Positions 1 through 64,000 of a stretch of DNA of 64,000 nt are shown here, piece by piece (position 1 is the stretch's first letter; each line of letters starts with the position of its first letter). The notes below the pieces were generated by a model. That model was not told the DNA's origin and did no database searches. It was given only the letters and a program-made list of their open reading frames with translations. The DNA comes from Octopus sinensis (Eukaryota). The DNA lies in assembly GCF_006345805.1 (NCBI RefSeq), contig NW_021834194.1:17102-81101 (forward strand), read 5' to 3'. The translations under genes were made by a program, and so were the position numbers.

Positions 1-182
1 TTGCTGTCCGTCGTTAAGAAATGCCAGCCATGGTGACTCTACTATCCTCAGATTCTATCCCTTCAAACTTTGGTTTCCAATATTTTTGTTTTATTCAGCT
101 CGCAAGTTCGTCTGTCCCTTTTAAATGTTAGTGTTTTGCTGTCTGCCTTGAAGCAGACCTTTCCGTTGTCACTGCCTGATAT

Positions 183-1555
183 TTATGATTGATCTTTCAA
201 AATATATTTTTTCTCAAGGAAAAATAAATTATTTTGGTTAATTATTTCCCTGTTATCAGTGAATAATTTAGCTTTCTTGTTTTTGTAAATTATTAATATA
301 GAAGATGTAGACATAGGCAGAGTATTTGTAATGTTGTAGCAATCCTCAATATCAGTATAGTCTTTTAAACTGGGGGTATGTAGCTGGTGGTAGTATGACA
401 GTTTGGGCCAAAAGTCTTTATTTATTTGAATACAATGTGGTTTGCCGCAATAATCTGTTACCAAAATGGTATCTTTACCAACGGAAATAGAGTGGCATTT
501 CCTGCCATTGTCCCTCCTTGTCACACCACCTTTAGCTGAAATCCTATAAATTATTTGTCCCTGGAGGACATAGAAATAATTTTGGTAGAGAGATATTACT
601 TGGGCGGTGCAGAGAATGGGTCTCTACCTCCCATAACTGTTGGCCATCTAGTTTGTAACAGATTACTCTGTTGATGCTGGTGAATGCAATTAAAAGTATA
701 TTCTGAACCCCTACAGCAATATCTGTAGGTGTTTCTTTGGTAATAAATTGACAGTTAATGGTATTATCCTCCCAATCAAATTGGTAAACTGTCTTACCAA
801 ATATTTCTACACCTATAAGTGTAGAATCTTTCAAGTAACTCACCATATGTAACCCCAACTGTATCCTTTTGATCTTGAAGGTTTTAGGGCTGATAATAAC
901 AATAATTTCTTGGAAGGCGAGGGTTGCCAGAACCATGTCTTCACTGATTCTGGTGAAACTAGTCACAGAAGATGGACAATGGACATCGTTTCTGTCACTG
1001 TCTCTTGTTACTAAACTTATTGTCTTATAATGGTGGGAATATTTCGTCACTCCCTCCTCATGATGACAATATTGGATATTGTGCTTTCCTGAAATTCTTC
1101 TCCAGATTCCTCGATATTTGCTTCTCTGGTCATAACTGGCTGAAGAGGCCGAATTTTTGTGGTTATTTTTGGTGGATCAATGGTTTTGTGTTTGTCTTGT
1201 AGAATATTTCTTTGTAAATAGTGTTCCAGGAACAATTCTAATTTTTCCAAACATAAGAAATTCTTGATTGTAATCGTTTTTTTTAAATTTCTTTCATCAG
1301 AATTTCTATTCTCTGTGTAAAATCTTTTAGAAAAGTATTTTTATCCATTCCTATTCTTTTTAAAAAAAGTACATATTTCTTTCCAAGAATTTATCAACAA
1401 ATTAATTTTGTCCTCGTAGGCATTGAATCTTGTATAAAATATATGTTTGTCAAAACTATTTGTCTTCTCATTATTTCCATCTTTTTATGGTCTCCTTTAT
1501 GTCTTTTTTGTTTTGTTGTTGGCTGAGATGAAGCCCGTTTATCGGACATTTCTAT
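183..1555 (-). pseudogene. Frameshifted ORF with a helical N-part and a predicted beta-propeller (NHL-like) C-part, copy 1; 5' end lost at a (GT)n tract
   Basis: ORF pieces 1047-1250, 544-1050 and 183-524 join across frameshifts into beta-strand repeats (TDIAVGVQNILLIAF..RVICYKLDG; SISVGKDTILVTDY). Near-identical to 34555-36071. The fold call is pattern recognition only. Confidence 0.55.
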
Positions 1556-1580
1556 TTTCCAAAAATCAAAGCATGTGTAG

Positions 1581-1618
<38 letters not shown>

Positions 1619-1853
1619 AATACAGTCCATACTTGAAAAAGAGACTTTCTTGTATTGAATTTACAAATGATAGAATACAAATTGACAACTACTGAGTCTG
1701 TTGTCTGATCTTCAATTGATTTAGTCTAATATCTCACTGATTAAATAGATATTAAGTTTTATCCTACAGGAGCAACTGGTTCAACAAATTAAAGTGAAAT
1801 GATTTCATTCAAATATTCAATGTTGTATTTTCAAAAACCAGAACATGTGTTGA

Positions 1854-1907
<54 letters not shown>

Positions 1908-1984
1908 TGTGTGTGTTTAATACAGCTTACTTGGCAAATTTGTTCCTTCATCTGGTACAGCTTATTATAGATATATTTTCAGCC

Positions 1985-3454
1985 ATTTAATTTGGGGGAA
2001 AACTTAGCTATGAAATATTTTTCCATATTCCTCCTGAAAGAGGAATGTTCTTCAGACATTTGTAGAAGGGAAAGATCTTAAATTTTCCTTCTCCACACGT
2101 AGCTAGGTGTGTACTTAGTGGTATCTTGCGTAGTTCTTCCTGCCAAACATGTCGGTGAATCTTGTATCGCTAGCACAAACAATTTCCAGTTTCACCTATG
2201 TAATCCTCCTTGCATGTGGGGCAGGTTATACAGTATATAACGTTCTGCGTCTTGCAGTTCATATCTGCATTTACTTTAAATACGTGACCACTTTAAAATT
2301 TCATCTCTTTGTCTCTTTGTATTTGTAGGTGCGGTTGCTGCAGATCCCATATCTACCATCTCCGCACTCTTTTGCAAAGAATTCAGTTTCAGTTTCTGAA
2401 GAGAATTTCGCTCTTGTTAGGGGTTTCTTTAGGTTTTTGTCCTGTCGTCTACTGTTTTTTATGTAATATTTGTTTAGTATGTTTTCCATTTTGGGGCTTT
2501 GTAAGGCTATTGGCAGGTTTGAATGTATGATTTGGAACATGTTGGTAACTCCAGGATTCTGTATGTTTATAAAAGGGATAATGTTTTCTTTGTTTTTTGT
2601 TTTGGGTGTCCTGAGTTGTGCGATGTCTAGTTTCGTTGCACTTGTGATTCTATTTTCTATTAGTTTAAGGGGGTATTTTTGTTCTGGTAGGAAGTTTTTA
2701 AGTTCATCTAGTCTTATTAGTCGTGTTTGTGAATCAGTTACTAAGCTACATATTCGTCGTGCCATACTATATGGGATGTTTCTTTTGTGGGGGATGGGTG
2801 GCAGGAGTGGAAATTTAAGTATTGGTGTGTGTCAGTTTTTTTGTAGTGGATGTCTGTTGTGATGATGGAGTTGTGTATTTTGATGTTGATATCTAGGAAG
2901 GGAAGTTCGTTGTGGCTGGTATCTATTGTGAAGTTGATAGATGGGTGCAGCGTGTTGAGGATGTTGTGGAATGTTCGTAGGTCTTCTGATCTGTTCCAAA
3001 AGATAAAGCAGTCATCGAGGTAGTGTTTCCACTTTTTCTTGATGTCTTCTCTGGAGTCGTGTTCGAAGACCTTCCCTATTTCATCGTATAGTTTGTTCTC
3101 CAGGAAACCCATCACTAGGTTGGTATATGTAGGTGCAAATTTTGTACCCATAGCCGTGCACTTTATCTGTCGGTATGTCTTGTTGAATGAGAATGTATTT
3201 TCTTCGAGTATTAATTGAGTGGCTTGGGTGATAAAGTTTCTCTTGAAACGTTCGTCTATAAGTTCCCTGTATTTTTCTACCGATTTTTTAATTGCTTCCA
3301 GACCTAGGGTGTGTGGTATGTTTGTGTATTGATTTGTGACATCGAAGCTTGCAAGTATGGTGTTTTTCGGGACTGTATTTGGAATGCATAAAGGCTTGAG
3401 GAGTACATCTATGAAGTAGCTTAGTTGTTGTGTTCGTGCCTGGAGTCCTGCCAC
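1985..3454 (-). mobile_element. Penelope-like retroelement remnant (RT + GIY-YIG endonuclease)
   Basis: ORF 2741-3454 has TAMGTKFAPTY, YLDDCF, LPFLDI and TDIHYKKTDTHQYLNFHSCHP. Downstream on the minus strand is NCKTQNVIYCITCPTCKEDYIG (GIY-YIG). Multiple frameshifts. Confidence 0.9.
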
Positions 3455-3707
3455 TATATATCTTTATATATATATATATATATAATATATAATATATATA
3501 TATATATATATATTATATATAATATATATATATATATATAGTATATATATATATATATATAATAATATATATATAGTATATATATAATATATATAAATAT
3601 ATATATGTAAATATAAAATGGCGGTGCCCCAGCATGGCCACAGCTCATTAGCTGAAACTGGAAAAATCAAAATCAAAATCATATATAAATATATATATGT
3701 ATATATG

Positions 3708-3757
<50 letters not shown>

Positions 3758-3947
3758 TATATGTACATATATATATAATGTATATATATATATATATAAT
3801 ATATATATGTATATATATATGTATATATATATATATATAATGTATATATATATGTATATATATATATATATATACATATATGTATAATATATATATATAT
3901 GTATATATATATATTATATATATATATATATATATCTATATATATAT

Positions 3948-3981
<34 letters not shown>

Positions 3982-4012
3982 ATCTATATATATATATATA
4001 CATATATACATA

Positions 4013-4043
<31 letters not shown>

Positions 4044-4056
4044 CATATATACATAT

Positions 4057-4115
<59 letters not shown>
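3455..4115. repeat. Long imperfect (AT)n microsatellite with a short SINE-tail insert at about 3615-3680
   Basis: Direct reading; source of the spurious IYIY ORFs. Confidence 0.95.
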
Positions 4116-4116
<1 letters not shown>

Positions 4117-4959
4117 TAGCAGAATTGCCCGGCGTTGCTCGGGGCTGAATTGCTTGAAAGTACTGTTAATGATTGCACTGAATTATGATGATTATTCAGG
4201 CAAATATTGATATAAGTTTACGGTGGGAGATAAGGACTTAACGATCAAACGTGTGCCATTGCATTGTTTTGAGGGAACCAAATATCTGATGAGCATTATA
4301 GGGCACCAACTTTAAGTTTGAGAAAGTGTGCTGGTAGTCCGGGGTGCTCAAAGGAATTGAGTACCTCTATTGGATAGCTGATGACGTCCTCTGGGTCAGG
4401 AGTTGTATCGATAGACTGATATACATAGACTTCCCCAGGAATGAGTTTTAGCATTTCATCATTAATATGGTGAACAGTTTTATTCCTCGGGGCCAGTATA
4501 GCCTTTTGGCCAATCCAATCCATATTCTGATAATTAGCTTGTAGATCTGGGAACACTGCATCTCTGAGATCAGAAGGCGTCTTAACAAAGGTACAAATGG
4601 AATCGATGGCAATATTACCAGTTTCATCCCCTGGTATTTTGTCTTCGCCAAGTGCAAGGAGGGTGTGAGGAAATGCTGCTGATGTGATATTACGTCGCAT
4701 ATGAGCACGCATATTGGTGTGAAGTTTGAGAGTTACTTCCCTTTATTTAAAAAATATGCATTAAAATGGAAAAAATGATGGTAAATTATTTGTAAAATCG
4801 TAGTCTCATCGTAGACGCGCGCTAATACCCAGAAGGGCTCGATATGAATCACGACTATAAGATACCCGGTTTTGGTTAAACTGCATCGCAAAATGTGGGA
4901 GTAGTTAGGAATCTAAATCGGAGTAGACAGACACACAACCTTTCTTTTATATATAAAGA
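4116..4959 (-). mobile_element. Non-autonomous Helitron carrying a PIF1-type helicase fragment
   Basis: On the minus strand it starts TC (4959) and ends CCCGAGCAACGCCGGG hairpin..CTAG (4116), between A and T. ORF 4296-4712 (AILAPRN, YQSIDT, EVLNSFEHPGLPAHFLKLKVGA) matches Helitron helicase motifs. Confidence 0.85.
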
Positions 4960-5640
4960 TTTTCGTCCTAAAAAACTTTGTATGGATTGAATGGTTACCT
5001 CTATAGAAATTTATACACGCACATTATACATACATGTGTGTAAAACAATAAATAAATGCATTTAAATATCTATATACACTTTTGGGCGATCTTTCTTTTT
5101 CTTAGAGATAACTTTAGATCTTATTTTCGTCCTAAAAAACTTTGTATGGAATGAATGGTTACCTCTATGGAAATATATACACACACGTTATACATACATG
5201 TGTGCATAGATGAATATATAAATACATTTATATATCTATATACACTTTTGGGCGATCTTTCTGCTACTTAGAGATAACTTTAGATCTTATTTTCGTCCTA
5301 AAAAACTTTGTGCGGAGTGAATGGTTACGTCTATGGAAATATATACACACACATTATACATACATCTGTGTATAGATGAATATATAAATACATTTAAATA
5401 TCTATATACACTTTTGGGCGATCTTTCTGCTACTTGGATATACTTTAGATCTTATATTCGTCCTAAATAACTTTGTATGGAGTGAATGGTTACCTCTATG
5501 GAAATATATACACACACATTATACATACAGCTGTGTTTAGATGAATATATAAATACATTTAAATATATATATACACTTTTGGGCGATCGTTCTGCTACTT
5601 GGATATACTTCAGATCTTATATTCGTCCTAAAAAACATTG
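4960..5640. repeat. Tandem array of ~165-bp units, about 4.2 copies
   Basis: The TT(A/T)TTCGTCCTAAA anchor recurs at 4960, 5124, 5290, 5455 and 5620. Confidence 0.9.
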
Positions 5641-6401
5641 TATGAATTGAAAAAGAAAATGAATTGAAATTTTTAAGAAAGGAATTTGTTTACATACATG
5701 TGTGAAATGGCAAATGTTTGTGCAGTTGTCCGAAATGGAACCAGGGTAAATGTGTGGAACTGATGTATAATAATGAATAGTCCTTCTTGTTGTGAATATT
5801 AATTTGATGAATATGAACTGAAAACCAGTGGTTTAGCAAAAAGGATGACCAGTCTGACTGGCTCATCCCTGTCACACACTCACACACAAGCACGCACACA
5901 CACACACACACGCACCCTCACACACATACACACGCACACACACACACACTCACACACCCGAACACACACACGTTAGCTTACAATTTTATTTATATATTTG
6001 CGTGTCTATGTGTGTAAAGAGGAAATGGGAGTAATATGCAGAGTAAAGGCTTTGAAGTGAAATTGTAGTTTTCTCGAATTTTTTCTGAAATGGGGGTGAA
6101 ATTGAAAGAAATTTTGTATGTCATGACCGAATGGAAGTACTTTGAAAAATTATAGGTAAACTCTAATTGAAGAAATTGTGTGAGGAGTAAATCGTTATGT
6201 ATTTATTTGTTTCTGTTTGCTGTGGTTTTTTTTTTAGTAGTGGTTTAAGTTACACTTGCAAAGAGAAAGTATGAGAAATTATGGTGATAGCATGAGTGAT
6301 CCGTTTTATATAAATACTTTCACTGTAATCGTTGCACACTTGCAAAGAGAAAGGAGGAGAAATTAGGGTGATAGCATGAGTGAAGCAGATCGCTCCGTTT
6401 T

Positions 6402-6432
<31 letters not shown>

Positions 6433-6673
6433 GTGCTGTAGCCCACACTAAGAAAAGCACTTCACTTACACACCACAATGTGAGTTTTCTCGAAATTTTG
6501 CTTAATTGGGGTTGAAATTTGAAAAACTGTACCTGGCATGACCCGATTTATTCTACTCTTAAAAATGCTAGGTAAATTGTAATTGAAGAAATCCTATATT
6601 GTAGATTTCTATAAGAGACAAAGGGAGGCAGATAAAATCTGCCTTTTATAACAAGATATATATATATATATAT

Positions 6674-6723
<50 letters not shown>

Positions 6724-6984
6724 AGGGAGAAGAGCAGTTAAAGCCAACTCCATGCGTGTTGAATGGCTGTTGGTATTCAAATATAGAAAAAAACAAGGAC
6801 ATTTCTCCTTGGTACCAGAAACGATGTAAGGCAGGTGAGATAAATGAAGTCTATTTTATGGTCAGTGTGGTCAATACAAAACTAGTTTCCCTTTTTATGT
6901 ACAAACTAAATAAATCAATCTTAGAAGAAAATTCATTTAATTTAGAATCACATTCTACGATCTTCATTTGCATATACCTTATTT

Positions 6985-7755
6985 TATGAAGAAATATAAC
7001 TATGAAATATATTTACCTTCATTAAAGGTTACCGTAGACTACCCCTCTAAACACCACAGTAATAGATTCCCTGTCCTAGATACTGAGCTGTGGATAGAAA
7101 ATACAATGATTAACGGAACTGTTAATCCCTGTTTACCCCACTCACACTTTTGTAAACCTATGGCTAATCTACTGGTAATCCGTAGTGACTCAGTGATGTC
7201 AAGTTCTACCAAAATCAACATTCTCTTGGCAGACTTAGAGTAATGAGGAATGTATCCCCACTATGCCAACCACAAAAAGGACAAGAACATATCCCGCACT
7301 ACATATTCCGAATGCAACGCTCCGGATACACGAAATATGATAGAATCAGCGTATACAAAGGAGCGAAAACAAGATTCGAACGCAACCTATACCGCAACCT
7401 ATAGGTTAGAGAGGGACACCAACAAAAGAAATAAAAACAATACTTAGTATGATAACAAGAAATTTCACAGTGTAATGTTTGTTGACGCCACACCTAAGAA
7501 CGAATTAAGTAAGGCATTCAAGAAAATCCTGGCCTTAAGATCAAAGTTGTAGAAAAGACAGGTAGGACTATCAAATCTGTATTATGTAGATCATATCCAT
7601 TTGAAAGAATCACTAGTCAAAATAATTGTGCAGTATGTTCTACAAACCCACATGTGAACTGCAAAACCAAGAGCACTGTATACCAGATTAAGTGCCATAG
7701 TGTCAAATGGATGGACTGGTGAGATGTCACTGGATTTGATGTTTGGGTGGTAGAA
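6985..7755 (+). mobile_element. Degraded Penelope-like element (RT thumb, linker, start of GIY-YIG)
   Basis: NRFPVLDTELWI, CKPMAN, STKINILLADL, VMFVDATPKNEL and CKTKSTVYQIKC across broken frames. Confidence 0.7.
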
Positions 7756-7757
7756 TC

Positions 7758-8460
7758 TCAGATCGCAGAGAACCATGTATGGTCTGAAAGTGGTGGTGTT
7801 TTTTCCACTGCAATATAGAGGATATTGTCTGTGTGGTTACTGAACACCAGGTCCAAGGTGTTTTTGAGACACCTTGTTGGTACACAAACAATTTGGGCCA
7901 GAAAAATCACGGGCATGAAATCAAAAATCAATTCAATTGCTCCCTTATCAGGGGTTGAGGTGGAAAAACCTGGTTTCAAGCTGTTTGTGGACCAGTCAAC
8001 CCTGGGAAGGTTGAAGTCCGCCATCATTAATATGTTGTCAGCATGACACTGATGGACGAAACAAACACCTAATGCTGTTGAGACATTCCTTGAAGCGTAG
8101 AAAAGGAGTTAGGGGTGGCCTATAGAGCCCAAACACTATTAAATTGTTGGTTTTACTAAACACAGAAGCTGCTTCACTGTAGCCATTGCCTCAGCCGAAA
8201 AAGAATCGTACACGAAAATGGCGGTCCCACCCTTTCTTCTGCCGACATGATCTGCACGGATGGCAGTAAAATTCTTCACTCTCACTTCAGCTTCCAAGTG
8301 GAGGTTATTGAAAGGGGTCTCTGTGAGGATGAAAAAAGGAATATCGTGTGGATGGTCATTAACCCAGTCCTCAATAAATTGGATCTGCCATTTCTGGGCA
8401 TTAGTGGAAGTGCTGATGCCTTGTGCATTGAACAAAAATGTTGAGGCGACAGTGGTGACT
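7758..8460 (-). mobile_element. LINE APE-type endonuclease remnant (CR1/L2-like)
   Basis: LFNAQGI, FILTET, RADHVGRRKGGTAIFV, ADFNLPRVDW, PTRCLKNTLDLVFSN and SDH motifs in ORFs 8139-8567 and 7758-8027. Confidence 0.8.
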
Positions 8461-9679
8461 GATGTTGATTGTTTTGGCGATTTGCTTGTTAATGACAGCA
8501 GTGGGAGTTTGTGTATTTTCCCATTATATGCCAAGTTGGATGGGTAACATTGCAAGCAAGCAAGCAAGACTGAAACTGACTTTTAATGTATTATAAGATG
8601 TTCAGATGTAGGTAACATTCAGATGTAGATATGAATAAAGTTTACTCTCAAATGTTAATAGGAACCGAATTAAACAAGTTTCGCGTAACTTGGAGCAGTA
8701 GTTATTGAGATATTCAGGGTTTGGGGTTTAAATATCCAAAACGGTGCATAATGTGAAAATGCTCCGAATTTAACTTCATCCTGAAAGAAAAGAGACCCTA
8801 ACCTTTCGATTAGACAGTGATTTGACGACGAAAAAAATACGATTTGTTTTATTTACAGTGAATATATATATACATACAATATTCAACAGAGTAACAGTCA
8901 TATATACAACTTGAACAGACACACGTATCAGCACATAAACATAAGTTTACATATACTAAACATATACATACATGCAGACACGTCTACACACATAAGTAAA
9001 TACTCACATACAAACATACATACATACAGATTTGGCTGCTATTTTTAGCACGTCCCGTTACTACGCAACATCAATTTGTGATACAAGACCGACATACCTG
9101 TTACGTGGTAGCACAGCATGCGAAAATAGATGCCAAATCTTTCCTTTTCTGGGGGAAAGGAGTCGTTTGCGCGTGGTTTCAATGTCATTCGTTGAAAGCA
9201 TGCGAAATAACTTGGAAAAGAAAAAAAACTCACGAAACAAAACTCCGTTGCTGTAACACTGAGTTTCCCGGTGACCCACGGGTAGTCTAGTATTTATATA
9301 AGCACAACTCTGTAACGTGACACACATAAAGAAATAAATCATGTAACGATGGAAACGAATTCACGAAAAGAAAAATAAACACTGTTCAATATGTTTGTTT
9401 AAATACGGTTGTAGAAGTAAAAACAGTCCGAAAGGAAAGATTACCCAAGAAGGGAACATTAAATTTAATCATGACACAACTTTGCCGAAAATTTTAAATA
9501 ATTTTAAAGGGTTTTCTTATTTTCGTGAGAATTTGCAGTTTTCAAGTTCTCTTACCTCTTTCCTATCTTTGCCGCCTCCACTCAATCTCTCTCTCTCTTC
9601 CTCCCCCTCTCTCTCTCTCAATATATTTCATCCCGCTCAATGAATACATCATGGACATTATATCACAATATCCTATGTT

Positions 9680-10001
9680 TTATGTCCACCGTTCCTTTCC
9701 AATACACTTACCCTTTCCTGCCCACCATTCCCATACGTTTTCATACCATGTCGGCTTGTAATAATCGGCAGCGTGTAGCATCGCACAAACACGACACCAA
9801 AATTTGGTATCAATAAATTCTCCTGTTCCTTTCCATTTGAAATACTCATTATAAAGAGTATCATTTTTATCAAGTTCATGCAGATAATCTGCCAATTCTT
9901 TTGGGGATTTGAAATCCTCGTAGTGGATGTACGAATTCTCGGGTGCTACTTCACGATACTCATCAGGATGGGCACCCATTACAATTGGAATAGCATTATA
10001 T
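9680..10001 (-). CDS. FucTA: GT10 alpha-1,3-fucosyltransferase, terminal coding exon B1 (gene 1)
   Basis: Polypyrimidine tract plus AG acceptor at 10002-10003, then A|TAT AAT GCT = YNAIPIVMGAHPDEY..SYIHYEDFKSPKELADYLHELDKNDTLYNEYFKW..FWCRVC, TAA at 9680. Phase matches exon A1. The symbol is family-level (FucTA-like). Confidence 0.9.
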
Positions 10002-10149
10002 CTGCAATAGACAAAAGAAAAGAAAAAACGAAAATACAGCTGCCATAAACAATATTGGAATGAGAAATAATGATTCATGCGAGCAAATTATATATAAATC
10101 ATATATAACGATATCATATAAAGTATCTATCTATCTACATATATATATA

Positions 10150-10330
10150 CTTTATTTAAAAGCAGCAGAAATTTAACAAAACCTGTTACTCGGAGTTTCA
10201 CGTTCTCTCCGAGTAACAGGTTTTGGTGAATTGCTGCTGCTTTTAAATAAAGCATAATACTCTACCCCTGGTATTTGAGTACTCTTTTTTTCCACCTTGT
10301 TTCACATTTATGTGTTTACTCCGGTACATA
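10150..10330. repeat. Short interspersed element with a ~100-bp hairpin (10150-10252); second copy at 26716-26840
   Basis: CTTTATTTAAAAGCAGCAG..CTGCTGCTTTTAAATAAAG inverted arms; shared tail TACTCTACC..TTTACTCCGGTA. Confidence 0.8.
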
Positions 10331-10394
10331 TATATATATACATACACATATATATATATATATATATTATAATATATATATATATATATATATA

Positions 10395-10428
<34 letters not shown>

Positions 10429-10458
10429 TATATAAATATATATATATATATTATATAT

Positions 10459-10591
<133 letters not shown>

Positions 10592-10620
10592 AATATATAT
10601 ATATATATTATAATATATAT

Positions 10621-10663
<43 letters not shown>

Positions 10664-10665
10664 AT

Positions 10666-10708
<43 letters not shown>

Positions 10709-10712
<4 letters not shown>

Positions 10713-11835
10713 AAACAAGTCAAGATAGAAAATGCTAAAATAATTTTATAAAGAACATTTCAGTCCCGGTTTCGGTCATTCGAGACCTTTTCAACTGTAA
10801 CGATTAAATAATTAAATTTAGAAAAATTAAAAGAAAAGTTTTTTTAAAGGAATTTTTGTATAGTGTTCAAATATAAGTGGCATTCTGCCTTTCTCTGTCT
10901 CCCTTGTTTGCATTTGTGTGTTCGTGAATTCTTGGTAGGGTAGAAGAAGAAGAAGGTTGATGAGGAGAGGGGATGGAAAAATTTCGGAGTGCCTTGATGG
11001 TCGTATTTTGAATGGTCAGTGACGGCTAGCAGTTGCAGTTCAATTCAGGAGAATATTTCTATTGAAAGGTTTGTTTATGGAATTTGCGTAGGTGTTATAC
11101 TAAAAAGCATTAGTGATAAAGTTAAGAGGTAGAAGGTGGAGTAGAAGAAGAAGAAGAAGAAGAAGAAGAAGAAGAAGAAGATGAAGAAGAAGATGACGAT
11201 GTTGATGATGATGATGATGAAGAAGAAGAAGAAGAAGAAGGAGAAGGAGAAGATGATGATGATGGTGATGATGATGACGACGATCATTACCATCATCATC
11301 ATCTTCTTCTCCTTCTCCTTTTTCTTCTTCTTCTTCTTCTTCTTCTTCTTCTCCTTCTTCTTCTTCTCCTTCTTCTTCTTCTTCTTCTTCTTCTTCTTCT
11401 TCTACTCCACCTTCTACCTCTTAACTTTATCACTAATGCTTTTTAGTATAACACCTACGCAAATTCCATAAACAAACCTTTCAATAGAAATATTCTCCTG
11501 AATTGAACTGCAACTGCTAGCCGTCACTGACCATTCAAAATACGACCATCAAGGCACTCCCAAATCTTTCCACCCCCTCTCCTCATCAACCTTCTTCTTC
11601 TACCCTACCAAGAATTCACGAACACACAAATGCAAACAAGGGAGACAGAGAAAGGCAGAATGCCACTTATATTTGAACACTATACAAAAATTCCTTTAAA
11701 AAAACTTTTCTTTTAATTTTTCTAAATTTAATTATTTAATCGTTACAGTTGAAAAGGTCTCGAAATGACCGAAACCGGGACTGAAATGTTCTTTATAAAA
11801 TTATTTTAGCATTTTCTATCTTGACTTGTTTTTTC
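10709..11835. repeat. ~1.13-kb near-perfect palindrome with an (AAG)n/(CTT)n core and a hammerhead-like motif in each arm
   Basis: 10709-11140 is the reverse complement of 11400-11835; centre near 11280. Confidence 0.9.
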
Positions 11836-11886
11836 ATATATATCAACTCGTGTGTTCCTTTTCACCCTTATACATATATATATATA

Positions 11887-11981
<95 letters not shown>

Positions 11982-11982
<1 letters not shown>

Positions 11983-12247
11983 GAGGCGCAATGACCCAGT
12001 GGTTAGGGCAGCGGACTCGCGGTCGGAGGATCGCGGTTTCGATTCCAAGGCCGGGTGTTGTGAGTGTTTATTGAGCGAAAACACATAAAAGCTCCACGAG
12101 GCTCCGTCAGGGACTGGTGATCCCTGCTGTACTCTTTCACCACTCTTTCTTCTGTTGGCATGCCCGCTTAGCCAGCGGGGTGGCGCCATTCAAAGGCTAA
12201 AACAATGCGAAGCGCATTGTGACCAGCGATGTGTAAAACATTTGATG
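11982..12247 (+). mobile_element. tRNA-derived SINE (family 1)
   Basis: Head GGAGGCGCAATGACCCAGTGGTTAGGGCAGCGGACTCGCGG..GTTTCGATTCC has A- and B-box-like motifs; homolog at 32393-32668. Confidence 0.8.
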
Positions 12248-12289
12248 TATATATATATATATAAAACTGAGAATGTCTGACTCCCTGTT

Positions 12290-12795
12290 TGAAATGGTTT
12301 GATTAAGCAAAGTATGAACTGTGAACATATTTACATCTCTGCCGTTGATCAAGAAGATTATTTATGCATCGTTGATAAAAAAATATTGGCTTTGATGTTA
12401 AGAAATCTTTGAAAACTGATTCCACCTCTGGTTTGGACCTGAAAGTTTTATCACTTAAAAACCTATTTGAATGATTAAAAAAAAATGGTAGTCAGTGGGT
12501 GAAAGATGAGGAGAATATGGAAGATGCAGTAAAGTCTCGTTTCCCAAGTCTGCGAGTTTTTGCAGCATCATTCCTGCAACATGTGGCTTTGCATTATCTT
12601 TCATGGAGCAGAATTGGGCCATGCCGATTCACCAATGCAGGTCTCATTTTTTTGCAAGTGAGCATGAATTTCAGCGAGTTGATTGCAGTAAACCTCTGCT
12701 GTAAAGCTCTGACTGGCTTCCAGAAAGCTGTAATGGACAACACCAATTGCAGACCAAAAGACAGTCACCATAATCTTTTGCTGATGCAAATTGGA
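12290..12795 (-). mobile_element. Mariner (Tc1/mariner) transposase C-terminal remnant
   Basis: KIMVTVFWSAIGVVHYSFL..FTAEVYCNQL, then DNAKPHVA and PYSPHLSPTDYHFF in a shifted frame. Confidence 0.85.
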
Positions 12796-13707
12796 CCTCG
12801 GCGGAATTTGAACCCAGAGCGTAACAGCAGACGAAACACCGCAAAGCATTTCGCCCAGCGTGCTAACGTTTCTGCCAGCTCGCCGACTTGATAAGGAAGA
12901 CCATATCGACCAGCTGCCCGACATAATTGATATTCCGAATGGCCCTCAACGATCAGTGTTAGTGGAAATGTTGCTTAAAAAAGTTGGTCAACTGTAGCAT
13001 GTTTCTCTTGCTATGACTTCAAGTGGCATTGCAGTCACGCTTTGAAGTTGTCAACAGTCGGTGCCACCGACATGTCCAGGATGAGGGCTGGACGATGAAA
13101 CCGTCCAGCACGCTTTTGTACAATGTCGGGAGCTGTCAAGATTGATAATTTACGTACAACACGTGTTGTCGCATCTGGGGAGAGTACGGCCATCGGCTGA
13201 GTCTATAATAAAGATTGCACCCCCAACTGGACTCTCGAAGGAAGGTGAGGCATGTTTTCTCTGTACACTTGCAGTGTTGAAAGAGTGTTTATGAAGGACA
13301 AGAATGCAAGGATTCGTGGTGAGATCCTTCATCTCTGGCCCTGGTTTGCTACTTTACTTCAGATACCATCTGAAGAGCAAGATAGGGCTGGAAAGAAGAA
13401 TCCTGTCATGAAGTGTGTTCGAGAAATGATGGGAGGCTGTGATGAAAAAGGTGGGCGCTAGAAACCCAACTTAATCAACATTGGAAAAAGAAAGGATTGC
13501 TGCTGAGACTTTCAGGCTGCCAAGCATACCCTTTCTTTGAAATAAAAAAGGTCAACATATATTGTATATAAATGTCCTCTATATATAAATTAATATGTTC
13601 AATAAGAAAGAATTATTTTCGAAATTTTTTCTCTTATGAGGTCTTTCACGCTATCTACCTGATAATTTCTTGTTAAGTTTTCCTTATTAAGAAGTTGTCC
13701 TTAATTG

Positions 13708-13787
<80 letters not shown>

Positions 13788-14059
13788 CCCTATATATATA
13801 TATTTTTTTTTTACCATTAAATTTTTAAATGTAAGGTTCATTCGAACTCCTAGTAACATTTTTTTGTTTGTATTGTCCTGCTAATGTCCCTTCTGTATTC
13901 GATATATTTTATCGCAATAAAGAATTCAGCTAGCAAGCCAGGCTATTCTGAGGCAATCTTCAAACTTGCTTATGTGATTTGGAGCATCCGGTGGGCAATA
14001 TGTATTGCATATGACTATATTATGTTGTCTTATGTATACAATTAAAGTGTCACATACCG

Positions 14060-15180
14060 AGATCATGGTATGATATGCCACAAACTGCGTGACCTTGGCA
14101 TAGCTGGAAAACTTGGAGTGTGGTTACATGAATTCCTGAAAGATAGGAGTCAGGCAGTAGTGGTTAATGGAGCCACCTCTATGAACACACAAATAGTGAG
14201 CGGTGTTCCACAGGGCACTGTCTTGGGACCACTGCTTTTTGTAGTGGCCCTCTCAGATATGCCTTCAAATGCCCGGATAGCCACTCTGGCAAGCTATGCA
14301 GACAATACGAAAGTCTCGCAGAAAATACAGAACCCCAGCGATGTTGCACACCTGCAGCAGGAGTTGGACTCAATCTACAGATGGGCTGAGGATAATAATA
14401 CGCAGTTTAATGCTGAAAAATTCCAGGCCCTGCGCTACCAGCATCCAACACTGAATATTAAACTTTTAGGGTACACCGGTCCACAGGGAATTTCAATCCC
14501 AGAGCCTAAGTCTGTGAGGGACCTGGGTATCGACATGAGTGATGATACCTCTTTCCAAGTGCACATTACCAGGATGGCGACAAAGTGCAGACGACTGGCT
14601 TGATGGATCCTAAGAACATTAAGAACCAGAGATAAGGAAGCCATGATGGTCCTCTGGCGAACATTCGTCCTCAGTCTCCTGGATTACTGCTCACAGCTAT
14701 GGTCACCCACCAGTGTGAAATTAACATCGGACCTTGAAGCAATCCAGAGAAGATTCACAAAGAAGATCGTCTCTTTGCAACAGCTCAGCTACTGGGAAAG
14801 GTTGAAACAGCTAAGACTCTACTCCCTGGAGAGAAGACGGGAGAGGTATGCAGTAATATATATCTGGAAGATCCTGGAAGGAATTGTGCCAAATTTTGAC
14901 ATTGTAAGCTACACCAATGCTAAAACGGGACGACACTGCATAGTGCCAAAATCCCAGCAATGCCATCACGCTTCAGAACCACCTACTGCAGCCGCCTGGG
15001 TTTCAAGGGCCCACAGCTTTTTAATATTCTCCCAAAGAGTCTGAGGAACTTGCACAAAGTAGATGTAGCGGTTTTTAAATCAAAGCTGAACATCTTCCTG
15101 TCAAGAGTCCCAGATGAACCTACCTCACGGCAAGAGGTGCAAATGAGGGTAGCTATATCAAACTCCATTCTTCACCACAT
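14060..15180 (+). mobile_element. 5'-truncated CR1/L2-type LINE (RT C-terminal half)
   Basis: SGVPQGTVLGPLLF, SYADNTKV, SLLDYCSQLWSP, LYSLERRRER in ORFs 14070-14603 and 14643-15044. Confidence 0.9.
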
Positions 15181-15621
15181 ATTAGAGGAGGCGCTTAGTA
15201 ATAACAGTGAGCACAAAACGGCGGTGCATCAGCATGGCCACAGCTCTGAGCTGAAACGAGAAAAACGAAATATATATAGTTATATATATATATATATATA
15301 GTCATATATAGTCACATATATATATGTATATTTATATATACATACATATATAGTTATATACATATACATCTATACATACACATATATATATATATATTAT
15401 ATATACACATATATTATATATATATATATATATATTACGGAGATGTACTTGCGTAGCAAGTGATTTGATCTGAGATTGTGTGATGAAACGAAAAGAATTG
15501 CAGCGTGGAAGGTGTTTGTAAGCCATTTAAGAAACGCACAAAAGCCGTTCGATTCACTTCAATATTTAAGTTTAATTTGTCAAAATATTTTCCTCGCTTT
15601 AAGACCGCGACTTGTTCACTG

Positions 15622-15686
<65 letters not shown>

Positions 15687-15771
15687 TTCGAGAAAAAACC
15701 ACTATTTTGCAAAACAAACAAGGAAAGACTTAATCAATACATAAAAATTTTTAACATAAAGAATTAAACCG

Positions 15772-15814
15772 CCACTACAATCATTTCGTGTCTTCAATGA
15801 CATTCGTCAGGTGG
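15772..15814 (-). ncRNA. Type I hammerhead ribozyme-like motif
   Basis: Minus strand CCAC-CTGACGA-A-TGTC attgaa GACA-C-GAAAT gatt GTA^GTGG: canonical core with 4-bp stems I and II. Folded by eye. Confidence 0.55.
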
Positions 15815-17130
15815 ATTTTCGATCTAAAATATCAATATATTAAAATATAAGTTTAAAATAATAAAATTATCAATGAAAAATATAAATATATATAATCTAT
15901 ATATAATCTATATATAATCAATATATAATCTAAAATAAACCCTATAAACAATTGAATATAAAGAAACCTATTATTAAAGTTCTCGTATTTAAAGATGTAC
16001 AAAAAACAAAAAACAAGAAACAAAAAAACAAAAACAAAAAACAAAAAACAAAAACAAGAACAAAATAAAAATAAACTATATATACACCCATGCTCATACA
16101 CATATAACTAAGTATATATAACCATATCTAAATACATACACTAACTCACACACCAATATATATATATATCTATACATACACATAAAAACGTCTAGGCAAC
16201 GATAAATTAATAAATTAATAAAATAGCCAAATACTTCAACACATTACTTATTCATACTCCCTCACACACACATACAACCCACAGTCATAAACAATATACA
16301 TATACCCGCTCACACATACATATACATACATACAGAACTCGATATATACACCAATATATTCACACCCACACCCATACAGATAAATAAATTACGCAAACAA
16401 TCACACACACACACACATTCACACATACATAAACACTCAAAAGAAAAATAAACAATTCTTTGCGCGTGGCGATCGAACGTTTTTTTAAAAATTATGAATG
16501 GAAAGAATGGAATAATATTTAATCAACGTAAATATACAGAATTTACTCCAAAATCATTAATAAACCAATCATGATAATGAAACCCATATATACATATAAT
16601 GATAAAACACCCTTTACCATACACAATAATACCTATATAGCAATCCCCATAATACATTCACACACAAAAATACACATACGTAAAACACACACCCATAACA
16701 TATACATATACCCCCTCACATATACATATACATACTCGATATATACAACAATATATTCACACCCACACCCATATAGATAAATAAATTACACAACCAAATA
16801 CGCACACACACACACACACATTCACACATACATAAACACTCAAAAGAAAAACAACATATCTACACACAAAACGATGTATAAAATACTCCATAAATAACCA
16901 GATTATCATAAGTAACAAGATTAACATAAGGAGAAAAAAATACATACCTCCTAATCTGTTTTAATTTATGAAGTGAATTCAAACTCTAGCCGTTATAACT
17001 TTAAACAAAATTACGTTACCATAGAAACCGACATATACATATATATTATATATATATACATATATATACACATATAAATATATACATATATATATATACA
17101 TATTATATATACATATATATATATAATATA

Positions 17131-17178
<48 letters not shown>

Positions 17179-17664
17179 TTATACATATATATATATATAT
17201 ATATACATTACATATACATATATACATATAATATATACACGTATAAATATCTATACATATATATATACATATAAATATATACATATAGATATACATATAC
17301 ATATATATACATATATACACATATATATTATATATATATGTATAGAAATTAAATATAAAATATAAATTACAAAGTGGAACAAGAACGCAAAAACACAGAA
17401 AGAGACGACGCAAAAAAAAACAGACGGGTCACTCGAAGCCTCTAATCTTCAGTCGGAACCGGATCATCTTAGCAATTTCGGCTGTTTAATCTCGATATCA
17501 CTCCGAACCGGCCAGCCCCAATGAAAAACTAAGCCACAGGCATTAGATTTCTTGGAAAGAGGATCGAATGTACACGACACAAAGACAGGGTGCCACGCTA
17601 CTATACATACAAGAAACAAAAAATAGAAATTAAAAACAAGAATGGTAAGCAGGACAAAAAACAG

Positions 17665-17998
17665 CCCCGACTGGCCTCATGCCGGTGGCACGTAAAAAGC
17701 ACCATCCGTTCGTGGCCGTTGCCAGCATCGCCCCGACTGGCCTCCGTGCCGGTGGCACGTAAAGAGCACCATCCAATCGTGGCCGATTGCCAGCCACGTC
17801 TGGCACCTGTGCCGGAGGCATGTAAAAAGCACGCACTACACTCACGGAGTGGTTGGCGTTAGGAAGGGCATCGAGCTGTAGAAACATTGCCAGATCAGAC
17901 TGGGCCCGGTGGAGCCTTCTGGCTTCCCAGACCCCAGTTGAACCGTCCAACCCATGCCAGCATGGAAAGCGGACGCTAAACGATGATGATGATGATGA
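17665..17998 (+). mobile_element. RTE-tail-like short retroposon ending in (GAT)n
   Basis: 3' end CCATGCCAGCATGGAAAGCGGACGCTAAACGATGATG; related tails at about 27690-27790, 30205-30370 and 37755-37900. Confidence 0.55.
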
Positions 17999-18008
17999 AT
18001 TAGCCAAA

Positions 18009-18279
18009 AAACATTTTATCATTAATTAAAATCTTAGGGTAGCAAGAATATTCATAGAAAAATTTTTAGTTACCTGTGGTCTAGCAAGAAAGAAAAAGTT
18101 AGTCAATAGACTATATATTATTCAAAGAAGAATACAGTGTTTTGTGTTTGAACGTACACTGTATTCTTCTTTGAATAATATATAGTCTATTGACTAATTT
18201 TTTCTTCCTCACTGGTAACTAAGAATTTTTCTATGAATATTCTTGCTACCCTAAGATATTAATTAATGATAAAATGTTT
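18009..18279. repeat. ~270-bp fold-back (hairpin) element
   Basis: AAACATTTTATCATTAATT..ATACAGTGT / ACACTGTAT..AATTAATGATAAAATGTTT arms with a short loop. Confidence 0.85.
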
Positions 18280-19000
18280 ATATATATGTATAGATAGATA
18301 GATAGATAGATAGATATAGATATAAATGTATACATTCTGAGTTCAAATTCCGCTGAGGTTGACATTGCCGTTCATCCTTTTGGGGTAGATAAATTAAGTA
18401 CCAGTTGTGTACTGAGCTCAATCTAATCGACTGGCCCCATTCCCCAAAATTTCGGTCCTTGTTCCTAGAGTAGAAATCAATATATCAATTTTCTTAGCCG
18501 TCTTTTAGTTGTTGTATGCTTGATGTTTAACAAGATTACAATTCCCGCAGCTAATCTTCACTGTAACTTCTATACACAATGATTATTTTAATTAAATAGA
18601 AAACGGAAAAAACTAAAGCGTAATAATGACTTGGGCATCATATAAATTAAAGGAGGAAATACTTGAGCGTTCATGCAGTTTTCTCTCTTTCCCTCCATCT
18701 CTCTCTCCCCCTCTCTCTCTCTGTCTTTTCTCTTTCTCTCTCACACACTCCGTAAAGTTTGTGAAGGAGAGTCACATACAAATTGAGAATTATACCAGAG
18801 TAACGGGCTACCCTCATTGTTGTACGTACATGCTAAATCACACTCACAAAGCGTACACACATCGTTGCTAGAGTTTCATTGAAATAACATTAACTATAGG
18901 GAATTAACCAACTCTGAAGAAAGAGAGCCATTCGAAAAGCACTACTTAATCTCATTAATTCAAATACAAAGACACATAGATTCAAAATTCAAGTACTTAC

Positions 19001-19944
19001 ATCAAACCATTAATGAAGAATTTTTCAGTAATATAATCTCTACAATTGGAATTTTCGAATGCCAAATAAAATTTGTATTCCTTTTTTAATATCTCAAAGC
19101 AACTATATTTATCCTCTCTTTTGCAAACTTTTGTACCACATCTACCGTAAATATCCACCTGGATATATTTTCCGAGCTCCTTAGCATAACCCATTCGATT
19201 GTTGCTTGGACGACAGTTCGATACGAACCAAGCAACCTTCTTTGTTTTTCCCGTTGCATAATTTTGAACTTGTACTTTTTGTCTTACTGACTTGTTAAAA
19301 TATCGAAATTTTCCGTAAGGATATACAATCGTACTGTCCTGCCGATAATTAATCGTCCAGTTGATTTTATTTCCCAGGTGTTTCACTGATGGGTTGAAAA
19401 AAGGACACTCTTGTGTCATATAAATCCATATTTGGTTCGTGTGGTTTGGTTTCTGTGATAGTCCCACTGTCTCATAAAAGAAAATAGCATCTACACTATT
19501 TTGCATTGCTTTGTTGTTTGTGACTAAACATTCATTAACTGGACATTTATATTCCAGGAAACTCGTTTGATTTTCCTTCAATGGTTGCAGATATCTTAAA
19601 CTGTATATTAACAACGTTTTAAACTTTGGTCTAATTGGCTTTAACTTTACATTTCGATCAGAATCTGATTGATTTTGGTGCGTATTCCGTTTATAATTTT
19701 CCCATCTTTCCTCTCCTGGTAGGACATATTTCATTTGAGCTTCGATACGATCGTTTTCAGGCTGATTACCTGGAAACAATCGAGAGGTATTCCTTCTGTA
19801 GGAAACATACTGCTTAGTTGTTGGAGTCCAATTCCAAATGTTTTGTAGGTTCTTGAGATTATATTCAAGTTGAGAAATATAAAAACAAATGCATATTACC
19901 ATGAATATGACAAGGGCGTAAAATATCTTGCGGTAGGTGTCCAT
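19001..19944 (-). CDS. FucTA: GT10 alpha-1,3-fucosyltransferase, first coding exon A1 (gene 1; 421 aa with B1, intron 10002-19000)
   Basis: Type II membrane N-terminus (RKIFYALVIFMVICICFYI), WIYMTQECP, NWTINYRQDS, KKVAWFVSNC, GT10 motif FYLAFENSNCRDYITEKF. Donor AT|GTAAGT at 19000. 944+322 = 1266 nt. Confidence 0.92.
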
Positions 19945-20245
19945 TCCTTATTTTGTGTGATGTGAACAGTTTCAAGTAGTTATTCATGTAGCAGTAAGTA
20001 TTTCTTGAATGAGGCAGTGAACTAGTTAGATAAAAGGATTGATCAGTAACAAAGATTTATAAAATCCTAAAACAAACAATTGTTGTCTTTTTATCAGGAA
20101 AAACGGGCCAATAGACAGTTGACAAATTGTTAGATCAAGAGAAAAATATCAGCTAAAACACACCTTAATGCCTTCGATATTTTAATTAAGTAGCACAATG
20201 ATACACGCCTCGTGCACACACACACACATATGCAGGCACGCATAT

Positions 20246-20571
20246 TAAAAAGACTCCGCCGGTTACGACGACGAGGGTCCCAGCTGATACGATCAACGGA
20301 ACAGCTTGCTCGTGAAATTAACGTGCAAATGGCTGAGCATTCCACAGACACGTGTACCCTTAACGTAGTTCTCGGGGATAATCAGCGTGACACAGAGAGT
20401 GACAAGGCTGACCCTTTGAAATACAAGTACAACTCATTTTTGCCAGCTGAGTGGACTGGAGCAACGTGAAATAAAGTGTCTTGCTCAAGGACACAACGCG
20501 TCGCCGGGAATCGAACTCACAACCTTACGATCATGAGCCGAATGCCCTAACCACTAAGCCACGCGCCCTCA
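20246..20571 (-). mobile_element. tRNA-derived SINE with a 13-bp target-site duplication
   Basis: Head GGCGCGTGGCTTAGTGGTTAGGG..GAGTTCGATTCCC. TSD CAGGCACGCATAT at 20233-20245 and 20572-20584. Absent from the paralogous A2 and A4 flanks. Confidence 0.88.
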
Positions 20572-20877
20572 CAGGCACGCATATACACACTCATACACAC
20601 ACACACATACGCGTATCCCCCACACACATATGTATTTACATATATACATATATGATATGTAAATATGCATATGAGGGACACATGCGAACAAGTAGGGTAA
20701 CAGTTTTTGATAACATCCATTCACTTGCAAAATGTCTGAATATTTACTGTCAGGCTTATGGCGAGCATATGTGTGGAGGTGTATGCGTTATCCTTCCCAA
20801 TGGAACTCTCACCTATGAACAAGTCAACACATATTTGTATAGCACTATCAACCCTAGCTAAATCATATATTTATATA

Positions 20878-20951
<74 letters not shown>

Positions 20952-21110
20952 TATATATATATTTATATATATAATATATATATATATAATATATATATAT
21001 GTATATATATATTTATATATATAAATATATAATATATATATATATATATATGTATATATATTTATATATATAAATATAAAATATATTATATATATATGTA
21101 TATATATATG

Positions 21111-21148
<38 letters not shown>

Positions 21149-21190
21149 TATATATATATAATATATATATATTATATATATATGTATATA

Positions 21191-21238
<48 letters not shown>

Positions 21239-21241
21239 GAG

Positions 21242-21484
21242 GGATGACCTCTACGTGGACATTGATATGCTAGAAGTAGATCCGCTATGGTCTTACCACT
21301 AAGAAAGCATTGTTCTCAAGAAAATCTTAGCAAACTCCAGAAAGTAAGCGACCAAGACAAACGAAAAGAATCAAAATTAATCACAAACAAGTTTGCTTAA
21401 ATTTTCTTGAGAACATTCTTTTCTTAGTGGTAATATCATAGCGGATCTACTTCGAGCATATGGATGTCCACGTAGTGGTCATCC
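21242..21484. mobile_element. MITE-like element with ~90-bp imperfect terminal inverted repeats; left half also at about 63790-63915
   Basis: GGATGACCTCTACGTGGACAT..GTTCTCAAGAAAAT versus ATTTTCTTGAGAAC..ATGTCCACGTAGTGGTCATCC. Confidence 0.65.
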
Positions 21485-21611
21485 GTCTTATATGTATGTA
21501 ATATAAATTTCCTGTATCTTCAGATTTTAATATGCTAGACCACTGGTTTTAAATTGATATTAATCAAATTAATATTCAATTTTTCACCCTTATGATTTTA
21601 AATTTATATAT

Positions 21612-21985
21612 ACTCTTTTACTTGTTTCAGTCATTTGACTGAGGCCATGCTGGAGCACTGCCTTTAGTCGAGCAAACTGACCCCAAGACTTATTCTTTGT
21701 AAGCGTAGAACTTATTCTATCTTACTCTTTTGCCGAACCGCTAAGTTATGGGGACGTAAACATACCACCATCGGTTGTCAAGCGATGTTGGGGGAACACA
21801 GACACACAAACATACACACACACATACATATATATACATATATACGACAGGCTTCTTTCAGTTTCCGTCTGCCAAATCCACTCACAAGGCTTTGGTCGAC
21901 CCGAGGCTATAGAAGAAGACACATGCCCAAGGTGCCACGCAGTGGGACTGAACCCGGAACCATGTGGTTCGTAAGCAAGCTACTT
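21612..21985 (-). mobile_element. tRNA-derived SINE (family 2), head plus conserved tail
   Basis: Same head as 47584 (ACCACATGGTTCCGGGTTCAGTC) and the tail AAAGAATAAGTC..CATGGCC.CAGTCAAATGACTGAAACAAGTA seen repeatedly. Confidence 0.75.
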
Positions 21986-22009
21986 TATTTCAAAAATTTT
22001 GCCATAATG

Positions 22010-23840
22010 GCATGACACAGAGTAGCTTGCGGGCTTGACAAAGACATTGATGAGATGAATGATGGAAAGGATGATATTAATGGGAGAAGACAAAAAACCT
22101 CCGCCGATTTTTTGCTTCTCTAAAACATTATTCTCTTCTTTTCTTCACAGAAAAAAGACAAAACGAGGTAATGAACCTCTTACTTCAGTTTTACAATTAT
22201 TGGACGAATGGTCCATTTAAGAATTGGGGCGTTAAGCCTCTAAAACACAATAACAGGCAATAAACACTAAACATTATACAATAAACATAACACTGAGGAT
22301 TTTCAACCTCTTGTCACTATTCCTCCCCAACATCGCTTGTGTCCGTATACTCTGCCATCACCCTCATCTCACTCAAGACCAAGGCGGGATCCGAGCCGGC
22401 GTCGCCTGGCCACAAGCGACATATCTCATTGAGTCCCTGCAGCCTATACATCACGGGCAACGTTATGACCTCCACAACTATCTGCAGAGGCCATTCGGGA
22501 TCCTGTGTCAAGATTAAAGGTACTCCCTTATAGTGCTTTTCCACCACCTCTTCTACCTCACCACCTCTGTAGAAGAAGACCAATAGTTCATCTTCCAATG
22601 GGTTCGAAGTAGTCAATTCTACCGTTGGTGACACATCAGGTCCTGACCTGCAAGACATTCCATTATAAAGCTGTCAACAATCCCTCCCTTAAGATAGAAT
22701 ACTTTCACAGGGAGGGTCCACATCTTCCTCTGTCGTTGGCACGATTCCCACCGAAGACGTCTCGGGACATGCTGTAGGCAGTACATTGCACACCTCCGCC
22801 ACTGTCCGATTCCTTTTTTCTTTTTGCTTTTTATCTTTGGTGCGGGAGGGGTTGGCTCCTTCACCATAACCGCCATAACTTTATTTCATTATATTTGCCA
22901 TAAAGGCTGTACATAGTGTGTAGCTTTGCGGGCTGGACAAGAACATTAATGAAGTGAATGATAATGAAACGAAGATGATAAGAATGGGATAAGACAAAAA
23001 GCGCCGCCGACTTTTGGATCTCTAAAACATTGTTCTTCAGAAAAATACAAAATGAGGTATTAAACCTCTTACCACAGTTTTTACAATTTAAAACACATAA
23101 TTTAGCCAATTAAGTTCCTTCCTCCCCGACCAGGTTCTACGCTACCCTTAGGCACTGCTCCAGGTCCAGGTCGGGGCCCCGGAATGAAAATCTGAACATA
23201 TGCTTAGAGAAGGCGCCCATCACCCTTAACATACCAACATCCGATACGACCTTGGTAGTCACTTGCGAAGGCCAATCCACGTCCACTGTCCAGGCCATGG
23301 GCTCCTCTCTCCGGTCATCCAGCTTCTTACGAAGCTCTGTAACGCCCCTTCCTTCTGGAGGAAGATGACAAAATCATCTTTCCTCCTTCTTGGAGGGGGC
23401 CGCTGTTTCCTCTGTCGGTGGCACACATCCCACCGACAAAGTTTCTGGGCATGCCTGCAGTTCACCATCGACCGCCAGCAATGTCCCATTTTTCTTCTTT
23501 TTCCATTTCCGCTTTTCCTTTACGACGCGAGGTTGGAGTTCCTCCGTCTTGTCTGGAAGTCCTTCCATTCCTCCCGCCGCCTCAGGATCCATTGATGGGT
23601 AACCATTGTTGCCCACCTTCTTTCTTTTTCTCCCTTTCTTTTTCGATGGGGTTGCCTCCCCCTTGACTTCCTCACTCTCTTCCTCCCCCTCCAATGGGGG
23701 AGCAGGGGGCTCTTCTATTATCTGCTCCAGGACCTTTGCTAGGAACCGGTGGCAGTTTTTTATATGGCCCAATTCCAGGCACAGGTGACACTTGAGGTAA
23801 GGGGGCGTCCCTCAAGGATCACCTGGTACCTGGAACCGAC
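22010..23840 (-). mobile_element. Two diverged tandem remnants of a probable non-LTR element with a gag-like ORF1 (Tx1/L1-like?)
   Basis: 22020-22220 resembles 22890-23110, and 22700-22860 resembles 23400-23530. CHLCLELGHIKNC (zinc-knuckle-like) is followed by acidic/basic low complexity. The family assignment is weak. Confidence 0.4.
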
Positions 23841-23844
23841 CATT

Positions 23845-25794
<1,950 letters not shown>

Positions 25795-25823
25795 ATATAT
25801 GTACATACATATATATATATATA

Positions 25824-25863
<40 letters not shown>

Positions 25864-25879
25864 TACATAATATACTTGA

Positions 25880-26450
25880 CTTTGACTTTTTTGACTTTGA
25901 CCGACCAGTCCGTCAGGCGTCCATTTGACACCGCTGGTCACAGCACGCTGTTCACTCCTCTCTGGATCGCGCCTTTCTCATCCACGCGATCCCAATAGTC
26001 CTCTTGAAATCGTCACTCCACCGTCGTGGAAGTCTTCCGGGTGGTCTTTTCCGCTCACGCGGGTACCACTCGACAACTGCGTGCGTCCACCGATTATCGG
26101 TGAGCCGGGTGACGTGTCCAGCCCATCTATACTTGCTGCGAGTATACCTTGCGATGACATCTCTCACGCCGGACTTCTTTCTGATGATGTTGCTACTTTT
26201 CTCTGCATGTCTCGAACAGATCATCAGAGGCATCGAATGGCAAGGTGGTGTCAACATCAATGGCGAGCTCCTCACTCACCTCCGTTTCGCTGACGACATC
26301 GTACTCATCGCTGAAAACATGGATCAGCTTCAGACCATGCTGACGGAGCTCGACATCAAAAGTTCTGCTGTAGGTCTCAAGATGAACCGCATGAAAACAA
26401 AGTTCATGCGGTCAGACAACGTACAAACAGGTCGAATGGTGATCGGCAGT
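25880..26450. mobile_element. RTE-clade LINE fragment with a 5' inversion
   Basis: Plus strand 26200-26450: LFSACLE..GVNINGELLTHLRFADDIVL..KTKFM. Minus strand 26200-25880: WAGHVTRLTDNRW..RKRPPGRLPRRWSDD plus an (AAAGTC)n tail. Confidence 0.85.
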
Positions 26451-26463
26451 GATAAATATATAT

Positions 26464-26497
<34 letters not shown>

Positions 26498-26939
26498 CAA
26501 AAATAAATATAAGAGAGTGGTCACTATATGGCTCACAGTGAGCCTATAGTGACCACTCTCTTATATTTATTTTTGTATAAAATATTATAATATATTACAA
26601 AATATTATAATAATCCAGGTTTCTCGGAGCACTGGGCCACTTGGTGTTGAATAGATATACTATTAAATTAGTATCTAATTCTCTCACCCTTATTAATTAA
26701 TTATATATATATATACTTTATTTAAAGCAGCAGAAAATTCAACAAAATTCTGCTGCTTTAAATAAAGCATATTACTCTACCACTGGTATTTGAGTACTCT
26801 TTTTTCCACCTTGTTTCACATTTATGTGTTTACTCCGGTATATATATACATGGTATTATTCCAAAGGAATAAATGGGGTAAAATGCAATCTTCTCATCAG
26901 GAAAGAAAGGGAGCCTATCTCAACAACAAGACATTATAA

Positions 26940-27610
26940 CAATTACGATGACTGCTTAAATGATAAACAGAACGTTATTAAGTAGTTAAAAAAACCGTTG
27001 GTAGATTCGACGTCAAAGGCAGATAGTAGGAAGAGAAGGGTTAAAGAAATAATAAGTAGAGAACAAATAAAGGGGGATACGTTGGTTGAAAAAATGTTCG
27101 AAGGCTTAGAAGTAGATTTCTCTATTGAAGTAAAGTGCAAGTTAAACTAACTGTTCAAACTATAAAGACTGGTAAAATCACATATATGAGCTAAAGGTAT
27201 GTTTCTGCCGGTGTTTACATTTGTAAGATCGCTTTATGAGTGTGTAAACAAGGTGATTCTTAGAGAAGAGAATATGGAAGAGTTCAGAGTTGCAAATGTT
27301 ACAAAATCCCTTGCCCTTATCGTAAGGAAAAGATACGGACAGGATGAACCAATCTAACTTAAAATCATTATTGTTGTCTTTAAGATGCCAAACCAATTTA
27401 CTTAGCCCTGTACTATGGCGTTTTCTGCTATCCCTAAGTGATGAATAATGATTTGAAGTTCTCTTGGATAACTGGGAAGTTGATGCACCTATATAGAAGA
27501 AGACATCGGTACCGGAAGAAATTTTACACTGGTATATAGAATTCTTGATCTTAGAATCATTAGACATAAATTTAATTCTGTTGGGTTTGTCCTCAGAGAT
27601 CAAAACCATG
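26940..27610 (-). mobile_element. Penelope-type GIY-YIG endonuclease fragment
   Basis: ORF 27178-27609: NSIYQCKI..FYIGAS..KRTSNHYSS..STGLSKLVWHLK..CNICNSELFHIL. Confidence 0.8.
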
Positions 27611-30600
27611 TTTTTATTGCTATTATTATTATTATTATTATTATTTTATTATTATTATTATTATTATTATCATTATTATTATAATGCTTGTGTTTCCTGT
27701 CGGCATGGGTTAGATGAATCCAGGGTCTGCTTTAGAATGTCTTCTGCTGCTGGATACCCGTCCTAATGCCACTCGCTTTACAAAGGGTGCTGTGTGCCTT
27801 AGCATCAACTCTGGTGAGGCTGGCATGTAACTTGCAAGACTGCGAGCCATGAGAAGAGGCTTTATGCTAGATGCGGGGCTAAAATCTGAAAGAAGGGGGT
27901 CTGGACAAGTTTGTCGCTGTAGAGGTGCCAATGGCTACTCACAGAGGGAGAAGAAGGAGAGGAAGAAGAACGAAGCTTTTGTGAAACATCTTACCACAGC
28001 CTGGTGGGATTGTTGAACCTGTGAATCATAGAGTTGTCTCTTAGCCTGTAATAGAGGAGAATAGAGGCGAGTTAGATGCGTCTCTTCTTTACTCTAGGTC
28101 TCTGATTATATACACATACGTGTGTGTGTGTGTGTAAATATATATGTGTGTATATAAAATTATAATTAGGGATATCTAAGAGATACCACTGTGCTAGAGA
28201 TAGCAGTCAAAATTTGACTCTAAAACCACTGGTTTAAAATCAAGTATTGACTGCTATCTCTAGCATGGTGGTATCTCTTAGATACCCTTAATTATAATTT
28301 TAACAACAATTAATATCTATAAGGTTTTTATTCCCATGCTGGCCACCTGATATGGTCAGTATTTTAAATAACAATCTCATCCTTATAAATATATATATAT
28401 ATATATACATTGTACATACAAATAAGAGGAAGATATTTTTACAGATGCAGAGTTGCTGTCAGAACGGCAGGAATATTGGGTAAATTATGCTTATAAGGCA
28501 CGAAAATTTGTCAACAAGCAGCCCTGGGACTCAAGGAAGAGACAATCATTTTCTGAACTTGTTTGTCTAACAGCTGTTTCTGTCCTTTAGATGCAATGCA
28601 CACAACACTGAAAGAGGCATGCACTGCATCGTACAGCAGAAACCGGTGTAAGCCAAACAAAATCATTACATAATTCTCTATTCCTCTCTCATCTCAGTTT
28701 CATATATATTCATCATCGCCATCATCGTCATCATCGTTTTAACATCACTATTTCCATGCTTTCGTGGGTTGGATAGAATTTATAAATTATTCCTGTGGCC
28801 AGAAGCCATTCCATTTGCCAGCTCCTGTCAGACCATCCAACGCTCGGATAAAATGGAAAAGTCTTTTACATTTTGAGCCTATGCTCTTCACCAGAGAGGA
28901 TTAAGAGGAAATAATAAGAGGGGGAATGAAAAAGGAGAAAGAATGAAAAAGAAGGAAAATGAAAGAAACTAGTAGAGTTCAGCAGTCCAACATGGTGGCA
29001 TGTAATATTGGGACATTGTTTCACACACTAACACCTACTTGTTCCTCAAATAAGGGGTCACTTTCCCCCACACATGTATCAGGAGAATTGCTTACAACAA
29101 ATATGTATGATTATAACAAAGGATAAATAAGTGAGAAAGTCCTTTTTAGAATTGTTTAATCAAAAATTGAACTCATGTACATTACTCTATTGTGATGATG
29201 ATGATGATGATGATGTGCAAGCATTGATATAGGAGGTGAGTGGTGGTGGAGTGGGAGAAGAGCAGAAGGGGGCGGAGTAATGTGAATGGAATAGGGAAGG
29301 AGAGGGGGAGAGAAGGAGGAAGAAGCAGAGATTGGATGGTCTGTCGATAGGACAAGTTCTCATAGGAGTTACATGGGTGTGTTGTTGAGAGAGGGGTGGG
29401 GTAAGGGGGAGGAGACATTGTTAGCGAAGGAGGCGTAGTGGGAAGACAATTGAAAAGCAGTGTGTTGGGAAGAGAGAGAGGGCTGAGGGGGGAAGGTTGA
29501 GGAGAAAGAGGCGTGGTGCACCTTCCTTTTCAATATGGGTGGGTATTGAGGGGTAAGCGGAAGGCAGTGTTGAGGGGCGGAGGTGAGGAGGGAGGAGCTG
29601 CAGTGCCACCCTATGGGTGGGTAAAGTGGGGTGGAGGAGAGACCAATAGGTAGAAACAACACTACATATCATTCTGATTTATTCTCCTCCCGCAACCACT
29701 CCGCTATCTCACCTCACCCCCTCTCCATTTCCTTCAATCGAACCCCTCCCACCCCCGTTTTTTACCACCTGTTACACCCACCCACCCGCATCACATCTTA
29801 TGAAAGCATTCCCTCTCTCCTCCCATGACCCACTCTCCATATCCTTGTACCTTGACTGTTTGCTTCGGCACCCCATCACATCTTTTCTTTATCTTCTCAT
29901 CTGCTCCTGCCCATCCCTATATATAAAAAGGGGTTAGCCATGTATTTCCTCTATAACATCTCTTGTCCCTCTATCTTACTTCAGCCTTTCAACATTCAGC
30001 ATAAACCCTAACCCCTCTCAAATACTTGCCATTTAGCCTAGGCAAGATTTAGTGGTTTGCCCTATCTCAGAGGACTAGACTTTCAACAGCAGATGAGATG
30101 GACCCATCCATTACAACGACAACAACAACAACATGGAAAATGGAAAATGGGAGTAGAATGAGGAGGATGGTGATGGTGTGAGGGTCAGATCTAATTGTTT
30201 GCCTCACTTCATCATCACCTTCCATGCTGGCATGGGTGGGACGATTTGACAGGAGCTGGCCAGGCGGAAGCCTGCATCAGACTTCTCTGTCTGTTTTGGC
30301 AGGGATTTTACAGCTGGACGCCTTACCTAACACCAATCACTCAGCAGAGTGGTCAATACATTTCATATCGATCTAAGTTAGGCTCTACTACTACAACAAC
30401 AACAACAGCAACAACACTCACCTGTAGCAGGAAGTTTGATGTTTTCATCAAGACCAATTTTGTAAGCAAACTTTTCATCCGTCTGCTTTCGTTTGCTGCC
30501 CCCCTGGGACAGGTGTCTCTTCCAGACATGCATCAAGACCAATGTCCATAGATGGCTGACCACTAATATAAGGACATGCAGCACAGTGGTGACACTGAAG

Positions 30601-30869
30601 GATAAGAGAGAGAGAGAAAAAGAGAAAAAGAGAAAGAGAGATCATAATCATCACCACCAACACCATCATCATCAACGGTCAGTATGGTGTTGAGTCACTT
30701 GACCAATGAAGCACATGCAATAGATCATGTGAGTCAGAGCTAATCTGGAGCTGCAACCCATCATCATCATCATCATCAGAGATACAAGACCATTAAATAA
30801 GAACTTTACAGACAGAAACACATGCATATATGTATGTGTGTATATGTGTGTACATGTTTGTGTGTCTGT

Positions 30870-31043
30870 GTTTGTCCCCACAACATCGCTTGACAACCGA
30901 TGCTGGTGTGTTTACTTACCCGTAACTTAACCGTTCGGCAAAAGAGACCTAGACTTACAAAGAATAAGTCCTGGGGTCGATTTGCTCGACTAAAGGCGGT
31001 GCTCCAGCATAGCCACAGTCAAATGACTGAAACAAGTAAAAGA

Positions 31044-31099
<56 letters not shown>

Positions 31100-31330
31100 T
31101 ATATATATGCCTGTGCGTGTATGTTGTGTGTCTGTGCTTGTCCCCCAACATCGCTTGACAACCGATGCTGGTGTGTTTATGTCCCCGTAACTTAGCGGTT
31201 CTACAAAAGACACCGATAGAATAAGTACTAGACTTACAAAGAATAAGTCCTGGGGTCGATTTGCTCGACTAAAGGCCGTGCCCCAGCAAGGCCACAGTCC
31301 AATGACTGAATTGAGTAATGAGTAAAGAGT
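30870..31330 (+). mobile_element. Two tandem SINE-tail copies (family 2) separated by (AT)n
   Basis: CCCCA.CAACATCGCTTGACAACCGATGCTGGTGTGTTTA..ATGACTGAA occurs twice; also at about 42190-42375. Confidence 0.75.
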
Positions 31331-32293
31331 AAAGAGGAAGCAAAATGTCTTTAATATTAACATCATTACTATTATCATTACCACTATTGCTACTAATATC
31401 CTTATTATTATTATTAATTACACTAATACTAGCAAAACAATATATGCATCACGCGGTTAGCAACATAATAGGAAAAACAAGAACAACAATAATACTACAG
31501 TACCATGCAAGCCATTAAAGATCTGCATATACATATAAAATGAAAAATAAAAGCATTTGGTTTACATGATATTAAGTACTACAGGTGTATAAATGTACTT
31601 GCGAGTGCAGTCTATAAGTTCACTGCAATGGTAATGATAATAGTAATGATGTTAATGTTAATGACATTTTGTAAATTAATATAACGTACTCTTGACTTTG
31701 TATATCTGCATTTGAGTATCAATATGTGTATGTTTTCTATATTGTAATATCATAATATTAAGTTGAAAAACTGTAACATTGAATATGGAACGTATGTATG
31801 TATATTGATTTATATTATTATGTATATGTATATATATGTGTATAGGAGTATGAGTATATGCACTCATATGTATGCGTATATGATATATTATAGGTATGTA
31901 CCCACCCTTGTATGGGTGTACCTCCTCTGATATTCATATTTAATTTAGTTTGTATTTCATAATCTCCGAAGAGGCCTTGGGATATTTTTGTAAGTGTCCC
32001 ATTTATAACTACATATTGACCTATCACACATGGCTAATATAAGCAAAACGAGACACTCATATCTGCAGGGCTGAAACAGCTGTAAGATGTAGTTTTTATT
32101 TATATTTATATTTATTTATATTCACTTATACATACTGTACTTATTGTATCATATTACTCCTTCATGTACACTGTTTTGTTCTATATTATTGTTTGACCTT
32201 AATGTTCATATGTAGTGGTTTAATAAATTATGTGATTGGGTATTATCCGGTAGTTGATAATTGATTTAGATGTATTTCTCCATTTTCTTATTT

Positions 32294-32353
<60 letters not shown>

Positions 32354-32392
32354 TGTGTGTGTGTGTGTGTGTGTCTTGCAAACAATATATAT

Positions 32393-32668
32393 GGAGGCGC
32401 AATGGCCCAGTGGTTAGGGCAGCGGACTCGCGGTTGTAGGATCGCGGTTTCGATTCCCAGACCGGGCGTTGTGAGTGTTAATTGAGAGAGAACACCTAAA
32501 GCTCCTCCAGGCTCCGGCAGGGGGATGGGGTGGCAATCCCTGCTGTACTCTTTCGCCACAACTTTCTCTCACTCTTTCTTAGCCAGCGGGGTGACGTTAT
32601 TTGAAGTCTAAAACAATGCGAAGCGCGTTGTGACCAGCGATGTGTAGCAACATCTGATAACCTGGTCA
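32393..32668 (+). mobile_element. tRNA-derived SINE (family 1)
   Basis: Homologous along its length to 11982-12247. Confidence 0.8.
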
Positions 32669-32670
32669 AA

Positions 32671-32712
<42 letters not shown>

Positions 32713-32731
32713 GGGAAATGGTGGGGGTTTC

Positions 32732-32769
<38 letters not shown>

Positions 32770-32861
32770 TAATCCAAACAAGAAGACAAAAAGACAACAA
32801 CGCGAGGATGTGGAACAAATAAAGTATTATTGGACGCTCAGGAAAGAACGGAAGAAGGAGG

Positions 32862-32897
32862 GTTTAAGGTTTCGAGCGGAGCTCTTCGTCGGAAACA
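32862..32897 (-). ncRNA. Hammerhead-like motif (C4 variant) within a short repeat also found at about 60920-61130
   Basis: GTTT-CCGACGA-A-GAGC tcc GCTC-GAAAC-CTT^AAAC; one mismatch in stem III. Confidence 0.45.
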
Positions 32898-33772
32898 TAT
32901 GAGAAAGAAAGATCCCGACACGGGAGGACAGAGGAAAAAAAATTGCAGGTGGTATTCACGAGGTCACATGCTAAAAAGACGGAAGTGGTAAAAATGGAGG
33001 AAAATGTTTTTAAAAACCAGAGAGCTATATCAATGAAGGAATGGTAAAAAAAGGTGTGCGAGATGACAAGTGTGTGTGTGTGAGTGTGTGCGTGTATGTG
33101 TGTGTGTGTGTATGGTGGACAATGGCTAGTAGCAGGCATTAGTAGAATTAAGGAGTGGTGTGGGGATACCCTAGCAAGTCAGAAAGGCAGGTCAGAAACA
33201 GGGAGGTATGTGTGTGTGCGTGTATATGTATCGTGTGTGTGTTTTGTTGTAGTATGTGTGTATGTACGTGTACGTTTTTTTGTGTGTATGGCGAGTAACT
33301 GTGCTTAACTTAGTGTATGTGTGCATGTGTGCTTGCACCTGCGTGTTAGTGTATATATACGTATGTATAATTGTGTGCGTGTATGTATGTGTGTGCGTGT
33401 ATGTATGGTTGTGTGCTGTGTGGGATGTATGTGTGGGTTCATTTGTGGGTTCAGCTTGATTAATCTGAACTGATCGATGATTTCACGAAGCGAAAAGTGC
33501 GCCGTGTTTGTCTTTGAAAGTTACCTGGATTATAAAAGTGCCCTTTTATTCATACCTGGAAGTTTTACTGATTGAAATGTGTAACAGATCTGAATAAATT
33601 TAACTTTTCGTGTTTTTTAAAGATGTTCTTTAGGGTAACGCGAGATATTTAACAATGAATTTTGATTGAAGGGATGGGACCTCGAAACAAAATGTTGCAG
33701 GGGGTGGCCTCTAAAAGTCATGCAACGGAACTTTAGCTAGCGATATAAATGTACGTGTATATATATATGTGT

Positions 33773-33824
<52 letters not shown>

Positions 33825-34736
33825 GTGTGTGTGTAAACATCAATGTTAATGTCGAAGGTGCCTCGAAACACACACGCACATACACACCGGAACGGCACGC
33901 ATACCAGTATGGAAGGGAGGTAATTTTATACATATATTCTTAGAGTGATTTCCCCTGGCAATAAGATTTCCTGCCTCGTAACCTTGCACGGAATAATTTT
34001 TCCTCTCGTTCTGACAGTGTCTTTCTGTGTTTCTTTTTATTATTTCCAATCTTAAACAAATAATAATGATCCCCTCCTACATGCTGTGTATCAGTGTGAT
34101 TATATGAAACCCCATCTTTTGATAAGCTTTCCAAATTAATAAATTTATGGAATAATAAATGTGTGATTATATTGAAATGAGATTTACCGCATTTGTCAGG
34201 TTAAGAACAGTTTCATCTCCAGCTTAGTCGATATGTGGTCGGTTGAGCTGAAAATATGCACACCCATGTTAAAAGTGCTGGCGAGTTTGCATGGCAACTA
34301 TTTTTTCTCCTCAAATGAAAGGCGTGACCTCTAGGACAAAATTCCTCATCTTATAAAATGTGGCCCGAGTAGACCCGAATGAAATCGGGGGTTATATTAA
34401 CCAAAATGTGTTGCCGTCCATGATGAAGAAGTTTTGAATGCTTGCCATGGTGAGTGTACTGTCGTGAGAAAAAATCACTCCAAAACTTGGTGTTAAGGAA
34501 TTTTCTTTTACATCAAGTTCAAAATTTTACGCCAGCCGTTAAACTGCCACTACGTTGCAGTCGGTCGTTAAGAAATGCCAGCCATGGTGACTCTACTATC
34601 CTCAAATTCTATCCCTTCAAACTTTGGTTTCCAATATTTTTGTTTTATTCAGCTCGCAAGTTCGTCTGTCCCTTTTAAACGTTAGTGTTTTGCTGTTTGC
34701 CTTGAAGCAGACCTTTCCGTTGTCACTGCCTGATAT

Positions 34737-36207
34737 TTATGATTGATCTTTCAAAATATAATTTTTCTCAAGGAAAAATAAATTATTTTGGTTAATTATT
34801 TCCCCGTTATCAGTGAATAATTTAGCTTTCTTGTTTTTGTAAATTATTAATATAGAAGATGTAGACATAGGCAGTATAGTCTTTTAAACTGGGGTTATGT
34901 AGCTGGTGGTGGTATGACAGTTTGGGCCAAAAGTCTTTATTTATTTGAATACCATGTGGTTTGCCGCAATAATCTGTTACCAAAATGGTATCTTTACCAA
35001 CAGAAATAGAGTGACATTTCCTGCCAATGTCCCTCCTTGTCACACCACCTTTAGCTGAAATCCTATAAATTATTTGTCCCTGGAGGACATAGAAATAATT
35101 TTGGTAGAGAGATATTACTTGGGAGGTGCAGAGAATGGGTCTCTACCTCCCATAACTGTTGGCCATCCAGTTTGTAACAGATTACTCTGTTGATGCTGGT
35201 GAATGCAATTAAAAGTATATTCTGAACCCCTACAGCAATATCTGTAGGTGTTTCTTTGGTAATAAATTGATAGTTAATTGTATTATCCTCCCAATCAAAT
35301 TGGTAAACTGTCTTACCAAATATTTCTACACCTATAAGTGTAGAATCTTCCAAGTAACTCACCATATGTAACCCCAACTGTATCCTTTTGATCTTGAAGG
35401 TTTTAGGGCTGATAATAAGAATCATTTCTTGGAAGGGGAGGGTTGTCAGAACCATGTCTTCTCTGATTCTGGTGAAACTGGTCACAGAAGATGGACAATG
35501 GACATCATTTCTGTCACTGTCTCTTGTTACTAAACTTATTGTCTTATAATGGTGGGAGTATGTCATCACTCCCTCCTCATGATGACAATATTGGATATTG
35601 TGCTTTCCTGAAATTCTTCTCCAGATTCCTCGATATTTGCTTCTCTGGTCACAACTGGCTAAAGTGGCCGACATTTTGTGGTTATTTTTGGTGGATCAAT
35701 GGTTTTGTGTTTGTCTTGTAGAATATTTCTTTGTAAATAGTGTTCCAGGAACAATTCTAATTTTTCCAAACATAAGAAATTCTTGATTGTAATCGTTTTT
35801 TTAATGTCTTTCATCAGAATTTCTATTCTCTGTGTAAAATCTTTTAGAAAAGTATTTTTATCCATTCCTATTCTTTTTAAAAAAGTACATATTTCTTTCC
35901 AAGAATTTATCAACAAATTAATTTTGTCCTCATAGGCATTGAATCTTGTATAAAATATATGTTTGTCAAAACTATTTCGTCTTCTCATTATTTCCATCTT
36001 TTTATGGTCTCCTTTATGTCTTTTTTGTTTTGTTGTTGGCTGAGATGAAGCCCGTTTATCGGACATTTCTATCCTTGAACCGTCATCTCTCTCATATTTA
36101 CCCCTTTTATAGTCAACTCCTTCTTCATCCCATTTTGGTGTCGAGTTCCTTAAAGCTCTTTTCTGAGGGATAAGTTTCCTTAAAGTATTTTCTCTTGGGT
36201 CTTCCAT
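34737..36207 (-). pseudogene. Beta-propeller-like (NHL-like) pseudogene, copy 2, retaining the acceptor and ATG
   Basis: Acceptor TTTCTTTACAG (AG at 36215-36216), then 7 nt and ATG at 36207. CAG>TAG nonsense at 35659, two frame breaks shared with copy 1, and a 35-bp deletion relative to 321-355. Confidence 0.6.
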
Positions 36208-38364
36208 AGTGAATCTGTAAAGAAATATAAAGAAAACATTTAGCTTTGTGAAAATATTAAAGTTTCAGGGAGATGATGTTTGCTTCATCATTTGAAAAAC
36301 ACAAACAAAACATTTATGTATTTCTGTCAGTGAATTAATCTTGTCTAATTAATATTTAAACAACTTATTACAATCTATTCTAAGATGTATTAATAAGTTT
36401 CATTAATTACATGGAGTCGAAATATTAGAAATAATTATTTTCACTGGAAATGATATTTGCTCTCAACATCACAAAGTAATAGTCATTTATTTAACGATAA
36501 TTAATCAAAGAGATTCCCCTGCTCCAAAAGCACTCAATAACGAGACAAACTAAGCTGTAGAGAAAATTAACTTTAATTGGTATACATGTGATATTATGTC
36601 CCAACACACAGCAATCATGTTCAAACTTCGTTAACATGGAACAATTAGCAAAACATAGACTTAATTATGTTTCATAGACATTTGTCAGATACAAGACAGA
36701 CTGAACATTTTGCTAGTTAGATGGAATATAAGTATTACTAATGATTATATGTACTGGAAATGATGGGACAGTCATGGTTGGCTCGGTTTCCATCATATTT
36801 ACTTGGATTCACAGATACCAATAAAGCTGGAGATGAAACTGTTCTTAACCTGACAAATGCTGTAAATCTCTCAACATTTCAATATAATCCACACAATTAT
36901 CATACACAACATTGATTAAACTGGGAAAGCTTATCCAAAGATGGGCTTTCATATAATCACACTGATAGACAGCATGTTGAGAGGATCGTTATTATTTGTT
37001 GATGATTGAGATAATAAAGATTGGTTAATGAATAAACCCAATTAAATGAAAGGTAGGTTCATCTTAATTATCTTTAATTTCAGGGACAATGTTTGGGTAG
37101 CAATGAGAAAGATGTTTTTGTATGAAAAAGGGGTTTGGCAGATGAAGTGTGTTTTATTTTGTGTTAGGTGAGGAGTTATAACTTGGTGTAGTTTATTATG
37201 AAGTATTGGGGGTTTAATGAGGTGGATTAGGAAATATTGGTGGGGGTGTTTAATGACATTCTGGTGATCCATCATCATCAGAATGATCCTCCACCTCCCC
37301 CTTGGTCTATAAAATAATGACTGTTACTCTATTGACCCCAGGAGGAATGACAAGTAAAAGAGACCTTCTTCAGGATGTCAGCTCTTTGAATATACATGGA
37401 CTAAACAACAACATATTTTTGGGAAAAGCTGGATAAGGCTATGTTGTTGTTATTGCTGTTGTTGTTGACAACAAAGTTTATAAAGAGAAAACCAGATAAT
37501 TGCAAATATTTGAACTGTAAAATTAAATTGGAATGAATGTTTATGTTTCACTTGTGCCATTCTACTTGGTTTATTTCGGGGAAGAAAAACCTACAAAACC
37601 CCTCATAATAATTATATTAGACTTTAATCTAATTGTGTATGTATTTATATACACATACATATACATATATGATAGAATGAATGTGTATAATATATACACA
37701 AAGAAAGATGCACATGTATATTTATACATCCATACGTCTGTATGTATGTATGATCATCATTTTACCCCCACTTTCCATGCTGGAATGGGTTGGATGGTTC
37801 AAAGAATATCTTGCCTGAAGTTACATTTTCTGGTTTTCTTTCTACAGCTGAATGCTCTTCCTGACACCAACCACTGCACAATGTGCACTGGCTGCATCTT
37901 ATGGCACTGTCACTAGAGACGATTGCCATGTCCTTGACAAAACTAAAGGTTCCCCTCAATCTCTGGGTTTCACATATACCTTGGGATGGGTGTGATATCT
38001 AGGGTAATAAATATATGAAAAAGAGTGGCTGAGTGTTGGGGAGAGTCTCAGGTAGGTCCAGTAACATCCCTAGTTTCATTGGAAGAATGGTGAAGAGAAG
38101 AGATTTACTGCCAATCTTTGTCACAGCAGTACGATATTAGAGTAAAAAGAAGAGAGAGTGATTGAGAGATGAAAGATAGAGGTAGGGGTGATAGTGGCGT
38201 GACAGTAGGGACTCAAGGTTTGAGAGTTGACACTCATCAAACCGGTTTTTGGAGGTCTGGGAATATACCTCCAAAGAACAAGTTTGATAAATGCTAATAA
38301 ATGAAACTTTCGGATCTTAGGTCACTTTGTTACTTCTGCTAGATATTAATATATATATATATAT

Positions 38365-38785
38365 ATATAGAATCGAAGGGCCTTAGAGTCAACCTAACTA
38401 AAACCAAAGTCCTAATAAGTAGAAAGGCAGGCAAACCACAAATCCCTTCAGGTAGATGGCCCTGCTCGATCTGTAGTAGAAGCGTAGGTAAAAACTCTAT
38501 AAGATGTACCCAGTGTAAGCTATGGACACATAAGAGGTGCAGTAATATCAAAGGAAGGCTAATGGGGAAGATAGTTTTTGTATGTGGCAGATGCTCAGGA
38601 GCAATAATCACTGAAAATGCGCAGAGAACAACTTCCGCCACATTCCAAGGAGGAAAACTAGTAGTTGCTAGCTTCCGTGACTTAGTTGACCAAGTCAGTA
38701 GTGGGGGAGGGTGCGCTGAAAGTGTAACTGCTAGAATAAGAATAGCTTGAGCAAAGTTCAGAGAGCTCTTACCGCTGCTGGTGAC
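38365..38785 (+). mobile_element. LINE (RTE/CR1-like) post-RT fragment with a Cys-rich motif
   Basis: GLRVNLTKTKVL..WPCSICSRSVGKNSIRCTQCKLWTHKRCS. Confidence 0.7.
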
Positions 38786-39113
38786 AAAGGGCCTCTTTGA
38801 ACTCAGAATGTAAAATGGACAAAATGCCGCTCAACATTTTGCTTTGCATCCTCACAATTCTGCCAGCTTGTCACAGTAATAATAATAATAATAATGATAA
38901 TGATCATGATAATAATGATGATGATAATAATAATAATAATAATAATAATACTTTCTTGCTATAGGCACAAGGCCTGAAATTTGGGGTGAGGGGACTAGTA
39001 AATTACATTTCCTCCAGTGCATAGCTGGTACTTATTGAATCGACCCCAAAAGGATGAAAGGCAAAGTTGACCTTGGTGGAATTTGAACTCAGAATGTAGT
39101 GGCAGATGAGTCA

Positions 39114-39147
<34 letters not shown>

Positions 39148-39304
39148 GGCTTCAAATTTTAACAGAAGGCCAGCAAGTTCTGGAGAGCAGGTAAATTGAT
39201 TACATTGATCCCAGAACTCAAAAGGTACTTATTTTATTGACCCCGAAAGAAGGAGGGTTGATGTCGGCAAAATTTGAACTCAGAACGTAAAGGCAAACAA
39301 ATGG

Positions 39305-40660
39305 CATCCAGCCATCACAATTTGGATTTATTTATAATTCCAGCTGCTGTAATCAACTCATCGAGTTTCTTGAGGATGTTACCCAAATCACTGATTGCGG
39401 ATCCTGGGTGGATGTTGTTTACCTGGACTTTGCTAAGGCTTTTAACTCTGTGCCACACAAAAGACTTACGGTGAAGCTCTCTGCGTTGGGCGTAAGAGAT
39501 GAACTCTATAAATAGCTGAAGTCCTTTATTTTCGGCCAAAAAGAGGTTGTCACAGTTCTAGGACAGCACTCTTCACCCTATGAGATGACATCTGGTGTAC
39601 CACAGGGATCTGTTCTTGGCCCCCTTTTATTTGTTGCATATGTTAATGACATAGATGCCAACTTAAAAAAATGCCACAGTGCTGAAATATGCAGATGACA
39701 TCAAGCTGTACCTCGAAATAAAGAGGTCAGAACCTGTACACTATAGATCTCTATTGTAAGCAGACCTGGACACAATGCAGCAGTGGATCATGGACAGCAA
39801 CTCAAGCTGGCTGTGGACAAATGTACCACCATGCATTTTGGGAGGAGAAACCCAGCGTCCACCTACTCCTTCCACAACACTAATCTCAAAAAGTCTTCAT
39901 GTGAACGTGACCTGAGTGTTATTGTCGACAGTGATTTGCGTTGGACAAAACACATCGCTAAAATTGTCAAGAAGGCTGAGGGTGTCTTGGCATCACTCAC
40001 CAAATCCTTTGTGAGCCGCTCTCCGACTATCTATCTGCGGCTTTATATAGCTATGGTAAGACCTCACCTGGAATTTGCATCACCGGTCTGGAACCCTTAT
40101 TTTGCCCAGGATATCAATCGTCTGGAAGCCGTTCAGCGATGTGCAACCAAAAGAATACCCTCCATCAGGCATTTGCCATATTCTGAACACCTTACTTCCC
40201 TGGGCATGGACACATTGAAACTCCGACGTCTGGCAGCTGACTTGGCAGACACCCATAAAATTATCAACCATCTTACAAACAATAACTCTGAGCACCTTTT
40301 CAAACTCCACCCATCTAACACCCGTGGACATATTTACAAAGTCAGAAAACAGCACAGCTCCCATGACTTTCGGAAACATTTTTTCATGCTGAGAGTTGCT
40401 GAAGCATGGAACAAACTGCCGGCATCAGTTGTTAGCTGTCGGAGCACTGCATCCTTCAGAACTTCCATGCTTTCTGAGATTCACCAACACTACACCTGAT
40501 TTTCTCCTCTCCATACACACACAAGCATGTATCTAACTCATGCATTGTTCGCTTTCCAGACATTTGTACATTACTGCATATATTTTATACGCACTTTCTG
40601 ACAAGTTGTGGTGCACCTGAGCACTGTGTACAATAATTTCATTATTATTATTATCATTAT
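39305..40660 (+). mobile_element. 5'-truncated CR1/L2-type LINE with 3' UTR and (ATT)n tail
   Basis: YLDFAKAFNSVPH, SGVPQGSVLGPLLF, KYADDIKLY; ORF 39783-40499 has VRPHLEFASPVWNP and HFFMLRVAEAWNKLP. Confidence 0.9.
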
Positions 40661-41228
40661 TATTATTATTATTGAGTGAGAGAGCAGTTCATGCCATCAA
40701 AGTGACACTGGGGTAAAATATACGAAGCCCAATATACCCATCATGACTACCCGTCTGATAAAGGTACACCAGGCACATGCATCACAACCATATGTGCGCG
40801 ACATGGTGATCTCATATCAAGATAAACAGCACATGACCTTGCAGGTGGGGCCCAGTTAGAATTTTCTTCAGGTTGAGTAGCCCATCCCGCTCAAACGGTC
40901 CCTGAATAAGGGTTGTTTAAGGATGTTGAAAGAACTACCCATGTTTCCAGAGGTGAACTATTCAAACCCCAAAGAATCCCTCTCAACACATGGCTATGAT
41001 GCTCCCCCACTACTTCTGCTCGTGATCAGAGATGCACATATCGTCAGCCACTAAGGGACATGCTCAACTGGTTATGGTCAAACAACTGACAAGCAAATCT
41101 GTGGTATTGAGCAGAATATTTGCTGTAGCCCATCTTTTATACCAAGACAAAACAATGTACATGATAACACTTCCAATCAGTTAAGATCAGAAGCCATGAG
41201 AGCCACTGCCTGGTACTGCATCAGGGCA

Positions 41229-41273
<45 letters not shown>

Positions 41274-42844
41274 AAAATTATTTTAATATTTCATCTTTAT
41301 AAATTGTATTCTGACATTATAAAAGTTAAACATCCTATTAAATTTTAAAAGATTATAATTTTGATATATTTTTGTAAATTACATTTAAATATTGTATTTG
41401 AAGGAATAGTCTATGTTATAATTTGGTAAATATAGAAATATTCTTGGAGATTTCTGTGGAATTATCAGCTTGGTTGAGAAATAGAATAGTGACGGCTTTT
41501 TTTTTTTAAATTGTATATTTGTGGATGAGAAAGACATGAATAATATTTGAAGAGAGGGTGTGTCATTTATAGAGATAGGTAAACAGACTAAATGGTGGTG
41601 GTCGTGGTGGTAGAAAGAATTCAAGTTATGTATGTAATGTGTGGCTGATGTGTTTTACTCCTTTAGTTATTGAAACACGGCCATGCTGGAGCATTGCCTT
41701 GATGCATTTAACTGATCGTATTAGCACCGGTATTTCTTTTTCAGTCCGGTACATATTTTAACTGAATCTATTTGTGGATCAGCTAGGTTAGGAAATGAAG
41801 TTGAAATTTTAATTAAACAGTAAGTACTAATGATTAAATGATGGAAAGAATATATATATATATAAAGTGAGAGAGAGATACACACTTGTATACATACATA
41901 TATACGCACACTCTTCACATTTGTGCTAATTTCCTCCTACCATTTTATAAACTATAAAAGATGTGTCCAGGATTTCAAATACTTTTACAAGAAAAGAAAG
42001 TTCATATTTTTTTGAACACTTTCAAAAATATCTTATGAATTTTAAAGAGAGAAAATGTAAATTATATTTAATGACAAAAAGTTTTAGATTTTATGTTTCA
42101 TGGAAAATTCAAAATTTCTAAATCAATTTTACAGAAATTTAAGATAAGAAATCAAATAGGTACGTAACTGTGTCTTTATTTTTGTCCCACTAACATTGCT
42201 TGATAACCGATGCTGGTGTGTTTACATCCCTGTAACTTAAAAGTTCAGCAAAAGACACCAATAGAATAAGTACTAAGCTTACAAAGAATAAGTCCTGGGG
42301 TCAATTTGTTTGACTAAAGGTGGTACTCCAGTATGGCCACAGTCAAATGACTGAAACAAGTACAAGAATAAAAGAATACATATATATACATATATACACG
42401 TACACTATATCAACACACACACATGGATATAATATATACATGTTTATGTAAAAGGGAAATAAAATGTTGAAGTTGATATTTAAAAGGAGACAGGGAATGA
42501 GAGAAAGAGAGAGAGATGAAAGTAAAAGAAGAGAAGGACATATGAAGGATATAAAATAGGAGAGGGGGCGGGGTTGTTATCATTATTATTAATTACTATT
42601 GGGTGGTGAGCTGGCAGAATTGTTAGCATGCCGGGCAAAATGCTAGGCAACTATCTAACAATTTATCAACTGTCTACTGACACGATTTTCCTGATAAAGA
42701 AGATAACAATTGTTTGTTTTCGGATTTTATAAATCTTTGTTACTGATCAATCCTCTTATCTAACTAGTTTACTGCCTCATTCAAGAAATACTTACTGCTA
42801 CATCAATAACTACTTGAAACTGTTCACATCACACCAAATAAGGA

Positions 42845-43350
42845 ATGGACACCTACCGCAAGATATTTTTCCTCTTTGTCATATTCATGGTAATATGCAT
42901 TTCTTTTTATATTTCTCAATTTGAATATAATCTCAAGAAACTACAAGACATTTGGAATTGGACTTCAACAACTAAGCAGTATGTTTCCTACACAAGGAAT
43001 ACCTCTCGATTGTTTCCAGGTAATCAGCCTGAAAACGATCGTATCGAAGCTCAAATGAAATATGTCCTACCAGGAGAAGAAAGATGGGAAAATTATGAAC
43101 GGAATAGGCACCAAAATCAGTCAGATTCTGATCGAAATGTAAAGTTAAAGCCAAATAGACCAAAGTTTAAAACGTTGTTAATATACAGTTTAAGATATCT
43201 GCAACCATTGAAGGAAAATCAAACGAGTTTCCTGGAATATAAATGTCCAGTTAATGAATGTTTAGTCACAAACAACAAAGCAATGCAAAATAGTGTAGAT
43301 GCTATTTTCTTTTATGAGACAGTGGGACTATCACAGAAACCAACCCACGA
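42845..43350 (+). pseudogene. Inverted, 3'-truncated fucosyltransferase exon A3 (first ~168 codons) fused to antisense LINE
   Basis: MDTYRKIFFLFVIF..GLSQKPTH matches A1/A4, then switches to LINE-derived sequence. 5' flank homology extends to about 42655. Confidence 0.88.
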
Positions 43351-43648
43351 AAATAAAGGACTTCAACCAGTTATAGAGTTCATCTCTTACGCCCAATGCA
43401 GAGAGCTTCACCATAAGTCTTTTGTGTGGCACAGAGTTAAAAGCCTTAGCAAAGTCCGGGTAAACAACATCCACCTAGGATCCGCGATCAGTGATTTGGG
43501 TAACGTTCTCAAGAAACTCGATTGAGTTAGAAATAAATCCAAATTGTGATGGCTGGATGAGGCTGTGAGACTTCCAGAAGTTCCAGAGGGTTTCCCTGAT
43601 ACAGGATTCCATCAGCTTGGCGATGCAGCTAGTAAGACTAACAGGTTC
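43349..43648 (-). mobile_element. CR1/L2 LINE RT fragment, same family as 39305
   Basis: The reverse complement matches 39305-39535 (CAGCCATCACAATTTGG..GTCCTTTATTTTCG) and extends it upstream (PVSLTSCIAKLME). Confidence 0.85.
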
Positions 43649-46600
43649 ATTATATTTGAAATGTAACAAATATATTTGTTTAAAATAAATGAAAATTATG
43701 GCTTCTGTTGATGAAAGTTAATTCTTATCTAGTCACCCTATGGTCAGACATTCTAGCCATGACCTCACCAATGTGTTATCTAATATGTTTTTAAGGGCAT
43801 TTTTAGGACTTTATTGTTGGTTTGTAATACATTTTATAATAAATGCAGACAACGTGAAATAATTCTCAGAAGCCATCCATCTGATAAATAATATCGAAGA
43901 TGGTGAGAAAACATATTTAATGCATTGTACATTAAAATGTTGATGTAGGATAAAGATGTACTGAGAGAGAAAATATATGTTGTCACCAAATAGTTTAATA
44001 TTTAAACAATTCTTCTTGTTTGCTTCAAGATATAAAATAGAAATGAAATTACCAGAACAATTCCATTTATACACAAAGTTTAATATTAAAATAAAAAAGC
44101 AGTTTAAAACATTTCATTGATTAAAAGAAGAAAAAGATCAATTAGTAGAGTCGTTAGGACATTGGACTTAATACCTTGTGGTATTTATTCTCTTTGTCTG
44201 CTGAGTTTAAATCCTGCCGAGAATAATTTTGATTGTTATCATGCAAGGGTCGATAATTAAAATGCCAGTCTGAGGTGGTGGTCTGATAGAATTAAATATT
44301 TGACAAGATTTCTTGTAGTATTTAATGTGGTTCTTTATGATCTGAGTTCAAATCCTTTTGTTGCCTCCCTGGGTTGCAGACTTAATCTATCACCTTTTTC
44401 AACACCATCACCTGGCTCTTGAGCTGCTTTTCAGGAGAGGATTTCTCTATTGTATGCATTCATGTTAGGTCTCCTGTTTTGAGAATGTCTATCTTCCATT
44501 CACCACTTTTGAAGACCCTGGAAATATAAAGGGCCATCGGCAGGGCCCTTCTTCCTTGCTAAGCTTTTAAAAAATTAAGTTTACAAAAAACTAACAATTA
44601 ATTTAACAGCCATAGAATTGATTTACAAATTTCAAATTTCACCTGAGAATTAGAAATCCACTGTAAACTACCTAAAATTGTGTATTCTTAGATGAACATA
44701 TCCGTTCCTTTAAGTTCCATCAAATAGTTTTGACATAGTTATAACCAAACTATACTTTATTTTATATTCTGGAAATGAAAATTTTTACTTGTAATGTAAC
44801 AGTGTAAAATCTTTGAAAAGTGTCTAGTCTTTAAAATACTACCTGAAAATAAAACAAATTCCAATATAAAAGTTTATGTTTGAAATAGTTCTAATGAAGT
44901 TTTAACGAAGTGTGTTAGTCAAATGTGCGTTAATTAAAATAATTCCCTGAATTACTTGTGTTGAGGGGTTCATTCCAGCCTGAAGTCTTTCTCTCTCAGA
45001 AATATCATGCAAGAGTCGCAATAATGTGTTTTTGTGCAGCACTTAAAGCTATATTTATAATCTACCAGGAAGAAGTTTCTAGATACCTGGTGGGTGTTAC
45101 CTTGTCATGGGTATGTATCTTGGTTTAAAAGTATGTGGCTGTTGTAGTGTATAGGTGTGTGTGTGTATATGTTGGTGTGTTGAATTATATGTTAGCCAGA
45201 TTACATCGACATGCCTATCTCAGATTACCACAGACTATGTGAATGACACCCTCTCCCCACCTCCTATCCAATTCTATATTCTTTCTTTCTCTCTTTACAC
45301 CATCTCCAACAATACCACCACCACCACCTCTCAATGTATTTCCATTCAAATGTTTCATGTTTCTGAACCAATCATATTCACTTATTTTGCCTTCTTTCTT
45401 TATATTGAAAAATTTTATCCTCAACATTTAAATTTGTATACATGCTTATATAGCTACACACACACACACACACACATATACATATATATATACATATAAA
45501 CATGTACCTACAAACACACCCATATACATACACACATACAGGCATACTTTTTTCCAATAAGTTGTAGTGACCCTAATATCGTATACAATAAGCTCATTAT
45601 AGTTATTATTATTATCATTATTAAGAATCGTTAGCATACTGGGCGAAATGCTTAGTGGTATTTCACTCATAGCTACGTTCCAAGTTCAAATTCCACCAAG
45701 GTCGTCTTTGGTTTCATCTGCCCAGGGTCAATAAAACAAGTAGCATTTGAGTACTGAGGCCGATGTAGTCAACCGTCCGCTTCCCTACGAAATGTCAGGC
45801 CTTGTGCCTTTAGAAGAAAGGACTATTATTTATGCAGTGAATGACTTCATCGTTAATGTGTCGGACATTGAACGAAGCAAGGTGGGAGAATGCTTTAGAG
45901 TAGCTAACCCTGCTAGAAATAACAGCCACATCTCCTTCTAGTCAGATTCTATTGTTATAGGAATGTATATATGTATGTATTGAGCCAATGACCGAGAGCT
46001 CTGTATGGCTGTTAAATCACGAGAATTCTCCTATTTTCATCTGAGCTTTGTGTACTAAAGATCTTTCAAGTTTGATATTTTCTAAATCCCTAAGGTCCAC
46101 ACACTTGGCAACAATGGCTGCATCTCTTTTCATTTCTTGTGTTAGCATTTTATCTGCCATCAGGGATCTGAAAGAAACCTTAGAATTGGTTTGGAGAGAG
46201 TAATATACTGATGATTAAATGTCCTTAAATACACGACATGCACACTGTCCATATACATATATATCTATGTATGTGTGTCTATATCCGTGTATGTTACTCT
46301 GTGTGTGTATATATATCTCCGTATGTTACTGTATATAATATCAAATTATTCCTCACGATTTTTCATGTAAAATGTCTCAGTTTTCTACTGAAAGATATTC
46401 TATTTCAACAGACATTCTTTGTTGCAGAAAACAATACGTGGGAAAAACCAATGTATATATAATCCCTCACATTAATGTATATATGTGTGTGTATATAAAT
46501 GTAAGAATGTGTGTATGTAGGTCAGTAAACATGTCTATGTATGTATGCAGGGATGAGTATGTTCATGCATCTGCAGCTATATATATTAAGTATATGTATG

Positions 46601-46661
46601 GACATATGTAGTAAGTATATATACAATGGTATGTATATATGTAAATATATGTGTATATATT

Positions 46662-47540
46662 AATAGTTATTGCCAAGCTAATATAGCAGTCTAGAAATAT
46701 AGGACGAATGCTGCCGTTGATTAGCTCCAAGAGGCCATCGCCTCTAGCTAGCTATGTGACACACGAACCTGTGTCCATTATAACCTTCGAACAGGGGAGG
46801 TCAGCCATTTCCCCTTGCTGGTCAGGCATTTGCAGACTAGTTTCAGAGTATTTGCCCCTTATCAGTGCAGAGCAGCCGAACCCAGCAGGCGTCGCTAGTA
46901 ACCGTCTGTTCGAAGGATTATTTACCTAAACTCAGTGGAATACATCCACTGGTTTTCAAAAATAGAAATATTATTATTTCTAAGTCTCTCGAAAGGAGCC
47001 TACTGCAGCGGTGTCACATAGCTATCTCGATGCGATGACCTCTTGGAGGTAATCATCGGCAGCTTTCGTCCTATATTTATGGACTGCCATATTAGCGTGG
47101 CGATAACTTAATATCCAGTGCTGCTGTAGTCTCCTTTAGGGAGACTTAGAAATATTTATATTTCTATTTTTGAAAACCAGTGGATGTATTCTACTGAGTT
47201 TAGGTAAATAATCCTTCGAACAGACGGTTAGTAGTGACGCCTGCTGGGTTCGGCTTCTCTGCACTGATAAGGGGCAAATACCCTGAAACTAGTCTGCAGA
47301 TGCCTGACTATCAAGAGGAAGCAGCTGATCTCCCCTGTTCGAAGGTTATAATGGACACAGGTGCGTGTGTCACATAGCTAGCTAGAGGCGATGGCCTTTT
47401 GTAGCTAATCAACGACAGCATTCGTCCTATATTTCTGGACTGCCATATTAGCTTGGCGATAACTTAACATCCAGTACTGCTGCCGTAGTCTCCTTTAGAG
47501 AGACATAGAAATAATAATAATTCTAGTTTTGAAAACCAGT
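46662..47540. repeat. ~356-bp tandem unit (1.5 copies) plus one inverted copy, each full unit with a type I hammerhead-like motif (retrozyme-like)
   Basis: GTGTCACATAGCT recurs at 47011 and 47367. 46662-47008 is the reverse complement of about 47120-47465. Motifs at 47258-47300 (+) and 46828-46870 (-). Confidence 0.75.
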
Positions 47541-47545
47541 GTATG

Positions 47546-47583
<38 letters not shown>

Positions 47584-47585
<2 letters not shown>

Positions 47586-47973
47586 CGCAGGAGTGGCTGT
47601 GTGGTACGTAGCTTGCTAACCAACCACATGGTTCCGGGTTCAGTCACACTGCGTGATATCTTGGGCAAGTGTCTTCTACTATAGCCTCGAGCCGACCAAA
47701 GCCTTGTGAGTGGATCTGGTAGACGGAAACTGAAAGAGGCCCGTCGTATATATGTTTATATGTACGTGTGTGTATATGTTTGTGTGTCTGTGTTTGTCCC
47801 CCTAGCATTGCTTGACAACCGATGCTGGTGTGTTTACGTCCCCGTCACTTAGCGGATCGGCAAAAGAGACCGATAGAATAAGTACTGGGCTTACAAAGAA
47901 TAAGTCCCGGGGTAATTTTGCTCGACTAAAGGCGGTGCTCCAGCATGGCCGCAGTCAAAAGGACTCAAAAAGA

Positions 47974-47975
<2 letters not shown>
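47584..47975 (+). mobile_element. tRNA-derived SINE (family 2), head plus tail
   Basis: GGCGCAGGAGTGGCTGTGTGG..GGTTCCGGGTTCAGTC head and the shared tail. Confidence 0.8.
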
Positions 47976-48012
<37 letters not shown>

Positions 48013-48801
48013 TAAATAAGGACAATATCAATATTTAAATATCGATATTATCAAGTGGCCAGCATGGAAATAAATAACATAGAACGGTAATAATTTTTTA
48101 CAACTATAAATAAGGGTATCTGAGAGACACCACCATACCGAAGTAGTAGTCAAATCCCTGACTTTAAAAACCACCTAAAATGTTCATATTGCACCACAAG
48201 ATAAGACAGAGGGTCAAAATAAACTAGCAAAAAGATATTACTGGATAATTCAAGTTCCTGGATTTCTAGCTTGGCTTCAAATAAACTCTGCTTTCATCAG
48301 TTGAATAAACCAGATGGTATATTCAATGTGATTTCAATGTCATTCGTTGAAAGCATGCGAAATAACTCGGAAAAGAAAAAAACTTACGAAACAAAACTCC
48401 GTTGCTGTATCACTGAGTTTCCCGGTGACCCAACAGGTCACGGGTAGTCTAGTATTTATATAAGCACAACTCTGTAACGTGACACACATAAAGAAATAAA
48501 TCATGTAACGATGGAAACGAATTCACGAAAAGAAAAATAAACACTGTTCAATATGTTTGTTTAAATACGGTTGTAGAAGTAAAAACAGTTCGAAAGGAAA
48601 GATTACCCAAGAATTTTAAAGGGTTTTCTTATAATCGCGAGAATTTGCAGTTTTTAAGTTCTCTTACCTCTTCCCTATCTTTCCCGCCTCCTCTCAATCT
48701 CTCTCTCGCTCTCTCTTTCGCTCCCTCTCTCTCTCTCTCTCAATATAGTTTATCCCGTTCAATGACAACATCATGGACATTATATCACAATATCCTATGT
48801 T

Positions 48802-49123
48802 TTATGTCCACCGGCGCCTTCCAATACACTGACCCTTTCCTGCCCACCATTCCCATACGTTCTCATACCATGTCGGCTTGTAATAATCGGCAGCGTGTAG
48901 CATCGCACAAACACGACACCAAAATTTGGTATTAATAAATTCTCCTGTTCCTTTCCATTTGAAATACTCATTATAAAGAGTATCATTTTTATCAAGTTTA
49001 TGCAGATAATCTGCCAATTCTTTTGGGGATTTAAAATCCTCGTAGTGGATGTACGAATTCTCGGGTGCTACTTCACGATAGTCGTCAGGATGGGCACCCA
49101 TTACTATTGGAATAACATTATAT
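48802..49123 (-). CDS. FucTA: GT10 fucosyltransferase terminal exon B2 (intact)
   Basis: AG acceptor at 49124-49125, 322 nt, YNVIPIVMGAHPDDY..GRRRWT*, no disruptions. In phase with the A4 donor. Confidence 0.82.
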
Positions 49124-49266
49124 CTGCAATAGACAAAAGAAAAGAAAAAACGAAAATACAGCTGCCATAAACAATATTGGAATGAGAAATAATGATTCAT
49201 GCAAGCAAATTATATATATAAATCATATATAAAGATATCATATAAAACATCTGTCTATCTACATAC

Positions 49267-49297
<31 letters not shown>

Positions 49298-49309
49298 AAA
49301 CTGAGAATG

Positions 49310-50208
49310 TCAGTAATATAATCTCTACAACTGGAATTTTCGAATGCCAAATAAAATTTGTATTCCTTTTTTAACATCTCAAAGCAACTAGTTTTATTCT
49401 CTCTTTTGCAAACTTTTGTACCACATCTACCGTAAATATCCACCTTAGCATAACCCATTCGATTGTTGGTTGGACGACAGTTCGATACGAACCAAGCAAC
49501 CTTCTTTGTTTTTCCCGCTGCATAATTTTGAAATTGTACTTTTTCTCTTACTGACTTGTTAAAATATCGAAATTTCCTATAAGGATATACAATCGTACTG
49601 TCCGGCCATTAAGTAATCGTCCAGTTGATTTTGTTTCCCAGGTGTTTCACTGATGGGTTGAAAACAGGACACTCTTGTGTCATAAAAATCCATATTTGGT
49701 TCGTGTGGGTTGGTTTCTGTGATAGTCCCACTCTCTCATAAAAGAAAATAGCATCTACACTATTTTGCATTGCTTTGTTGTTTGTGACTAAACATTCATT
49801 AACTGGACATTTATATTCCAGGAAACTCGTTTGATTTTCCTTCAATGGTTGCAGATATTCTAAACTGTATATTAACAACGTTTTAAACTTTGGTCTAATT
49901 GGCTTTAACTTTACATTTCGATCAGAATCTGACTGATTTTGGTGCCTATTCCGTTTATAATTTTCCCATCTTTCCTCTCCTGGTAGGACATATTTCATTT
50001 GAGCTTCGATACGATCGTTTTCAGTCTGATTACCTGGAAACAATCGAGAGGAATTCCTTCTGTAGGAAACATACTGCTTAGTTGTTGAAGTCCAATTCCA
50101 AATGTTTTGTAGGTTCTTGAGATTATATTCAAATTGAGAAATATAAAAAGAAATGCATATTACCATGAATATGACAAAGAGGAAAAATATCTTGCGGTAG
50201 GTGTCAAT
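49310..50208 (-). pseudogene. Dead fucosyltransferase exon A2
   Basis: ATG>ATT at 50206-50208, in-frame TAA at 49609-49611, 21-nt deletion (ELGKYIQ), and the exon end plus donor deleted at 49310. Confidence 0.9.
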
Positions 50209-50784
50209 TCCTTATTTGGTGTGATGTGAACAGTTTCAAGTCGTTATTCATGTAGCAGTAAGTATTTCTTGAATGAGGCAGTGAACTAGTTAGATAAAAG
50301 GATTGATCACTAACAAAGATTTATAAAATCCTAAAACAAACAATTGTTGTCTTCTTCATCAGGAAAATCGTGTCAATAGACAGTTGACAAATTGTTCGAT
50401 CAAGAGAAAAATATCAGCTAAAACACACCTTAATGCCTTCGATATTTTAATTAAGTAGCACAATGATACACGCCTCGTGCACACACATACACACTCATAC
50501 ACACACGCGTATCCCCCACGCGCATACACTAAATACATATATACATATATGATATGTAAATATGCGTATGAAGAGACTCATGCGAACACGTAGGTCAATA
50601 GTTGTTGATAACATCCCATCAACTTGCAATATGTCTGAATATTTACTGTCAGGCTTATGGCGAGCATATGAGTGGAGGCGTATGCGTTACCCTTTCCAAT
50701 AAAACTCTCACCTATGAACAAGTCAACACATGTTTGTATAGCACTATCAACCCTAGCTAAATCATATATTTGTATATATATATA

Positions 50785-50815
<31 letters not shown>

Positions 50816-50974
50816 ATGTATATATATATATATATAGATAGATATATAGATAGAGATATAGATATATGTATATATATACATATATATATATACATATATA
50901 TATATAAAATTAAATTCAGCACAAACCAAAGCAATAAATAAGACAAATGAAAATATACGAAATGAAATAATCAC

Positions 50975-51037
50975 CTGTGTATCGATCGATTTCAGGTATC
51001 AACATCCGCAAGGATATCTGTAACTTCGTCAGCACAG
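50975..51037 (-). ncRNA. Type I hammerhead ribozyme-like motif with canonical core
   Basis: CTGTG-CTGACGA-AG..ATATCC ttgc GGATGT..CT-GAA-ATCGATCGAT-A^CACAG: 5-bp stem I and a palindromic stem III. Confidence 0.65.
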
Positions 51038-51133
51038 TCTGTTATGAACATAATTTGCTGGACTAGATGCAAAAAAACGATACCGGAGTTTCGCATGCAT
51101 AAAGTACAACCGATTAAGTTCGAATGTATCTTT

Positions 51134-51175
<42 letters not shown>

Positions 51176-51176
<1 letters not shown>

Positions 51177-51748
51177 CAATCAATATAAGGGTAACAAAAA
51201 ATTCAAGAAAAATTTTCTGCCACCAGCGGTCAAGTGAGAAAATAGAAATAGTCACAGACTATATGATAGATTCAACAAAATATTAAGGAATGACCCTGAG
51301 AAGGTCGTTCGACTCACTTGAAAAGAGCAGCTAAACTCAAAACCGCAAAAAATAGTAGTAATTCTGAAACTAGAGGAAAATAAAAAACATTTATCCCCTT
51401 CAAACTTTGTACCATTCAAGGTTTCAACATCTTCACGCAATCAAATTTAATTAAATTTTTAATTTTAATTTAATTAAATTTGATTGCGTGAAGATGTTGA
51501 AACCTTGCAGGGTACAAAGTTTGAAGGGGATAAATGTTTTTTATTTTCCTCTAGTTTCAGAATTACTACTATTTTTTGCGGTTTTGAGTTTAGCTGCTCT
51601 TTTCAAGTGAGTGGAACGACCTTCTCAGGGTCATTCCTTAATATTTTGTTGAATGTATCATATAGTCTGTGACTATTTCTATTTTCTCACTTGACCGCTG
51701 GTGGCAGAAAATTTTTCTTGAAATTTTTGTTACCCTTATATTGATTGA
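51176..51748. repeat. ~570-bp near-perfect palindrome; partial third arm at about 51945-52010
   Basis: 51176-51455 is the reverse complement of about 51472-51748, with an AT-only loop. Confidence 0.9.
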
Positions 51749-52256
51749 TTAATGAATTTTTGACTAATTCTGAAATTTGTATCAGCAGCTTATATTTGCT
51801 GCGGAGTAGATGGCGCGATTACGGTGAATTCGAAAATTTACGATATATAGACCCGAGGCTTAGATGGTGTAGCCTCGTGTATATATATCTGCCTCCTATT
51901 TTGGTGACTTTGCTGACGAGACAAGCCAAGCGTAAACGGATTTAATTTAACTTAATTAAATTTGATTGCGTGAAGATGTTGAAACCTTGCAGGGTACAAA
52001 GTTTGAAGGTTGACGTATCAAATGATTCAGTAATCTTTCGATTACTAAAGAAAGTATGTTTTTGGCACAACTCTTTTTTACCAGTAAAAATCCCGAGAAC
52101 GAGGTTGGGTAGTAAAATTTTGACGTCATTTTCCGGCAATATTTCGATTTGCTTCCAATGTATCACCTTTGTCCAATGTTTCTCTCTCCCTCACCCTCTC
52201 TCCCCTTTCATTCTCTATCTCTCTGCTCCCACTCTCTTTGTATATACATATATATT

Positions 52257-52317
<61 letters not shown>

Positions 52318-52334
52318 TACATTTACGCATAATT

Positions 52335-52548
52335 TACTTAGAAAATACATTCTCATTCAACAACAAGAAATACCGACAGATAAAAGGCACGGCTATGGGT
52401 ACAAAATTCGCACCATTATATGCCAACCTGGTGGTGGGTTTCCTGGAGAACAAACTATATGATGAAATATGGAAAGTCTTCGAACACGACTTCAGAGAAG
52501 ACATCAAGAAAAAGTGGAAACGCTACCTCGATGACTGCTTCATCTTTT
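52335..52548 (+). mobile_element. Penelope-like RT fragment, same family as 2741-3454
   Basis: LENTFSFNNKKYRQIKGTAMGTKFAPLYANLVVGFLENKLYDEI..KRYLDDCFIF. Confidence 0.88.
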
Positions 52549-52885
52549 CAAGATGGTGTAATTTAGTTGTTAAAGTTTTTTTTTCAAATATTTCACGTAT
52601 AAGCGTGTATATATAAATATAGTGGTATAAATATCAACACAATTTTTTCCCCTGCCTCCCTTAATTTTCTTTTTCTTTATTTGTCTCTCTCCCCTTCTCC
52701 AAACACACAGACACACGCACACACACACGCACACACACACACACACACAAACACACACGGACACACACACAGACACAGACACACACCTCCACAAAACGAT
52801 CATAAAAAGTGGAAAGAATTCTTAAACCCAAAAAAAGCATTTGACCATTCTCACAATGATAAAAGGAAATAAAATGAATGGCCAA

Positions 52886-53225
52886 CCTCCCCGCCACCAC
52901 ACACCCAGTGACACTGTGAAGTGGTCAAAGCTGAAATTCTTAGAACCCCCTTGGAGTCAATATTTTGGCCTACCTCCCCGCCAACACACACTCAGTGACA
53001 CTGTGAAGTGGTCAAAGCTGAAATTCTTAGAACCCCCTTGGAGGCAATATTATGGCCTACCTCCCCGCCACCACACACTCAGTGACACTGTGAAGTGGTC
53101 AAAGCTGAAATTCTTAGAACCCCCTTGGAGGCAATATTATGGCCTACCTCCCCGCCACCACACACTCAGTGACACTGTGAAGTGGTCAAAGCTGAAATTC
53201 TTAGAACCCCCTTGGAGGCAATATT
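52886..53225. repeat. 87-bp minisatellite, 4 copies
   Basis: CCTCCCCGCCA anchor at 52886, 52973, 53060 and 53147. Confidence 0.95.
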
Positions 53226-53595
53226 CTGTCCAGCAGAGCAAAAAAATTATTTCCTTCTTCTTACCTCTCCCTTCCCCTCTCTCTTTAGCACTCACCTCAG
53301 ATAAAAACACACACACACACACACACATACACATACACATACACACATGTTCTCTCTCTCACTTTCTCCTCATCCACCTCACCCTCTTGTACTGTCTTAT
53401 ATTCCTCCCCACCACTACGAAACTCTATAAAATCATTACAATTCCCCACAAAATCTTATTTTGATTTGAAAACCCCACTAGAATGGGAGAAAGCGCTAAT
53501 GATCTAAGTGATATGATATGTATATAAAAAATGTAATATATAAATAAATATCTGTAAATATAAACCATCCGATCTTCTGATTACCTCATTTCTTG

Positions 53596-53676
<81 letters not shown>

Positions 53677-53712
53677 ATATATATATACAAATGTTACATT
53701 ACTCGGTAGTCA

Positions 53713-53774
53713 AGATAAAACTCTGAGTTTCAGATGCCGAAGTGGAAATCACAACACCATCTCTTCGGTTATCT
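53713..53774 (-). ncRNA. Hammerhead-like motif (C4 variant)
   Basis: AGATAA-CCGAAGA-GATG..CATC-T-GAAACTC a GAGT-T^TTATCT: 6-bp stem I. Confidence 0.5.
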
Positions 53775-53884
53775 GGCTATTTGAAAACGTTTTCAAATAG
53801 ATAAATTTCCTCTATTTACATAATATTGAGGTCTCTTTCTTTCTTTTGTTATCTTACCGTTTTATCAATATATATATATATATA

Positions 53885-54225
53885 TATGTAGGTCCCGGGT
53901 TGAGTCGGGGTTAACCACAGTAAATAATGTACTCAATACATGGCAGAGTAAATTAATTTTTTTTATAGAAGGAGCTTCTACAGGACTAGAACTGTTTCAT
54001 TCAAATGAAATCATCAGGAAGCTTAGCGTCAAGAATAGTTTTGGCATTTATACATTTAGGCAGATTTGATGGGGTGGTGGTGGTGATGGGGGACTTTTTT
54101 GGGGGTAGGCAGGGCATAAACTGTCTTTCTTAAGGGAGTGGTCAAAAGAATCAGTGCTAAAGTAGATAAATGAATAAATAGAATAATTGAATAGAGTTTT
54201 AGGTAAATAGGAAGACTATTGCTTA
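53885..54225 (-). mobile_element. ~340-bp hammerhead-bearing short element, copy 1 (motif 53973-54023)
   Basis: Homologous to 55325-55680 and 57215-57480; AGCTTC-CTGATGA..GAAACAG..CTGTA^GAAGCT. Confidence 0.7.
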
Positions 54226-54528
54226 TATATATATATATATATATGTGTGTTGTGTGTGTGTATGTGTATATATATGTATGTGTGTATATATGTGTGTATG
54301 TATGTATATCTGTGTATGTGTATGTGAATGTATATGTACATGTATGTATATATATGTATATGTGTATTTATAGATATATGTGTGTGTGTATGTATATGTA
54401 CTAGTGTATGTGGGTGTGTATATGTACACATGTATATATGTGTGTATAAATGTAGATATGAGTGTGCGTATGTGGATACGAATACACGTATGTATATGTG
54501 TATGTGTATTTACATATATATATGTATA

Positions 54529-54915
54529 CTAGCAGTATCGCCCGGCGTTGCTCAGGTTTGTAAGGGAAATAACTATAAAGCATTTTTAGAGAGTTATAGC
54601 CAAAAAATAGCAAAAAAATGGAAAAAAAATGATGGTAAATTTTTTTTTGAGAGTAAAAAAAGGTTGAGTTGCGTCCCCTAGACAGTCTGTGGTTTGTTTT
54701 TTTAGATTCTCGACCCCATGTCGAATTTATCGATTCTTTTCAGAACTGGGGGAACTTTTCAAAATTTTCGCTGCGTTAGTTTTGAATTATGACATTGGGC
54801 TATGTGTGTGTCAAGTTTCATCAGAATCGGTTGAAAGCCGTGGTCAGGGTGAGGGTACGAGAAAACAGACACACAGAAACACGCACAGACAAACTGCTGT
54901 TTATATAGAGAGAGA
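54529..54915 (-). mobile_element. Non-autonomous Helitron-like element
   Basis: 5' TC at 54915 and 3' GAGCAACGCCGGGCGATACTGCTAG at 54529, between A and T. Shares its 3' end and GAAAAAATGATGGTAAATT with 4116-4959. Confidence 0.75.
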
Positions 54916-55275
54916 TACATATATATATGGATGTAAATTCGGATATGAATATGAATTTGGATATGGATATATATTTGTATGTGCTTATGTGCGTGGATCT
55001 ATGTGTTTGTATGTATGTATGTATACGTATATGAGTGTATATATATGTGCGCACGTATGCTTTGTGTATGTATATATATTATATATATATATATATAATA
55101 TATTATTATATATATATAATATATATATATGTATATATATGTATATATTGTATGTATATATGTATGTGTATATTTGTGTGTATATATCTGTGTGTATATG
55201 TGTATGTACGCGTATATGTATGTGTAAGTATGGGTATCTGCATGTATATATATTTATTATTTGTGTATGCATGTA

Positions 55276-55324
<49 letters not shown>

Positions 55325-55326
<2 letters not shown>

Positions 55327-55680
55327 ATGTAGGTCCCGGATTGATTCGGGGTTAACCACAGTAAATAAGGTACTCAATACATAGCAGAGTAAAATTAATT
55401 TATTATATAGAAGGAGCTTCTACAGGACTAGAACTGTTTCATTCAAGAGAAATCTTCAGGAAGCTAGTTAACAAGAATTGTATTGGCATTTATACATTTA
55501 GGCAGGTTTAAAGGGGGTGGTGGGGGACTTTTTGGGGGTAGGCATAGCGCAAAATATCATACTTGGGGGAGTGGTCAAGGAGTCAGTGGTAAATTAGATA
55601 AAAGAATAAATAAAAAAATAAAAAATATATATAAAAGAATAGAGTTTTAGGTAAATAAGGAGATTCTCTCACTTATACCT
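55325..55680 (-). mobile_element. Hammerhead-bearing short element, copy 2 (motif 55415-55465, core CTGAAGA)
   Basis: Homology to 53885-54225. Confidence 0.7.
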
Positions 55681-55795
55681 ATACACATATGTATACATAT
55701 ATAACACAACATACATACATATATACATACACACTACATACACACACACATATACATATATATACACATACACATACATATACGTATCTACACAT

Positions 55796-55847
<52 letters not shown>

Positions 55848-56590
55848 ATATATATATGTATGTATATATATATGTGTATATATAAGGACTTGTAGATCTC
55901 TGTATGTGTATATATGTATGTATGTGTATGTGTGTAGATATGTATTTGTATGTACGTGAACGCATGTGTATGTACGTGCATGTATATGTGTAGGTATGTA
56001 TTTGTAGGTATGCTTTTATGTACACGTGTATGCGCGCATGTGTGCATATATGTATTTATAAGCATATGCGTGTACATATGCGAGTAGATGTTCATGTGTG
56101 TTTATGTGTACTGAAGTACTTTTATATATGTGGTTTTGTGTGTACATAGTTATGTATACGTTTATGTGAAAGTGGGTACATTTATGTATGTATGAATATG
56201 TGTACCTGCGTGTGCATATGTATGTACATACATATATGCATATATATGTATATATGTATATATGCGCCTGTGTAGAGAGAGATACATACATAAGCATGAG
56301 TGGATGATAAGGAAATGAGCGAGAGAACATATGTGTTTGTGTATGCGTATGAGTGTGAAGGAAGGGAGAGGGGCGGTAAATGGACTCCATTCAGGCCGGC
56401 TAGCCCCCCGGGGAGCGGCTAATCCAGCGCCACTAAATGTGTGTCGGCGAGTGGGCAGGTCATATATTACACCTTCTATGACTCTGAAGAGGTCAAAATA
56501 AAAATAAAAATAAAAATAAAAATAAACTAAAATAAAGGAGAAAAAATGTGTGTGTATATATGTGCATGTATGCGTGTATGTATGTGTAAG

Positions 56591-56649
<59 letters not shown>

Positions 56650-56719
56650 GTATGTGTATGTGTGTATACATGCATGTGTATATGTATGTGTGTGTGTGTC
56701 TGAATGTGTATACTCCTTT

Positions 56720-56799
<80 letters not shown>

Positions 56800-57214
56800 G
56801 TATATATATATGTGTAGATATATATATGTGCGTGTGTATCCGTATATGTATGTATTATATATATATATATGCGTATGTATATAAGTGTGTATGTATGAGT
56901 ATGTGTATGTGTGTGTGTGTATGTGTATACATATGTATATGTGTATACATATGTGTATGTATATGTATACATATATATATATACCACACGTTGATGATAG
57001 GCAATACACCTTGAAACCATGGTCCGTGTGTGGTTTCCGCTTCATCGGGGAATTATCTCCCTTTGCAGGTTAAAGGACACCGTGATGGTGTCAAGCCTAT
57101 CTGGCGACGTTGATGTTCGCCTGGGGCTAAATGCAACAGTAACACCCCCACCACCCTGCCCTGTCCCTAGCCATATTCAGATGGCTTTAGTCCCTTATGT
57201 TATATATATATATA

Positions 57215-57480
57215 TATAAGCAATAGTCTTCCTATTTACCTAAAACTCTATTCTATTAGTCTATTTATTCATTTATCTACTTTATCACTGATTCTTTTGA
57301 CCACTCCCCTAAGAAAGACAGTTAGAGCCCTGCCTACCACAAAAAAGGTCCCCCATCACCAACACCCCATCAAATCTGCCTAAATGTATAAATGCCAAAA
57401 CTATTCTTGACGCCAAGCTTCCTGATGATTTCATTTGAATGAAACAGTTCTAGTCCTGTAGAAGCTCCTTCTATAATATA
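57215..57480 (+). mobile_element. Hammerhead-bearing short element, copy 3 (motif 57416-57466)
   Basis: Inverted relative to copies 1 and 2; AGCTTC CTGATGA TTTCATTTGAAT GAAACAG TTCTAGTC CTGTA GAAGCT. Confidence 0.7.
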
Positions 57481-58066
57481 TATAGACATACGTATATGTA
57501 TTCACACCCTTGTCCATGCAGTTACCAGCTATTTCCGCTAGCTAATCTGTATCTCTCATATATGAATGTGTATTCATCCAGTACATTTCAATAAATAGAG
57601 ATATTTGAATGTTTACCGGCTGATGTCTGTCGATTGTTTATCCTCTTTGTTTTCTTAATTGCCACTGTTTTGTTCTATATTATTATGTTTGACCTTAAAG
57701 TTCATATGTAGTGGTTTAATAAATTATGTGATTGGGTATTATCCGGTAGTTGATCGTTGATTAAGATGTGTTTCTCCATTTTCCTATTTTGTATATATAT
57801 ATATATATATATATATATTTCAACAATTGAGGGTAAAATTAATTAATTATTAATCAATTTCACCAAGTATTCAGTATGTAAAGGGACCATTTAAGGCGAA
57901 TTCAAAATATTACATTTTATAAAGGGCTTAGTAATATAAATTACTATGCCACATACTGAACTCAGTATGTGGCAAAGTAATTTATTTTACTAAGCCCTTT
58001 ATAAAATTATATATATATATATATAATATATATATATAGTTATATATATATAGTTATATATATTAG

Positions 58067-58115
<49 letters not shown>

Positions 58116-58204
58116 ATATAGTTATTATATATAGTTATATATATATATAATATATATTATATATATATATATTTAAAAAAAGGAGATGTCGAACACGAGT
58201 GGTG

Positions 58205-60508
58205 ATATATAAAAAAGGAAATGAAGAAAATGCTGACAAATAATTGAAGTAATTTAAGTAATTTAATTAGGTGAAAGTTCTTTTACCGGTTGCGCATTTG
58301 TTATGCTTATCAAAATATAAAAGAGAGATTAGAGTCTGTCTCTTATATGTGAAAAAAAGAGGCTCCAGAGTTGTTTTGGATTTGCTTGGTTTCGCGCCTA
58401 AAATTTTGATTGGTCATTATGAAGGGGTCACGTGAATGTTTGAATGGAAGTTGGTGTTGGGGTAAGAAAAAAGGCTCCAGAGAAGTTAAAATTTGGCTAG
58501 TGTCCCGCCTAAAATTTCTTATTGGCCATAATAAAGAGGTCACGTGAATGTTTAGAATTTTCGAAAATAGTGTTGTTGAAAATTCTTATTGTTCAGGCTG
58601 GTCAGTAGACGGCAAGAGATATCTTGATGACTGCTTCATCCTTTGGCCCGAAACCGTCGAGAAGCTTAACGAATTTCACACTCTTATAAATGGGCTCAAC
58701 ACAAACATTATTTTCACAATGGAATACAGCCCTCAACAAATTCCCTTCCTCGACATCCTCATTAAAATTCACAACAAAAAAATAGAAACAGACATATACT
58801 ACAAGCCCACAGACTCCAAGCAATACCTCCCTTTCAATTCATGCCACCCTAGACACGTTAAAATTAACATTCCCTACAACTTAGCCAAGAGAATTTGCAC
58901 TATAGTCTCCAATAAAAACACCCGTCTCTTACGTCTACAAGAACTCAAGGGCACATTAACAAGCAGGGATTACCCCACGTCACTATTGACAATGGGATCC
59001 AACGCGCCCTAAAACTCAGCACGCAGGAACTTAGACGCCGCCCTAAACCTGTTACATCGAACCCCATACTCTACCATACATCTCTACACACAACCCCCTC
59101 AACAATGAAGCTTTTGACACCATCCTCCAGAACATTCCTGTATTACAAAAGGACCATAGAATGAACCAAATCCTCCTAACACACGAAATCATAAAGAGCA
59201 AAAGGCAACCCAAATCATTGAAAACCATCCTAACAAATGCCAAAGTACTGCCAACCACAACAACTAAACCCACAGTAAACAAATGCAATAGACCCAACTG
59301 TGGTATATGCATCAACCTAATAGAAGGTCCGGAATTCCTTTTTAAACAAGGACAACGTTTCACAGTAAAACACAACTTCACATGCGCATCAGAAACCTAG
59401 TATATGTCTTAACTTGCTCGGGCTGTAATGAACACTACATAGGCCAACAAAAAATAGCCTCCGCCACGCATGACTGTCCACAGATCCCAAATAAAAATAC
59501 AGGAATATAGAAAAATAGCATTTAGTGCACATATTGATACCTGTGCCGCACAACTCCATCATCCCAATTTTAGAATCTTTCCCCTCTACAAATTTAAAGA
59601 CAATGCCACTCATACCCAGCGAATAACCATGGAATCCCACCTTATTAATAAATACAGACCACTTCTAAACACATGCCCCTAACACGAACCCACAACAAAC
59701 ACACTTACACCTGCACACACCCTACACACACCTTTACCCAGATATTAACACCATGACACACACAAATATATGGTTCCACACATACACATAATTGAATACG
59801 GGTGCAAAACATCCAACACTATTTTTTGGAAATGGCTGTAAATATTGACTTCACACAAATACGTTGCTTCACGATACAGGCACAAGGCCAGCAGAACTAT
59901 AAATATTGAAAATTGTACCCACACAACACACATATATACACGCGCGCGCGCCCCAACATACATATAAAAACACACGCGCGCGCGCGCACACACACATACA
60001 TACATACAGCTCTCCCTGTTCTAAACGAACTTACTTATCCAGGCAAGCGGAAAATACACTCCCTAACTACGCGCTAAAAAGCTATTTAAAATATCCACAT
60101 GACGTCTACTGACCAGCCTGAACAATAAGAATTTTCAACAACACTATTTTCGAAAATTCTAAACATTCACGTGACCTCTTTATTATGGCCAATAAGAAAT
60201 TTTAGGCGGGACACTAGCCAAATTTTAACTTCTTTGGAGCCTTTTTCTTACCCCAACACCAACTTCCATTCAAAACATTCACGTGACCCCTTCATAATGA
60301 CCAATCAAAATTTTAGGCGCGAAACCAAGCAAATCCAAAACAACTCTGGAGCCTCTTTTTTCACATATAAGAGACAGACTCTAATCTCTCTTTATATTTT
60401 GATAAGCATAACAAATGCGCAACCCGGTAAAAAAACTTTCACCTAATTAAATTACTTAAATTACTTCAATTATTTGTCAGCATTTTCTTCATTTCCTTTT
60501 TTAATATA
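58205..60508 (+). mobile_element. 5'-truncated Penelope-like element bracketed by ~400-bp inverted pseudo-LTRs
   Basis: 58205-58611 is the reverse complement of 60103-60508. Inside are KRYLDDCFILW, IPFLDIL, YYKPTDSKQYLPFNSCHP and a GIY-YIG region to 59682, all frameshifted. Confidence 0.9.
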
Positions 60509-60690
60509 TATATATATATATAGAGTTATATATATATATATATATAGTTATATATATATATATATATATATAGAGTAAGTAAATATATGGCACAACGAAG
60601 TACCGATATTTACTGGAAAATAGCGAACGTAATAAATACGGCGCTAATATATAGTTATATATAGTAATATATATATACACATATATATGC

Positions 60691-60739
<49 letters not shown>

Positions 60740-61021
60740 GTTATATACATATACATATATTATATATATATACATATATATACACATATATAAATATATA
60801 CATATATTATATATATAATATATATACGTATACATATATACATATATATATATATATTCATATATATACATATACATATATATATATACATTTATTTATA
60901 TACATATATATATATATATATAAATTTAATCCAAATAAGAAAGCACAAAAAAACACAACAACGCGAGTACGTGGAACACATATAGTATTATTTGATGCTC
61001 AGGAAAGAAGGAAAGAAGGAG

Positions 61022-61058
61022 GGTTTAACGTCTCGAGCGGAGCTCTTCGTCGGAAACA
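61022..61058 (-). ncRNA. Hammerhead-like motif (C4 variant), same family as 32862
   Basis: GTTT-CCGACGA-A-GAGC tcc GCTC-GAGAC-GTT^AAAC; A14>G in this copy. Confidence 0.4.
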
Positions 61059-61170
61059 TTGGAGAAGGAAAGATACAGAGAAGGGAAGACAGAGGGACAA
61101 AAATCGCCAACGGTACACACGAGGTCACATTTTGAATATATATAAATATATATCATATGAATATATTTAC

Positions 61171-61237
<67 letters not shown>

Positions 61238-61272
61238 TACATATACATATACATATATACACATATATTATA

Positions 61273-61326
<54 letters not shown>

Positions 61327-61741
61327 ATATATATATATTTGGATATATAGATAGATATAGATATAAATATATACGTTCTGAGTTCAAATTCCGCTGAGGT
61401 TGACATTACCGTTCATTCTTTTGGTGTAGATAAATTAAGTACCAGTTGTGTACTGAGCTCAATCTAATCGACTGGCCCCATTCCCCAAAATTTCGGACCT
61501 TGTTCCTAGAGTAGTATTTTAAATGGAATCAATTTTCTTAGCCATCTATTAGTTGTTGTATCCATGATGTTTAACAAGATTTCAATTCCCGCAGCTAATC
61601 TTCACTGTAACTTCTATACACAATGATTATTTTAATTAAATAGAAAACGGAAAAAACTAAAGCGTAATAATGACTTGGGCATCATATAAATTAAAGGAGG
61701 AAATACTTGAGCGTTCATGCAGTTTTCTCTCTTTCCCTCCA

Positions 61742-61776
<35 letters not shown>

Positions 61777-62054
61777 TTTCTCTTTCTCACTCACACACTC
61801 CGTAAAGTTTGTGAAGGAGAGTCACATACAAGTTGAGAATTATACCAGAGTAACGGGCTGGCTACCCTCATTGTTGTACGTACATGCTAATTCACACTCG
61901 CAAACCGTACACACATCGTTGCCAGTGTTTCATTGAAATAACATTAACTATAGGGAATTAACCAACTCTGAAGAAAGAGAGCCATTCGAAAAGCACTACT
62001 TAATCTCATTAATTCAAATACAAAGACACACGGATTTAAAATTCAAGTACTTAC

Positions 62055-62998
62055 TTCAAACCAGTAGTGAAGAATTTTTCAGTAATATAATCTCTACAAT
62101 TGGAATTTTCGAATGCCAAATAAAATTTGTATTCCTTTTTTAACATCTCAAAGCATTTATTTTCATTGTTTCTCGTGCAACTTTTTGTACCACATCCACC
62201 GTAAATATCCACTTGGATATATTTTCCGAGCTCCTTAGCATATCCCATTCGATTGTTGCTTGGACGACAGTTCGATACGAACCAAGCAACCTTCTTTGTT
62301 TTTCCCGCTGCATAATTTTGAACTTGTACTTTTTGTCTTACTGACTTGTTAAAATATCGAAATTTTCCGTAAGGATATACAATCGTACTGTCCTGCTTAT
62401 AAGTAATCGTCCAGTTGATTTTGTTTCCCAGGTGTTTCACTGATGGGTTGAAAACAGGACACTCTTGTGTCATAAAAATCCATATTTGGTTCGTGTGGTT
62501 TGCTTTCTGTGATAGTCCCACTCTCTCATAAAAGAAAATAGCATCTACACTATTTTGCATTGCTTTGTTGTTTGTGACTAAGCATTCATTAACTGGACAT
62601 TTATATTCCAGGAAACTCGTTTGATTTTCCTTCAATGGTTGCAGATATTCTAAACTGTATATTAACAACGTTTTAAACTTTGGTCTAATTGGCTTTAACT
62701 TTACATTTCGATCAGAATCAGACTGATTTTGGTGCGTAATCCGTTTATAATTTTCCCATCTCTCCTCTCTTGGTAGGACATATTTCATTTGAGCTTCGAT
62801 ACGATCGTTTTCAGTCTGATTACCTGGAAACAATCGAGAGGTATTCCTTGTGTAGGAAACATACTGCTTAGTTGTTGGAGTCCAATTCCAAATGTTTTGT
62901 ACGTTCTTGAGATCATATTTAAATTGAGAAATATAAAAACAAATGCATATTACCATGAATATGACAAAGAGGAAAAATATCTTGCGGTTGGTGTCCAT
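62055..62998 (-). CDS. FucTA: GT10 alpha-1,3-fucosyltransferase first coding exon A4 (intact)
   Basis: Open 944-nt exon, 31 aa differences from A1 in 314 codons, FYLAFENSNCRDYITEKF, donor AA|GTAAGT at 62054. Confidence 0.9.
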
Positions 62999-63621
62999 TC
63001 CTTATTTGGTGTGATGTGAACAGTTTCAAGTCGTTATTGATGTAGCAGTAAGTATTTCTTGAATGAGGCAGTGAACTAGTTAGGTAAGAGGATTGATCAG
63101 TAACAAAAATTTATAAAATCAAAAAACAAACAATTGTTGTCTTTTTATCAGGAAAAACGGGCCAATAGACAGTTGACAAATTGTTTGATCAAGAGACAAA
63201 TATCAGCTAAAACATACCTTAATGCCTTCGATATTTTAATTAAGTAGCACAATGATACACGCCTCGTGCACAAACATACACACTCATACACACACGCGTA
63301 TCCCCCACGCGCATACAGTAAATACATATATACATATATAATATGTAAATATGCGTATGAAGAGACTCATGCGAACACGCAGGTCAATAGTTGTTGATAA
63401 CATCCCATCAACTTGCAATATGTCTGAATATTTACTGTCAGGCTTATGGCGAGTATATGTGTGGAGGTGTATGCGTTATCCTTCCCAATTGAACTCTCAC
63501 CTATGAACAAGTCAACACATGTTTGTATAGCACTATCACCCTAGCTAAATCATATATTATATTTATATATATATTTTATATATATATATATATATATATT
63601 AGATATATTTATATATATATT

Positions 63622-63717
<96 letters not shown>

Positions 63718-64000
63718 ATAGATAGATAGATAGACGATAGATAGATAGATATAGATATAGATATATGATATATTATATATATATATATAAGAGGATGACC
63801 TCTACTGGACATTGATATGCTAGAAGTAGATCCGCTATGGTCTTACCACTAAGAAAGGATTGTTCTCAAGAAAATTTTAGCAACTCCAGAAAGTAAGCGA
63901 GCAAAACAAACGAAAAGAAACAAATCATATTCATAATATTATGTATTTGTTTTTAATAGTCCCCCAACTTGAATATAACCTCAAAACCTACAAAACAAGT

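What the first reader, a model, noticed from the sequence alone, without database searches (positions are those of the whole stretch)
48802..62998. More first exons than last exons: intact A4 must skip a donor-less A2 to reach B2 (possible variable-exon/constant-exon glycosyltransferase locus)
There are four A exons but two B exons, and I found no B exon between 50208 and 62055. A4's phase-2 donor (62054) fits B2's acceptor (49124), giving 421 aa over a 12.9-kb intron that contains the dead A2. B2 has stayed intact while its adjacent A2 gathered four lesions, suggesting B2 is in use. All A donors and B acceptors are phase-compatible, so A4-B1 or further upstream A exons could also combine. This would parallel UGT1A or clustered protocadherin logic (established for those loci; inference here) and could diversify fucosylated glycans.
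Basis: partly seen in the sequence, partly recalled or inferred. Interest (0 to 1): 0.75.

Follow-up and report, generated by a model that had tools for sequence, protein, structure and literature searches.

The report
Fucosyltransferase gene spanning a dead duplicate exon
In this Octopus sinensis contig, an intact first exon of an alpha-1,3-fucosyltransferase gene can only reach a last exon by splicing across a 12.9-kb intron holding a decayed copy of that first exon; RefSeq already predicts this gene, and it looks like messy duplication and decay in a young gene family, not a UGT1A-style system.

Summary
The window is Octopus sinensis contig VCDQ01005985.1. It holds four copies of a 944-nt first exon (A) and two copies of a 322-nt last exon (B) of a GT10 alpha-1,3-fucosyltransferase. 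No B-like sequence and no N lie between A2 and A4. A4 (62055-62998) joined to B2 (48802-49123) gives 421 aa, identical to RefSeq model XP_029656705.1. A1+B1 equals XP_029656706.1. So the A4-to-B2 join is already predicted, though it is not shown to be transcribed.

A2 is dead. It has lost its start codon, carries a stop and a 21-bp deletion, and a clean deletion with 2-nt microhomology fuses exon nt 918 to intron position -186 of B2. A3 is a truncated fragment. Among intact exons the ratio is therefore 1:1, and nothing shows B2 being shared by two live A exons.

Selection is weak. dN/dS among A exons is about 0.7-1.0. A neutral copy would stay open with probability about 0.2.

A-A-B layouts recur in paralogous O. 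sinensis loci and in O. vulgaris. One of them has two intact A exons ahead of a single B.

Best reading: exon-level birth and death, leaving an ordinary two-exon gene with a dead exon in its intron. The UGT1A analogy holds for topology only.

The parts
62055..62998 (-). A4: intact first coding exon (944 nt, aa 1-314 plus 2 nt), ending at a phase-2 donor AA|GTAAGT (intron starts at 62054)
   Evidence: equals the N-terminal 315 aa of XP_029656705.1
62999..63924 (-). Upstream region of A4, homologous to the upstream regions of A1, A2 and the chromosomal A exons (presumed promoter region). The contig ends at 64000.
49124..62054 (-). 12,931-nt intron of the A4-B2 model. It is rich in transposable elements and microsatellites, holds no B-like sequence and has no N.
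61184..62054 (-). Conserved 5' intron segment, shared with the introns after A1 and after the chromosomal A exons
49310..50208 (-). A2: dead copy of the first exon. Lesions: ATG->ATT, TAA at codon 200, a 21-bp deletion, substitutions at residues invariant in outgroups, and loss of the last 26 nt plus the donor. Homology with the upstream flank of the other A exons runs on to about 50906.
49309..49310 (-). Deletion junction: A2 exon nt 918 (...ATTACTGA) joined directly to intron position -186 (CATTCTCAG...). There is a 2-nt GA microhomology relative to the intact intron of the paralogue P0122.
49124..49309 (-). Conserved 3' end of the intron (polypyrimidine tract and CAG acceptor), shared with all other B exons
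48802..49123 (-). B2: intact last coding exon (322 nt including the stop codon, 106 aa). It has no change at the 27 outgroup-invariant positions.
48328..48801 (-). 3' flank of B2, homologous to the flanks of other B exons. It carries a 53-nt deletion that removes an ATTAAA conserved in B1, P0122, P0124 and O. vulgaris.
19001..19944 (-). A1: intact first exon of the neighbouring paralogue
   Evidence: XP_029656706.1
9680..10001 (-). B1: last exon of the A1-B1 gene (9.0-kb intron)
42653..43357 (+). A3: inverted fragment of an A unit (192 nt of upstream flank plus codons 1-171), truncated, with no B partner

Best explanation
The region is one predicted two-exon gene for a Golgi GT10 alpha-1,3-fucosyltransferase (FucTA-like) in a young, tandemly duplicated Octopus family. 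Its single intron has come to contain a dead copy of its own first exon.

Shown:
- A4 and B2 are intact, with a consensus donor and acceptor of matching phase.
- A2 has neither a start codon nor a donor.
- No other B exon exists in between.

Inferred history:
- A2-B2 was once an ordinary A-intron-B gene.
- A microhomology-mediated deletion then removed the end of exon A2, its donor and nearly the whole intron.
- A4 is an upstream duplicate whose own B exon was either deleted or never copied.

Inferred mechanism: a transcript started at A4 has no acceptor available until B2, because first exons carry no acceptor and A2 no donor. A4 is therefore spliced to B2 by default.

This is exon-level birth and death, not a maintained variable-exon/constant-exon system. 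Only one live A exon sits upstream of B2 within the contig, which ends 1 kb beyond A4.
For: - Identity: the window is O. sinensis contig VCDQ01005985.1. A4+B2 is identical to XP_029656705.1 and A1+B1 to XP_029656706.1.
- Family: both Pfam GT10 domains are found. The alignment to human FUT9 (8D0O) spans aa 136-401, across the exon junction.
- Splice sites and reading frame.
- No B-like sequence and no gap in the intron.
- A2 lesions and the clean junction with GA microhomology.
- The intron ends are homologous to those of the A1-B1, P0122, P0124 and P0002 genes.
- The two-exon structure is conserved in a 67%-identical O. bimaculoides paralogue.
- A4 changes 1 and B2 none of 84 residues invariant in 19 outgroup FucTs. 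A2 loses at least 5.
- Loss of B exons and decay of A exons are seen repeatedly in paralogous loci. These include the orphan A of P0121 with a remnant of a B 3' flank upstream of the next gene, A(y) with 3 stops, and a frameshifted proximal A in O. vulgaris.
Against: - No transcript evidence is available. The RefSeq XP model is a prediction, and no transcript-assembly (Logan) protein spans the junction.
- dN/dS among A exons is about 0.7-1.0. A4's syn:nonsyn count versus the family consensus (4:20) does not differ from that of the pseudo-exons.
- A neutral copy would stay open with probability about 0.2.
- B2's 3' flank has lost a conserved ATTAAA.
- The contig ends 1 kb upstream of A4, so further A exons cannot be excluded.
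- The order of the rearrangements is inferred, not shown.
Confidence: 0.62

Rival explanations
1. A4, A2 and B2 are all relics. A4 is an orphan first exon that is not transcribed or not productively spliced, and B2 is a stranded last exon. Both are simply too young to have picked up disabling mutations. The RefSeq model would then be a homology-driven artefact.
For: - dN/dS is about 1 for A4 against A1, A2, A(y) and P0124.
- Syn:nonsyn counts versus the consensus are 4:20 for A4, against 1:22 and 0:17 in the dead copies.
- The chance of staying open at this divergence is about 0.2.
- A 53-nt deletion removes the conserved ATTAAA downstream of B2.
- No transcript-derived protein was found.
- RefSeq models the analogous orphan P0121 as A-only, 315 aa.
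Against: - A4, its donor, B2 and its acceptor are all intact at once.
- A4+B2 keeps 83 of 84 outgroup-invariant residues, and the single change is a conservative R201K shared with P0124.
- B2 dN/dS against the other B exons is 0.28-0.77.
- Pooled over the six intact A exons, 6 of 138 nonsynonymous differences hit invariant positions, against about 25 expected.
Confidence: 0.22
2. This is a genuine variable-first-exon / constant-last-exon transcription unit (UGT1A or clustered-protocadherin logic). Several A exons, each with its own promoter, are alternatively spliced to a shared B exon to diversify fucosyltransferases.
For: - The topology fits. A exons are first exons with conserved upstream flanks, identical-phase GTAAGT donors and no acceptor. 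All six O. sinensis B acceptors are identical in sequence.
- A-A-B layouts recur. On CM016888.1, two intact A exons (P0121-A and P0122-A) precede a single B with no B in between.
- The P0124 locus and its O. vulgaris counterpart carry two or more tandem A units ahead of one B, and a different copy is intact in each species.
- The stem region shows dN/dS of about 1.4.
Against: - Within the contig only one intact A exon (A4) lies upstream of B2. The other, A2, is dead and has no donor.
- The surplus A exons are mostly pseudo-exons (A2, A3, A(y), and proximal A in O. vulgaris), which indicates redundancy and decay, not maintained diversity.
- RefSeq has no isoform joining P0121-A to the P0122 B exon.
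- A remnant of a B 3' flank upstream of P0122-A points to accidental loss of B.
- The tandem A units are near-identical within a species: 98.7% in O. vulgaris.
- There is no transcript evidence.
Confidence: 0.12
3. Assembly artefact: the unplaced 81-kb contig collapses or misjoins paralogous copies, so the apparent absence of A4's own B exon is not real.
For: The contig is unplaced, it ends 1 kb upstream of A4, and it lies in a repeat-rich multi-copy family.
Against: - There is no N in the window.
- The copies differ by 3-7%, which is enough for long reads to separate them.
- The same kind of A-A-B layout is seen in chromosome-scale sequence of two species.
- The A2/B2 junction is a clean microhomology join.
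Confidence: 0.04

Closest known systems
Core alpha-1,3-fucosyltransferase FucTA (CAZy GT10; 'glycoprotein 3-alpha-L-fucosyltransferase A' of insects and molluscs; nearest solved structure human FUT9, PDB 8D0O)
   Same: Both Pfam GT10 domains are found. The protein is 45-55% identical to FucTA-like proteins across protostomes, with 79 invariant columns retained, including the FENSxxxxYxTEK motif. It aligns to FUT9 over aa 136-401.
   Different: It belongs to a recent Octopus-specific expansion (copies 3-7% diverged) with weak constraint. It is distinct from the canonical 506-aa O. sinensis FucTA (P0012, 55% identity). Acceptor specificity is unknown.
Vertebrate UGT1A locus (tandem alternative first exons, each with its own promoter, spliced to shared exons 2-5; it includes pseudo first exons that are skipped). 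Stated from established knowledge.
   Same: First exons lack an acceptor, have same-phase donors and sit upstream of a single downstream exon. A dead first exon sits inside the intron and is skipped. The first exon encodes the N-terminal part of a glycosyltransferase, which likely determines acceptor specificity.
   Different: Here only one live first exon lies upstream of the shared exon within the contig. The arrangement is not conserved or maintained, and different copies decay in different loci and species. There is no evidence of alternative promoter use. The family also contains ordinary 1:1 A-B genes.
Clustered protocadherins (variable exons plus constant exons). Stated from established knowledge.
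   Same: The cis-splicing logic is the same: a promoter-proximal variable exon joins the first constant exon.
   Different: There is no large variable array, no stochastic promoter-choice machinery and no conservation. The resemblance is topological only.
Birth-and-death evolution of tandem gene families with partial duplicates and pseudo-exons
   Same: The copies are near-equidistant and young. There are deletions with microhomology, orphan exons, truncated fragments and introns filled with transposable elements. dN/dS is near 1.
   Different: Nothing essential differs. The particular point is that loss of a last exon leaves an upstream first exon able to adopt the neighbour's last exon.

Membership tests
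GT10 alpha-1,3/4-fucosyltransferase | Glyco_tran_10_N and Glyco_transf_10 domains above the curated cut-offs | tested here: met
   PF17039 scores 59.7 bits (cut-off 28.7). PF00852 scores 201.6 bits (cut-off 23.9), spanning aa 232-407 and therefore both exons.
GT10 alpha-1,3/4-fucosyltransferase | Retention of family-invariant residues, including the alpha-1,3-FucT motif (FxxxFENSxxxxYxTEK) and the conserved cysteines | tested here: met
   79 invariant columns across 24 sequences including A4B2. 83 of 84 outgroup-invariant positions are kept; the exception is R201K.
GT10 alpha-1,3/4-fucosyltransferase | GDP-fucose-dependent fucosyl transfer to GlcNAc | not testable with these tools
   Needs expression and an enzyme assay.
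Variable-first-exon / constant-exon locus (UGT1A, clustered Pcdh type) | Two or more intact variable exons in tandem upstream of one shared constant exon | tested here: not met
   Upstream of B2 lie A4 (intact) and A2 (dead) only, and the contig ends 1 kb beyond A4. The feature is met structurally at a paralogous locus, P0121-A + P0122-A + one B.
Variable-first-exon / constant-exon locus (UGT1A, clustered Pcdh type) | Every variable exon ends in a donor of the same phase, and the constant exon has a single compatible acceptor | tested here: met
   All A exons except A2 and the truncated A3 end in ..GA(A/T)|GTAAGT, phase 2. The six O. sinensis B acceptors are identical over the 26 nt examined, and the O. 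vulgaris one differs at a few positions of the pyrimidine tract. A2 has lost its donor.
Variable-first-exon / constant-exon locus (UGT1A, clustered Pcdh type) | Each variable exon has its own promoter and is expressed; transcripts join different variable exons to the same constant exon | not testable with these tools
   Upstream flanks are conserved among A units. No transcript data are available. No junction-spanning transcript-derived proteins were found, and RefSeq has no P0121-A + B isoform.
Variable-first-exon / constant-exon locus (UGT1A, clustered Pcdh type) | The arrangement and the variable-exon ORFs are maintained by selection across species | tested here: not met
   In the P0124 locus the distal A is dead in O. 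sinensis, while the proximal A is frameshifted in O. vulgaris. The frameshift is a 1-nt change in an A-run, so a sequencing error is possible. Units are homogenised within each species. dN/dS among A exons is 0.7-1.0.

The most novel reading that the evidence does not exclude
The Octopus FucTA-like expansion contains nascent variable-first-exon transcription units, caught at birth. Loss of a last exon, or tandem duplication of the first-exon unit, leaves two intact, promoter-bearing A exons upstream of one B. Examples are P0121-A and P0122-A on O. sinensis CM016888.1 (about 14.137-14.157 Mb) and the 5.2-kb tandem A units in O. vulgaris. If both are spliced to the shared B, they would give enzymes with different stem and N-terminal catalytic halves. 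The window's A4-(dead A2)-B2 would be the resolved end state of such a unit.
Probability: 0.18. Interest if true: 0.55.

Novelty: new member of a known kind. Interest (0 to 1): 0.25.

Why it matters
Taken by itself this is an annotation point. XP_029656705.1 is a plausible gene whose intron contains a pseudo-exon, and the window holds two genes, one pseudo-exon and one fragment.

The modest wider interest is evolutionary. The family shows, in several loci and two species, how deletion of a last exon or duplication of a first-exon unit produces the A-A-B topology that underlies UGT1A-type loci. Here the redundant first exon usually decays instead of being kept. If any of these units proved to express two isoforms, it would be an invertebrate example of such a locus at its origin, in a lineage with unusual fucosylated N-glycans (background on mollusc N-glycans: PMC8699351).

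Tried and rejected
1. Degraded B exon in the intron. I searched with tblastn (E<=10, word size 2) and sensitive blastn and found none.
2. Transcript evidence. Two searches of the 5.8-billion-protein collection, one full-length and one with a 187-aa junction-spanning query, found no transcript-assembly (Logan) protein of this subfamily, only RefSeq models. The cluster listing showed 5 NCBI members only.
3. Selection tests. NG86 dN/dS, syn/nonsyn counts versus the consensus and an ORF-survival simulation have too little power at 3-7% divergence to show that A4 in particular is constrained.
4. Pairing A4 or A2 with B2 by tree congruence. The distances are star-like and mosaic: A2's 3' part resembles A1 and P0122, while A4 resembles P0124, P0121 and A(y). 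This is not decisive.
5. A2 as an insertion into a pre-existing A4-B2 intron. I judged this less likely because the junction is a flush join of truncated exon to truncated intron with microhomology, and the sequence beyond A2's 5' boundary does not continue the intron sequence of the paralogues.
6. 'Reciprocal loss of orthologous A exons' between O. sinensis and O. vulgaris. I softened this. The O. vulgaris units are 98.7% identical to each other, so 1:1 orthology is not established, and the frameshift lies in an A-run.
7. O. bimaculoides A-only model P0017. The locus has 6.2 kb of N, so it is uninformative.
8. Literature. Nothing was found on an octopus GT10 cluster or a GT10 variable-exon locus.
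Full report
**What the window is.**
The sequence is AT-rich eukaryotic DNA full of (TA)n-type microsatellites and retroelement fragments. The 421-aa product of A1+B1 is identical to RefSeq XP_029656706.1. The product of A4+B2 is identical to XP_029656705.1. Both are 'glycoprotein 3-alpha-L-fucosyltransferase A-like [Octopus sinensis]' on the unplaced 81,101-bp contig VCDQ01005985.1 of GCA_006345805.1. The gene range returned for XP_029656705.1 is 14,197 bp, exactly window 48802-62998. It places window 1-64000 at record 17102-81101, so the right end of the window is the end of the contig. The protein has both Pfam GT10 domains. It aligns to human FUT9 (PDB 8D0O) over aa 136-401, across the exon boundary at 315/316.

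**Checking the observation.**
- tblastn finds four A copies and two B copies and nothing else, even at E<=10. DNA self-comparison agrees. There are no Ns.
- A1 and A4 are open 944-nt exons ending in GA(T/A)|GTAAGT, phase 2.
- The B1 and B2 acceptors are identical over the last 20 intron bases plus the first 6 exon bases (TTTTCTTTTGTCTATTGCAG|ATATAA).
- A4+B2 reads through as ...EKFFTTGLK-YNVIPIVMGAH..., restoring the conserved GT10 sequence.
- A2 has ATG->ATT, TAA at codon 200, a 21-bp deletion and a truncated 3' end without a donor.
- A3 is an inverted fragment ending at codon 171.

**Anatomy of the A2/B2 junction.**
A2 exon nt 918 (window 49310...ATTACTGA) abuts CATTCTCAG... (49309). The same CATTCTCAG sequence sits in front of the (TA)n tract upstream of the B acceptor in the intact intron of paralogue P0122, where it is preceded by ...CAGTCAGA. 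This is a flush join with 2-nt (GA) microhomology. It is best explained by one deletion inside a former A2-intron-B2 gene that removed 26 nt of exon, the donor and all but 186 nt of the intron. Upstream, the A2 unit's homology to the other A units stops in a microsatellite about 700 nt before the start codon. Beyond that point the sequence is unrelated.

The rest of the 12.9-kb intron consists of:
- the conserved 0.7-0.9 kb that follows every A exon (61184-62054);
- reverse-transcriptase fragments, inverted repeats, an 87-bp tandem repeat, a 573-nt palindrome and long microsatellites.

No trace of a B exon or of the conserved B 3' flank is present. Only three sites in the intron have a YAG preceded by at least 17/20 pyrimidines, and one of them is the B2 acceptor.

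**Paralogous loci.**
The 90%-identity cluster of A1B1 has five RefSeq members. Three lie on chromosome CM016888.1.

- Locus 1 (L002/L003): an intact A exon is annotated as a 315-aa A-only protein (XP_029653358.2). That protein ends at the TAA inside the GTAAGT donor. It lies 11.4 kb upstream of the intact A-B gene P0122, with no B and no N in between. About 0.9-1.5 kb upstream of P0122-A there is a copy of the B 3' flank without its B exon. This suggests that the B exon of the upstream gene was deleted.
- Locus 2 (L004): the order is B(x), then 1.5 kb, A(y) with three in-frame stops, 4.8 kb, A(P0124) intact, a 1.5-kb intron, and B.
- The O. vulgaris counterpart (L006, about 97% identical) has at least two tandem 5.2-kb A units that are 98.7% identical to each other. 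The distal A is intact with its donor. The proximal A has a 1-nt deletion in an A4 run. One B follows. RefSeq there models only a 171-aa product from an internal Met.
- A more distant O. bimaculoides paralogue (67% identity) has the same two-exon structure.

A-A-B layouts therefore arise repeatedly in this family, and the surplus A exon is usually, but not always, dead.

**Selection.**
- All copies differ by only 3-7%.
- Pairwise NG86 dN/dS among A exons is 0.67-1.03 for intact pairs. The stem region is about 1.4 and the catalytic part about 0.7. B exons give 0.28-0.84.
- Against the family consensus, A4 has 4 synonymous and 20 nonsynonymous codon changes, much like the dead A2 (1:22 plus a stop) and A(y) (0:17 plus 3 stops).
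- A simulation shows that a neutral exon with about 25 substitutions keeps its ATG and stays stop-free 23% of the time.
- On the other side, intact copies almost never change residues that are invariant in 19 outgroup FucTs. A4 has 1 of 57 in exon A, a conservative R201K shared with P0124. B2 has 0 of 27. P0121-A has 0. A2 changes at least 5.
- Pooled over the six intact A exons, I count 6 of 138 nonsynonymous differences at invariant positions against about 25 expected. This calculation is my own.

The family as a whole is constrained at key sites. For A4 alone the evidence is suggestive, not significant.

**How it most likely works.**
From established splicing logic, a first exon has no acceptor. 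A transcript initiated at A4 therefore cannot include A2, which also lacks a donor, and will pair the A4 donor with the next competent acceptor, B2. That yields the 421-aa enzyme. Failure to splice gives a 315-aa product that lacks 106 C-terminal residues, including 27 outgroup-invariant ones, and is presumably inactive. This step is inferred. The only external support is the RefSeq model, which is a prediction. A caveat is that B2's 3' flank has a 53-nt deletion that removes an ATTAAA conserved in four other copies. Whether that motif is the poly(A) signal is unknown.

**Comparison with known systems.**
The topology is that of UGT1A or the clustered protocadherins, and human UGT1A also carries skipped pseudo first exons (established knowledge). 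The defining features of such a system are not met in the window. Only one live A exon lies upstream of B2. The intact A:B ratio is 1:1. The arrangement is not maintained across loci or species. Expression could not be tested.

The more economical description is birth-and-death evolution at the level of exons in a young tandem family. Literature searches found nothing on an octopus GT10 cluster or a GT10 variable-exon locus. Mollusc core alpha-1,3-fucosylation and the unusual octopus rhodopsin N-glycan are background only (PMC8699351).

**Verdict.**
- Observation: confirmed.
- Interpretation: partly supported. The A4-to-B2 join is right and already in RefSeq. The UGT1A-like diversification is not supported for this locus.
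- Novelty: a new member of a known kind.
- Interest: low to moderate.

The most interesting residue is the paralogous locus with two intact A exons and one B, which could be tested directly with junction reads.

Noticed in passing
L002 10001-10944 and L003 10001-17924 (O. sinensis CM016888.1, about 14,137,014-14,157,246): An intact orphan A exon (RefSeq A-only 315-aa model XP_029653358.2, no change at outgroup-invariant residues) lies 11.4 kb upstream of the intact A-B gene XP_036371064.1, with no B exon between them. A copy of a B 3' flank without its exon sits at L003 8457-9127.
   Followed up: partly
L006 (O. vulgaris OX597841.1, 25,058,387-25,080,367) and L004 (O. sinensis CM016888.1, 14,171,651-14,194,416): Tandem A-exon units (5.2-kb period, 98.7% identical in O. 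vulgaris; 5.7-kb period, 96% in O. sinensis) precede one B exon. The intact copy is the distal one in O. vulgaris and the proximal one in O. sinensis. The O. vulgaris frameshift is a 1-nt loss in an AAAA run and could be a sequencing error.
   Followed up: partly
window 48550-48620 (B2 3' flank, about +190 to +245 after the stop): A 53-nt deletion relative to B1, P0122, P0124 and O. vulgaris removes a conserved ATTAAA. No AATAAA or ATTAAA occurs within 900 nt downstream of the B2 stop.
   Followed up: partly
window about 10150-10262: A palindromic MITE-like element (TTTATTTAAAAGCAGCAG...CTGCTGCTTTTAAATAAAG) is inserted in the (TA)n tract about 150 nt upstream of the B1 acceptor. It is shared with the intron of paralogue P0002 but absent from B2, P0122 and P0124.
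   Followed up: no
window 1-1555 and 34555-36072: A 1.5-kb duplication at 97% identity carries ORFs of 168-203 aa and 182 aa with no Pfam match. It is probably an uncharacterised repeat element.
   Followed up: partly
window 51176-51748: A 573-nt stretch matches its own reverse complement at 97%, a long palindrome inside the A4-B2 intron.
   Followed up: no
window 52878-53231: An 87-bp tandem repeat of about 4 copies lies inside a 207-aa ORF with a repeated peptide ([29 protein letters not shown]).
   Followed up: no
window 58000-58614 and 60100-60747: Inverted repeats at 85-93% identity flank a segment with a reverse-transcriptase-like ORF (58548-59012, no Pfam hit). It is probably a retroelement or a rearranged element in the intron.
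   Followed up: no
window 2741-3454, 4296-4712, 14070-15301: Transposable-element remnants: two reverse-transcriptase fragments (RVT_1, E=1e-8 and 9e-12) and a weak, sub-threshold Pif1 2B-domain match (20.4 bits against a cut-off of 23.9) in an ORF that may be Helitron-derived.
   Followed up: partly
window 22000-24300 and 24321-25690: This is the most GC-rich part of the window (0.47). It has overlapping ORFs on both strands with no Pfam match, followed by two 0.5-kb direct repeats at 98% identity (24321-24823 and 25183-25690).
   Followed up: no
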